Source: Macrostomum lignano (taxonomy: Eukaryota). From it: a stretch of DNA of 64,000 nt. The position numbers and the translations under genes were made by a program. Positions 1-64,000 of the stretch are shown piece by piece (position 1 is the first letter of the stretch; the number at the start of each line of letters is the position of its first letter). Location: assembly GCA_002269645.1 (NCBI GenBank), contig NIVC01000382.1, positions 124,001 to 188,000 of the forward strand, written 5' to 3'. A model generated the notes under the pieces. That model did no database searches and had not been told where the DNA came from. It worked only from the letters and a program-made list of their open reading frames with translations.

Positions 1-396
1 GGATAGGGCATGGGAACTTTTTCGTAAGTGCCTCCTATCTCGTGTACCCCCTGCACAGAGCCGTCGAGACTCGGCCAGGTTTCCGACCAGGCCTGGAGAC
101 TCCCGCCCTGCTGTACCCCCCTGCTGCCTTGGTTCCGTCTCCCCTGCCGCCACACCTGCCTTTCCGGAGCTCCCTGTCCCTCTGTACCCTCCCCTCTACC
201 TTATCTCCCCTGCACTCCACCCTATTCTTGTACTTTCCCTATCCCCCCTCTTTTTTGTCTCTCTCTGCACTCTTTTCTTGCGCTGTCCCCTCTTTCTCTA
301 CGTCTGCTTACAGTATGTTGTGTGCCCACCGTCCTCCCATCCTTTCCTAAACTCCCAAACGTTGACGCAAGTCGTGTGACCTCTTCTTCCCCCCGA

Positions 397-911
397 TGAC
401 TCATCGATGACTCATCCCTCTCTCTTGCGCAACCTTTTCTCATGCCATTGTTCTCCTCCCCAAATTTCTCATGCGACACCCACCCCACCTCCGCTTCTAT
501 TGTTCTTGTTTTTGATTCCTTTGTTCTCTTTACCCCCACCAATTATCACCTTTTCTCCGATTTTCTCTTTCTTTTGTTCTCGTTTTCGCACCTAATTATC
601 ACCTTTTCTCCAATGTTTGCTTTTCCATTGTTCTTGTTTCTCCTCAATTATCCCCGATTTCCAATTCCTTTGTTCTCGACCCCGGCCCCATTGTTTTCAA
701 TGTTTGCTTGCGCAACACTTTCGCGACCACCCGCTGCGCCAATTATCCCCCCACCCCACCTCCGGATTGCGCAATTTCCCTATTTCTCATGTTGCTATGC
801 CGGTCTCATGTTTCTCATCATGACTCATTCTGACGTCATTCGGCCGGCAGCCAATCAGAGAGAGGGAGCCATGGAAACGGCCTTGGAGCGGCGGCTGGGA
901 AGGCTATAAAA
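397..911 (+). promoter_or_regulatory. Pol II core promoter-like cluster: AP-1 sites, CRE, CCAAT, TATA
   Basis: TGACTCA at 397-403, 408-414 and 821-827; TGACGTCA at 831-838; CCAAT at 851-855; TATAAAA at 905-911; splice donor CCG|GTAAGT at 1243/1244. Confidence 0.5.
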
Positions 912-2345
912 GGAGGCGGTTTTCGGCATGAGAAGACTCAACTTTTGCCCACCTTCGGGCTCCTAGTCTTTCTTTAGACTTGCCGTCAGACTGAGTTCTG
1001 ACCCATTCGTCTATAAGACGAATCCCTGCCGGTCCGCGGTCTGTTACCGCCAAGTTATCTTCAGCTCCCCAAGTGAGCTCGCCTATCGGCCAGCGGTCTG
1101 ACACCGCCCAGCATCATCAGCTTCGCCTGATCTACACCAGCGCCTCGTCGCCTCAGCGCATCGCCGCTTCACCGTCTGCCTGACTGCAGCCTACAGCCGC
1201 CCTCGGTCACTCCGCCTCTCTCTCTCTCTCTGCGCAGCTGCCGGTAAGTTCCTATTACTGATTTGTGCTCCAATTGCCTTTGCTTATCCGGAGTTTGCCT
1301 ATTTTTCCATTGTCTAATTAGAGAGCTGAGCCAGTTGTAATACCGTATCTTTTGCTGTATTTTTACTTAATAGTGAAGCCGCCTAATTGCCTGATTATTT
1401 GCCCAAGGGCCGAATTATTAACGATTAACTAACCTCATCATTATTCACTTTTTCACCATCATTTCACTCATGGCTTGCTAAGCCTTTCCCCCGGGGTGGC
1501 AAAGCATAAGGAAGTTTGGGTAAGATAATGGCCTCTCCCCGTGCAAAGCCCGCCTGTGAGTGCGTGCTGCGGGGCCGCGTGTGCGTGCAGTAGAGGGATT
1601 AGCGAGTCTTGGCACAGAATGGCAGTAGGAAGGTTGCAACCCCATGCTGACGCGTCCCTTCGCCCTGAGCAATCTAAACTATAGACAGTACATGTTCGCC
1701 TCATACTACTCTTAGTAATCAAGGTCGTCAGTCAGCCTCGCTCACAGCCACAAAGGATCCCCTGCTGAGAAATCCTCCAGATTGAGCCCAGAGTTCCCGA
1801 TCATGCCCCAAGCAGAGTCCCTGTACTCGGCTGCATGTGTCTCCCCTGTTAGCCTAAATCTCCTGGTAACCATCCCAGGCGGGGCTCTAGCCTCCAGAGG
1901 TCTGGTAGAAAGATCCAGGTGCGCCAGGTCACATAGAGTGGTGGCAGCCACTCGGTCATACTATGACCGAGTGACCAACTATTGCACCTTGGCTACAGGT
2001 GGGGTCCATGTGGGTCCTTGGCCCTCTGGTCACAAAGCGCTACCAAAGCTACCAATCATGTGGGCGGGACAGTCTGGTGCTGGAGGTCCGTCAGGTCATT
2101 TCCCGGTCATAGGCAGCCTACGGTTATTGCCCCCTCTAGTCATGCGTTCGTCTCTCTACGGAGCGGACAGGCGACAAGGGCGGTTATATCAAATGTTAAA
2201 AGGCTTGGTTCTAACAGATTCTATGAAAATGCGATATCGCAACGCCTTATTATTTGCTTACTCATAAATACGTACCTCACATAAACACAATATTGCGCCC
2301 TACAATGTACATGTACGACTTTAAGGTGCAGAAGGAATTGAACAC

Positions 2346-4615
2346 TTACTGGAGACGTTCGTCGCTAAACGGATGCATTTGCTGGGGTGCATCTGGCATT
2401 TGGATGAAACTGTCAACTTCAGGAACGGCTATCAGAAGAAAAGGCGGTGGGTGATGGTCAAAAGCCGGGGCACTAAACCGCCGTAGACTACCGCAGTGAT
2501 GGCATTCGTGCACTTCCTCATCGATATGAAATATGCGCCGCATGAACGATTCCGGGTTTTCATACCAACATTCTTCCTCGGTTGGAAGTCGAAGCACAAG
2601 CTGTTGGAATGACGCCGACGCCTGTGGCTCTGGACAGTCATGTTCCATACACTTGGATGTCTGTCTATATGTGTGGCAGAAACCCGTCACAGCGGTGACC
2701 ATGTCGAGTTCGCTGCCATAGAGGTCACAACTAACGACATTGGATGCTGCAGTCCTTCTTATTAGATGACCTGAGTCCCAAAGTGCTTGTGACCGAAGGA
2801 GAAGCCTAGCACGAGCTTTGTGCGCAGCCGCAGTTGTGTAGGAGCTGACAGCTTCTGACAGAAATTCAAAAAAGTATCTGGCAGGACCGTCTGGGGTGTC
2901 CTGAATTGCCTGCCGAAACACATTGTTGTCTCTGTAAGCAAAAGTTAAGGCCGTAAGCACACCATCTACCGTGCATGAATTCCTCAGGGTGAGAGTAAAC
3001 AATTCATTTCCAACAGGTACAGCGCTGATTTGTCCACCGTTGCGCAGTGTCGAGAAAGTGGGTGCCGCCGAATTTGTTGGAAGGCTGAACGCAGAATAGT
3101 CTTTGCCTGATCTAAGCTGGTGCTCAAGATTAGCGCACCGAAAGCGTGCTTCCAAAGACGCTTAGTGCCTTTTAGGGGGCACGATGCAACTTCTGGCCAA
3201 GAACAAAATTCGTGCATGACGTGACTGCGTCCCAGCTGAACTACTGTGAACTGACGGAGCTCGGCTGACGGCATGTTCATTGTGAGCGCCTGCATGCAGT
3301 GCCGGAGAAAAGGTAGTTAGTCCATCCCGTGCAGGCAGTTCAGAAGAGCACGCATGGATGGGAGGTTATAATCGGTGACGGCTGCTTTTACTTGCAGCCC
3401 AGGAATGGCGCGTCGAACATCCGTAAACCACGATTCAGTGACGAACTTGTTTGGCAGGTGGTCAGTAATTCCATCAGTGCAATGGGGGCACTACCGGGCC
3501 TAGGGTGGCGAAGGACAATTGCGTGGTAGTAAAGCGGCTTTTCCGAACTGTCCGTTGCACGTCGTATTGGCGCCCCGGTGGAGTCCAATCCCAGTACTAT
3601 CGGCAGGCGCCGACTGTGCAGCGTGCGCATCAGCTCAATCCCGCGGTCAAGCCAGGCTGCTGCGTATTGGGGTTCTTCGGACCCAAAAAACGTTCCAACT
3701 AGTCGGATGTATTGTGGCTGGAGAATTTCACCGGCATTAACCAAATCAGTTAAAAGATTTCCAGAAGGGTTTTCGGCCTGCTGCTCGCGGCACGCCATGA
3801 TGCGGGCTGCATTAGCAGAGAAGTTCTCTGCGCTGATACCCTCCGTTGCCAGTCCAGCTACAACTTTGAAAGCATTGGATTGTCTTACGGCTTTCGCAAC
3901 CTCCTGACGCCTCGGTCCGCGAACTGGACGGCTGACAACTGGATGCTCACGGATGGTCGAAAGAACTTGCAGTTGCCAGTTTTGTCGCTGAGCATCTGAC
4001 GACAGTACAAATCGAGCACCACATGCATGAAACCTGCAGTATAACTCCGCTTTGACTTCGCCAGAGCGCAGAATTCGTCGCTTATTCACACACAGGCAGC
4101 AGCAGAAACCTTCTTGGCGGGAGAATCCCGGAATGATATCGTTGTGCTAGAAAGGTTTCAATTGGCCTTGTTCGTCTACCACACGGTCCTGACCAATTGT
4201 ATAGTAGAAAGTGGGACAGTCAAGGTCTGCAGTATCTGTCCCATCAGACGTGCACTCCAAGTCATCTTGACTAGCTGAAGATCTAGAAAAAATAAAACAT
4301 ACATCTGCTCATTAAAACTGTTAAATTGAAACGTTCTAAAGTATCAAGGGAGGTTTCGTAAACTTACACAGCGGGATTAGTTGGTTCTTTGCAGCATTCC
4401 AGAATGGCGGCACGAATTCCTCGGCTATCCTTCTGCAGTTGGTCGTAAAGCCACTTCCGATTCTTTTCATTGCTTCCATCGAATCCAACAAAATGGGCCC
4501 AACGAGAGAGACGCGCATCTTCCTGGCTTCGCCAACTGGGAAGACGAGAGCTAGCAAAATCTTTCGGCTCTAGCCTACCAACCCGAAACGGCAGTGTGAG
4601 GTCCAGTAGAGACAC
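2346..4615 (-). pseudogene. Decayed NOF-FB/Rehavkus-like (MULE/MuDR superfamily) transposase with a C-terminal cysteine-protease-like segment
   Basis: ORF 3388-4089 has EHP..RPVRGPRRQEVAKAV and LGLDSTG...KPLYYHAIVL (first catalytic D). After a frameshift the reading gives VTDYNLPSMRALL (second D), a stop, then TVVQLGRSH (degenerate CxxH). ORF 2346-3155 carries LRNSCTVDGVLTAL and CHHC. Several frameshifts and stops. Confidence 0.7.
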
Positions 4616-7164
4616 TGCTTGCCAGTCTAAAAGTAAGAAAAGTTATTGAAGTAGTAGTGTATGTGTCACGAGTAAAGCAGCAGACATACTAAAAATTTCA
4701 ATTTACTCCCATCACCCATCTTTCCTCACCAAGTAAAGTCTCACATAAGAAGGTTGTCAATTTGTTATTAAAAGAACAATCGACTAATGCTACATGATGC
4801 ACAAACTCAAACAAAATTTGACTACAAACTCTGGACAGTATAAGTGACCGCATTCATTTCTTAACCTAATGGATGCGTGCTTAAAAATAAATGTACCTTA
4901 TATGAGTATGTGACTTTAGATACATTAGAACAGAGCAATAAAACATTTTACAGTGACTTACTTAGGTGAGTTCCGTTTTCAACCATATGGATGATAAATC
5001 TGGAATATGAGGAACATATTTGTGAGAGTTCTTTGTGAGGAGTGTCATGTGAGATGACAGCTATAATCACAATGTCAGTTCCCTCTTGTCTAATTGCCTA
5101 ATTTATAAATACGTATATTGTATAGAAAATGCTTGTCTTTACAATATACTAAATCTTAAATCTTGGATGCTAACTAGTAGAAATAAATATGTTTAAAAAT
5201 GAAGAAACACAATATCATTTAATATAATTATAGTGAAAAAAATACAAAATTTAACTTATTACCTAACCAGCTATAAAACAAATAAAATAAAGAATTTGAT
5301 TTATATATAACTATATAAAATTTTTTGTAATAAAAGTTACCAACTAATTATTAAATCATAGAAATAACCAAAGTAACTTTCAATACAGCATATCTTTGTA
5401 GTTTATATTATGACTAGAGATAGAAAATATTTTTGAAAACTTTTAATTGCTATATTTTTTATTACTTTATCTTACTCTTTTAAATATAGAACCAAATATA
5501 ATTTATAACAGCAGAATTGGTGCAATAACACAATTTTTACTCTTCCTTTTACTTCCACATAACTTAAAATTTTAGATACCTACTACTGACTAGCTATCCA
5601 CACTCCACAAATAAAAGTCTGTTGTGTTCATTGTTCAATGTGACTTTTACCTGTAAAATAGAGTGTAAGACGACTCAAGAATCTTGTTCGCAATATTAAA
5701 TTTTAGTTTTCGCAGACGGTTTTGCAACTTATTAATTTTTTGACCTGGTTACATGCACATTGCCCTAGTAAACATTGCTAAGTATCTTTCTAAAAAATTC
5801 GAAAGAAAATTAATGTGGTGCAACACATGCCTACGAGTATAAAATACACTTTGTAGCGTTACCGTGTGGATAATTGGACTATCCCTTAGACCATAAAGCC
5901 GTGACAAACACTGCTATTTGAAATTGTAGCATGCTAAATATTATAACAACATGGGTAATTAATATTATTGCGAAAGCTTGATATTGTACAAAAATTTGCA
6001 TAAAAATATACTAAAAAAAAATTTACTTAATCCGTTTCAATTGCAATAAAAAAACAATACTACGTGATTATTGCATAGCGCCTTTGCAGCAAATGGATCT
6101 TTGACAAGAAAGTCCATTATGGTTGATATAATAAGTGGCGAATGTGTGAAAATCGATTGGAATATAAAAATGGGCTTTGTAGAATCTATTTTTGAAAATG
6201 GCGCAAGTATCGCACCCCATTTACCCTGTTGGCGAAAAGAAAAAAGTACAGAAACGTACTTTCCCGACCTTTGGCACAGTGTGGTGCAATCATTTCTTCA
6301 TGGATTCATTTGAAAAGTTTGCTATATTATGTGGAACAAATTATGCTCTTCAAAATATCAAACGGCGAAAGAATTCATGCAAGCGTTATGCCTCCAAAAG
6401 CTATCACATTGCTATTTTCGCACTATCTTCTCATCGGCAATTTTTTATGCTCTGTGAAAAAAATGTACGCGGAAATTGGAGACAAAACCTCGTGGCGAAT
6501 ATTCATAATAAAGAAGTTTATTAGTTAGACATATTTTTTTGCGATGGCGAATTGTTTTTAAAAAAATAATGTGATAGTGATTCGCTAGCGAAACGTGAGT
6601 TGATGACCCTATCATGGAATAACCCATATTACACTTCATTGGATTTAATTTCGCGGCTTTACGTGCTTATTCTTTTCTATTAAATGCTATCTAATCTAGA
6701 CAACCTACAGTTTTCGGCTGCACTGTAAGATTGCCTTCATAATTTTAATACATTTTATATGTACATGTACGTAATGGTACATTTGAACATTATACACTGG
6801 ATATTGATAAGTACGCTCGTAATTGCATTAACTCTGCATGATTGACTAACACATTTACTGCAAAACATGAACTTTTTTAGCGCAATCATGGCGCAATATT
6901 TGGCGCATTCAAGCAGCTCATGCGGGTTTTAGTCCTTGGCAGCGACTGCACGCAAGTGGAGGCCGTGCTTCGCTCGTAGGATCACTGACCAAATGATCAC
7001 TGTCCCAGCTAGCACTCTGGCATGATTAATGGCATACAATTTACACGTAGTTTAAATTTGCAATTGGAATAAAGTTTGGCTTATATCAAGCAAAATAATG
7101 TCAGTACTCGATCATGATGTAACTAATAAAAAGAAGAAGACACAAGGGTATAAGTAGTAATATA

Positions 7165-7401
7165 CGGTACAAAATTGCCAGCAAACCGTTCTCATAATTC
7201 AAAGAGATTTAACCCTTTATCAGTGTGAAATGACTCGTTTTCCCTTCATTATCGCTCGTCTTCACTTCGCTCAACTCGCTTCGCTCATCCTCGCTTCATT
7301 TCGGTCAATCAAGTCATTTCACACTTACAACGATTAATTCTCATTGAATTATGAGAATACGCTCTCGTCGTTCGCTTCGGTTTGCTGGCAATTTTGTACC
7401 G
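7165..7401. repeat. 237-bp imperfect terminal hairpin
   Basis: Perfect inverted pairs: 7165-7188/7378-7401 (24 bp), 7189-7202/7344-7357 (14 bp), 7222-7235/7312-7325 (14 bp). The loop is pyrimidine-rich with TCGCTTCGCTC-type repeats. Confidence 0.9.
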
Positions 7402-7790
7402 CACCCAAACACTCCCCAATTCTTCTAACACTTCCAACTCTCCCCAACACTCTATAACCCGCTGCCGCGCCGCAGGCGCCAAGGGTCTTTTTCTGTTACT
7501 AAAAATAAACCGAGTTTACATGAATTTCACATGATACATGCTAACGAATATAAAAATTCATGTGCTGTTTTACACACAATGCACCGAGGACAGAGAATAA
7601 AAGCGTCTATTGTGCTACAGCGGGGCAGGCCATTTTTGGATAGAGAATCTTTTGTGTTTGCGCCTTCTATATTTTCTATACAAAAAAGAGTAAAAAAGAG
7701 CTATAAAATAAAACCGCTGGAGATGCTTGCACACTACCCTTTCTTTAGTGTCTGCAACTTAATTTTTCTGTTACTAAAAATAGACAAAAA

Positions 7791-8201
7791 ATGACACACG
7801 TTACACATATGCAAAATCTGAATGAATTGCAGGTAGGAGACCCGGTTGAATACCGAGGTGAGGGGCTTTTTGATTTGGCAGGTACAGCAGCAAATTTTGT
7901 TAAAGATAATATGGGTCTTATAGGGCAAGCAGGCTCCGCAGCAGGTTCTATAACAAACGCTGTAAAGGGCGGAATCGAAGCAGCGAGGGCAGCAGAAGAA
8001 CTAAAGAAATTGAGAGAATTTAACGACACCCTCTCACAAATAAAAGCAATAAAAGATTTGAAACTAGCACAGGAAGCAACCCAAGCCGCACAACCATCAG
8101 AAACCCCCACGAAAAGCACACCAATAAGTAATAAAGATATTCAGGATTTTAATAAAATGTTAACCACAATTAAAGGTGGAAAAGAATTAAAGAAATTTTA
8201 A
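7791..8201 (+). CDS. Polinton small protein, possible virion core/membrane-active precursor
   Basis: 136-aa ORF; RGEG|LF motif followed by an amphipathic Gly/Ala-rich helix; stop is 10 nt before the next ATG. Confidence 0.55.
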   Translation: MTHVTHMQNLNELQVGDPVEYRGEGLFDLAGTAANFVKDNMGLIGQAGSAAGSITNAVKGGIEAARAAEELKKLREFNDTLSQIKAIKDLKLAQEATQAAQPSETPTKSTPISNKDIQDFNKMLTTIKGGKELKKF

Positions 8202-8211
8202 CAATATAAAA

Positions 8212-9201
8212 ATGGATGCAATTAATGACAATCGGCTATATTTTATAGGAGAAATTGTAGACAGTCTAGGTTTAGATAATAATAAACATAGCCACACAAT
8301 GTTAAAAAGATTGGATCGTTTAGGTAAAAAACTTGACTACGATATCGATACATTTAAACTTGCTGCAAAATATGCACAAGAAGGAAGACCAATATCCTTT
8401 AAGAATCGTGGTAGAAATTATAGGTTGACAGACTCCGATGTAAAATTTTTATTGGAGACTCACACTAAAAAGGACGGTGGGTTGCTACCCATTTTACCAA
8501 TTCTTTTAGGCCTCGGAGCAGCTGGAGCAGCCGGTTTAGCAGGCAAAAGAATTCATGATAACCGAAAACAGTTAGCAGAATTAAAAGCAAAACAAGGGGG
8601 CATACTTCCACTTGCAACTTTGTTACCAATAATTTTTGCAGGAATAGGAGCAGCTGGTGGAATAGCGGGTGGCGCAGCTGGAATCACAAAAGCAGTAAGC
8701 GATAAAAAAGCTGCGGATGAAAAAGCTAAACGAGATGCTGAATTTCAAAGACAGCAAATAACACAGGATGCTCAATTCAAACAGAAACTCATTGACACCA
8801 TAAATAGTAGTTCAGCAACAGCAGAGCAAAAAAGAAATGCAGAAGCTAGGTTAGCAGCCGGAAAAGGTTTAATCTTACAAGGCACAAATCACGGCGATGG
8901 TTTAATATTAAAAGGAACAACCCAAGGAAGTGGAGTCGTCGCAGATAAACTACATGAGTTTGGCCAAACTTTAGAAAAAACGGGTGAGAAAGCTAAAGGA
9001 TTTTTTGACAATATTGGAGCCAATTTTAGACCAGCCGTTCAGAAAATTTTTAATAAATTAGGAAAAGATTTTAACATCATTGAAAAACATGACGGAAGCG
9101 GATTATATCTCGAAATGCGACCAAAAGCAGGTTCAAGAATTTTCTTAAATGCAAACGTTATGGGTAGCGGACTACTGTTACCGAAAGCAGATCTCGAATA
9201 A
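8212..9201 (+). CDS. Polinton/adintovirus-type Gly/Ala-rich hydrophobic core protein
   Basis: 329-aa ORF with KDGG|LLPILPILLGLGAAG and KQGG|ILPLATLLPIIFAGIGAAGGIAGGAAGI segments plus repeated GxG|L motifs, as I recall from Polinton structural accessory proteins. Confidence 0.7.
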   Translation: MDAINDNRLYFIGEIVDSLGLDNNKHSHTMLKRLDRLGKKLDYDIDTFKLAAKYAQEGRPISFKNRGRNYRLTDSDVKFLLETHTKKDGGLLPILPILLGLGAAGAAGLAGKRIHDNRKQLAELKAKQGGILPLATLLPIIFAGIGAAGGIAGGAAGITKAVSDKKAADEKAKRDAEFQRQQITQDAQFKQKLIDTINSSSATAEQKRNAEARLAAGKGLILQGTNHGDGLILKGTTQGSGVVADKLHEFGQTLEKTGEKAKGFFDNIGANFRPAVQKIFNKLGKDFNIIEKHDGSGLYLEMRPKAGSRIFLNANVMGSGLLLPKADLE

Positions 9202-9227
9202 ATATTATATAAATTTTATCCTATAAA

Positions 9228-12200
9228 ATGGAACAAAGAATGACCCCAGACCAAATTCGACAACTTCTTGCAAATGAGCGCCAACAGTTCAATCGATTAC
9301 AAAGACAGATTGAACAAATTGAACAGCGCCAAAGACAACAACGTCGCCAAAGGGCAAGAGAAAGACAGAGAGAAAGACAAAGAGAAAGAGAAATACAAGA
9401 ACAACAAATAAACGCACTAGCAAATAATCTAAGGGCAGAATATGAAATGAAGCGTTTAATAGAAAAGGCTGAATATGAAAAAAGAATAGCAGAATTAGAA
9501 AAAAAACAAAAGAAACCCACACGTCGGAAACCTCGGAATAAATCGGATGAAAAACCATTAGATGAGTTTATTAGGGTTTATCGATTTGAACCAATGCAGA
9601 ACGTCCTAGATTTTATTGAAACCCAACTTTCAAACGGATATAGTGTTGAAATTACTAATGCGAGGGTACAATATTTTTATAATAAAACCGGAGATGATCG
9701 CGAAGAGATTAATCAATACTTAGCAACATTTTATAACATAAGCCAGTTTCAAGCTTGGTTTAAGCATTTGGTAGAAAACTACGACATGAATTTAAGTGTG
9801 TTTTCTGTAAGACTTAAAATGACACCAAACGAAATTACACTTAAACACGAAAGGTCAAAGCAGGGTATGGGAACAAACGTCATGTGTGAAATTGCAGAGT
9901 ATAAAGATGAGTACTGTTACATACCCAGCGATGGAAATTGTTTCTACAAGTGTGTTCAGTTTATTTATGGTGATAAAGCCCCGACCAAAGACGAATATGG
10001 TAGTTGGTTGTACGACTCAAGAACCCAAAGAGGTTTAATGACAAATTCAAGAATTGGAAAATTCAATGAATATTTTAATCTTAACATGGCTGTATAACCC
10101 TAATAATCGTGGAATTGAACCGAAGTCTCAAAGAGGGATTCACCACGACTGGTTATTAATAAATTACTATCACACAGCTGATTATCACATTGGTCATTAT
10201 TGCCTTATATCCAATAAACAACGAGGAATCGCTCTCGATCGGATAAAAGACAATTATAAAGTAGTGTTTAAAAACCCAACGCCGCAAAATGTTAAAGAGC
10301 TAAAAATGTTCAATACATCCACAAATCCCAATAAATCAAATGTATACATATTTGATTTTGAAACATATTTAAATTATAATCAACAAGCATGTCCGTATGC
10401 AGTTGGTCTTTTAAACTATAACGACTTTTCTAATAATTGTAATGAAACCCCAGAGGCAATAAAGAAACTAACTAAGATCTTGATATCAGATCGCGGTTGT
10501 GATTTTCAAACAGATGGAGCTAAGACTGATCGTACCGAAGGTTCGCAACCAAAGGTTGATTGTGTTAGAAAAATGTTTAAATACCTTGGTACCGTTAGGT
10601 CAAAAAAGATTGTTTTGATCGCACACAACTCATCCCGCTTCGATTCATACATACCACTATTTTGTAATATAAAACCAATTAAAATTCTTAAAACCCCAAG
10701 AGGAATATTATCAATTACTTTTGTAAACGATTATATGTCAAAAGAGGTTAGAGCGTTTATAAACAAAGATAAGAAGAAGAATCACAAGGATTCGAAACAA
10801 ACCATTACGATGCTTTGTTCATATCAACACGCCTCAATGAGTTTAAAAAAGTTTTGTTCATCAATGACAATTAGAGAGGATTTGCGCAAGACCTCAATGG
10901 TTCACGACATTACCGAACACGACTACCTAGAGCGCATGGATGAATGGTATGAATATTTACAATTTGATCTTATTTCTTTATGCGCCTGTATTCATAAGTA
11001 TAACGAAATAGCATATGAAATTGGAGGAATGACAATGTTTGATACTCTTACCTGTTCGAGTTTAACATTAAAATGTTGGTTTAAAGATTTTGTTAGAGTT
11101 GAAGACAAAATGAAACAATACCTAAAGACAAAAGAAAAAAGTAATTACATTAAAAAAGTTGAAGAAATAATATCTCCGTTGAAAATCGAAGATTATTTTG
11201 ACTTAAGCAAACTTGAAAAAATGAAATACCAAACACTATTAAGAAAAGAATTTTCGGTTCACTCTCACACCAACCCTTATATAAGAAGGTTTATGAGGGA
11301 CGCAGTCAAAGGAGGCAGAGTATTTGCACTAATAGATAAATACGAAAGCGACTGTTTTCAAACAATCGTAGACGTCGTAAAAGATCATTTAAAAACACCA
11401 ACAATCGACCTATGCGAGGTTATATCAACTTATCTAAAAATCTATATGAAAGAAAAAAAGAAAATCGCAATTAAACTAAAAAACCAATTGGGTACCGTAT
11501 CAGATTGTTTAATGAATTTTGATGGGGTCTCATTGTACCCATCCGCAATGTCTGATAAGGATAGTGAATATCCAAGAGCAGAAACAGTCAGAGTTTTTGA
11601 TATAAGCGAGGAAAAGGATTTTTTGACACAATTTAATTCACAAACCTTTCGACCAAAAACAGCGGTTTTAAAGATTATGTATGAGAACCCTACTAACGTT
11701 TTTCTTCAACATCTCCCATCGAAAGATAAAAAGAAATTTTATAATCCGGAAACAAAAGCAAACGAAACAAAAACATTAAATAGGTTTAGAAACGGAAAGG
11801 TAATCGACACCCTATGTTCCGTAGATATACAAGAAATTGTAAGAATGGGTGGAAAAATATTAAAGATATATAGTGGAATTGTATATGAAAAAAATTACGA
11901 TTTCTCTCCGTTTCAGAATTATATTACAAACCTTTTTGAAATGAGAAAAGTGTTTAAAAAAGAAAATAACGAGGCGGGTTCTGAATTAGTAAAAACACTA
12001 TTAAATTCTTTATATGGTAAAACAGTTCAAAGAGACATTACTTTCACAACACATCTCTGGAATTTGCAAACATTAAAAACAGAATACGACGACACAATCA
12101 AGTCATATGAGAAAATATGTGACGATTTATTTTATGTTGAAAAAAAGAAAGACACAAGAATATGTAGATGAGGACGATAATCCTACAACAGGTCTTTGTC

Positions 12201-12852
12201 CGGCACAATTAGGAATATTTATCTTAGCTCATTCAAGAAGGATCATGAATAATTTTATAACCTCTATAGACGGTTCAAAAACTCCAGAAATTTATTACGG
12301 TGATACGGATTTGTTAAATATACATAAAAAACATTGGGATACATTAAATAAAAACGGACATGTCGGAAATAATTTAAGTCAAGGAAAAAACGATTATGGA
12401 GAGGGTGGAATTATATTCGGTTATTTTATCGCTCCTAAAATTAAATATTGTCTTTTATTGAAAGACGATTTTATTTTGGAAGAGAAAAAAAAACATTTAA
12501 AGGATGTGCAAATGATAAGATTAATTTTGCATCGTTTAAAACTTTATATGATGGACAGTCAATAAAAGTAAATAATAATGCCCCATGGAAACGATCGTTT
12601 GAAGGCGGGATAATAATCCCCCAAAGCGGATCAACAATATCAAAAACATATACGTCTACGATAAACACATTTAAAAGAGAAAAACCGGATAAAAACGGAG
12701 TTATGAAACCATTCTTTAAAAACTATTTTGATGACAAACCACAACACGAACATTCAATTGAATATTATAACAGTTTACTATTTGATGTTGACTATAACTG
12801 TTTTGAGTTTGATATTGATGAACTAGCACTTATAAAAAACCAAAGCATGTAA
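9228..12852 (+). pseudogene. polB: Protein-primed family B DNA polymerase with N-terminal coiled coil and OTU-like domain, split by 3 frameshifts
   Basis: OTU-like IPSDGNCFY...IGHYCL; ExoI IFDFETY; ExoII AHNSSRFD; ExoIII YLQFDL; Pol A DGVSLYPSAM; Pol B KTLLNSLYGK; Pol C YGDTDL (S>L). Spread over ORFs 9228-10097, 10054-12171, 12107-12565 and 12448-12852. Confidence 0.92.
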
Positions 12853-13167
12853 TTGTTTGAGCATAATATCAATTTCCGTTTCGTATTTTATAGAACACCA
12901 ATTGTCTTCGCAGTCGGCAGGATAACTTAAACATTCTTTTACTTTTTTCCTAAGTACTTTTATTCGTCTAACCAATCTATCTATTTCAACTTCAATTACT
13001 GTTTCAGCATAAGCAATTGCAGATACTATAAAACGCTTTCTTTTATCCAGCTCGTATCGGATGGGAAACATATCGTCCCCATAATCACTATAAAATAATA
13101 TATCTAATTTTTTATTAATATCTTTCATTTCGCGTTCTTTTGTAACTAGGATCTTTAGTGTCTCCAT
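12823..13167 (-). CDS. Polinton accessory hypothetical protein
   Basis: 114-aa ATG ORF with the same AT-rich composition, packed convergently against polB. Confidence 0.5.
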   Translation of the reverse strand: METLKILVTKEREMKDINKKLDILFYSDYGDDMFPIRYELDKRKRFIVSAIAYAETVIEVEIDRLVRRIKVLRKKVKECLSYPADCEDNWCSIKYETEIDIMLKQLHALVFYKC

Positions 13168-13182
13168 TTTCTTATAAAAAAT

Positions 13183-13485
13183 TTAGTCATCGTCGTCATC
13201 CTCCCAAACGGAAGCCAATTTTATAGTCCTGTCACTCTTTTTATTTTTTGCTTGTTTTAGTTTAAATTGCAACCCGCCGTCCAGGGTGTATTTCATAACA
13301 AAAGTTTTTGGTTTGTTAATAACTAAAACTGGAAAATTTTTAACATCATTCCCGCTTAAGCATAGGACTGTATGACCATCCAATTGTAAAAATATCGATT
13401 GAATTCCAATAAATTTAACCGGTCTCAAACATATAATATCATACTCTTTATTCTCCAACATATTGGGTGTGAGAAAATTAATCAC
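13183..13485 (-). CDS. Polinton small beta-rich protein with acidic C-terminal tail
   Basis: About 100-aa ORF ending WEDDDDD; stops 15 nt before the next ORF's ATG. Confidence 0.5.
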   Translation of the reverse strand: MINFLTPNMLENKEYDIICLRPVKFIGIQSIFLQLDGHTVLCLSGNDVKNFPVLVINKPKTFVMKYTLDGGLQFKLKQAKNKKSDRTIKLASVWEDDDDD

Positions 13486-13541
13486 ATTAGAATCGGTTTT
13501 GAACCAGCGTTCCGTTTTTAATCTAAAAAAATAACAAAAAA

Positions 13542-13787
13542 ATGAAAGACATTTACGAATGTAAAAAATGTAATCTTACTATGAATAGAGGTCAAACAGC
13601 AAACGGAAATATATATCATATGTGTTATTCATGTTCTAAAATATATCAATTTGAAAAAACAAAAAAGATTGAAAACTCATATTACTATTTCAAAAACACA
13701 ATTTTAAGAAATCTTACAAGGGACATTTCTCATCCAATTTTAATTCCCGGAAATAATGTTTATTTATATAATAACTTTTCCGTTTAA
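13542..13787 (+). CDS. Small zinc-ribbon protein
   Basis: 81-aa ATG ORF with CKKC-x17-CYSC. Confidence 0.45.
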   Translation: MKDIYECKKCNLTMNRGQTANGNIYHMCYSCSKIYQFEKTKKIENSYYYFKNTILRNLTRDISHPILIPGNNVYLYNNFSV

Positions 13788-13846
13788 ATAAAGGAAAGGA
13801 ATGAAAGTTCGAAAGACGCTGAAAGGATTTTAATTTTAGTTGGATA

Positions 13847-14410
13847 TTATTTCAATTTTCTTATACGAGAGAATACAAAGTTTATAAGGATAGGCAACAT
13901 ACCTAACGAAATGTTATTGAAAAGGTCATTGGAATTTTTATGTATTAATAAAAAAATTAAACCTAGGATTAGAAGAGAGCTACCACTTTGGGAAGAATAT
14001 ATAACATATGCATTAGAAAAATTAAACAACCTGAAGCTCTACAGTACTACCTGACCGCGGGCTTTGTACTCCCATAGCCATAATTTCCGGCTTGTATTCA
14101 ATAGTTTCTATCGGCGGAGGGTAAGGCTTGTCGAGTCTCAATTCTTTCAATTCAATATCGGTAAAAGTTTCAACATCCAAAATTCTATTTCTATCTTTTA
14201 AATATTTTTCATATAATTCAACCGCTGTTGATAACTCATGAATCGTTATCTCTCCATCATCCAATATTTTTTGCACATATAAATATAACTGGTTTTTATA
14301 TTGTTTTGCAATATCTCTTAGTGATTTATATTTTTCCTTTCGTTTTTCAGATATAATTTAATAGCCAAAAGTATTGATAAGTTTCTGATTAATTCAAAAC
14401 CTGATATTGA
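13847..14410 (-). pseudogene. Polinton accessory ORFs (13847-14029 and 14022-~14410, the latter frameshifted)
   Basis: Reading KRKEKYKSLR...VQKILDDGEITIHEL resembles a Polinton accessory protein type; it is cut upstream by the Helitron at 14423. Confidence 0.4.
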
Positions 14411-15001
14411 ACCAATCATTCATCACAATATACTAAATCTCTAAGATCTGTCTGACCGGTATTCCAGTCTACAGCCTGAATGCCTGAACCGATTTTTTTC
14501 AAACTTGCTTCATTCAATTGCAAATTCTTGTGAGATTGTGTGGGTGTAATTGCATTTAAAAAATTCGAATGGGAAGATGGTTAAATATTCGAAAAACGAG
14601 TTTTTTTAATGCTTTTAATGGGAGGCTAGAAAAGGTCAAAATCTTGACTAACTGAATAGCAATTCCAATTAAGATTGCGCCACAACTTTTCTCTCTTCAT
14701 TGTGTAGTAGGCCTCAGTACTGGATGCAGTAAGGGAGAGGAAAATAATGCTCAGTGGCGGCGTGTGTACATTTTGCTCTGGCTGACTGCATAGACAATTG
14801 CTATTTATAGATTTCACTCAATTGTGCATTGGCTCTGCCTGCACACAACCTGTGCACACTGAGCATCACTGCTCAGCCTATCACTGCTATGTATTTGACT
14901 GCAGTGCCGAAGAATATATGGCTGATTTTTGCGCCCTCCGATCAGTAGGCGGAGTAGCCGCATGTAGGCACTAGGACTAGGTTTAGGCTAGGCATAAGGT
15001 C

Positions 15002-15449
15002 TGTAAGCACTGGAATTGTGCTTACATCGAAGCGAAAAAACAACGGCCTCCTCTCGTCTCAACCGGTTCTATCCAGCCAGACCAGCTCTACACTAAAGGG
15101 CAGATAACAAATCTGAGGTTCGAAGGCCAAGCCAGCAGCCTGCGAACGCGTGACACAGTGGACTCGCAGCAATGCTTGGGGGGGGGGTGATATGGTTGCC
15201 TAACAACGGGACAGAGAAAAATGCTCGAGCGATAACCCTGCCCCGCTCAAACTATGCATTGCTCTTCATTTTGTCAACTAAACCAGTTTGCTTGCTTGAC
15301 TATAAAATACACTGTCTTGAATAATTTGCGGCACAGAGAGAGATTCGGAGATGTGAGCCTCACACTCATAACAGGGCCCTCAGAGGCCAGTGTGTTAGAA
15401 ATTCTTTCTGACTTGTGAGCAGAAGATAACAGGAATAAAAACTGTTATA
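15002..15449 (+). repeat. 5' LTR of the non-coding LTR element
   Basis: TGTAAG...GTTATA; direct repeat of 16328-16772; AATAAA near its 3' end. Confidence 0.92.
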
Positions 15450-16327
15450 TCTGGTTCCCAGACCGTCAGAGTCACGCTAGACAACATCATCCTGCCACAG
15501 GTCAGAAAGAACGTGCTCGATCAAGGTCAGTATAAAGTCAACGAGTCATCTCATCAAGCAAGCAAGAAGACCAAGTTGCAACATGTTTCAACATCATCAG
15601 AAATCGGAGGCCCAACATAACTAATTTGTCCTCAACTAACCGAGATTCTCCAGAGAGCCAAGAGACAATTATCGACGTGGTATGCTTGACGACATTAAGA
15701 CGCGACTGTGACGCATCAAGCCGTTACAAATGTGCAGCCGCCGCTCTACTCGATGCGTTAAATGGTAATCCAAGAGATATCGGTACAAAACCTTTTTATC
15801 TTCTATGCGTGTAGTGCTTAAGTCGGTCAAGGCACAACTTTGGATCGAACAAAACATTTGGCAGTCATTTCTTCGAATTTTTGGCCTACGACTTGGCGTA
15901 CAAAACGGATCAATTGAACAAGTGAGAATTTAAACTCAATTAGTAATACTGCCCAATGCGACGCTGGACGTGCAACCAGGCAAGCCTGATGGAGTTCTGC
16001 AGTAACAGTATTTCAAGATATCCGCGAATTGAAAATTGAGTAACTACTGACGACTACTTCGGGGGAAAAGAGCCCCATGAAAAACACAAACACAAACTGT
16101 ACTGCAAACAGAAGGGACTTGCTGGTTTGTAACTTCTGACAAACGCACCCCGCCCAAACCGACTCAACTGCGACGCACAACCAATCAGCCGACTAACTAG
16201 CTCAACCAGAACAACTAGTGACGAATTCAAGTATGAAACTGCTTATTACAAGGGACGAAGTCACATCGAGAAGCAACGCCTTCGTGTCAGACTGACACGA
16301 GTGTCAGTCTCCAAAAAGGGGAAGATA

Positions 16328-16772
16328 TGTAAGCACTGGAATTGTGCTTACATCGAAGCGAAAAAACAACGGCCTCCTCTCTTCTCAACCGGTTCTATCC
16401 AGCCAGACCAGCTCTACACTAAAGGGCAGATAACAAATCTGAGGTTCGAAGGCCAAGCCAGCAGCCTGCGAACGCGTGACACAGTGGACTCGCAGCAATG
16501 CTTGGGGGGGTGATATGGTTGCCTAACAACGGGACAGAGAAAAATGCTCGAGCGATAACCCTGCCCCGCTCAAACTATGCATTGCTCTTCATTTTGTCAA
16601 CTAAACCAGTTTGCTTGCTTGACTATAAAATACACTGTCTTGAATAATTTGCGGCACAGAGAGAGATTCGGAGATGTGAGCCTCACACTCATAAAAGGGC
16701 CCTCAGAGGCCAGTGTGTTAGAAATTCTTTCTGACTTGTGAGCAGAAGATAACAGGAATAAAAACTGTTATA
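16328..16772 (+). repeat. 3' LTR of the non-coding LTR element
   Basis: Direct repeat of 15002-15449, preceded by a polypurine tract. Confidence 0.92.
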
Positions 16773-17679
16773 AGGTCCAAGGTTCGAGTCCGCCTCCCCA
16801 GCGGATAATTAAAATTAAATAAATTCATTTATTAGTAGCTTCTGCCTCGACTATTTTGAACATTTTTGATTAATTGTAAAAAAATTTTATTAATTACAAT
16901 AATTTATTTTTGCTACTCGCACAAGCCACTAAGCAAATTTGATTTGATTTGTAAAATCCTAAGATCCCATTAATTGTTATTATCTAGGTCTATAGAAGTA
17001 GATATTACTAAACTGCAGGGGATTAAATTACTAAACTGCAGATGATGCTGCTAAACTGCTGAGGTATTGCTAAATGCTGAGTTGCGCAAGACTGCCAATA
17101 TGTATCGAAAATTGATTAGTGCGCCGTCGTAAATGCTGAGCAAATTTTTAAATTATTGAAAAGATCATTGCAGTTTGCTGAGAATACTGAGGGGCCAGCT
17201 GAGAGAACTGCAGACTGCTGAGGGGATAAATGAGAATTATTAAGGAAACACTTGCTGACTGCAAATGAATTGACTGCAGACTGCTGAGGGGAACTGCAGA
17301 TTGTTGAAGGGATCATTGCAGACTGCAAAGGGGACAAACTGCAAACTGCTGACGTTGGTTAGTTTCTCGAGACTTATGAGCGTATAAGCTGCAAACTGCC
17401 AAGGGGATAGCTGCAGACTGCTAGCATAATAATGGCAGACTTCTGAGGCGGATATTTAACTGTGAATAATTGTAGCTTGCAGAAGGGACAATTCTGGGTC
17501 CCTGAGGGATAAATGAATAATAATAATAAAAGTTGTAGAGTGCAAATGAGTTGTATGACTGCAGTCTGTTTTGCGGAATTAGAAGGGATAATTTCAGGTT
17601 GTTGTGGGGATAACTGCCAATTTCTGGGGAGGGTTTAACTTTAAACTTCTGATAGTAGTCGCCTTTTAGCAGTTTGGGA

Positions 17680-18490
17680 GTGGTGCTAATCTGGGGAGCG
17701 GTGCTAATCTAAGGGAGTGGGGCTAATATATAGGAGTGGGGGGGCTAATCTGGGGGATTGGGGCTGATCTGGAGGAAGTAGCGGTGTGAATTTTTGCGGA
17801 GTGGTGCGAATCTGGAAAAGTAGTGCTAATCTGGGAAGGTGAAACTATCTGGGAAGCGGCGGTAATCTGTGGAGCGGTGCTAATCTAGGCTGAGTGCTAA
17901 TCTGGGCTGAGTGCTAATCTGGGCTGAGTGCTAATCTGGGCTAAGTGCTAATCTGGGCTGAGGCTAATCTAGGCTGAGTGCTAATCTAGGCTGAGTGCTG
18001 ATATAGGCTGAGTGCTAATCTAGGCTGAGTGCTAATCTAGGCTGAGTGCTAATCTAGGCTGAGTGCTAATCTAGGCTGAGTGCTAATCTAGGCTGAGTGC
18101 TGATATAGGCTGAGTGCTAATCTGGGCTGAGTGCTAATCTGGGCTGAGTGCTAATCTAGGCTGAGTGCTGATCTAGGCTGAGTGCTGATATAGGCTGAGT
18201 GCTGATATAGGCTGAGTGCTAATCTAGGCTGAGTGCTAATCTAGGCTGAGTGCTGATATAGGCTGAGTGCTGATATAGGCTGAGTGCTAATCTAGGCTGA
18301 GTGCTAATCTGGGCGCAGTGCTAATCTAGGCTGAGTGCTAATCTAGGCTGAGTGCTAATCTGGGCTGAGTGCTAATCTGGGCTGAGTGCTAATCTGGGCG
18401 CAGTGCTAATCTGGGCGTAGTGCTAATCTGGGGGAAGTGGGGCTAATCTGGGGGTGTAGGGCTAATGTGGGAGAATGGTGCTAATCTGGT
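17680..18490. repeat. 17-bp minisatellite (GCTGAGTGCTAATCT[A/G]G)n inside Helitron A
   Basis: Regular tandem core at about 17878-18430 with degenerate flanks. Confidence 0.95.
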
Positions 18491-18728
18491 GAGGATTTGA
18501 AAATAATGAATAATCATAAAAGAACTATAAATGAATTGACATTGCAAAGTTTCAAACATTAAGAAATGTAACTTTTTAGAACTTTTTAGTCTCAGTAAAA
18601 TTGGTGTACAACTGCTTAGAGATTTGCAACTGCAGAACTTCTCGGAGATTAGTGAGATTTGCTCAGCGACAAGCGTATACAAGCGCTAAACTGCTAAGAA
18701 GCCACCCGGAGGGGGGCTAAATGGCTAG

Positions 18729-21700
18729 TCCTATATACTAAAAATGAGTTGTCTGTATGTATGTGGGTAGGTATGCGATAGATTTCAGAAAAAATTGGCT
18801 CAACCGATTTTCTTCAAACTTGCACCATTCGATCAGAAATTTTCCTGGGACGGTACATGCATCTTGGCTAAGAAATTGCTCAATTTTAAAGGGATTAAAT
18901 ATTCGAAAAACCTGCTTTTTTGCAAAGGTCAAGCAGCTCTTTCGACCTAAAATTCATTGTAAGAATGCTAGAGAAAAAACTGACTGACTGAATTCTGATT
19001 GTGATAAAGATTGCATAACAGCTGAATTGTACCTCCGCCTTGAATTGCGTCACAGTGTTGAAAACACTGTGTAGAAGCATATTACGAGACTTGATTTAGA
19101 CTGCGTAACCATACTGACCGATTGAAAAATCGATTATGTCATAACTGCTTCGTGCTCATCTTATAGTGTAATTTTTGTTAAACATAAAAGAAAGAAGAAG
19201 CGTCATGACAAACCTAAAAAATGCTAGCGTCGAGGCTTACTAATTCAGAACCACAGTGTCATAAAAATCGTAAAAGAAGTGTCATTTTAAGCATGAAAAG
19301 TTCCTGTAAAGCATAGAAGAAGCGCGAATATTCGAATAACACACATGCCTTTCTGCAAGGGTCAAGCAGAACTTCCTACTGTGAGCCATTCTTATTGGAA
19401 TTGAACTTTGCAGCGCCCAGTAAAGTAGTATTTTTTGTCGCCAGGCTAGAGAACTATAAATGTAGACTGCGAGAAAAGATTGTACATTATAAAATGTCCC
19501 CGTGCACAATTGACATACTAACTTTAAATGCTGGAGAGAGGGAGAGTGAGAGAGTGAAATACATGCACATATATACAGTATCTAATTGATTCACAATATA
19601 CGAACCATGTTGAGACTGACCCTCCAAAATGAAATAAAACCGTCTGATTAAAAAAAAGTCCAAAAGTGCCACAGAGATAGATGTACATTGGCTACTGAGG
19701 CTTGCGCCTCCTTCAGAAAATTTATCTGAATCCTTTCACATAGTTAGAGTTAGGTGTTTTAGAGAGAGTATTGAATAATAAAAAGAGTCCTGACCAATTA
19801 GCAAGCGGGTATTGGAGAGAATTTAGGCTTGCTGTACACACTGACAGTCTAACAGTGTACAAATGGTGTCCAGCTTTTTGGGATCGGGTGGTTGCTGAGT
19901 TTAAAACGCGTGACATTATAGACTTCATACCTTTCTCTTTTCTCGCACACAACCCCTACTATCCTTTCTTTTCATTATAACTCAAAATTCTTATCTTTCA
20001 ATTTGAATTCCAATATGGCTCGACGTGGCACCAGCGCATTGAAGAAGAGCAGAGATGCCAAGAAGAAGCGTCAGCAAAAGAGTGCCGTTGAGCGAGAGGA
20101 GCGGCTGGCTGGACTGCGGCAGCAGAAGAATGAGCGAACGGCCATGGAGACTGACGCACAGCGAGAAGAGCGGTTGGCTGGACTGCGGCAGCAGAAGGCT
20201 GAGCGAACGGCCATGGAGACTGACGCGCAGCGAGAAGAGCGGCTGGCTGGACACCGGCAGCAGGAGGCTGAGCTAAGGGCAACGGAAACAGACGCTCAGC
20301 GAGAAGAGCGCCTGACGAGACTCCGGCAGGAAAATGCTGAGCGAAGGGCAACGGAAACAGACGCTCAGCGAGAAGAGCGCCTGACGAGACTCCAGCAGGA
20401 AAATGCTGAGCGAAGGGCAACGGAAACAGACGCTCAGCGAGAAGAGCGTAGATCTGGAGACAGAACTCGTGCGGAGAAGCGACGCGCTTCAGAAACCGAA
20501 GAGCAACGAAGAGCTCGAGTGGAAGCCGAGCAAATTCGCCGTCGAGGAGTGTCGGCTGGCAGGTAGGATGACATTTTAATTGGAGCTATATATTTTATAG
20601 CTATATAAAATCCAAGTGCCCATTGTGCCTAATTCGGGGTATTTTCTATCTTAGCTGATGTTTTATTGGTACTTGGGCATATAATTAAAAACTGGAATCT
20701 GTTTCGTGCATTTTTTCTCATCTTTTCAAGTCGATTGCTTTCCAAGAGTTTTATTTAAGAGATCAGTATAGAATAGCATAAAATTTATTCGTCACTACTT
20801 TAATTACCGGCAAATGAAGTTGTGTATAATTTTTTCCTATATTCCAGGTTTGATAGTAGTGAGTTGGCCACACCGTCTGTGGTACCTTTTGATGCGTTGC
20901 GCATAATTCGCATTCCTGGTGATGGGAACTGTTTTTTTTATGCAGTCTGTGATCAGTTGCAGGGCACTCCACTTGAGACCGATGCGGCATCTTTAAGACA
21001 CGAGCTGACGAGCCGTGTAGTGCAGATTATGCCAGAATTGATTGAACAAGGCTTTGTTTTGCCAGAAAATGCTGATTTCATTGTTGATTCCTCTTTTTCT
21101 GAAGGCACATATGTGCCTGATGAAGTTGTTCCGCTTTTAAGCCGTTGTTTTAATGTTGATCTGGTGATTTATCAAGAAAACGGCACTGTACTGCAGTACT
21201 GTATGTCCCCTTTGCAGCCACCGATTGCAATCGTCCGAATTCTTTTGCGTCATGAGCATTATGAGTCATTGCGATTTGCTAATCCGATTCCAGTTTCTGA
21301 GCCCATTGTAGATGCAGAGGAGCCAAGATTAACTCAGCAGAGTGCAGGTCATTTTGGCGCAAGACCTGCTCAAGAGAGGTAGGTCATTGGTGTGACTGGT
21401 CATCATAATTTATTTGTGATCGAACTCAAGTTGTTTTATTCCAATAATTTTTTTTGTAAACTGAAAGATTAACTGGGAAAACTGTTTGCCATTAATCCTT
21501 CCTAATCCTAATCCTTCCAATCACAGGCAAGAACGGATTATCAGGCCTGAAGCGCCAGCCCATAACTGTGGCCCAATGGACAGAGCATGCGACCAATGCG
21601 GTGCATTACTTTGGTGCTCTGAGACGAGGAATTTCTGCTGCGCCAAAGGCAAGGTGCAGCTGCCCAGCCGCACCGTGCCTCAAGTGCTGGCGGATCTGTA

Positions 21701-24700
21701 CCTGGGGCGGCACAGACTGAGTGCCGAGTTCCTGACCAACATTCGGAGTTACAACTCGGCGCTGCACCTGACATCGCTGGGTGCCAAACTGCGGTTGGTG
21801 CCAGGCTGGTGTCCCAGCTTCATCATCAGCGGCCAGTTGCATCACAACACGGCGCCGCTATTTGCAGAGGATTCAGCTGAGCCCCATGGCTGGCAGGTGT
21901 ATTTCAATGATCGCGAACTTGAAAGCCGCCAGAGTCTCAGCCAGAAGGTGAAGCCGGAGCTACTGGAGCTATTGCAGACGCTGCTTCACGAGTGCAACGG
22001 CTATGTCCGCAGCCTGAGGGCAGTCGCTCATCGAATCAGTCAAGATCCGGAGTTGGGAGATGCGCGAATCGTGATTCACCCTGACCGTCGACCATCTGGG
22101 GAACACATTCGGTATGTCTGCAAGACATTCTAATAAGATATTTTGCGTAATAACTTATCCAATTATCCAATTTGTACAGACTCTGTATCCCACAAACTCC
22201 GTTCAAAATCAGGCGCTACAACTTGCCTACGGCGAACGAGGTCGGTATCCTGATTGTGGAGGACAATGAGAACACACCGGCCAGTCGGGACGTCGTGATT
22301 CAACTGCGTGGTGGCGGTTCCCAGAGAATCAGCGAGACGCACCGCTCATATGACCCGCTGGAGTATGTGCTGCTGTTCCCGAATGGCGAAGATGGCTGGC
22401 ACCCGGAGTTGCTGATGAGTAATGGCAAGAAATTGACGCCCATGAAATACTATGCGAGCGAAATCATGGTGCGAGCGGGCCAGTTCAGTGTGCTGCACTA
22501 TGGCCGAAGATTATTTCAGCAGTACTTGGTGGACATGTGTGCCAAGATTGAGGCAGAGAGGCTGCTGTATTTGCGGACCCATCAGCAGGACCTGCGCAGC
22601 GAGACATACAGCGGTCTGCGGGACGCTTTGTTTGCGGCTGATGGCAGGTCTACCGACAGAGATCCGAGTGACATAGGCAAGCCCGCGCATGTGCTTCTGT
22701 CTTCGAGCTTCGTTGGCGGGCCAAGGTACCTGATGGAGAGGCTACAGGACGCTATGACCTATATTCACAAGTTCGGTAAGCCGGACCTGTTTGTCACCGC
22801 AACGTGCAATCCAAAATGGCCGGAGATCAGCGCTCAGCTGCTGCCTGGACAGCGGGCAGAAGACCGGCCGGACATTGTTAGCCGAGTCTTTGAAATGAAG
22901 AAGAAAGCTCTTCTGGCCCAGTTGACCAAGCGCTATGGGAAAGAGGCCGCTCACGTTTGCTCACTGGAGTACCAGAAGCGTGGTGAGTAAAAATTCTGAC
23001 TTGCAAGAATCAAAGTTTTAAGATTTATTAAAATTTAGATTTACAAAGGTTTTGTGATATTTTTTAATACTTTTTTGACGCTCCAGGTCTTCTCCATGTG
23101 CACTTTCTGCTGTGGCTCGTGAGCGGTCAGCGAGTGACTCCGGACCGATACGATGACATCGTGTCTGCCGAGATTCCGGACCCAGAGCAGCAGCCTGTGC
23201 TGTATGAGCTGGTGAAGACGCACATGATCCATGGCCCCTGCGGCAAGGAGAATCCGGCGTGTCCTTGCATGGAGAATTGCGAATGCAGCAAGGGCTTTCC
23301 GAAAGAGTTCCAGCAGGTGACGCTGACCAGCGATACTGGCTACCCACTGTACCGCAGACTGTCGCCTGAGATGGGCGGATTTACAGTGGACAAACTGTTC
23401 AAAGGCCGGAGCATTTGCATGGACAACAGGGAAGTTCAAACGCTAATATATTGCTTAGTTGTGCATTGCAGCTTTTGTTTCTGAAAGTTAAAGATATTAT
23501 TTTTTCATTAAAACAGGTGGGTCGTTCCGTACAGCCCTGACCTGTTACTCCAGTTTGCGTGCCACTTGAACGTCGAAGTTTGCGCCACTGTAAAGTCGGT
23601 CAAGTACGTGATCAAGTACCTGTTAAAGGGTGGCGACATGGCGACGTTCAAAGTCGATGCCAATAGGAATTCTACTGAACCGAGAGAGCAGGCAGTGGGT
23701 GACCAGCAGCCGACGCAAACGACAGGAAATAAGCCGCGTGATGAGATTAAGGAGTACCTGTCCGCGCGCTACATTGGTCCAATGGAAGCCGTGAATACTA
23801 TCTTGGGCTTTGAAGTAATTCGCATTCTAATTATTATTGGCTCATTTTAACCAGAGCTGTGAAACCTCGTCATAGTATAAATTGAATTTCCATCGAAACT
23901 TAAAGGCTGTATATTTTCCTTTCACTTTCTGATCAGGTGCACAACAGGTTTCCGGCGGTCATCCGACTCTGCGTTCACAAGTCGGAAGAGCAGCTCGTGT
24001 ATTTCAACGAGGGGACCGCAAGAGCAAAAGCGAGAACGCCGAAGTATTCGACGTTGACGGCATTTTTCAAGCTGTGCCGTATTGACGAATTTGCTGGGTC
24101 CTTGCTCTACACGGAGGTGCCGTCCTACTTCGTGTGGCACTCCAGCGAAAGAGAGTGGCGGCGGGCCAAGCAGGGTGTGCGAGTCGATGGCCATCCGGGT
24201 GTAGTGCGGAACAAAAACGTTGCACGCATGTACACGGTGAGTCCAAGAGCAGGTGATTTATTTTATGTTCGAATGCTCCTTTTGAATGTTAGGGGACCGA
24301 CTAGCTTCGAGGCGCTGCAGACCGTGGACGGCGTTGTGCATCCGAGCGCCAAGGCTGCTTGCATGGCCCTTGGCCTGCTGCAGCGAGATGATCACTGGCG
24401 GCGGTGTCTAGCTGAGGCCGTTCAGTCAAGAATGCCAAGAGCCCTGAGACATCTTCTGGCCGTAATTCTCATATGGGGTGAGCCTGAGGATGGCAGCGAC
24501 CTCTGGTGCAGTTTTGCCGAGTATCTCAGCGAGGACCTGCGGTTTCACCACCGAGACTTGAGCACCGAGGAGATTACTGACCTGGCGCTGCGTGAGCTTC
24601 AGAGCATGCTGATCTCCATGGGCGGGAGAAGCCTGCCAGAGTACGGCCTGCCTGCGGCCTCCGTGACACCTCAAGATGGACCAATGCAGTTTGATACGGT

Positions 24701-26371
24701 TGAGCAAGCACTGATTACTGAGGCGCGCTTACCAATGCTGACAGATGAGCAGAAAGCGGTGTACGAGTCCGTGACTCAGAATCTTGTGGACGGCACCAGC
24801 GGCTTGCACTTCCTGGACGCACCTGCTGGCACTGGCAAGACCTTCCTGCTAGAGGTTCTGCTAGCCTTCGTGCGCAGCCGGGGTGAAGTCGCCCTCGCCG
24901 TTGCGGCTTCTGGAATCGCAGCGACTCTTTTGCCAGGTGGACAGACGGCGCATTCAACGTGAGTAATTTATTGTCAATATTTCAAAAAGCAGTTGTAAAT
25001 ATTTCGTGTGCTGTAAATATGTTCGGCATGGTGAAACTATTTGTCTATGCCAGGTTCAAGATACCAATTCGGGCGATCCGTTCGAGCAAAGACGTGTGCG
25101 CTGTTGGAGCGCAGTCCAAACAGGCCGCTGTATTTCGGACAGTGCGTCTAATTGTCTGGGACGAGATTTCTATGACAAACCGGAAGGATTTGGAGGCCGT
25201 CGACCGGTGCTTGCGAGACGTGCGGAAGCAGGACGTGCCATTCGGCGAAGTGGTTTTCGTTTGCGCTGGGGACTTTCGCCAGCTGCTGCCCGTTTTGGTG
25301 CATGGGACTCGAGCCAACAGCGTCATGGCGTGTGTCAGCAGATCCCCACTGTGGAAATTTTTCCGGCGGCATCGCCTTACAAGAAACATCCGATTGCTGA
25401 GCAGTTCCGATTCTGCAACGTATTTGAGATACACCGAGCTACTCAAGCAGGTAAGTTTGTTTTCATCAGTTTATTAATTAGAAGACTTAAGGATATTCGG
25501 TTTCTTTCGTGTTGAGAGCTCCATTTTTTTAAATTGTGGCTTATTCAAGAATGCCTAGCTCAAAGTCTGTCTAGCGTTTTAAATATTTGCCCTTTAACTC
25601 CCCCAGATCGGATCCGGAAAAATTGAGCAGGATGCAGAGGAGAAAGTGTCTCTTCCTGCTGAGATCATCATTTCTGCGGAGGCGCCGCTCAATGATCTGA
25701 TAAATTTTGTGTACCCATCGTTTGAGGCGTCAGTGGAGAGGGACGGCTACTTTGCAAGCCGAGCGATCCTGGCGCCGTACAATGACTCAGTGGATGCCAT
25801 CAACGAGACGTGCCTGGGCATGTTCCCCGGCAGCCTGCGGGAGTACCGCTCAATAGACAGTGTGGCCGATGAGGATGCCGCTACGCACTTCCCGCCTGAG
25901 TTGCTCAACCAGCTGGATGCCCCGAACTTTCCGATTCACTTGCTGAGGCTAAAAGTGGGTATGCCAGTAGTTCTTCTCAGGAACATCAACCCGCCACGAT
26001 TGTGCAATGGTACGCGGCTCATCATACTCGCAATGGGCGAGAACGTGCTTAGATGCAAAATTGCCGCCGGCCAGTTCACGGGAGACGAGATTCTTCTGCC
26101 GCGAATCCCGCTGATTCCTAGCAATGCGGACCTCCCCGTCAGTTTTAAGCGGCTGCAGTTCCCTGTGAAGCCGAGTTTATGCCTGACGATTCACAAGTCG
26201 CAGGGACAGTCTCTGGACACAGTTGGCATTGACCTGTCAGTCGGTTGCTTCACGCATGGCCAGCTGTACACGGCGCTGTCACGAGCAAAGAACGCGGCAA
26301 ATGTTCGCGTCCGGATTCCGGGAACAAGGACCAGAAACGTTGTGTTTCCAGAAGTTCTCACTGAAGACTAA
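18729..26371 (+). mobile_element. Autonomous-type Helitron (element B); 3' end not located, so it extends at least to 26371
   Basis: Head TCCTATATACTAAAAATGAG directly follows the CTAG of element A; contains the Rep-helicase gene. Confidence 0.85.
20015..26371 (+). CDS. Helitron Rep-helicase (about 1752 aa, 9 exons): ETxxQREERL repeats, OTU, Zn finger, HUH Rep, PIF1-like SF1 helicase
   Basis: Exons 20015-20562, 20848-21378, 21527-22111, 22213-22982, 23087-23429, 23517-23814, 23937-24958, 25054-25450 and 25607-26371 join in frame (5259 nt). Motifs: GDGNCFF/HYESL, EYQKRG-LLHVH, YVIKY, DAPAGTGKT, WDEISM, GDFRQLLPV, TIHKSQGQSL, HGQLYTALSR. The intron-5 donor reads GG instead of GT. Confidence 0.93.
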
Positions 26372-27479
26372 TTTATTTATCGTAAAAAATGAGGGGTGAG
26401 CAATAATTTTCCTTATGCAAAAGGCTAGAAAGTATATTCATTTATTTTTAAGGAAAAATAGAATAATTATTTCCCCATATCTCTAAAGTGGTAGTTCTCA
26501 TTCCTAAAAGAATCGCAGGAAACTTATTGCCCCAACCTCATTTCTAACGAAGCGTAGATATTGCAATGGCAGTGAGTACGAGCTAATAGCTGATGAACTT
26601 AATGTTGAAGCTCAATTAGGCTTATTTTATTCATTGTATTAATTTTTACAGTCATTTTACAGTTAATTTGTATTTTAAGGCAATTTCATATTAGCCGAAA
26701 GTAACTTTTGAAACAAACCTTCTTTTGCACTGCTTTGAATGAATTAAGTCTTTGATGAGCAGTTAATTTGTCTTTTATTTTTCACCTGAAATTTCATTAT
26801 AATTCGAATACTAACTTTACCTATTTTATATCGCAAATTTATGCAAAAGACGAAACAATTTTGTTTTTAGTTTTCCAAGGTGTGCAAAAACTTAACATTT
26901 AGAGTGAATTTTTACGCAAACTACGATTGACAGTCTTTTTCAAAAATCCAAAATATCTCAAGTCACCTGTAATAACTGTGGACTGTAAGCTCATAAAAAA
27001 CGATTTGCATCAACTTGCGACGGGGCCTTCGTCTTCCATATATTGAAAGTTGAATAATATACGAAACTCGCAAGATGTCAATTTTAACTAAGGCGAAGGC
27101 CCTGAATGAAGCTTTTGTCTTACTTCATTTCTTAATCTTTGGCGAAACAATAAATACGAATAGACTGAGGCAAAGCGCAAAGGCTAAGGAAATAGAGCCG
27201 AACAGAAAATCTTAGCGCGAAAGAAAGAGACCAACAAACATATGAGATCGAGAGATCTAACTTAAAATTAGAGTTAGATGGGATTATTGCTGAGAAAATA
27301 TTTTTGCAAAAGCTGAGTCAAGGAGTAATGCAAAATTGCAGAAAATGAAAATTGCAAACTTCAGAAAGGTCAAAGGATTCATTTAAGGCGCCGCCGTGGA
27401 ATTTATGGTGGGGGAGACAAAGCCAAAAATTCTACATGTGCATTCCTACATTATTTTGAGAATCGGTTTTTTCAGCGCT

Positions 27480-28340
27480 TATTTTGGCGTAGCCGGCATT
27501 CATCCCAGCGCCACAAACGCCACACATTTTAGCACCGCAAGCACTCATTTTGGCGTCGCCGGCAGACACTCATTTTGGCACCGCAGACACTCATTTTTGT
27601 ACCACAGAAACTCATTTTGGCACCGCAGACACTCATTTTGGTACCACAGAAACTCATTTTGGCACCGCAGACACTCGTTTTGGCGCCGCAGGCAGACACT
27701 TATTTTGGCACCGCAGGCGGACACTCATTTTGGCACCACAGAAACTCATGTTGGCACCGCAGACACTCGTTTTGGCGCCGCAGGCAGACACTTATTTTGG
27801 CACCGCAGGCGGACACTCATTTTGGCACCACAGAAACTCATGTTGGCACCGCAGACACTCGTTTTGGCGCCGCAGGCAGACACTTATTTTGGCGCCTCAG
27901 ACACTCATTTTTGCACCGCAGGCACTCATTTTAGCGCCGCAGGCACTCATTTTAGCGCCGCAGGCACTCATTTTAGCGCCGCAGGCACTCATTTAGGCGC
28001 CGCAGGCACTCATTTTAGCGCCGCAGGCACTCATTTTAGCGCCGCAGGCACTCATTTAGGCGCCGCAGGCACTCATTTTAGCGCCGCAGGCACTCATTTT
28101 GGCGCTGGCACTCATTTTAGCGCCGCAGGCACTCATTTTAGCGCCGCAGGCACTCATTTTGGCGCTGGTACTCATTTTAGCGCCGCAGGCACTCATTTTA
28201 GCGCTGCAGGCACTCATTTAGGCGCCGCAGGCACTCATTTTAGCGCCGCAGGCACTCATTTTGGCGCTGGCACTCATTTTAGCGCCGCAGGCACTCGTTT
28301 AAGCGCTGGCACTACTTGTAGCGCCGCAGAAACTCATTTT
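27480..28340. repeat. Minisatellite built on a 21-bp unit GCAGGCACTCATTTTAGCGCC, with longer composite units in its 5' half
   Basis: Direct reading of the tandem array. Confidence 0.9.
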
Positions 28341-29814
28341 GGTCCCACACGTACTTAGTTTTCATTATTAATGCGGCAGAATTGCAGGCACTATATTTTT
28401 TGCCGAAGGAATACTATTGATTTCAATATTGGGTCACACGGTTGGGTGGTGAGGCCGTATAGCTTTTACTAGGGAAAGATGTCCCCTCTGTTGGCGACGC
28501 CCTGGATTCACAGCGAAAGCAGAGTAAATGATGATTGCAAAGCTGAGAAAGAGTTCTTGAACTGGCTGAGAAACGACAACAATAGGGAGAACCAAGAAAA
28601 AGCGAAAGTGCAAACGAAAGAGAGCCAAACTAAAAATCTGAGCGAGAAGGAGAGACGAACGGAAAATTTCCTTGAGAAAGTGAGCTTTACTGTTACATGA
28701 TTTGCATAATATTACAATATTATAGTGGCTGCTTGAATATTGTTTAACTATTAAATTGGTAAATCAATAAATTACTGTACTCATTTATTACTAAACAACA
28801 CTAACTTTCGTTTTATTCTTTCCCCTACGCTCAGCGGTTCTTACTCGTTCATTTATCTTTTTGAATTAATAAGAAGTTTCAATGCATCGTATTTCATTCG
28901 AAATTTAAAACTTGCTCTTTTTAGTATTACTTATTATTTTATTATCTAAATATTATACTGCTAAAGCCTGGATCTTAAAAATTATCTTCTTCTACTATAA
29001 ACCTTTGTCCGACTGTTTAACAACAGTTGAAAAATAAAGACAAAGACAAATATTCAGAGCCTACGCCTTGGGTAAAAGTTTTCCCGGAAATCATTTTTAT
29101 TTATCGAATTTAAGACGTAGGCTCCGTCGCAAATTGATGCAAATAAAAATATTCAAACTTGTCAAACTGCTAGCGAATTTTGCGTGATTATTACTTATTA
29201 CTACTGTAAGTAAAAAAGGTGATATTATTCAAGCCCTTCTACAGTTACAAATTTAAAATGGATTTTTAGATCTTAAATATATATTTAGTTGCATTTTGAG
29301 GCATAAATTTGCGAAAGTTAAAAGACAACAGCACAGAAATGAGGTTGAGTAAAAAATGTTCTGATTAATATCTGTTCGAATTCAGTTTAAAGAAATTCAA
29401 AATTTGCGAAAGTTAAAAGACAACAGCACAGAAAAAGAGGTTGAGGAAAAATTTTTCTGATTGATATCTGTTCGAATTCAGTTTGAAGAAATTCAAAAAG
29501 AAAAAATTAGTCTTCATCTTCTGCTGGTGATGTCAAAAATTCTTGATTTCGAGTGCTCGAGTCACCAGTGTACGGAGTTCTAGGTGTAGAGCCTGTGGGT
29601 ACCTGCTGATTCTAGCTGTTCTGCTGAGACATGTCACTTGTGTACAGAGGCCTAGATGTAGAGCCTGTGGGCATCTGCTGATTCCAGCTGTTCGAATCTC
29701 GTGAAAATGTTACATGTGAAGTGGGATTCGGTTTGAAAAGTATATAATTATAACTGTCTTTGATTAAATTGAAGTGAACACTCATAAGAAGTATACAATA
29801 ATAACTGTCTTTGA

Positions 29815-31129
29815 TTAAACTAAAGTGAACACACATTTTCGAAATAAACTAACCTCTCTGCTTCCGAAACGCAGTCTTATTCTTCGCATGTTGTTAAACT
29901 GGTGAAACATTCGTTCGGGGTAGTGTAATGTCATTTCTTCATCATGTGATGCTTGCTGCTCAGGTGGTGGAATCTGTGTAGCTCGCACAGCCTCGAAATG
30001 CTGCTGGCTAGCTGTGGCGCCGTTGTACCACTCGGTTAGGTCGGAGAACTCTTGCGAATTTTCTGGCCAGTGATGCACTTCTGCTTGCGAACAGCCGAGG
30101 CTTATCATCTGGGCGTACTCTTGGACTTGAGAGCCATGAATCGCGAGAATGTCGCCGATAGACCAATTATTCACCTGCGCAGAAGAACTGGCCCAAAAAG
30201 TGCAGGACACAGAGGACCCGGACCGATCAACGATGGTAACTTTTGCTAAATCGACGAGCTTTCCGGCACCAGTTTTTACTTCCTTTGGCTTCTCAACTGC
30301 AGAAATGATGCCACGAACGTCAACTTTCCTGTCGTACGGTGAAAGTTTTTGAGTAGGGCAAATTTAGCTGAATGACTAGCAATCAGCGCCCCCCGTCTGG
30401 CAGCCAAAAAATGCATTACAAGTTTTTTAATAAACTACATGTAGCGTCTCTTTGCAATACCTCAGCAGTCCCTTGTAAGCCTTGGCATGTTAGCAATTCC
30501 CCCCACAAGCCTTAGCATATCAATTTCCCCCCTTGACATCTCATCGATGCCCCCCTCCCGATTAAGCCTTGAAATCTTAAAAAATCGGTCAAGCTTTTAA
30601 CCCTAACCTCAGCCTAACTCTAACCGTAACCCTAAAGTAAAGCAAAGCACGAGGAAATGTATAAAAGAAAATAAAGGCACAAAGTGCAAGATATTTACGT
30701 TTTCATTTGGCATGCAGAAATTTCCGATATCCTCCTGTAGTCCCGGGGACGCCTGTTGACCGTCTCGTTTGAAGTCATGATGGTGCCGCTTTTGTCAACT
30801 GAGACGCTCATCTCATACTCGTTTTCCGTAGTGTTGTACCTTGGGTCAGCCTTTTTGATCCAGCCTCCAGAAATGCGCACTGTCTCGACCGTTTGGCACA
30901 TTTCCAGCAATGACTTCAGGTCCTTGCCAAAAACGCTCACTCTGATGTCTGCAGTCTCGTCAGTCAAAGTGAAGGAGAACACTTGGCCTGATCCAGCTTT
31001 GTTGTTCTCGTAGGCGTGGATTTTTGTCAGTCTCGTTATCAGACCAACGACCGGTGAATCCATCAAGCCGGGCAGAAGAGCAGAGATGCCGAATTTTACC
31101 TTCTGGGCTGGCGTAGGGTTTGATTCCAT
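29815..31129 (-). CDS. RPA70 (RPA1)-like ssDNA-binding protein with two OB folds, spliced, possibly defective
   Basis: 30695-31129: GSGQVFSFTLTDETADIRVSVF...IKKADPRYN..NEYE (DBD-A-like). About 30350-29815: KVDVRGII...VTIVDRSGSSVSCTFW...LTEWY (DBD-B-like). The acceptor of the second exon is not clean. Confidence 0.8.
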
Positions 31130-32054
31130 TTCTCTTCGTTACTTAAAGAATCTAAGTTAAAAGTAGATAAAAGTGATGCTTGACTTGAAACAGTTGAGGC
31201 GAAAAGTTTACTGCATTTACAGTTTGTTTTTATTATATATTGCAGCCCTGCAGCCACCCCTTCGTCCCAAAACAACTCTCAATATTTTCTCGCTGCCGTC
31301 TGATTGGTCAGCATCTCGACTTTCTGTTATAGCCTTTTTCTTACCGTCCACTCTATTCTATTTTTTAGTCACCCCTGTTTGTAAATTTTAGCCACCTTTA
31401 TAATTTTGGTGGCCTCTGATTGGTCCGCTGGTTTAGGCTGGGGTCGATTGGGGGCTGCAGTCAGCGCCAACCCCTCCGCTGGGTCGAACTGGATCGCCGA
31501 GACTTTTTTCATGCAATTACTTTATTTGGGCTGTTTACGCGTGCCGCAGAAAGTTATTGATTTTTTGGACTACAAGAACAAATACTAACAGATATAATAA
31601 CAAATACTTTTGTTATTTTTTACAAAACAAAACTGAAACTTACACTTAAACTTAAAAGTGCATTTTGTAGCTAAATTTTCACGACAGAGGTAGAGAGACA
31701 CCAGATAAAATCAATAATGAGGTGAATAAAGTATGATGTCTCACCCTCATTGTCCACTGAAAACAAAATACGAGCTATAGGCTTATTAGGCTGGGCTGGG
31801 GAGTTAGCTGATTGGTTAGAAATAACTCAGAAATCAAAAGCCGACAGGGTGAGCCAATCATTGCTAGAGATAACAAGAGATTTGGGGGTGAAAAAACAGC
31901 AAATTTGGGGTGGTGGATCAGCCAGCCATTATCTGGTTTTGGCCACTGTACACTATAGTATATATAACCAACTCTGTTCTTAACAATTTCACTATACGCC
32001 CGAACAAAATAAAAAATAAGTTTAAAAGCCCACGCCAGTCTTTTTTCCAGTACT
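31130..32054. promoter_or_regulatory. Putative bidirectional promoter between the RPA-like gene and the zinc-knuckle gene
   Basis: CCAAT boxes at 31301-31307, 31417-31423, 31809-31815 (TGATTGG) and 31854-31858; TATATATAA at about 31959-31967. Confidence 0.45.
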
Positions 32055-33842
32055 ATGAATCCGTACCTAAGTAATCCCTACCTAAGTTATCCCAATCCCT
32101 ATCCGTATCCCTATCCCTATCCATTTCCTGGTGTATTTTACCCCCCCCCCCATCTACTGGGATGCCCTATCCCAACCCATACCCACCCCCCATTCTCCCA
32201 CCGGCACCCTGGCCGATGCAGCAACAGCAGCAACAGCAAGAGGAGCAGCAACAACAACAGCAACAACAACAACTGCAACAACAACAACAGCAACAACAAC
32301 AACCGCAACAGCAACAGCAACAGCACCACCCCCATTGAAGCGGTGTACGTGGAGACTAATATCGAGCCGATCCGTTATCAAGCGCGCAAAAGGGCGATGC
32401 TGGCCTGGGAAAAGGCCACCAGAGCCCCAGAGGGAGACCCGCTCAGGGAGTGTAGTGAAAGAACCGGAAACCGCAGACTTCAGGCGAACAAAGGGTGGAG
32501 GGATCAGGCCAGAGAGGAATGCCTGAGGAGGTCGACCCACCCCAGAGAGGGCTTCACCAGAAAGAGACACCCGCCGTGGAGACGGCTACATATGGACGGC
32601 GTCGTGATCGCTACGGAGCTTATTCGCGGAGGAAAGAAGGGTGACAGCAACCTCGCCACAGAGACGATCGACACCATTAACGCCTGGGGCAAATTCGATT
32701 TGTCAATCTACACGGATGGGTCTGTTGGAGAAGGGCAGCGTAAGGGTGGTGCAGCTTGTGCCGTGTACTTTGACACGGAGAGACGCGTCAAGAAAGCGGC
32801 GGCCGGGGAGTGGTGCAGCTCCCTGGTTGCGGAGGAGCGAGCCCTGGAGCTGGCACTGGATACCATTGCGGAGGCCAAGCCGCGAAATGCCATCATCCTG
32901 ACGGACTGTAAATCGGCCCTCCTCAAGCTCAGCAGCGAGAAAGCTACCCAGGATACCACGTCGTACCGCCTGATCAGTAGACTCCGTGAGATTAGCCAAG
33001 TTACCAGAGTGGTGCTGCAGTGGGTACCCGGTCATGTTGGTGTCGCGGGCAACGAGGATGTCGACCAGGAGGCTAAGGAAGCAGCGGCTCTACCGCAGGA
33101 CGACGTCCCCGTCATGTGGAACTGTGTAAAGGCGGCCATCAGGAAGGAGCCGGCGCCCCCGCCCTCTGATGAGCGTCTCCGTAGGGTCTACAAGCACAAA
33201 ATTAACAAATGCGCTGAAAATCGTAGCACGGAGACCACACTCGCCCAACTCAGATGTGGTCAATGCAAGAAGACGGCCTACTGGCGACAAAAAATCGGTG
33301 CTGAGGCAAAGGCGAGTTGTCAGGACTGCGGTGAGGAAGAGGACAAGGACCACTGGGTGTGGTGCGACAGGTGGCATAAGGAGAGGGCGCGTTTTGGTAT
33401 TCAAGGTCTGGAGGATCTGGGAGATGAAGCGAAGGTGCTAGGGTTCCTGAAGTGCACGCACCCTGAGTGGGTGCAATGAGGGAACCCGCCCAGCCGAAGA
33501 CACACACAGCAACAGCAGCAGCATCAACTGCAGCTACACTCGCGCTCGGCGAGAACTCGATTTGTGAGAGACGAAATGCGCGCACGTAAGTTAATTGTAT
33601 TACGAGTTTGTTTAGAGGGGTAGTTTTGACTAAATCAGTTTTCGTTTGACCACTCATTTCGTGTGAAGTGAATATACGTCAAAACTAACATTGACAAATC
33701 TAATCGCTTTCTTTTCACAGTTGGACTATGCAGATTCTGCCTGCGGCGCGGCCACATTGCGGCAGAGTGCAGAGACCTACCTCGCCGCCGCAGCCGCAGC
33801 CGCAGCCGCAGCCGCAGCCGCAGCACCGTCGTTGAAGAATGA
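32055..33842 (+). pseudogene. Spliced Pro/Tyr-rich - polyQ - CCHC zinc knuckle - RS-tail gene interrupted by a LINE
   Basis: Joining the donor at 33585/33586 (GTAAGT) to the acceptor at 33720/33721 (branch CTAAC, TTTCTTTTCACAG) gives RDEMRALGLCRFCLRRGHIAAECRDLPRR(RS)6TVVEE*. The upstream polyQ frame is one base off the ATG at a C11 run (32141-32151). Confidence 0.7.
32326..33505 (+). mobile_element. 5'-truncated non-LTR retrotransposon (I-group-like): RNase H and C-terminal Cys motif
   Basis: IYTDGS, AEERAL, TDCKSAL, QWVPGHVGVAGNEDVD, CQDCGEEEDKDHWVWC; stop at 33479. Candidate TSD ACAGCAACAGCA at 32314-32325 and 33506-33517 lies within the CAG/CAA tract. Confidence 0.9.
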
Positions 33843-34140
33843 ATCATTTTTTTAATTTCTGTGCTGTTAACTATTTGACTATTTGTATTTTGACTATTTA
33901 TAACTATTTGTGCTGTTAACTAGGTTAAGTATTTGATTAAGTAAAAAATTGATTAAAAAATAAATAAAAATTTGAGTAAGTGATTAAGTAAGTTAAACTA
34001 CGACTAAAATGCTGAGTTAGAAGCACCAGGCAAATTTAAGTAAAGTAGCTAATCATTTTTGCTGCAAAGAGGCTCTTTGTCTTATCATAAATCCGTTTTT
34101 ATAACGAGTCTTTTGGTTTTTTTTGGTTCGTCAAACAAAA

Positions 34141-34210
34141 GGAGCCACAATGTCATACATTAAAGAGCCACCATGTCGTACATAAAACAGCCACCGCGTC
34201 AAACATAAAC
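34141..34210 (+). repeat. Three degenerate units of the 23-bp Helitron-associated satellite
   Basis: GAGCCACAATGTCATACATTAAAGAGCCACCATGTCG... is the reverse complement of the 54.7-63.6 kb satellite. Confidence 0.75.
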
Positions 34211-34709
34211 ATGTCAAAACAGATGATTAAATATAATAAATCACAAAAATAATTAAATGTATATAAATTGTGCAATGGGCTATCTTGTTGGTAAGCCTTT
34301 TGCAAGAACATCATACAAGGCATGTGTGCAAAGAAATATTGTGCTAAATATTCGGAGTTGTCTTGTTGGTGAATGTAATTTAACGAAATTCACTCTTCAT
34401 TTCTGCCTTTGTTCACAAGAATTCTATTTATTTATTGGCCAAAACTATACATTTACCGAAATTTACTTTTTGTTTCTCATGCATTTTTGTGTTAATAGTT
34501 TATTCTGATTGAGGACACTACTAATAAGTAATAACTTTGGAAGTCACTTTTATTGGTATTGGCAGGAATGGACTGCGATAGCTTAATTATCGCATAAATA
34601 CTTTAAATTTTGGTGTATGTATTTTTATGGAAAATATAATCTATAAGTAGACTAATCAATGAAATAAGGGCAGAGAAAATGGACGAATTCAACATTTTGG
34701 TGGTACTGT

Positions 34710-35094
34710 TTAACAATGTATTAGTAAAGCAGCTAAAGCAACAATATTAATTTCAAACAGATGCCAATCACCATTATCAATATTGGCATGGGTTATAGTT
34801 TGATCAGCATCATTAAGAACATCATTACGAACTGTTGCTCCGTCTGATTTTATATTACTCCAAAGAAGTCCAACTCTGTCATGCCATTCACTCGCAAACA
34901 CTATCAAGCCGGCGTTGGTTGTTAATCCAGATCCAAATTCACTTGTTGGTCGTTCATGACAGTATGCATAAAACCAAACCGCATCAGCTCCACCACCTGT
35001 GGCATTAGCAACTCGGAAATAGGAGGCGGATATATTACGAAAATGTGTGAAATTAAATTGTAACGCTCCAGAGCGACCCTTGGAATTAAGGAAT
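34710..35094 (-). other. Isolated ~128-codon open reading resembling an L-type/ConA-like lectin domain
   Basis: FLNSKGRSGALQFNF...SYFRVANATGGGADAVWFY...GSGLTTNAGLIVF...IDNGDWHLFEINI, preceded by a polypyrimidine tract and AG. Confidence 0.4.
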
Positions 35095-35178
35095 CTTGCA
35101 GAGAAGGGAGGGGAAGAGAAGGGAAAGGGGGGAAGGCGCCTTCAACAAGTTCAATGGGACAGTTCCGTTATCTTGACG

Positions 35179-38100
35179 TTAAATTAGACGCAGTCGCGTG
35201 TCAAATCTGCGGCAATACTCTGCGATCACATCCTCGTAATCTAGCTTAATATCTTTGTGCACGGCGAGCATTGCCAGACCATTCAGCCTTCCTTCCGTCA
35301 TCGTCGATCGCATGTAATTCTTAAGACGACGCAAGAGACTGAAGCTTCTTTCCGCTGTGCAGGTTGTCACCGGAGTGGTAAAAAAAGTCTGAGTAGCTTA
35401 GAGACATTTGACCACACGGAGGCATTGCATCGCCGAATCGCCTCATCAATAGTCATTGCAGCTCGATCAGCTGGTGATATATCACGGCAAAACTCACGCC
35501 AGCCTTCAAATTCTGCCTCGAATGCTGCCCGGCTGTCCAGAAATGCGCAATATTCCTCATAAGCTTCGCCAGCAGCCACTATGGAGTCTTCTTCGAGGCA
35601 ATGAGCCGGTAGCAGAGCTTCGCCATCCGCATCGCGATCTTGGATGATTTTGAGAAGCGCTCGCGAATCTCTCGGATAACTAAATCAAGGGTTGGGTACC
35701 ACATGTTTATCTTGTAGACTTCACGGGTATCTTTCCCCGGTGCGTTACTTTTGTGCTGGCTGCGGCTGGATGATCTTGCACGATACTTGTCGGGTACGTT
35801 CTCGCCGTCATGGTGCTTCTTATGCAGCTCCTCAGCAGCGTTAAATACCTCATTGAATTTAACATCCTCGGCGTCACTGCGCCAAGCCACCAGTCGACGG
35901 AGAACTCGATCAGCTTCCTCACTCGCTGTGACTAGATCCATCGCTGTCGACTGTGAAGGAAAATATAAAAGATCACAGATATTTTTGACAAGTTTAAGTA
36001 AAATACTGAGTAATCAATTTGCTAGAAATTGATCACTCTCTGCCTCAATATCAGCGCACTTTAAGAATTGAGATTCTTACCTGAAGCGCAACAGAAAGCC
36101 CATGCATCACTCCTAGTACTGCTTGTAGCACGTGAAGGGCAACAATTGTCATCGAATTAGTCATTGCATTGTAGACTAATTGATCAGCATCGATGAAGTA
36201 CTGGGCAGAAACATCGAAAAGTGTTACGAAGTCGAAAATGTTCGTTAAACTCTCAACAAACCGCGTTGGACAGATTGATTTCAGCCGAGTCTTGAGCCGA
36301 TGATCTTTGCCCTCGGCATTTATGCTGGCAGTTACCTTAGCAAACTTCTGCGTTCTCACAGCTGAATGCGCAAAGTGCTTTGAAGCAGCATCGATAGTTG
36401 CGTAAGCCGCCTTCAGTTCTCGAATACCGTGCTTGCTGTCAATGACCGCTCTTGTGCACAGATAAAGGCAATGGCTGAAGCAGTGGATGTAAACAGCATT
36501 AGGGCAGTTTTCTCGGATCCGGCCTTGCACAACACGTTCAGCACTCATCACTGATGCTCCGTCGAAACCCTGAGCAATGAGAAAATCCTTTTGAAGCTGG
36601 AGTGCTTCTAGTCTCTTGTCGATTGCGTCAACAATTGCGGCAGCATCTTGCTCTTTGAGATCGATAAAGCCCAAGAAGCGCTCTTCAACATCGCAATTAT
36701 CTGTCACAAAACGGATATTCACAGAAAGTTGTTCGACTCGTGAAACATCGCTAGTTCCATCCACGATAGTTGCATAGAATGAGTTAACTGGGCGAATGAT
36801 CTGGCGCGTAATCATTGCCTCGATGCAATCGATAATCCTGTTCTGCACAGTCGGAGACAAGCCTGTCGAGTTCAAAGGACTATTGCGCAGTAAGTCGGCC
36901 AATTTTTTGTCCTTTACAGCATCTCTTTGAAGCAACGCGCGAAGATTACCTTGCGAGAAGTCAACTGATTCGATAGCCTCTGGCACTTGAAGCCGTCCTG
37001 GCGCTTCTCTATGACCGCGAAGGGCTTGATTGGTGCGCCCGAGATATTCAATGGCACTTATCACTGTTTAAAAAATGTAGCGGCGCTCCTGCAAAGCTGC
37101 ATCAGCTGCTGTACTCAGCTGCGCTGAGACGTCACCTGTAGACGACTGCTTTTGCACTTGACTGAAAGAGTCGCAGGCTTGACTGTGGTAAAGCGACAAG
37201 CGATGCTTGTTGTAAATTTCCAGTATTTTTTTAAAATTCGTCACCGGAATTGTCACCAGCCGACCTAAATCTTGGTTGTTACGGTTACCGCAGCCTTTAT
37301 CCGGAGCAAAGAGAACGCAAGACAGACAGAATACCCCCTTTCTTTTGGGTGAGTATACGAAGCAGCTATTCTTACCGCTGATGTGATGGTGAAGCAGCTT
37401 GTAATTTTGCTTTTTCCCAACTGAGTGTGGAAGCTGGTAGTCAGGGCCTACCTTCAGCGTGTCCTTCATAAAGCGCAGACGGTCTTCAGCTGTCAACCTT
37501 CCATCAATGCGCATCTACACAGCATCCCCGATATCTAACCTTGCAGCTGAATCCGAAGGTGGAGGAATAGCTACTGCATCTGCTTGGTTGCTTTGTAGTC
37601 CAGAATCAGCCTCCACAGTGCTTGCAGAAATTGAAATGTCAATGTCATTGGCTTCATTCGACGGAGACGGAGTCACAGCTTGCCGCTGTAGCTGAAAGAG
37701 GCGATCAAGCTTCTGCTGTTTTGCGAGAGGCGGTCCAGGCGGATCCATAGTTTCGTTGCAGTTTGTTACAAACTGTTACAAAACAGCAGTTTGTGCGCCG
37801 AAACCGAAAGTCAAGCCCTTCTCTCCCTGTAAATCCCTGAAAATCTCTCCCTGTCCCGCTTTCTATTGGCTATTTTCAGCCCTGGCTCTCCCTTTCAGAC
37901 ACGCCTGTTCCAATGTGCACACTGGCCACTGCCTAAGTGCCTATCCCCCTGTCCCCTGACATCCAACCCTTATTTGTTGCCCTTCCCCTCTCCTCTCGTC
38001 CTGGGGCCTGGGGGTTGAGCTCCAATGTACATTACATTGTACATTAGGCCCTTCATTCCTGTCCCCGATAGTGATAGTGAGCCTAGCCTACACACCACAC

Positions 38101-38261
38101 CACCCCACTATTCATTACAACACACACCCAATGCTAAATTACTTTCACAGGTGACATCTACAATCTACATCATATACTAGAAAAACAGACTTCAAAAAAA
38201 ATTTTTGCCGGCTGTTCGGGGGGGGGATACATCCCCCCATCCCCCCCTCCCTACGCCACTT
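35179..38261 (-). mobile_element. Decayed hAT-superfamily transposon (ZMYM1/PRKRIR-like transposase)
   Basis: FCLSCVLF, RGHRE, VDGTSDVSRVEQLS, GFDGASVM, YIHCFSHCL and the dimerisation motif TTCTAERSFSLLRRLKNYMRSTM. In-frame stops near 37515 and 37068 plus frameshifts. Terminus-like AGTGGCGTAGGGAGGGGG at about 38261; the other end was not found. Confidence 0.88.
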
Positions 38262-38905
38262 CAAAAAAGAACAGTTTTCGTTGAAAGAAAGTAAAAAAAA
38301 ATGCGAGTGACTATTGCTTTTGAGAAGCTATATGAGAATGCTTGGTTACTATTGTAAATTTGGGGGATGGTGAGCTGGGCGAGATAGGGCACAGAAGGGG
38401 GGTTGTTGGCGGTCTGAAGTGAGTGGCCAAGGGGTGTAGAGACAAATGGGGGGTTGAAGTTGAGCTGAAAGACAGGAGATGCTAAGTGATAAGGTGGGGC
38501 AATACGAGCTAAGCAATCGATAATTTAATTAATGCGCATGTGCAAGTACACTGGACAGAGAGGACAGAGAGGGAGTTTATTCATGACTGGCATGAATCCT
38601 GATTAAGCAACCATTAACTCCATTTTAAATGTCCAAATTCTCTTAGCTTGTCAAAGGCAATAATAAAAGCCGTCATGAAATAGCAGCCGTAAAAATGTAC
38701 GCTAAAATTGTATAGCGGACTATAAAATAGTAACGCAAAAGCAACGATGTTCACACCGGAAGTCCAAAGCCTTTTTCGCGGATGGATTAGGCCTAGTCGG
38801 CTTTATTAAAACTATTTTGCCATGTAACAGAACATCTAACAAAAACAATAACAGTGGGGAACTAATTGGCATTCACTGCACGCACAGACGTGAAGGACCG
38901 TAAAA

Positions 38906-39424
38906 TTAGCGATAGAAAAGAGCGCAGCAGTTTTTCTTTATGCTTTCAAAAACGGCCGGTATTGATACTCTACAGGTGTTGGGATCACTCACGTAAAAGC
39001 AGGTAAATTCATTTGGAAAAAACATGCGCTACGTAATGGCCTGTTACTACCGAGCTGCCCAGATGAACAGCGGCAGCTCGAAGTTGATAAACTCTGCCGC
39101 TTAAGACAAGCTTGAGTTTTACCGGAATGGGAAATGTAGTCTTACGAAAAGAACCATTTTTACGATCGAAAACCACTCGATCAATTCCGATGCACAGGTA
39201 CTCAGACTTCAATGCAGATACCTGATTGTGGCTGCACCAACCGGCCTGACATTTCGGACAGGAAATGTTTTTTTTTCACCCGACGAGGAAAGAGTAGAGT
39301 AGCGGACTAACTCGGGAAAGCTGCGGTCACTGACATTAGAGATCGACAGCTGCAGGATCGTTGTCGTGTCTTCTTGCTGCCGTCGCGTCACGGTATTGCA
39401 TGAACATAAAAGAGCAGTAGTTGA
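38906..39424 (-). pseudogene. C-terminal half of a USP (peptidase C19)-like deubiquitinase, two frameshifts
   Basis: After an acceptor at 39425: LLCSCNTVT..ILQLSI; then YQLRAAAVHLGSSVVTGHYVAHV (His box); then CFYVSD...CCALFYR*. Confidence 0.65.
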
Positions 39425-39763
39425 CTGTAAAAGGTAAGGCGTACGCGGTTCGTGTGTTGTAACAAAACGGGATGCTTAAATTAAACTAGCTAGTTTTTTT
39501 CCTTAAAAAGCTGAGACCCTGGGATATACCATGCTCGCCAATTTTAGCATCAATTTTACGCATCTATTGGCTTGTATTATGGGGGTTGGTTTTCGCTGCT
39601 CTGCATTGGCCGATGACAAGGTCACCTGTATGCTGTCTAGGATCATCCCCCATTTATATTTAGCTCGTTTGTATCGAAATAGAAAGCATGGGGGGTAGCC
39701 AGCTAACTGATAAAAACGCGCGCGTGCGCGCGAGCAACAATTGAAGGCAGAATGTTAACTCTT

Positions 39764-40077
39764 CATTCTTATTTGATCCAGCGTGCAAGAATGCTTTGGA
39801 AGTCGCCATATGCGTGCAGAAATGCAAGTTTCTATGGTAAAAGCACCTTGAATTTACATGTGCACTCCGTGCAGGAATGTCAATCGTGCAAGAATGTAAT
39901 GCGTAATGTTTCTATATTTAGCATAACAGCCATAGACTACAAGCATAATCTTCTTTCCATCGTGCAAGAATGTTCAGACTAGCTCGCGCATATTTTGTCT
40001 ATGGTTCAAGTCTAACTCCACACCCCCAGCTCCACCCTTGTCTACTTTAGCCACATATGTTGGATCAAATAAGAATG
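39764..40077. mobile_element. 314-bp MITE-like element
   Basis: Perfect 17-bp inverted repeats CATTCTTATTTGATCCA (39764-39780) and TGGATCAAATAAGAATG (40061-40077); five internal CGTGCA(A/G)(G/A)AATG motifs. No clear TSD. Confidence 0.6.
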
Positions 40078-40251
40078 GGAATCAAGCACTTTGACTTGTG
40101 CGTCTATGGCAAAAACCCTCGTGCGCTAGTTTCAGCCATTGACGCACTCGTCAGCGTGCTAGATTCCTCCAATCTATGGTTAGATACTCGTATGTACAGA
40201 AGGTAACGGAGTTGTTTAACCCCTACCTGCTCTTCCAGCTCGAATAGCATT

Positions 40252-41085
40252 ATGGCTAACGCCCCGGAACGGGTATATCCCATTAAAACAATTTATTCGG
40301 GAAAGAAAAGAAGAAGTAGCCCCGATGAGAACGAACAGCCACAAGTACGATCGGTACGAGCAAGAGAAGCAACTGAGAAGCGCATAGAAGTTCAACAGCG
40401 AGAGGAATTGGACGAGGATAAAGAGGCTGGAGAGTTGGTTGTAGCTCTAAATGGAGTAGAACTGGAGGAGGCAACGAGAAGGCATGAAGAGGAGGTGAAG
40501 CGAGAACAGGAGGAATTCATGGCAGCTCTACTAGGAGTAGAATTGCCGGAACTCGAGGAAGAGCTTAGCCCGAAGAACGACGCCCCAGCAGAAGTGTCGG
40601 AACCGCAAGAAGTGCCGGAACCTAAGGAAGCACCGGAGTCGAAGCCGACGACTAATGAGACTCCGGTCGATGTAGCTATCTTCTTCCGGGCCGACACACC
40701 GCAGCCACAAGACCTTGCTGAAAGCAACGAGCGGCCAGGAGCCAGCCCACGAAGTTTCAGGAAGAGTACCAAGGCGCTTAAAAAGTGGCTGCTGAGAACA
40801 GGCAACACTGGCCGCTACAACTCGACGGTGCCGCCAGAGTGCACTCAATTTCTGGCACAGGCCACCGCTGAGCAGAAAGTCCAGTGTATGGAAGTCGCCT
40901 GCACGTACGCCCTCCAATACGCTGAGGATAGGGCTAGGGGACCACTGTCGCCCTTCCAAGTAAGTGAGCATCTCCGGGCCATGGTTGAACTATTCGACGC
41001 AAAGGACAGACGAACCCCCGCGACTGGCCTCCTGTACCAGTGTACACAGAGGGCGCCAACCTGCCGACCTATAGGGCAAATCTAG
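40252..41085 (+). CDS. Orphan acidic, low-complexity ORF of unknown function
   Basis: 277-aa ATG ORF preceded by an acceptor-like TCTTCCAG; Glu/Pro-rich N-half; possible internal donor CAA|GTAAGT near 40959. Confidence 0.4.
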   Translation: MANAPERVYPIKTIYSGKKRRSSPDENEQPQVRSVRAREATEKRIEVQQREELDEDKEAGELVVALNGVELEEATRRHEEEVKREQEEFMAALLGVELPELEEELSPKNDAPAEVSEPQEVPEPKEAPESKPTTNETPVDVAIFFRADTPQPQDLAESNERPGASPRSFRKSTKALKKWLLRTGNTGRYNSTVPPECTQFLAQATAEQKVQCMEVACTYALQYAEDRARGPLSPFQVSEHLRAMVELFDAKDRRTPATGLLYQCTQRAPTCRPIGQI

Positions 41086-41306
41086 TAGCTGAAAAATTTC
41101 CGGTTTATTTACACAATTAATAGTTTTAATTACTTTTATGTTGTCGCATTTTTTACACAGTGCCACGAGCCTTTTTTTCCTTTTCAAATTCGATGCACCG
41201 CTTGCCTTACATATATACGAGTATATATCGATAATATTCAGGAAGAAAACCTATCTGGTTATGGCCTATCATTGCTTATTTTATTAGTTCATTAATCAAA
41301 GTATTG

Positions 41307-41495
41307 TTGCTCAAATTAATATATTTAATTGTCATGCTATGTACCTTTTAATCATTGCTCAAATTAATATGTTTAATTGTCATTCTATGTACCTTTTAAT
41401 GATTGCTCAAATTAATATGTTTAAATTGTCATACTATGTACCTTTTAATCATTGCTCAAAATAATATGTACTCTTGCGTAATCATTGCTCAATTA
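41307..41495. repeat. ~48-bp AT-rich tandem repeat, about 4 copies
   Basis: TTGCTCAAA recurs at 41307, 41355, 41403, 41452 and (partial) 41485. Confidence 0.85.
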
Positions 41496-41870
41496 TTATT
41501 CATGCCATGAACTCATTAGTTAATTTAGTTGTCATGCTATCCTGCTGCATGCCATTATTCAGCTAGCTAATCTGCCTACATTACATAACCTATTGCTTAC
41601 TTGAAATAAACCTGAAAATAGCCGAAATATGCAAAGGGGTTTGCACATTTTTTTAGTGGGGGGTAAGTGTAGTAGGGAGTTTATTTCAAGCAGTTTTGCT
41701 AAGGCGTTTGCCATTCGTCGGGATGAATTATTTTAGTAGCATGAAGTCTAGAATAAGCAGTTTTGCTGTTACGCTACTGTTAGTAGTTCACTTTCAGGGA
41801 AATATCTGAAGTTGTGGGAATTCGAGTCTTGGCGGGTTCCTCCATTAGTAAAAGGCTGTTTAGCCTCGGG

Positions 41871-41921
41871 AAAAGCATCTCCCGCTCAAAAGCATCTCCC
41901 GCTCAAAAGCATCTCCCGCTC
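41871..41921. repeat. 17-bp triplication AAAAGCATCTCCCGCTC
   Basis: Three perfect tandem copies. Confidence 0.9.
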
Positions 41922-42015
41922 AGGACCGTCCACCAGGACAATATTTTAGAGACTAAGTCTCAAAGCTTCAACCAAATATAAGGGAGTCTCCCCTTGTATG
42001 GAAAGAAGAAATATA

Positions 42016-45000
42016 TGTTGATTCTGAAGGCACAGACACTATAACACCAATTTTGATGTAGCCTATAGCTAACTCGGTAATTTCTTAAGTGCTCCAGTTG
42101 AGCAGCTCTCACTATCACTTTTATTTATTGTGGCCTTAGAACGAGGCACCGCTCATTCAAGTTGTACTGTAATGCTAGTGGCGGTCATGCCATAGATAAA
42201 AGTCTATATCAAATTAATACATCTAACACTCCTTCCCGATAGTTTCTGCAACTGTCCGAGTTCACTCCAGTTCACGCGCAATCCGGGCTTCCTAAAGTTG
42301 AGTAGTTCAATCTGTCGGGTGCCTTCCGCGTGCGCTGGCAGCGATGACCTCTTTCAGGTTGTCCAGGCTCTTCCGTCGGGTTACTTGTGTTCTGGTCAGC
42401 AACACCTTGCTGTGACCTCTCCTGAGGCTCGCTAGTTTCAACGGGAATCCTTGGTTTTGTCTGCTCCAGATGATATCGGCTGTGTTTTCCGTCTTCCAAT
42501 TGTACGCCCACAATTTTCTTACCTTCTCTAGCAACGATTTCACCGGGCTTCCATTTCTCGGTTTCGTTCCTGTAGGTCTTTACCCACACCGGTTCTTTGG
42601 CCAAGGTCAACGTTGCCGTCCGAAGCAGATGTCCTCGCATTAACTCTGCAGGTGCCCTTCCTGTCGTGGAGTGACGGGAGTTCCTGTACTGTAGAAGAAA
42701 GCGGTCGACACTGGTTTGTAGATCGTCTTCGCCTCCTGATGCCGCCACATGGTTCTTCAGGTCTCTCACAAACCTTTCGGCAAGGCCGTTTGATCGTGGG
42801 TGGTACGGAGGCGTGAGCACGTGTCTGCATCCGTTTCCTTTGAGCCAGCCCTCCATCTCCACTGAAGTGAATTGTGGACCATTGTCAGTAACCAATGTTG
42901 CGGGAACACCTTCTTGCGAGAACGTTCTTCGGAAACGTCGGATAGTCTCTGCCGATGTGGTTGACTGCGTAACATGTACTTCTGCCCATTTGCTGTAGGC
43001 ATCGACTATTACGAGCAGGTACTTGTTGCCCTTAAACGGTCCAGCGTAGTCTGCGTGCACACGGCACCACTTTTCGCTTTCCTCTGGCCAAGATGCCCAT
43101 TGGATTGTTGCTCCATGGTCTTTATTTGTCTGGCAAGCGACGCATTGCTTGGTATGCCTAGTGACATCAGCGTCTATTCCTGGCCACCATACGCATTGTC
43201 TGGCGATGGATTTCATCTTGTCCGCGCCTATGTGGCCGTCGTGCAATAGTTGAAGAACTCTTTGTCGCTCCTCCTGCGGGATCAGCAGGCGTATTCCTCT
43301 GTAAAGAAGACCGTTCTCGATCACCAGTTCGTCACGAGTTCGAGCGTATGTTGGTAGCTCCTTGATTCCTTGGGCTGTCCAGCCATGCTTGACGAGCGCA
43401 AACAGCCGTCGCATCTCCTGATCAAGCATTGAAGTGCGCCTAAGCCGCTGCTTGTCAACTGGTATATCGAGTAGACTGTCCTGAATCGAGTTGACGTCGA
43501 ATTGCTCGCTCTCCGCGGCACTATTATTCAATCGAGATAGGGCATCGGCGACAGGGATCTCCTCGGAACGCTTACACTCGATGACGTAATCATACTCCAT
43601 GAGTGTGATTGCCCATCGCTGTAGCCTAGCAGCAGCAACCGTAGACAAGGCCTTTCCAGGGTTGAACAAAAATTTCAGTGGGTGATGGTCCGTCCTGAGC
43701 ACGAACTTGCGTCCTAGCAGATATTTGTGGAGGCGTTTCACGGCCCAGACTATGGCTAGCGCCTTTCTTTCGATCTGTGCATAATTTCTCTCAGCCTGTG
43801 TCAACGTCTTGGAGATAAATAGAACAGGACCGGACGACTGCTCCAACACGGCTCCCAGTCCCACCGGTGATGCATCAGTCGTAAGTATAATATTGTCAGC
43901 TGGATCGAATGACTTTAGAAGTCCGGCGTTGAGCAATCTTTCCTTGATTGTGTTAAAGGCCTTCTGTTCTTGCCTTCCCCAGGTCCATCGCACACCTGAC
44001 CTGGTTAGATTGGTCAATGACTCTTTCAACGTAGCCAAGTTAGGAATGCATCGTCCATAGAAATCGACCATTCCCAAGAACGCCTGTAGTTGTTTGAGGT
44101 CGCTTGGATCTTTTAATCCGGCAATGGCTTCCACTTTCTCCTTTAGAGGGCGAATTCCATCAGCACTGATCTCGTAGCCCAAAAATCGTATTGACGACTT
44201 GTTTAGTACAGACTTGTCAGCATTTATGCGAAGTCCATTGTTTTCCAGGATCTTCATTACAGTGTTGAGCCTTTTGTCATGATCAGTCTGACCTTGGCCC
44301 AAGATGAGGATATCGTCCTGGTAGGATATCACGCCGTCGAGGTTTAGCAGGAGTTTATCCATATGTGACTGGAAGATAGCGGGTGCTTGTTTTACCCCAA
44401 AAGCCAGTGCGGTTGGACGAAACAGGCCGAAGGGTGTGCTCCAAGTTTGCATCTGACTTGTCTCGGCGTCGACTGATACCTGCAAGTATGCGTTTGTGAG
44501 ATCTAGCGTGGAGAATTTCCGGGCTCGACCCAATCTGGACATCACTTCATCAATTGATGGCGTCGTCGACACCATGTCTTCCAAGACTGGGTTCAGTGTT
44601 ATCTTATAGTCGCCACAAATCCTGATACTACCAGATTGCTTTCTGACACACACTATAGGCGTGGCCCATTCGCTTGATTGCACTTTCTCTAACTGTCCTT
44701 CAGATTCCATTCTTCGTAGCTCGTTCTTTACGTCTTCTTGAATACCATAGGGAATCGGTCTTGGCTTGCAGAAAACAGGTTTTGCGCCTGGCCTGATCGA
44801 TAGTGACACCTTCACGGTGTCGACTGGAGACATGCGACTTGATTGCCGTTCTTCAGTAGTGTCAGCATTACCACCTTGGGTTATGGCGACATAAAGCTCC
44901 GGCTCCAGCTCTGCAATCCAGTCCAAACCATATATGGGCTCCACATCTCTGTGGTCAACGACAAACAATGGCAGGTTTGCTACTGCGCCGCCACGCTCTA

Positions 45001-46320
45001 CTCTGACAGTAACTTCTCCTAAAACACGCACCGGATCTCCTTGGTATGCTGTAAATCGTCGGGCTGTCGGTCTTAAATTGGATTTCAACGGAAGGCCTTG
45101 ATACACCTTTAGCGATACAAATGATGAGACGGATCCCGTGTCCATAATCATATGAAGATTGGCCCCATTAACCAGCAGAAGCCTTGTTATCCTGCGCCTG
45201 CTGGGCTCCTCACAGCTGCCATTTACGGAGAAGATGCTGTCCTGTGCTCCTACAGGTCCTGAAGAATCTTTCTGCGGTTCGATCGCTCTCACATTGACAG
45301 TCTGTCTTGACCCTTGAGCAGGTCTTGATGGATTAGACTTACACACAGCTTTCAGGTGGCCAGTCTTTCCGCAATTCAGGTAGGTCTTAGAACGGTGCTG
45401 GCAGACGTCCTTGCGGTGTCCATCCTTGCCACAGCAGAAACATTTTGTTTGGTCGCGATGGCTTTGTTGATTCCACTTGCCGTACCCGGTTGGCTGCCAC
45501 GCTTTGCGATCGTTCTGTCGAGTCTCTGGCAAACGCGGTCGATCTGCCCTCTTGACCGATAAGATTTCGCTGCTGCTCATCTGTTTTTCGCCTCGCGCTA
45601 CGGCTTCGCATGCGCTTGCCACGGACGTCACCCTCTCCCAGGTGAGGTCTGCGAGTTTTTCAGTTAGCAGTTTCCTCACAATGTCTTTGTTAGACAGACC
45701 AAACACAAACTGGTCACGCAACCTGTCGTTTAGGTCCGTGAATTCACAGTTGTCCGCGGCTTGTCGAAGTCTCCTAGCATAGGCCGACGTGTCTTCTCCG
45801 CTTTCCTGCTTCATGTGGTGGAAAGCGTATCTATAGGCCAGTCCCGACTTCGATGCTTTCGTTTCGTTTGTTAGTAGCGTCTTCAGCTGATCGAAGGTCT
45901 TTTCCTCTGGCTTTGCTGGCAGTACAGCGTCAGCCAGAAGGTTGAACGCCTTCTTCCCCAGTTGTGCTATAAACGCGTACTTCAGCACGTCGTCGTTCCA
46001 GTTGTTAACTTTGGCTATAGCCTCGAATCGCTGTAGCCATCTGCTGACCTCGGCAGGCACGTCTGTCTCCAGGGGTTCGATTGGAATCATCCCATCCTCG
46101 TCGCCAGTGTTGATTCTGAAGGCACAGACACTATAACACCAATTTTGATGTAGCCTATAGCTAACTCGGTAATTTCTTAAGTGCTCCAGTTGAGCAGCTC
46201 TCACTATCACTTTTATTTATTGTGGCCTTAGAACGAGGCACCGCTCATTCAAGTTGTACTGTAATGCTAGTGGCGGTCATGCCATAGATAAAAGTCTATA
46301 TCAAATTAATACATCTAACA
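42016..46320 (-). mobile_element. Full-length Ty3/Gypsy LTR retrotransposon (Mag-like), 4305 bp
   Basis: 213-bp LTRs at 42016-42228 and 46108-46320, identical by eye (TG...CA). TSD ATATA at 42011-42015 and 46321-46325; PBS TGGCGACGAGGATGGG at 46106-46091 (tRNA-Ser 3' end); PPT at 42237-42229. Confidence 0.97.
42272..46090 (-). CDS. gag-pol: Single-ORF Gag-Pol polyprotein (1272 aa from the ATG after the PBS)
   Basis: CFCCGKDGHRKDVC knuckle, protease MDTGS, RT YQDD, RNase H TDASPVG, integrase HDGH..CVAC, DYAGP/DAYSKW/DNGPQF/ERF; no stops. Confidence 0.96.
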   Translation of the reverse strand: MIPIEPLETDVPAEVSRWLQRFEAIAKVNNWNDDVLKYAFIAQLGKKAFNLLADAVLPAKPEEKTFDQLKTLLTNETKASKSGLAYRYAFHHMKQESGEDTSAYARRLRQAADNCEFTDLNDRLRDQFVFGLSNKDIVRKLLTEKLADLTWERVTSVASACEAVARGEKQMSSSEILSVKRADRPRLPETRQNDRKAWQPTGYGKWNQQSHRDQTKCFCCGKDGHRKDVCQHRSKTYLNCGKTGHLKAVCKSNPSRPAQGSRQTVNVRAIEPQKDSSGPVGAQDSIFSVNGSCEEPSRRRITRLLLVNGANLHMIMDTGSVSSFVSLKVYQGLPLKSNLRPTARRFTAYQGDPVRVLGEVTVRVERGGAVANLPLFVVDHRDVEPIYGLDWIAELEPELYVAITQGGNADTTEERQSSRMSPVDTVKVSLSIRPGAKPVFCKPRPIPYGIQEDVKNELRRMESEGQLEKVQSSEWATPIVCVRKQSGSIRICGDYKITLNPVLEDMVSTTPSIDEVMSRLGRARKFSTLDLTNAYLQVSVDAETSQMQTWSTPFGLFRPTALAFGVKQAPAIFQSHMDKLLLNLDGVISYQDDILILGQGQTDHDKRLNTVMKILENNGLRINADKSVLNKSSIRFLGYEISADGIRPLKEKVEAIAGLKDPSDLKQLQAFLGMVDFYGRCIPNLATLKESLTNLTRSGVRWTWGRQEQKAFNTIKERLLNAGLLKSFDPADNIILTTDASPVGLGAVLEQSSGPVLFISKTLTQAERNYAQIERKALAIVWAVKRLHKYLLGRKFVLRTDHHPLKFLFNPGKALSTVAAARLQRWAITLMEYDYVIECKRSEEIPVADALSRLNNSAAESEQFDVNSIQDSLLDIPVDKQRLRRTSMLDQEMRRLFALVKHGWTAQGIKELPTYARTRDELVIENGLLYRGIRLLIPQEERQRVLQLLHDGHIGADKMKSIARQCVWWPGIDADVTRHTKQCVACQTNKDHGATIQWASWPEESEKWCRVHADYAGPFKGNKYLLVIVDAYSKWAEVHVTQSTTSAETIRRFRRTFSQEGVPATLVTDNGPQFTSVEMEGWLKGNGCRHVLTPPYHPRSNGLAERFVRDLKNHVAASGGEDDLQTSVDRFLLQYRNSRHSTTGRAPAELMRGHLLRTATLTLAKEPVWVKTYRNETEKWKPGEIVAREGKKIVGVQLEDGKHSRYHLEQTKPRIPVETSEPQERSQQGVADQNTSNPTEEPGQPERGHRCQRTRKAPDRLNYSTLGSPDCA

Positions 46321-46800
46321 ATATAAAACTCTAGAAACATAAGAAGTTAAGAGTAAGTCCAGGGTAAAATAGGGAGGCTAAGAAGGAGTCTACCACTTAG
46401 TCTAAACGGAGTCTACCGAGAATAGGAATATTAGTAAAGTCAGTTAGATAAAATAGGTAAAGACTAAAGGAGTCTACCATTAGTCTAATCACACGGAGTC
46501 TACCGAATCATTAACATAGGAAACTAATAGTGTAAAACTTACTCTGCATATTTGGTTAATAATGTTCTTTCGTTTGTTTTAATAATCGCACACAATTTCC
46601 ACTCTTGTCTCACTTATTTTAATTTAAATTTAACTATAAAGAGACATTAGTCTGGTGGCAGCAACCTACCAAATTAAAAGTACATGATAATAGAAATAGC
46701 AGTAAAACCCAAACCAGTAGCCCAAAACCGCAAGGTTACACGCAGATTCCACTCATAACTCATTCGAACTATAATATTAAACGTAGAAACAAACGTAGGT

Positions 46801-47530
46801 CACATCACGTTCTCGATGTCACATCACCAGTCGACCAGATCACATCACCAGTCACCATGGTCACATCACCAGTCAACATGGTCACAACACCAGTCAACCA
46901 GGTCACATCACTAGTCAACATGGTCACAACACCAGTCGACCAGATCACATCACCAGTCGCGTTGGTCACATCACCAGTCGCGTTGGTCACATCACCACGC
47001 AATCAGAGTCACATCACCAGTCACCATGGTCACATCACCAGTCAATCAGGTCACATCACCAGCCAAACAGGCCACAACACCAGTCAAGTATGTCACACCA
47101 GCAGTCACTTTGATCACATCACCAATCTTCATGGTCACAACACCAGTCAATCGGGTAACATCACCATTCAATCGGAGTCACAACACCAGTCAACCAGGTC
47201 ACATCGCCAGTCAACACGATCACATCACCAGTCACCATGGTCACATCACCAGTCAACACGGTCACATCGCGTCAACACGGTCACATCACCAGTCACCATG
47301 GTCACATCACCAGTCAACACGGTCACATCGCCAGTCAATCAGGTCACATCACCAGTCAATCAGGTCACAACACCAGTCAAGTATGTCACACCAGCAGTCA
47401 CTTTGATCACAACACCAGTCAATCGGGTAACATCACCACTCAATCGGAGTCACATCACCTGTCGCCAAGGTCACATCACCAGTCAACGGGGTCACATCAC
47501 CAGAATCAATCGGGGTCATATCATCAGTCA
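46801..47530. repeat. 21-bp minisatellite GTCACATCACCAGTCAAC(A/C)NG
   Basis: Tandem array with internal block duplications. Confidence 0.9.
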
Positions 47531-48291
47531 ACACTGCTGCTACTGACACTGTTGCTTAAGTTGTGATTTAATAAACAAAATATCTATGGTAGAACAATGT
47601 GTTATAGTTTATCAGTCCAAAAGTACGAGTATATGGGATTAGATGCCAAACAGTATTGCTGAAGCATATAGGATTAGCCGTCAAATGCTAGTCTTAACGC
47701 ACAACAATTGGGCTAGGGATCAACAAATTAATAATAGTCTCACGCCGCTATACAGTATATAGATAAAATACAGAAGTTACGCAGACTTCTAAAGACTCCG
47801 CGGATGACAATTAATAAGTAAACTAAATTAATTAAATAAAAAAGCCGAATTAAAGCACCCAAGCTTAAATCAGGGAGTGTTGAAATACTGCTGTTTGAGT
47901 TTCGGTTTAACATGATATGTTTAGTAGTATGTTATTATTCTTTTGGATTCTTTTGGTAGCATGGATTCTTTATAATTGTTAATATAAACAGGCATATACT
48001 CACTTGTTCAATTGGTCAAGTTGCCGCCAGTTAGCTATCCATGATTATTAGATGTTGGATTAGTTGTAACGCTTATAATAAATGGTCGATCTGTTGGCTG
48101 TGGCTGGAATTCGAATTTATCTAAAGGTTAATTAATAATACATTAAATTTCTTTTGTGTCTGTCTGACACATTTAATCTATTGAGGCACAGAGTGATAGA
48201 GAGAGGGTTGGCAAAATACAACGTGGTGGTGGTGGTAGCCTAGCCCATCTATATAGTATGGAATTGGAAGAGAGAGCGCCGCGTTTGTACA

Positions 48292-48293
48292 CG

Positions 48294-48337
<44 letters not shown>

Positions 48338-48338
48338 G
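48292..48338. repeat. (GGAC)(AGAC)n microsatellite
   Basis: Direct reading. Confidence 0.9.
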
Positions 48339-48905
48339 TGGATAACCGACCGCACATCGTCGTCTTGTGCGTACAACGGACCGTTGTGCGTTCAACATTT
48401 GATATCAAATTGGTTTGCTAGCTAGTTAGACGGGCTAAAAGATCACGTGCGTGGAAGTTTAGGGGTTTCGATCGATCAATGAAAGTAGTGTTGGGCGGTG
48501 GGGCCAGGCTGGCGAGAGGATGGGGGTGGGGGGCTGGGGCTTTTGGGGACAGAATGGTGAGCGGTGGAGGGGGGTAAGCGACTGCGGAGTTGAGGTTTGG
48601 TGGGTGGTTTGAAAGTACAAGGGAAAGAAAAAGACTGATGAATTTAATTAGGCGTTGGATTTGAAAGTTAAAATGGAAATAGAATGAAGAAATTTTGTGA
48701 ACGCGCCAATTGAATGAATCCAATACGCGTCAATCAATCAATCAAGTATAAATCAACACGGCGCAGACTATATTCCAGTTCAATCACACGTTCAATCACA
48801 TTTTATCATAATCCAGGATTCCAGAAACAATCAAACGAAGCGGACAGACTGGGCGAATGCGCGAAATGATCAAAACTCGCAAGCAAGAGAATATAGCTAA
48901 CTAAC

Positions 48906-51900
48906 TTACTCGTAGCTCTTCCGGCCTGGGTCTATCACAAATCTACTCGGCTCCCGTCTATCTCTAACTGGTCTAGTTTCGACTGCTGGCTGCTCATTAT
49001 TATTTTGCACTGGTAGATTATCTTCTTGTACTGGCATAACTTGCACTGGCATAACCTGCACTGGTACTGGAACATTATTCTGATTCTGCACTGGCACAAA
49101 CTGCACTTCTTCTTCTTGCTCACTCTCACTGTCGGCTGCGTCGTACATCGGATTAAGCGGTACATTTTCTCGAAGTTTCGGTCGCCTGGCACAACTGCTT
49201 TCTGGCTTTTCTTCTTCACTGACGTAATCGGCTGTTGGTACTGGTAGTAAATTATCCCTATGCATGACTAATTCCTCTTTTCTAGCCCTAGTATTTTTGT
49301 TTAATAGTCTAATCCTGTAAACTACTTCTGATAACTGTTCTATGACCTCGTAGACTGCACTTCTCTTCCTGTGGAACTTGTTGGCTTCTGTCTGTGTGAT
49401 GACTGGGTTTTTGATGAAAACTAAGCTCCCTATAGGTAAGTATGGTTGTTTTGGTTTGTTAGAATAGTGTTGCTCACGCTTACGTTGTATTAATTTGAGC
49501 CGCTGTTTGGTGAGGTCTTGCCCCTCTTGCAGGTGAGTCAAGTGCTCTTGAACATAAGCAGGCAGATCGGCGAACGCCTTTGGCTGCTGGAACACGTTGT
49601 CACACGGCATCCGGGCCTCTCTTCCAAACACAAGATAATGCGGGCTGAAACCTGTGGCTGTATGCGTGCTGGTGCGCAATGCAGTTATACAACCGGGCAA
49701 TAGAACATCCCAGTTCGCATGTTCTTTCTCGAGCAAACAGGTAAGAATTGACTTAATTTGTTTGTTTAAATTCTCTACTAGCCCATTGCTTTGTGGATGA
49801 TAGCTTGTTGTTCTAGTATGCCTAATCCCATAGAGGTCTGGAAATTTCCTAAATGCTCTCCCTGTAAATTGTGTTCCCTGATCTGTGTGAATCCACTGAG
49901 GTATTCCAAAGTCGGCGAAAACTCGCTCCTGCAGAATTTTAATTACTGTCTTAGCCTTCTAAATTTTAATTGCAAACGCAAATGGAAATTTGCTAGTGCT
50001 GTCAATAACTGACAAGACATATTTGTTACCAGATTTGCTAGTCTGACTGATCGGACCTATCAAATCAATTTGAAGGCGTGAGAATGGCTCGACAATAGGA
50101 AAATTCTGCACTGGTGCCTTGCATCGCTTCCTTGACTTACTCTCTAAACAGGACTTGCACTTGGCGACGTACTTTTCGACTGCTGTAGCTGATCCTACTC
50201 TCCAAAATCTTTCCTTAACTCGCTGATAATCTTATCTCTTCCTAGATGACCTGCTAACGGTGAATCGTGGAATTCGTGAAAAACTTCACTATCCAAAGAC
50301 TTAGGCAACACCACTTTAGATTCGGTCCGCCCTAAATTTAATTTTATTCGGAGAACACCGTCCTCTATCCTGAAGAGTTCAAAGTAACCTAGCAGATTTC
50401 TAATCTCGTGAGACAACTCTAGTCTTTCTTGAAAGTTCGGTTTCGGCAAGTCAGATTCAATCAGATTCCTGACATAGCTTAGTGCGGGGTCGGCTAGCTG
50501 AGCTGCGACCAAATTTTCGCGACGCACTGGGCTACGAAGGTAATCACTCAGCAGTGCATTGCAAACAAGCGGGTACCTTTCCTTAGGCTCCTGTTCCTGC
50601 TTTTTGCTTAGCAACCTGCTACTAAAACTCGGAGTATTGTGTCGGTTCGGCGCCATATTCTGCGGCGAACAGCATGACGTAACTCCACTGTGCAGACTAC
50701 AGGTTTCGGCTTGCGCGGAATTGCCTGAGCTCACAGTAACGGCTGATGCTGGGTCTGTGTTCACAGTTGCCCTACAGCTAAGTGACCTGGCATATGGGGA
50801 TGACTCATCCTGTTGAGGATCCGGGATCCTGGATAGAGCATCAGCATTCACATGCTTAGGGCCACTTCTATGCTCAATCTCAAAATCAAATTCACTAAGT
50901 CTCTCGATCCAACGACCTAAAATGCCTGTCTGTTCGGTTTGGCGAAGCAACCAGGTTAGGGCATTGTGATCAGTGCGCACCTTAAAACGTTTCCCTACGA
51001 GATAAAACCTGAAGTACTTCAGCGAGTCAACAATCGCTAGAAGCTCCTTTCTCGTAATCGGATATCTACTTTCTGACTGCCTCATTTTTCGGCTATAATA
51101 CGCGATCGGTCTCTCAACTCCGTCGCTCTGTACTTGATTTAAGACCGCCCCAATTCTGACATCTGATGCATCAATGTCTAACACAAAGTAAACTTGGGGG
51201 TCTGTATTAAACTCTGAGTAAGCAAGCACTTCTTCGGAACACATCCGTTCCTTCAACAGCTCGAAGCATTCATCATGAATCCTGGTCCATTTGTCCTGGA
51301 TGCACTTGATGTTCTTCTTCGTTAGCTCACAGAGTGGTGCTGCTACCTCGGCAAAATCTCTAACGAATTTTCGATAATAATTACAGAGTCCGAGAAAACT
51401 TCGAAGCTCTGTCACAGATTTAGGTTTCGGCCAGTTCCTAATCGTTTCTTACCTTGAAGCATCTCTTTTAATTCCTGTTTTGCCTATGACGTGTCCTAGA
51501 TATTGCAGTTCTGATTTGAAAAGGTGACATTTCTTCGCTTTCAGTTTCATATTAGCTTGGATTAGTCTTTTGAGCACTTCTTTCAGGTGTTCTAAGTGAG
51601 ATTCAAAGTCTGTACTATAAACTATTACATCGTCTAAGTAAGCTATGGCGAACTTTTGTGCAATGTCCTTAAGAACTAAGTTCATGCACCTTTGAAAAGT
51701 TCCTGGAGCTCCTTGCAATCCCATTGACAAAACTTCGTACTCAATACCCTGAGAATAGATCTAACGTAGAGAATTGACTGGCTCCATGAGGACATGAGAA
51801 TGTTTCATTAATATTAGTTATTGGATACGGAAAGTACTCCGATATGTTGTTTAGTGCTCGATAGTCGTTAACTAGTCTCAGCGAACCATCCTTCTTAGGT

Positions 51901-52975
51901 ACTATGACTAATGGGGTCGAGTACTGCGAGTAACTAGGCCTAATGATGCCTCTAGCCAACATGAGATCTAACTGCTCATTTACCTCCTTGATCCAATGAG
52001 GTGGAATTTTCCTAGCTGGTATCTGAACTGGGTTGTTATCCTTCAAGATAATTTCATATGTGACTAAATGCGTTCTGCCTAAGTCTAACTCGTGCTGCAA
52101 GAAAGCTGCTGAATGTTCCTTGACGACCTCGATCACCTTCTGTCTCTGCTCCTGTGTCAGTTCATTTTCTATGTTGATTTCACTAATCCAGACTTCTGAC
52201 TTCTCTTGCACTTGTCTGATGTTTTCGCACAACTGCGTGTTCCTATTCTGGCATGACTGCTCTTTCTCTGGTTGATCTTTAAGATAGCTTAATTCGCTAG
52301 CTAACAGTGGCTTAGCCATTCCTACTAGTGCTGATGCGGGCACTCTAGCTTACTGTGAACTGGTGTTAATCACTTCTAGGTAAGCTTCCCCTTGTCTCAA
52401 AGTTACTAAACTTGGCACTAAAGTTACTTTCTCTGTTCTAGTCTTTAATCCTGATCTGAGTGGCTCAACAACTGACGGCACTCCGAAATTGGACTCACTA
52501 CCTGTGGCTAATCTAACTTTGACTAATCCTGAAGTATTAGCTGGAACTGTCGTCTTTTCTGCAACATAGATTCTCTTAACCTGAGGCTTAGCTCTGGTAG
52601 AACGAAGTGGAATCCTAGTTCCCTGCTTCATAGTTAGCATTCCTGCCTCAAAGTCGATAGCATTGCAATATTGTTGGACAAACGTCACGCCTACTACATT
52701 GTCTACTTCTGCGTCACATAAGAGAAACTCTATTTCTTCTTCAAAATCACCGAATGTTGCCTTAATAACTACGGAACCTTTAATTGGAATCAGCTCTTCC
52801 GTGAATGACACGATTCTATTGTTCCACTGCTTAATTGAGTGACTATTCATGCCAGTGAACAAATGTTTCCAAGTTTCACGTCCTAGAATGTTCCTATTGC
52901 TTCCAGTGTCTAATAGATAAACCACCTCCTTATTTAGAATGCTGCCAGTAATATACGGATCGTAATTTTGTTTTT
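48906..52975 (-). pseudogene. pol: Decayed Ty3/Gypsy pol (PR-RT-RH-IN), no gag or LTRs seen
   Basis: YLLDTGS; RT with a deletion between DLFSGY and YEVLSMGL; YLDDVIVY; DIDASD; integrase IDLIGP, HPQSNGLVE. Several frameshifts and stops. Confidence 0.92.
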
Positions 52976-53069
52976 TAGTGTGTTCGCTTAAATTTTGTGT
53001 TGTATTATACTTAACAACTTTAAAACTCCTTCACAAGTGGGTGATGGACCGGTACTTTTTAGTGCCTGT

Positions 53070-54058
53070 TTATCGGGTTCTTGGTTTTTTATCCTGTGTC
53101 TTAATTATTCTATTTATATCCTCAAGAATTACATCTGGTATGTGTATAATTGCATCGCACTTTAAATGTTTGTATTCCTTAATTTCACCATCGACATAAT
53201 AGAAACCTGGTGGAGCAAATACTAAAGCCAGAATATCAAAACCCACACTTTGTTGAATCGTTACTTTTAATCTATCTACCTTGTTAAAGTAAAAGTGATG
53301 ACCCTTGTTTGTCTGAACAATCCAACCACAATGAGTCATACACAGTTCATTAAACTCAGGGCATAGGTCAGCATTATCAATATCGATTACGGTTATATTT
53401 GAGTTTTTCTTATCTATCCAAATCATGTTATCTACCTCTGGTCGAAGTGGTGGATTGGTTGAATTCCTATCTTCTGTGGTTGGCATTCTTGACGGTATTT
53501 TTTCTTTGTTCTACTACTCCATGCTATACTGCAACTTCCGAATATAAAATTGCGTTCTCCATAGAGATTAATTAGTTTATCGTGCGATTTTGTTTGTTTT
53601 AAATTTGTCAATCTTGGCGGTGGTGCATCATGGTTTTGAAACGGATCCTGTACGATCACAGGAGAGACACTTGAATCGTTTTGATTTTTTCTTTCTATTT
53701 TATTACGAAATAATTTAATAGTGTAATTTATCGGTTTCAATGTATTTCTCAAGGGTTATGGGGAGTTTGAAAATGTTCAATTTCAGCATGACGAAAAATT
53801 CATCATTCCTTATTTGCTGTCTCGAAATCAATGCCCATTTATCAACATGTGCAAGATATACTCTAAATGAATACAAATATGGGGGCATTTACAATCGGTG
53901 TGTTTTAATATTTCTGCTTTATATTCATCGTAAGCTTTATCAATTTCTTGAATTAGTCGAGCCTTTCGAGTGGGTGTTTTTATTTGAGAGAGATTTATAA
54001 TAGAATCATAATATTTTTGTGGCAGTGTATTTTGAACATTTGGGTTATTAGCTTTCAT
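53070..54058 (-). pseudogene. AT-rich virus-like fragment with a frameshifted Prim-Pol (bifunctional primase/polymerase, AEP) domain and an upstream hypothetical ORF
   Basis: ITVIDIDN...VQTNKGHHFYF...GFDIL..VFAPP fits the DxD / H / D motif order of Prim-Pol. The N-terminus (IFGSCSIAWSSRTKKK) is in another frame. Confidence 0.7.
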
Positions 54059-54480
54059 TTTTCTAGGAAAATTTTTGCCATCTAGTTTTCATTTTTTTAT
54101 TCACAAACTATTTTTTAAATTGTTTGAAACTTGCATGACCTCTTTGCTTATATTAGGACTCAGAGTGGTTCTTTGGCAGAGTAGGCAATTTAGTAAAAGA
54201 TAAATTTAAATCTTTCTGAAAAAATAAATTGCCTACTGAGCCTAGCAAAGATGTAAAGCCTTCTCCTTGTGCGGAATCATTTTCATATCTATACCCAAGT
54301 CTGTCATTGTATTTTTGTTATATTCATTTTCAGCTTCTACTAGCAATCTTCGCCCCCCGTTGGGGGGACATCTGTATAGAATCTATATTCTCTACAAGTA
54401 ACAGAAAGATAGCCAAATAAAGCCTTCACGAAGAAAACAGACAAAATACTCAAATGAAGTGCAATGCGAAAAGAAATCAT

Positions 54481-54650
54481 CCCAAGACAGCAAGCATCCC
54501 CCAGATAGCAAGCATCCCCCAGATAGCAAGCATCCCCAAAATAGCAAGCATCCCCCAGATAGCAAGCATCCCCTAGATAGCAAGCATCCTCCAGATAGCA
54601 AGCATCCCCCAGATAGATAGCATTCCCAAATAGCAAGCATCCACCAGACA
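54481..54650. repeat. ~18-bp satellite CCCCAGATAGCAAGCA(T)C, about 9 copies
   Basis: Direct reading. Confidence 0.9.
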
Positions 54651-54729
54651 ATAAGTAGCTAGTGCGACAATTTCCTTAGCATTATAGTGGCTCCTTTAAA
54701 ATTCGCTTACTTTTACGTTTGAAACTGTG

Positions 54730-57700
54730 TATCTTTTATGTTTGACATGGTGGCTCTTTTATGTTTGACATGGTGGCTCTTTTATGATGACATGGTGGCT
54801 TTTTTATGTTCTACATGGTAACTCTTTTATGTTTGATACGGTGGCTTTTCAATGTCTGACATGGTGGCTCTTAAATGTTTGACATGATGGCTCTTTTATG
54901 TTTGACATGGTGGCTCTTTAATGTTTGAAATGGTGGTTCTTTAATGTTCGAAATAGTGGCTCTTTAATGTTCGAAATGGTGGCTCTTTAATGTTTTACAT
55001 GGTGGCTCTTTTATGATCGACATGGTGGCTCTTTTATGTTCGAAATAATGGCTCTTTATTGTTTGACATGGTGGCTCTTTAATGTTCGAAATGGTGGCTC
55101 TTTAATGTTTGACATGGTGGCTGTTTATTGTTCGACATGGTGGCTCTTAAATATTTGACATGGTGGCTTTTTAATTTTTCACATGGTAACTCTTTAATGT
55201 AAGACATGGTGGCTCTTTAATGTTTGACATAATGGCTCTTTAATGTTTGACAATGTGGCTCTTTAATGTTTTACATGGTGGCTCTTTTATGATCGACATG
55301 GTGGCTCTTTTATGTTCGACATGGTGGCTCTTTAATGTTCGAAATGGTGGCTCTTTAATGTTTGACATAAAGTCACATATATGTTTGACATGGTGGCTCT
55401 TGAATGTTTAACATAGTGGCTCTTTTATGTTCGACATGGTGGCGCTTCTATGTTTGACATGGTGGCTCTTTATTGTTTGACATGGTGGCTCTTTAATGTT
55501 CGAAATGGTGGCTCTTTAATGTTTGACATGCTGGCTCTTTATTGTTCGACATGGTGGCTCTTTAATGTTCAAAATGGTGGCTCTTTTATGTTTGACATGG
55601 TTGCTCTTTAATGTTCGACATGGTGGCTCTATAATGTTAGACATGGTGGCTTTTTAATGTTCGACATGGTGCCTCTTTAATGTTCGACATGGTGGTCCTT
55701 TTATGTTTGACATGGTGGCTCTTTAATGTTTAACATTGAGTCACGTATATGTTTGACATGTTGGCTCTTTAATGTTCGACATGGTGGCTCTTTAATGTTC
55801 AAAATGGTGGCTCTTTTATGTTTGACATGGTTGCTCTTTAATGTTCGACATGGTGGCTCTTTTATGTTTGACATAGTGGCTCTTAAATGTTTGACATGGT
55901 GGCTCTTTAATGTTCGAAATGGTGGCTCTTTAATGTTTGACATGGTGGCTCTTTTATGTTTGACATAGTGGCTCTTAAATGTTTGACATGGTGGCTCTTT
56001 AATGTTCGAAATGGTGGCTCTTTAATGTTTGACATGGTGGCTCTTTATTGTTCGACATGGTGGCTCTTTAATGTTCAAAATGGTGGCTCTTTTATGTTTG
56101 ACATGGTTGCTCTTTAATGTTCGACATGGTGGCTCTATAATGTTAGACATGGTGGCTTTTTAATGTTCGACATGGTGCCTCTTTAATGTTCGACATGGTG
56201 GTCCTTTTATGTTTGACATGGTGGCTCTTTAATGTTTGACATTGAGTCACGTATATGTTTGACATGTTGGCTCTTTAATGTTCGACATGGTGGCTCTTTA
56301 ATGTTAGACATGGTGGTTCTTTAATGTTCGACATGGTGGCTCTTAAATATTTGACATGGTGGCTTTTTAATGTTTGACATGGTGGCTCTTTTATGTTGGA
56401 CATTGTGGTTCTTTTATGTTCGACATGGTGGCTCTTTACTGTTTGACATGGAGTCACATATATGTTTGACATGGTGGCTCTTTTATATTTGACATAGTGG
56501 CTCTTTTATGTTCTTCATGGTGGCTCTTTTATGTTTGACATGGAGTCACGAATATACTTGACATGGTGACTCGATAATGTTAGACATGGTGGCTCTTTAA
56601 TGTTTGACCTGGTGGCAGCTTAACGTAATGATGGCTCTTTTATGTTTGACATGGTGGCTCTTTAATATTTGACATCGTGGCTCTTTAATGTTCGACATGG
56701 TGGCTCTTTAATGTTCGACATAGTGGTCCTTTTATGCTTGACATGGTGGCTCTTTAATATTTGACATGGTGGCTCTTTAATGTTCTACATGGTGGTTCTA
56801 TAATGTTTGGCATGATGGCTCTTTGATGTTTGATATGGAGTCACGAATATACTTGACATGGTGACTCGATAATGTTAGACATGGTGGCTCTTTAATGTTT
56901 GACCTGGTGGCAGCTTAACGTAATGATGGCTCTTTAATGTTTGACATGGTGGCTCTTTAATATTTGACATGGTGGCTCTTTAATGTTCGACATGGTGGCT
57001 CTTTAATGTTAGACATGGTCGCTCTTTAATGTTCGACATGGTGGTCCTTTTATGTTTGACATGGTGGCTCTTTAATGTTTGACATGGAGTCACATATATG
57101 TTTGACATGGTGGCTCTTTAATTTTTGACATGGTGGCTCTTTAATGTTCGACATGGTGCCTCTTTAATGTTTGACATGGTGATCGTTTTATGTTTGACAT
57201 GGTGGCTCTTTTATGTTTGACATGATTGCTCTTTAATGTTTGACATGAAGTCACATATATGTTGGACATGGTGGCTCTCTAATGTTTGACATGGTGGCTC
57301 TTTAATGTTAGACATGGTGGCTCTTTAATGTTAGACATGGTGGCTCTTTAATGTTCGACATAAAGTCACTTATATGTTCGACATGATGGCTCTTTTATGT
57401 TTGACATAGTGGCTCTTTAATGTTCGACATGGTGGCTCTTTTATGTTCGACATGGTGGCTCTTTAACGTTTGACATGGGGTCTCTTCAATGTTTGACATG
57501 GAGTCATGTATATGTTTGACATGGTGGCTCTTGTATTTTTAACATGTTGGCTCTTTAATGTTCGACATGGTGGCTCTTTAATGTCTAACATGGAGTCACG
57601 TATATGTTTGACATGGAGTCATGTATATGTCTGATATGGTAGCTCTTTAATATTTTACATGGAGTCACGTATATGTTTCACATGGTGGCTATTTTATGTT

Positions 57701-59260
57701 TGACTTGGTGGTTCTTAAATGTTCGACATGGTGGCTCTTTAATGTTTTAACATGGTGGCACTTTCATGTTTGACCTGGTGGCTCTTTAATGTTTTACATG
57801 GTGGCTCTTTAATATTTGACATGGTGGCCCTTTTATGTTCGACATGGTGGCTCTTCAATGTTTGACATGGAGTCATGTATATGTTTGACCTGGTGGCTCT
57901 TTAAAGTTTGACATGGTGGCTTTTTAATATTTGACATGGTGGCACTTTCATGTTTGACCTGGTGGGTCTTTAATGTTTGACATGGTACCTCTTTTATGTT
58001 CGACATAGTGGCTCTTTAATGTTTTACATGGTGGCTCTTTAATGTTTGACATGGTGACTCTTTTATGTTCTACATGGTGGCTCTTTTATGTTCGACATGG
58101 TGGCTCTTTAATGTTTGATAAGGTGGCTCTTTAATGTTCGACATGGTGGCTCTTTTAGGTTTGAAATGGTGGCTCTTTAATATTTGACAAGGTGTCTCTT
58201 TAATGTTTGAGATGGTGGCTCTTTAATTTTCGAAATGGTGGCTCTTTAATTTTCGAAATGGTGGCTGTTTTATGTTTGACATGGTGGCTCTTTAATGTTC
58301 GACATGGTGGCTCTTCAATGTTTGACATGGTGGCTCTTTAATTTTCGAAATGGTGGCTCTGTTTTATGTTTGACATGGTGGCTCTTTAATGTTCGACATA
58401 GTGGCTGTTTTATGTTTGACATGGTGGCTCTTTAATGTTGGACATGGTGGCTCTTTAATGTTTGACATGGTGGCTCTTTAATTTTCGAAATGTTGGCTGT
58501 TTTATGTTTGACATGGTGGCTCTTTAATGTTCGACATGGTGGCTCTTTAATGTTTGACATGGTAGTTCTTTTATGTTTGATATGGTGGCTCTTTTATGTT
58601 CGACATGGTGGCTCTTTTAGGTTTGAAATGGTGGCTCTTTAATGTTCGACATTGTGGCTCTTTAATGTTTGACATGGTGGCTTTTTAATGTTCGACATGG
58701 TGGCTCTTTTAGGTTTGAAATGGTGGCTCTTTAATGTTTGACATGGTGGCTTTTTAATGTTCGACATGGTGCCTCTTTAATGTTCGACATGGTGGCTCTT
58801 TAATGTTTGACATTGTGGCTCTTTAATGTTTGACATGGTGGCTTTTTAATGTTCGACATGGTGGCTCTTTAATGTTCGACATGGTGGCTCTTTTAGGTTT
58901 GAAATGGTGGCTCTTTGATGTTCGACATTGTGGCTCTTTAATGTTTGACATGGTGGCTCTTTAATGTTCGACATGGTGGCTCTTTAATGTTTGACATTGT
59001 GGCTCTTTAATGTTTGACATGGTGGCTTTTTAATGTTCGACATGGTGGCTCTTTAATGTTCGACATGGTGGCTCTTTTAGGTTTGAAATGGTGGCTCTTT
59101 AATGTTTGACATTGTGGCTCTTTAATGTTTGACATGGTAGCTTTTTAATGTTCGACATGGTGGCTCTTTTAGGTTTGAAATGGTGGCTCTTTAATGTTTG
59201 ACATGGTGGCTTTTTTAATGTTCGACATGGTGGCTCTTTAATGTTTGACATTGCGCTTCT
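54730..59260. repeat. 23-bp satellite ATGGTGGCTCTTTAATGTTTGAC, roughly 195 copies
   Basis: Direct reading; copy number is length/23. Confidence 0.97.
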
Positions 59261-59311
59261 TTTATGTTTAGCAGTTTTTGGTTTTTAAGGTGTTTTAAAA
59301 AAAATCATTTT

Positions 59312-59374
59312 GCGCTACCAAGATTCGAACCCAGGTCGCTACATTAGCAGTCCAGTCTGTTCGCATCTAGGCTA
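59312..59374 (-). ncRNA. tRNA-derived (Ser-GCT-like loop) Pol III/SINE-head-like cassette, not a functional tRNA
   Basis: TAGCCTAGATG (A-box-like), GGACTGCTAAT, GGGTTCGAATC (B box); no acceptor stem. Confidence 0.55.
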
Positions 59375-60004
59375 TCTTTTTTCAATTGGAGCACATGAAT
59401 TGTGGCCCTTATAATTCAATTCTTACAGCAAGTCAATTGGAGTAAAAAGTTATGACATAATCAATTTCTCAGTCAGCCAGAATCAGTCTCAATTCAAGTT
59501 AGCAATATGGTTACGCAATTTAAATCAAGTCGTGTGTGCATTTCTTCGGCACTGTTTTCAACTTGTTGTGATGCAATCTTTATCACAATCGGAATTCAGC
59601 CAGTCAGTTTTTTCTCTAGCATTCTTACAATGAATTTTAGGTCGAAAGAGCTGCTTGACCTTTGCAAAAAAGCAGGTTTTTCGAATATTTAATCCCTTTA
59701 ACATTGAGCAATTTTTTAGCCAAGATGCATGTACTGTCCCAGGAAAATTTCTGATCAAATGGTGCAAGTTTGAAGAAAATCGGTTGAGCCATTTTTTCTG
59801 AAATCTATCGCATACCTACCTACCTACCCACATACAGACAACTCATTTTTAGTATATAGGACTAGCAATCTTCGTCCCCCGATGGGGGACATCTAGATAG
59901 AATCTCTGTTCTCTACAAGTATCAATAAGATGGCCAAACAAAGCCTTCACATAGTCAATAGAAAAACTGCTCAGATGAAGTGCAATGCGAAAAGAAAACA
60001 TCCT

Positions 60005-60790
60005 AAGACAGCAAGCATACCCCCAGATAGCAGGCACCCCCCAGATAGCAAGCACCCCCCAGATAGCAAGCATCCCCCCAGATAGCAAGCACCCCCCAGA
60101 TAGCAGGCACCCCCCAGATAGCAAGCATCCCCCAGATAGCAAGCACCCCAGATAGCAAGAACCCCCAGATAGCAAGCACCCCCCAGATAGCAAGCATCCC
60201 CCCAGATAGCAAGCACCCCCCAGATAGCAGGCACCCCCCAGATAGCAAGCATCCCCCAGATAGCAAGCACCTCAGATAGCAAGCACCCCCAGATAGCAAG
60301 CACCCCAGATAGCAAGCGACCCCAGATAGCAAGCACCCCCCAGATAGCAAGCATCCCCCCAGATAGCAAGCACCCCCCAGATAGCAGGCACCCCCAGATA
60401 GCAAGCATCCCCCAGATAGCAAGCACCCCAGATAGCAAGCACCCCCAGATAGCAAGCGACCCCAGATAGCAAGCACCCCCAGATAGCAAGCACCCCAGAT
60501 AGCAAGCACCCCCAGATAGCAAGCAACCCCAGATAGCAGGCACCCCCAGATAGCAGGCACCCCCAGATAGCAAGCACCCCAGATAGCAAGCACCCCCAGA
60601 TAGCAAGCACCCCAGATAGCAAGCACCCCCAGATAGCAAGCACCACCAGATAGCTAGCACCCCCAGATAGCAGGCACCCCCAGATAGCAGGCACCCCCAG
60701 ATAGCAAGCACCTCCAGATAGCAAGCACCACCAGATAGCAAGCACCCCAGATAGCAGGCTCTCCCAGATAGCAAGCACCCCCAGATAGCA
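60005..60790. repeat. 17-19-bp satellite CCCCAGATAGCAAGCAC, roughly 45 copies
   Basis: Direct reading; C-run length varies between units. Confidence 0.95.
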
Positions 60791-60796
60791 GGCGAC

Positions 60797-63640
60797 ATGG
60801 TGGCTTTTTACTGTTAGACATGGTGGCTCTTTAATGTTAGACATGGTGGCTCTTTAATGTTAGACATGGTGGCTCTTTAATGTTTGACATGGTGGTTCTT
60901 TAATGTTAGACATGGTGGCTCTTCTATGTTTAACAATGTGGCTCTTTAATGTTTTACATGGTGGCTCTTTAATGTTCGACATGGTGGTTCTTTAATGTTC
61001 GACATGGTGGCTCTTTAATATCAGACATGGTGGCTCTTTAATGTTCGACATAGTGGCTCTTTAATGTTAGACATGGTGGCTCTTCTATGTTTGACATGGT
61101 GGCTCTTCTATTTTTGACATGGTGGCTCTTTAATGTTCGACATGGTGGTCCTTTAATTTTTGACATAGTGGCTCTTTACTGTTAGACATGGTGGCTCTTT
61201 AATGTTCGATATGGTGGCACTTTAATGTTTGACATCATGCCAGATTTATGTTTGACATGGTGGCTCTTTAATGTTCGACATGGTGGCTCTTTTAGGTTTG
61301 ACATGTTGGCTCTTTAATGTTCGATATGGTGGCACTTTAATGTTTGACATCATGCCAGATTTATGTTTGACATGGTGGCTCTTTAATGTTCGACTTGGTG
61401 GCTCTTTTAGGTTTGACATGGTGGCTCTTTAATGTTCGACATGGTGGTTCTTTAATGTTCTACATGGTGGCCCTTTAATGTTCGACATGGTGGCTCTTTA
61501 CTGTTAGACATGGTGGCTCTTTAATGTTTGATATGGTGGCTTCTAATTGTTTGACATGGTGGCTCTTAGATGTTCAAAATGGTGGCTCTTTAATGTTCGA
61601 AATAGTGGCTCTTTAATGTTCGAAATGGTGGCTCTTTTATGTTTGACATGGTGGCTCTTTTATGTTCGACATGGTGGCTCTTTTATGTTTGACATGGTGG
61701 CTCTTTTATGTTCGACATGGTGGCTCTTTTATGTTTGACATGGTGGCTCTTTAATGTTTGACATGGTGGCTTCTAATTGTTTGACATGGTGGCTCTTAGA
61801 TGTTCAAAATGGTGGCTCTTTAATGTTCGAAATGGTGGCTCTTTAATGTTCGAAATGGTGGCTCTTTTATGTTTGACATGGTGGCTCTTTTATGTTCGAC
61901 ATGGTGGCTCTTTTATGTTTGACATGGTGGCTCTTTTATGTTTGACATGGTGGCTCTTTTATGTTTGAAATGGTGGCTCTTTTATGTTTGACATGGTGGC
62001 TCTTTAATGTTTGACATGGTGGCTTCTAATTGTTTGACATGGTGGCTCTTAGATGTTCAAAATGGTGGCTCTTTAATGTTCGAAATGGTGGCTCTTTTAT
62101 GTTTGACATGGTGGCTCTTTAATGTTCGACATGGTGGCTCTTTAATGTTGGAAATGGTGGCTCTTAAATGTTCGACATGGTGGCTCTTTAATGTTTGACA
62201 TGGTGGCTCTTAAATGTTTGACATGGTGGCTCTTTAATGTTCGACATGGTGGCTCTTTAATGTTCGAAATGGTGGCTCTTAAATGTTCGACATGGTGGCT
62301 CTTTAATGTTTGACATGGTGGCTTCTAATTGTTTGACATGGTGGCTCTTAGATGTTCAAAATGGTGGCTCTTTAATGTTCGAAATGGTGGCTCTTTAATG
62401 TTCGAAATGGTGGCTCTTTAATGTTCGAAATGGTGGCTCTTTTATGTTTGACATGGTGGCTCTTTTATGTTCGACATGGTGGCTCTTTTATGTTTGACAT
62501 GGTGGCTCTTTTATGTTTGACATGGTGGCTCTTTAATGTTTGACATGGTGGCTTCTAATTGTTTGACATGGTGGCTCTTAGATGTTCAAAATGGTGGCTC
62601 TTTAATGTTCGAAATGGTGGCTCTTTTATGTTTGACATGGTGGCTCTTTAATGTTCGACATGGTGGCTCTTTAATGTTGGAAATGGTGGCTCTTAAATGT
62701 TCGACATGGTGGCTCTTTAATGTTTGACATGGTGGCTCTTAAATGTTTGACATGGTGGCTCTTTAATGTTCGACATGGTGGCTCTTTAATGTTCGAAATG
62801 GTGGCTCTTAAATGTTCGACATGGTGGCTCTTTAATGTTTGACATGGTGGCTTCTAATTGTTTGACATGGTGGCTCTTAGATGTTCAAAATGGTGGCTCT
62901 TTAATGTTCGAAATGGTGGCTCTTTAATGTTCGAAATGGTGGCTCTTTTATGTTTGACATGGTGGCTCTTTTATGTTTACATGGTGGCTCTTTTATGTTT
63001 GACATGGTGGCTCTTTTATGTTCGACAAAGTGGCTCTTTAATGTTTGACATGGTGGCTCTTAAATGTTTGACATGGTGGCTCTTTAATGTTCGACATGGT
63101 GGCTCTTTAATGTTCGAAATGGTGGCTCTTAAATGTTCGACATGGTGGCTCTTTAATGTTTGACATGGTGGCTTCTAATTGTTTGACATGGTGGCTCTTA
63201 GATGTTCAAAATGGTGGCTCTTTAATGTTCGAAATGGTGGCTCTTTAATGTTCGAAATGGTGGCTCTTTTATGTTTGACATGGTGGCTCTTTTATGTTTG
63301 ACATGGTGGCTCTTTTATGTTTGACATGGTGGCTCTTTTATGTTTGACATGGTGGCTCTTTTATGTTTGACATGGCGGCTCTTTTATGTTTGACATGGTG
63401 GCTCTTTTATGTTTGACAGGGTGGCTCTTAAATGTTTGACATGGTGGCTCCTTAATCTTTGACATGGAACCTTCTAAATGTTTGACATGGTGGCTCTTTA
63501 ATGTTCTTCATGGTGGCTCTTCAATATTCTACATGGTGGCTCTTTAATGTTCGACATGGTGGCTCTTCTATGTTTGATATGGTTACTCTTTTATGTTCGA
63601 TATGTTGGTTCTTCTATGTTTGACATTGCGCTTCTTTGAT
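60797..63640. repeat. 23-bp satellite with higher-order repeats, roughly 125 copies
   Basis: Same monomer as 54730-59260. Confidence 0.97.
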
Positions 63641-63692
63641 GTTTAGCAGTTTTGTTGTGTTTTTAAGGTGTTTTAATAAATAAAATCTTTTT

Positions 63693-63755
63693 GCACTACT
63701 AAGATTCGAACCCAGGTTGCTACATTAGCATTCCAGTCTGTTCGCATCAGGGCTA
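63693..63755 (-). ncRNA. Second copy of the tRNA-derived cassette
   Basis: Near-identical to 59312-59374, B box retained. Confidence 0.55.
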
Positions 63756-64000
63756 TCTCTTTTCAATTGGAGAACATGAATTGTGGCCCTTATAATTCAA
63801 TTCTTACAGCAAGTCAATTGGAGTAAAAAGTTATGACATAATCAATTTCTCAGTCAGCCAGTATCAGTCTCAATTCAAGTTAGCAATATGGTTACGCAAT
63901 TTAAATCAAGTCGTGTGTGCATTTCTTCGGCACTGTTTTCAACTTGTTGTGATGCAATCTTTATCACAATCGGAATTCAGTCAGTCAGTTTTTTCTCTAG

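What the first reader, a model, noticed from the sequence alone, without database searches (positions are those of the whole stretch)
32055..33842. Hidden spliced polyQ - CCHC knuckle - RS-domain gene missed by the ORF track
Seen: removing the LINE (32326-33505), shifting one base in the C11 run at 32141-32151 and splicing 33586-33720 gives MNPY...YPNPYPPPILPPAPWPM-polyQ-HSRSARTRFVRDEMRALGLCRFCLRRGHIAAECRDLPRR(RS)6TVVEE. Established: CX2CX4HX4C knuckles bind RNA or ssDNA, and RS tails typify splicing regulators. Inference: a small RNA-binding protein with prion-like and RS low-complexity domains, possibly transposon cargo. I do not recognise it as a known gene.
Basis: partly seen in the sequence, partly recalled or inferred. 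Interest (0 to 1): 0.7.

Follow-up and report, generated by a model that had tools for sequence, protein, structure and literature searches.

The report
Broken orphan zinc-knuckle gene, LINE-interrupted

Summary

For a gene relic:
- GC content steps exactly at the predicted exon borders.
- The intron has a perfect GTAAGT donor, branch-like CTAAC and CTAAT motifs, and a pyrimidine tract ending in CAG.
- The CX2CX3GHX4C knuckle is about 40 times rarer than chance.
- TATA-like and AATAAA motifs flank the model.

Against, or limiting:
- Three of the four "domains" are coding microsatellites that stay open in several frames.
- Pfam zf-CCHC scores below its threshold.
- No homologue of the non-repeat core turned up in about 5.8 billion protein clusters, and the knuckle exon matched only generic multi-knuckle proteins in 1.84 billion representatives.
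- The copy is disrupted twice.
- It fails the definition of an SR protein: no RRM, and an RS run of 14 residues.

New point: the insert belongs to a LINE lineage whose members all end in a (CAA)n(CAG)n tail. This explains why it landed in the window's only CAA/CAG tract. The right-hand "polyQ" codons are probably LINE tail, and frame restoration on removing the LINE is weaker evidence than it looked.

Helitron cargo could not be tested. Verdict: a plausible orphan pseudogene of modest interest.

The parts
31959..31964 (+). TATA-like motif (TATATA), about 90 bp upstream of the ATG. A possible core promoter element, but weak evidence.
   Evidence: Pattern scan and direct reading of the sequence.
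32055..32140 (+). Exon 1, first segment in frame A: ATG then P/Y-rich repeats, MNPYLSNPYLSYPNPYPYPYPYPFPGVFY.
   Evidence: It is the only frame open here. Repeat units vary mostly at third codon positions.
32141..32151 (+). C11 homopolymer where the reading frame slips. +1 C or -2 C is needed to join the two P/Y-rich readings. This is either a real frameshift or a homopolymer assembly error.
32152..32217 (+). Exon 1, second segment in frame B: STGMPYPNPYPPPILPPAPWP. An alternative in-frame ATG lies at 32162.
32216..32325 (+). CAA/CAG tract coding M(Q)7EE(Q)9L(Q)9P(Q)6 in frame B. It is the only CAR microsatellite in the 64-kb window and the target of the LINE.
32326..33505 (+). 5'-truncated non-LTR retrotransposon (LINE) fragment. 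It carries the end of ORF2 with the RNase H domain and a Cys-rich C-terminus (open to the TGA at 33477-33479), then a 26-nt 3' UTR. The intact ORF suggests a young insertion. It places a stop in the gene's frame at 32336-32338.
   Evidence: Pfam RNase_H E 4.8e-14. 37% identity to RT+RNase H protein P0001 up to the homologous stop.
33506..33533 (+). Short CAR stretch (CAG CAA CAG CAG CAG CAT CAA CTG CAG) of ambiguous origin: LINE (CAA)n(CAG)n tail, target-site duplication, or remnant of the gene's polyQ tract. Its first 12 nt, ACAGCAACAGCA, exactly repeat 32314-32325.
   Evidence: Relatives L001, L002, L003, L005 and L013 all have a 15-27 nt UTR followed by a 15-36 nt CAA/CAG tail.
33534..33585 (+). 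End of exon 1: a unique basic linker, LHSRSARTRFVRDEMRA, in phase with the Q reading of the CAR tract.
33586..33720 (+). Predicted 135-nt intron: GTAAGT donor, ACTAAC and CTAAT branch-like motifs, TTTCTTTTCACAG acceptor. GC is 0.33, against 0.56 and 0.66 in the flanking exons.
   Evidence: GTAAGT occurs only 13 times on the + strand of the window.
33721..33842 (+). Exon 2. It holds the CCHC knuckle CRFCLRRGHIAAEC (33729-33770), the RRRS(RS)5 run encoded by a perfect (CGCAGC)6 (33783-33824), then TVVEE and the TGA stop (33840-33842).
33952..33964 (+). ATTAAA and AATAAA polyadenylation-signal motifs about 110-120 nt after the stop codon. Weak evidence.

Best explanation
The locus is the relic, or a disrupted allele, of a small lineage-restricted two-exon protein-coding gene.

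Its ancestral product was about 145-160 aa. It had a Pro/Tyr-rich N-terminus, a Gln-rich tract, a short basic linker, one CCHC zinc knuckle and a short Arg-Ser run. A protein of this kind would most likely bind single-stranded nucleic acid through the knuckle and basic tail, with low-complexity regions that promote self-association. That functional step is inferred from motif class only.

In this copy the gene is dead. A LINE with an RNase H domain and a (CAA)n(CAG)n 3' tail inserted into the gene's CAA/CAG tract by target-primed reverse transcription. Insertion was probably guided by annealing of the tail to the tract. The LINE puts a stop codon in the gene's frame 11 nt after the junction. 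The C11 run additionally shifts the frame, unless that is an assembly error.

Shown:
- The anatomy of the gene model.
- The identity of the LINE and the tail property of its lineage.
- The significance of the knuckle motif.
- The lack of homologues.

Inferred:
- That the model was ever transcribed, spliced and translated.
- Nucleic-acid binding.
- Tail-guided insertion.
For: - The reconstruction is reproduced exactly.
- GC content steps coincide with the ATG, both splice sites and the stop: 0.36 / 0.51-0.56 / 0.33 / 0.66 / 0.30.
- The donor is a perfect GTAAGT, one of 13 on this strand in 64 kb. The acceptor is pyrimidine-rich and ends in CAG, 6 nt before the knuckle ORF's first Cys. The splice is in phase.
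- The knuckle motif with G before H occurs 2 times against 0.025 expected per window.
- phmmer of exon 2 against 1.84 billion representatives returns 39 hits at E <= 1e-3; the ten sequences read are CCHC-knuckle proteins.
- The same P/Y-rich repeat is read on both sides of the C run, in frames one base apart. Pro, Tyr and Asn codons vary at third positions.
- The LINE fragment is open for 383 codons and ends at the homologous stop, so the disruption is recent and the flanks have had little time to decay.
- Six members of the LINE lineage at 31-41% identity share a short UTR plus a CAA/CAG tail.
- The insert sits in the only CAR tract of the window.
- (CAA)n 3' repeats of LINE families are described in the literature (PMC3747384, Table 3).
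Against: - No relative of the non-repeat core was found. One search found no candidate sharing three 5-mers among 5.8 billion clusters. One search found nothing at E <= 10. The metagenome scan found nothing.
- There is no paralogue in the window.
- The P/Y, polyQ and RS parts are microsatellite-encoded (TATCCC, CAR, CGCAGC). They stay open in two or three frames, so ORF length means little.
- Only about 40 residues are of normal complexity.
- Pfam zf-CCHC scores 14.8 bits against a cutoff of 20.8.
- The model needs two edits to be read.
- In-phase restoration after LINE removal is expected for a CAR-tailed LINE in a CAR tract whether or not the tract is coding.
- The locus lies in TE- and satellite-rich DNA with no recognisable host gene nearby.
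- No expression data were available.
Confidence: 0.5

Rival explanations
1. It is not a gene. On this reading it is a patchwork of GC-rich microsatellites (TATCCC, CAR, CGCAGC) that happen to stay open, next to an isolated zinc-knuckle remnant of an old retroelement gag or nucleocapsid. The 'intron' is then just AT-rich spacer with fortuitous splice-like motifs.
For: - The region is saturated with transposable elements: Polinton, Helitron, hAT, Gypsy and LINE.
- The other CX2CX3GHX4C motif in the window belongs to the Gypsy gag.
- Exon 2 is open in all three forward frames and on the antisense strand.
- Three of the four 'domains' are simple repeats.
- There are no homologues.
- Several of the best phmmer hits look gag-like, for example P0008 and P0014.
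Against: - No gag or capsid domain and no protease or RT follows or precedes in phase.
- There are no LTRs or TIRs.
- GC content steps exactly at the predicted splice sites.
- The donor is a perfect GTAAGT, the acceptor is strong and the splice is in phase.
- An ATG sits at the start of the P/Y repeat, with an upstream stop and with TATA and poly(A) motifs.
- A joint occurrence of all these by chance is improbable.
Confidence: 0.22
2. It is transposon cargo. The unit would be a gene, or a captured gene fragment, carried inside the neighbouring Helitron, next to and divergent from the RPA-like gene at 30695-31129 (minus strand). It would then be multi-copy in the genome rather than a single host gene.
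For: - An RPA-like OB-fold ORF lies 0.9 kb upstream on the opposite strand (Pfam tRNA_anti-codon OB fold E 1.8e-6, MEIOB_N E 0.0023).
- Helitron Rep and PIF1 helicase ORFs lie at 20-26.4 kb.
- Helitrons are known to capture host gene fragments (general knowledge).
Against: - No Helitron 3' terminus (GC-rich hairpin followed by CTRR) was found between 26 and 40 kb, so inclusion in the element is unproven.
- There is no second copy in the window.
- No related sequence was found in any collection.
Confidence: 0.15
3. The sequence is correct as assembled, and the product is the 474-aa chimeric ORF (32055-33479). This would fuse the P/Y-rich N-terminus and a Ser/Asn-rich reading of the CAR tract to the LINE RNase H and C-terminal domain.
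For: The ORF is continuous from the ATG at 32055 to the TGA at 33477-33479, and it contains an intact RNase H domain.
Against: - The in-frame fusion has a one-in-three chance of arising by accident.
- The P/Y repeat continues in a different frame after the C run.
- The exact product is not on record anywhere.
- The LINE part aligns with ordinary ORF2 C-termini and ends with the LINE's own stop, UTR and tail.
Confidence: 0.03

Closest known systems
SRSF7 (9G8) and plant RSZ/RS2Z splicing factors (RRM + CCHC knuckle + RS domain)
   Same: A CCHC zinc knuckle is followed directly by Arg-Ser dipeptide repeats.
   Different: There is no RRM. The RS run is 14 residues rather than at least 50 (definition in PMC9456285). 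No sequence similarity exists beyond the knuckle motif. The N-terminus is P/Y- and Q-rich instead.
Small single-knuckle nuclear proteins of Pfam zf-CCHC_3 (PF13917; the SREK1IP1/ZCCHC10 type, recalled from memory)
   Same: A protein of about 150 aa with one knuckle and a basic tail. zf-CCHC_3 is the top Pfam match.
   Different: The match is far below threshold: 15.2 bits against 27, E 0.02. No homologue was retrieved.
Retroelement Gag nucleocapsid knuckles and multi-knuckle CNBP-like proteins
   Same: The CX2CX3GHX4C motif is shared. These are the only proteins that phmmer finds with exon 2, and the locus lies among retroelements.
   Different: There is a single knuckle, no capsid domain, no pol and no LTR. 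A predicted intron lies immediately upstream of the knuckle.
LINE families with microsatellite 3' tails such as (CAA)n or (TAA)n, and microsatellite-targeting LINEs (this row concerns the insert)
   Same: ORF2 with an RNase H domain, a short 3' UTR, then a (CAA)n(CAG)n tail in six divergent members. The insertion lies inside a matching microsatellite. (CAA)n 3' repeats are listed for LINE families in PMC3747384.
   Different: The clade was not assigned here. Strict target specificity is not shown, since the relatives' 3' flanks after the tail are unrelated unique sequence.

Membership tests
CCHC zinc knuckle (Pfam PF00098 zf-CCHC) | Cys-X2-Cys-X4-His-X4-Cys spacing, usually with Gly before His | tested here: met
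   CRFCLRRGHIAAEC at 33729-33770. The motif with GH occurs 2 times against 0.025 expected in simulated sequence.
CCHC zinc knuckle (Pfam PF00098 zf-CCHC) | Score at or above Pfam's gathering threshold | tested here: not met
   14.8 bits against 20.8, E 0.031. zf-CCHC_3 scores 15.2 against 27. No hit at E <= 0.1 when the whole 157-aa protein is scanned.
CCHC zinc knuckle (Pfam PF00098 zf-CCHC) | Sequence similarity to bona fide knuckle proteins | tested here: met
   phmmer of exon 2 against 1.84 billion representatives gives 39 hits at E <= 1e-3, best 5.8e-9; the ten sequences read are multi-knuckle proteins.
CCHC zinc knuckle (Pfam PF00098 zf-CCHC) | Zinc coordination and binding of single-stranded nucleic acid | not testable with these tools
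   Needs purified protein.
SR proteins (SRSF, Manley-Krainer definition) | One or two N-terminal RRMs (PF00076) | tested here: not met
   No RRM hit in the reconstructed protein. Definition as quoted in PMC9456285.
SR proteins (SRSF, Manley-Krainer definition) | RS domain of at least 50 aa with more than 40% RS content | tested here: not met
   RRRSRSRSRSRSRS is 14 aa (33783-33824), encoded by a perfect (CGCAGC)6 (97% matches by TRF).
Retroelement Gag / LINE ORF1 | Capsid/gag domain (or ORF1 coiled-coil/RRM) upstream of the knuckle, and pol or ORF2 downstream in the same element | tested here: not met
   No gag-type Pfam hit. Downstream is AT-rich non-coding DNA and satellite. There are no LTRs. 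The LINE piece upstream is a separate insertion with its own stop, UTR and tail.
Helitron cargo | Position between the Helitron 5' TC end and the 3' hairpin-CTRR end | tested here: inconclusive
   No candidate 3' terminus was found between 26 and 40 kb by hairpin+CTRR and inverted-repeat scans. The element's limits are unknown.
Helitron cargo | Recurrence at the same position in other copies of the element | not testable with these tools
   The source genome is absent from the collections.
Functional protein-coding gene | Uninterrupted reading frame | tested here: not met
   The LINE introduces a stop at 32336-32338 in frame B. The C11 run shifts the frame.
Functional protein-coding gene | Conserved homologues | tested here: not met
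   None in 5.8 billion clusters or in JGI metagenomes. Caveat: the source genome itself is not represented.
Functional protein-coding gene | Spliced transcript | not testable with these tools
   No expression data were available.
Non-LTR retrotransposon with RNase H (the insert) | Homology to the ORF2 RT-RNase H C-terminal region | tested here: met
   Pfam RNase_H E 4.8e-14. 37% identity over 100% of the query to RT+RNase H protein P0001. 57 related metagenome loci.
Non-LTR retrotransposon with RNase H (the insert) | Characteristic 3' tail | tested here: met
   A (CAA)n(CAG)n tail lies 15-27 nt after the stop in the window copy and in L001, L002, L003, L005 and L013.
Non-LTR retrotransposon with RNase H (the insert) | Target-site duplication | tested here: inconclusive
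   An exact 12-nt repeat, ACAGCAACAGCA, flanks the insert. It lies within a microsatellite and could be tail or chance.

The most novel reading that the evidence does not exclude
A lineage-specific, recently born small RNA-binding protein gene assembled almost wholly from three coding microsatellites (P/Y, polyQ, RS) around one knuckle. The knuckle may have been co-opted from a retroelement nucleocapsid. The gene would be carried and amplified as Helitron cargo, and the family would be recurrently hit by a LINE lineage whose CAA/CAG tail homes to polyQ-coding tracts.
Probability: 0.1. Interest if true: 0.5.

Novelty: new member of a known kind. Interest (0 to 1): 0.2.

Why it matters
If the gene is real, it is one more orphan, low-complexity zinc-knuckle protein. 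It shows how a mechanical ORF track can report a chimeric 474-aa ORF while the underlying gene is only visible after the transposon is removed and the intron spliced.

The more general point concerns the LINE. A lineage with a CAA/CAG tail has a built-in tendency to land in CAA/CAG tracts. These tracts include polyglutamine-coding exons, so such elements could be a recurrent source of polyQ-gene disruption.

Neither point is surprising to a specialist. Nothing here opens a long-standing question.

Tried and rejected
- **Whole reconstructed protein, polyQ masked, against 5.8 billion clusters.** 8000 candidates were collected, which looks like a cap filled by RS and PY words, and none scored E <= 10. 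The search was repeated with only the non-repeat core, and no candidate shared three 5-mers.
- **Spliced core in the exhaustive representative search.** Exon 2 alone was used instead.
- **Metagenome scan for the core.** Nothing was found.
- **Exact look-ups to identify the source genome.** I tried the 474-aa ORF, ten other window ORFs, and first-ATG versions of the Gypsy pol and the Polinton polB. None is on record. The organism stays unknown and intact paralogues could not be sought.
- **An intron instead of a frameshift at the C run.** I considered by eye (no tool run) a donor at 32131 and an acceptor at 32221. I rejected it because it lands in the Ala/Thr phase of the CAR tract and skips the second P/Y segment.
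- **LTRs or TIRs around the locus.** None were found.
- **Helitron 3' end search.** No hairpin followed by CTRR was found near the locus.
- **Bacterial promoter and terminator scan.** Irrelevant for eukaryotic DNA.
- **Literature.** A search for the assembly accession of the LINE relative gave no hit. A search for a knuckle + RS + Q-rich protein returned only SRSF7 and RSZ-type factors.
Full report
**Context**

The window is eukaryotic DNA dominated by mobile elements.
- A Polinton-type family-B DNA polymerase lies at 10054-12171 (+).
- Helitron Rep and PIF1-helicase ORFs lie at 20003-26371 (+).
- An RPA-like OB-fold ORF lies at 30695-31129 (-).
- A hAT-type DUF4371 ORF lies at 36051-37064 (-).
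- An uninterrupted 1312-aa Gypsy pol lies at 42272-46210 (-).
- A large 23-bp satellite lies at about 54.7-63.6 kb.

No recognisable host gene was found among the other long ORFs.

**Check of the observation**

- The ATG at 32055 is the first start after an in-frame stop. It opens MNPYLSNPYLSYPNPYPYPYPYPFPGVFYPPP.
- 32141-32151 is C11.
- Beyond it the same P/Y-rich theme continues one frame over, as STGMPYPNPYPPPILPPAPWPM, and runs into a CAA/CAG tract.
The opposite one-base change does not work.
- As assembled, the frame of the ATG instead reads the CAR tract as Ser/Asn and runs straight into the LINE ORF. This gives the 474-aa chimeric ORF 32055-33479.

**The insert**

32326-33479 is open for 383 codons and carries a Pfam RNase_H domain (E 4.8e-14). 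It aligns at 37% identity over its whole length with the C-terminal half of P0001, a protein with reverse transcriptase and RNase H domains. The alignment ends at the homologous stop codon. The insert is therefore a 5'-truncated and still undecayed non-LTR retrotransposon fragment.

Reading the 3' ends of its relatives changed the interpretation.
- L001, L002, L003, L005 and L013 are 31-41% identical at the protein level and come from different samples.
- Each has a 15-27 nt 3' UTR followed by 15-36 nt of (CAA)n(CAG)n, and then unrelated flank.
- The window copy has the same layout: TGA, 26 nt, then CAG CAA CAG CAG CAG CAT CAA CTG CAG.
- LINE families with (CAA)n 3' repeats are on record (PMC3747384, Table 3).

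Three consequences follow.
1. The CAR codons to the right of the insert (33506-33533) are probably LINE tail, target-site duplication or both. They are probably not the remainder of the gene's polyQ tract, so the LINE likely ends later than 33505.
2. The exact 12-nt repeat ACAGCAACAGCA flanking the insert cannot be told apart from tail or microsatellite identity.
3. The insert sits in the only CAR tract of the 64-kb window. This is what tail-to-target annealing during target-primed reverse transcription would give. Such an insertion keeps the triplet phase automatically, so "the frame is restored when the LINE is removed" is not independent evidence that the tract is coding.

**Is there a gene underneath?**

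Arguments for:
- GC content changes exactly at the model's borders: 0.36 upstream, 0.51 and 0.56 in exon 1, 0.33 in the intron, 0.66 in exon 2 and 0.30 downstream.
- The intron starts with a perfect GTAAGT, which occurs only 13 times on this strand of the window. It contains ACTAAC and CTAAT branch-like motifs and ends TTTCTTTTCACAG. It joins the two exons in phase.
- The knuckle CRFCLRRGHIAAEC has the canonical spacing with Gly-His. That pattern occurs twice in the six frames of the window against 0.025 expected, and the other instance is the Gypsy gag knuckle.
- An exhaustive phmmer of exon 2 against 1.84 billion representatives returns 39 hits at E <= 1e-3 (best 5.8e-9); the ten sequences read are CCHC-knuckle proteins.
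- The P/Y repeat varies chiefly at third codon positions: CCC, CCG, CCA and CCT; TAT and TAC; AAT and AAC. It is readable on both sides of the C run only if the run is shifted.
- A TATA-like motif about 90 bp upstream and AATAAA about 120 nt downstream fit a compact transcription unit. This is weak evidence.

Arguments against:
- The P/Y segment, the polyQ tract and the RS run are encoded by the microsatellites TATCCC, CAR and a perfect (CGCAGC)6.
- These and the GC-rich exon 2 stay open in two or three frames and on the antisense strand. Only about 40 residues are informative.
- Pfam zf-CCHC scores 14.8 bits against a gathering score of 20.8.
- No relative of the core was found. One search gave nothing at E <= 10, although its 8000 candidates look like a cap filled by repeat words. 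One search, using the core only, found no protein sharing three 5-mers. The metagenome scan found nothing, and there is no paralogue in the window.
- This negative result has limited weight. Exact look-ups of twelve window-encoded ORFs failed and the LINE's best relative is only 37% identical, so the source genome appears to be absent from the collections. Intact paralogues in that genome could therefore not be sought.

**Most likely explanation (confidence about 0.5)**

This is the relic, or a disrupted allele, of a small lineage-restricted two-exon gene. Its product combined P/Y-rich and Q-rich low-complexity regions with a basic linker, one zinc knuckle and a short RS run. It was recently inactivated when a CAA/CAG-tailed LINE inserted into its CAA/CAG tract. 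The LINE places a stop at 32336-32338 in the gene's frame. The C11 shift is either a second lesion or a homopolymer assembly error.

Binding of single-stranded nucleic acid is inferred from the motif class only.

**Rivals**
1. A non-gene patchwork of GC-rich microsatellites next to an orphaned retroelement knuckle (0.22). The GC steps at the splice sites, the strong in-phase intron signals, and the absence of any gag or pol domain or LTR argue against it.
2. Helitron cargo (0.15). It is suggested only by the RPA-like neighbour. It could not be tested because no Helitron terminus was found and no other copy is available.
3. The chimeric 474-aa ORF as the true product (0.03).

**Comparison with known families**

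The knuckle-then-RS arrangement recalls SRSF7 (9G8) and plant RSZ/RS2Z factors. The protein nevertheless fails both defining features of SR proteins. It has no RRM, and it has no RS domain of at least 50 residues (definition quoted in PMC9456285).

It is not a Gag or a LINE ORF1 by any tested feature.

It can only be filed as a CCHC-knuckle protein by motif. The spacing and the similarity to knuckle proteins are met, and Pfam's threshold is not. "Prion-like" describes only the Q-rich composition.

**Verdict**

A hidden, broken, orphan knuckle gene is plausible. The hint at a splicing regulator is not supported, and the cargo idea remains untested. The interest is modest.

The most useful by-product is the (CAA)n(CAG)n tail of this LINE lineage and its insertion into a polyQ-type tract.

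Noticed in passing
window 33480-33533; L001 3359-3410; L002 2448-2492; L003, L005, L013: Six divergent members of the inserted LINE's lineage share a 15-27 nt GC-rich 3' UTR followed by a (CAA)n(CAG)n tail. The window copy sits in the only CAA/CAG tract of the window, which suggests tail-guided insertion into polyQ-type microsatellites.
   Followed up: partly
window 32055-33479 (+): As assembled, the gene's ATG frame reads through the CAR tract (as Ser/Asn) and straight into the LINE ORF2 remnant. This gives a 474-aa chimeric ORF with an intact RNase H domain. The fusion is probably accidental, and the exact product is not on record.
   Followed up: partly
window 34130-34209 (+) and about 54700-63600 (-): A 23-bp satellite fills about 9 kb at the right end of the window. 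A 3.5-copy patch of the same repeat, in the opposite orientation, lies 290 bp downstream of the candidate gene's stop.
   Followed up: no
window 27396-28358 (+): A 21-bp tandem array (consensus CCGCAGGCACTCATTTTAGCG, more than 40 units with 92- and 102-bp higher-order periods) keeps a 320-aa ORF open downstream of the Helitron helicase. It has no Pfam hit.
   Followed up: no
window 20003-20566 (+): The first ORF of the Helitron region matches Pfam STPRs repeats (E 2.5e-24), upstream of the PIF1-helicase ORFs.
   Followed up: no
window 42272-46210 (-): An uninterrupted 1312-aa Gypsy-type polyprotein with protease, RT, RNase H and integrase domains, plus a gag knuckle at 45401-45442. It appears to be a young, possibly active copy. 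A second, fragmented Gypsy pol lies at 50195-52925 (-).
   Followed up: no
window 8212-12565 (+): A Polinton/Maverick-like segment with a family-B DNA polymerase (PF03175, E 6.4e-17) preceded by two ORFs of unknown function. One of these has a charged Q/R/E-rich stretch.
   Followed up: no
L013 about 1320-1392: In one metagenomic relative, the LINE's CAA/CAG tail is followed directly by CCCTAA-type telomere-like repeats.
   Followed up: no
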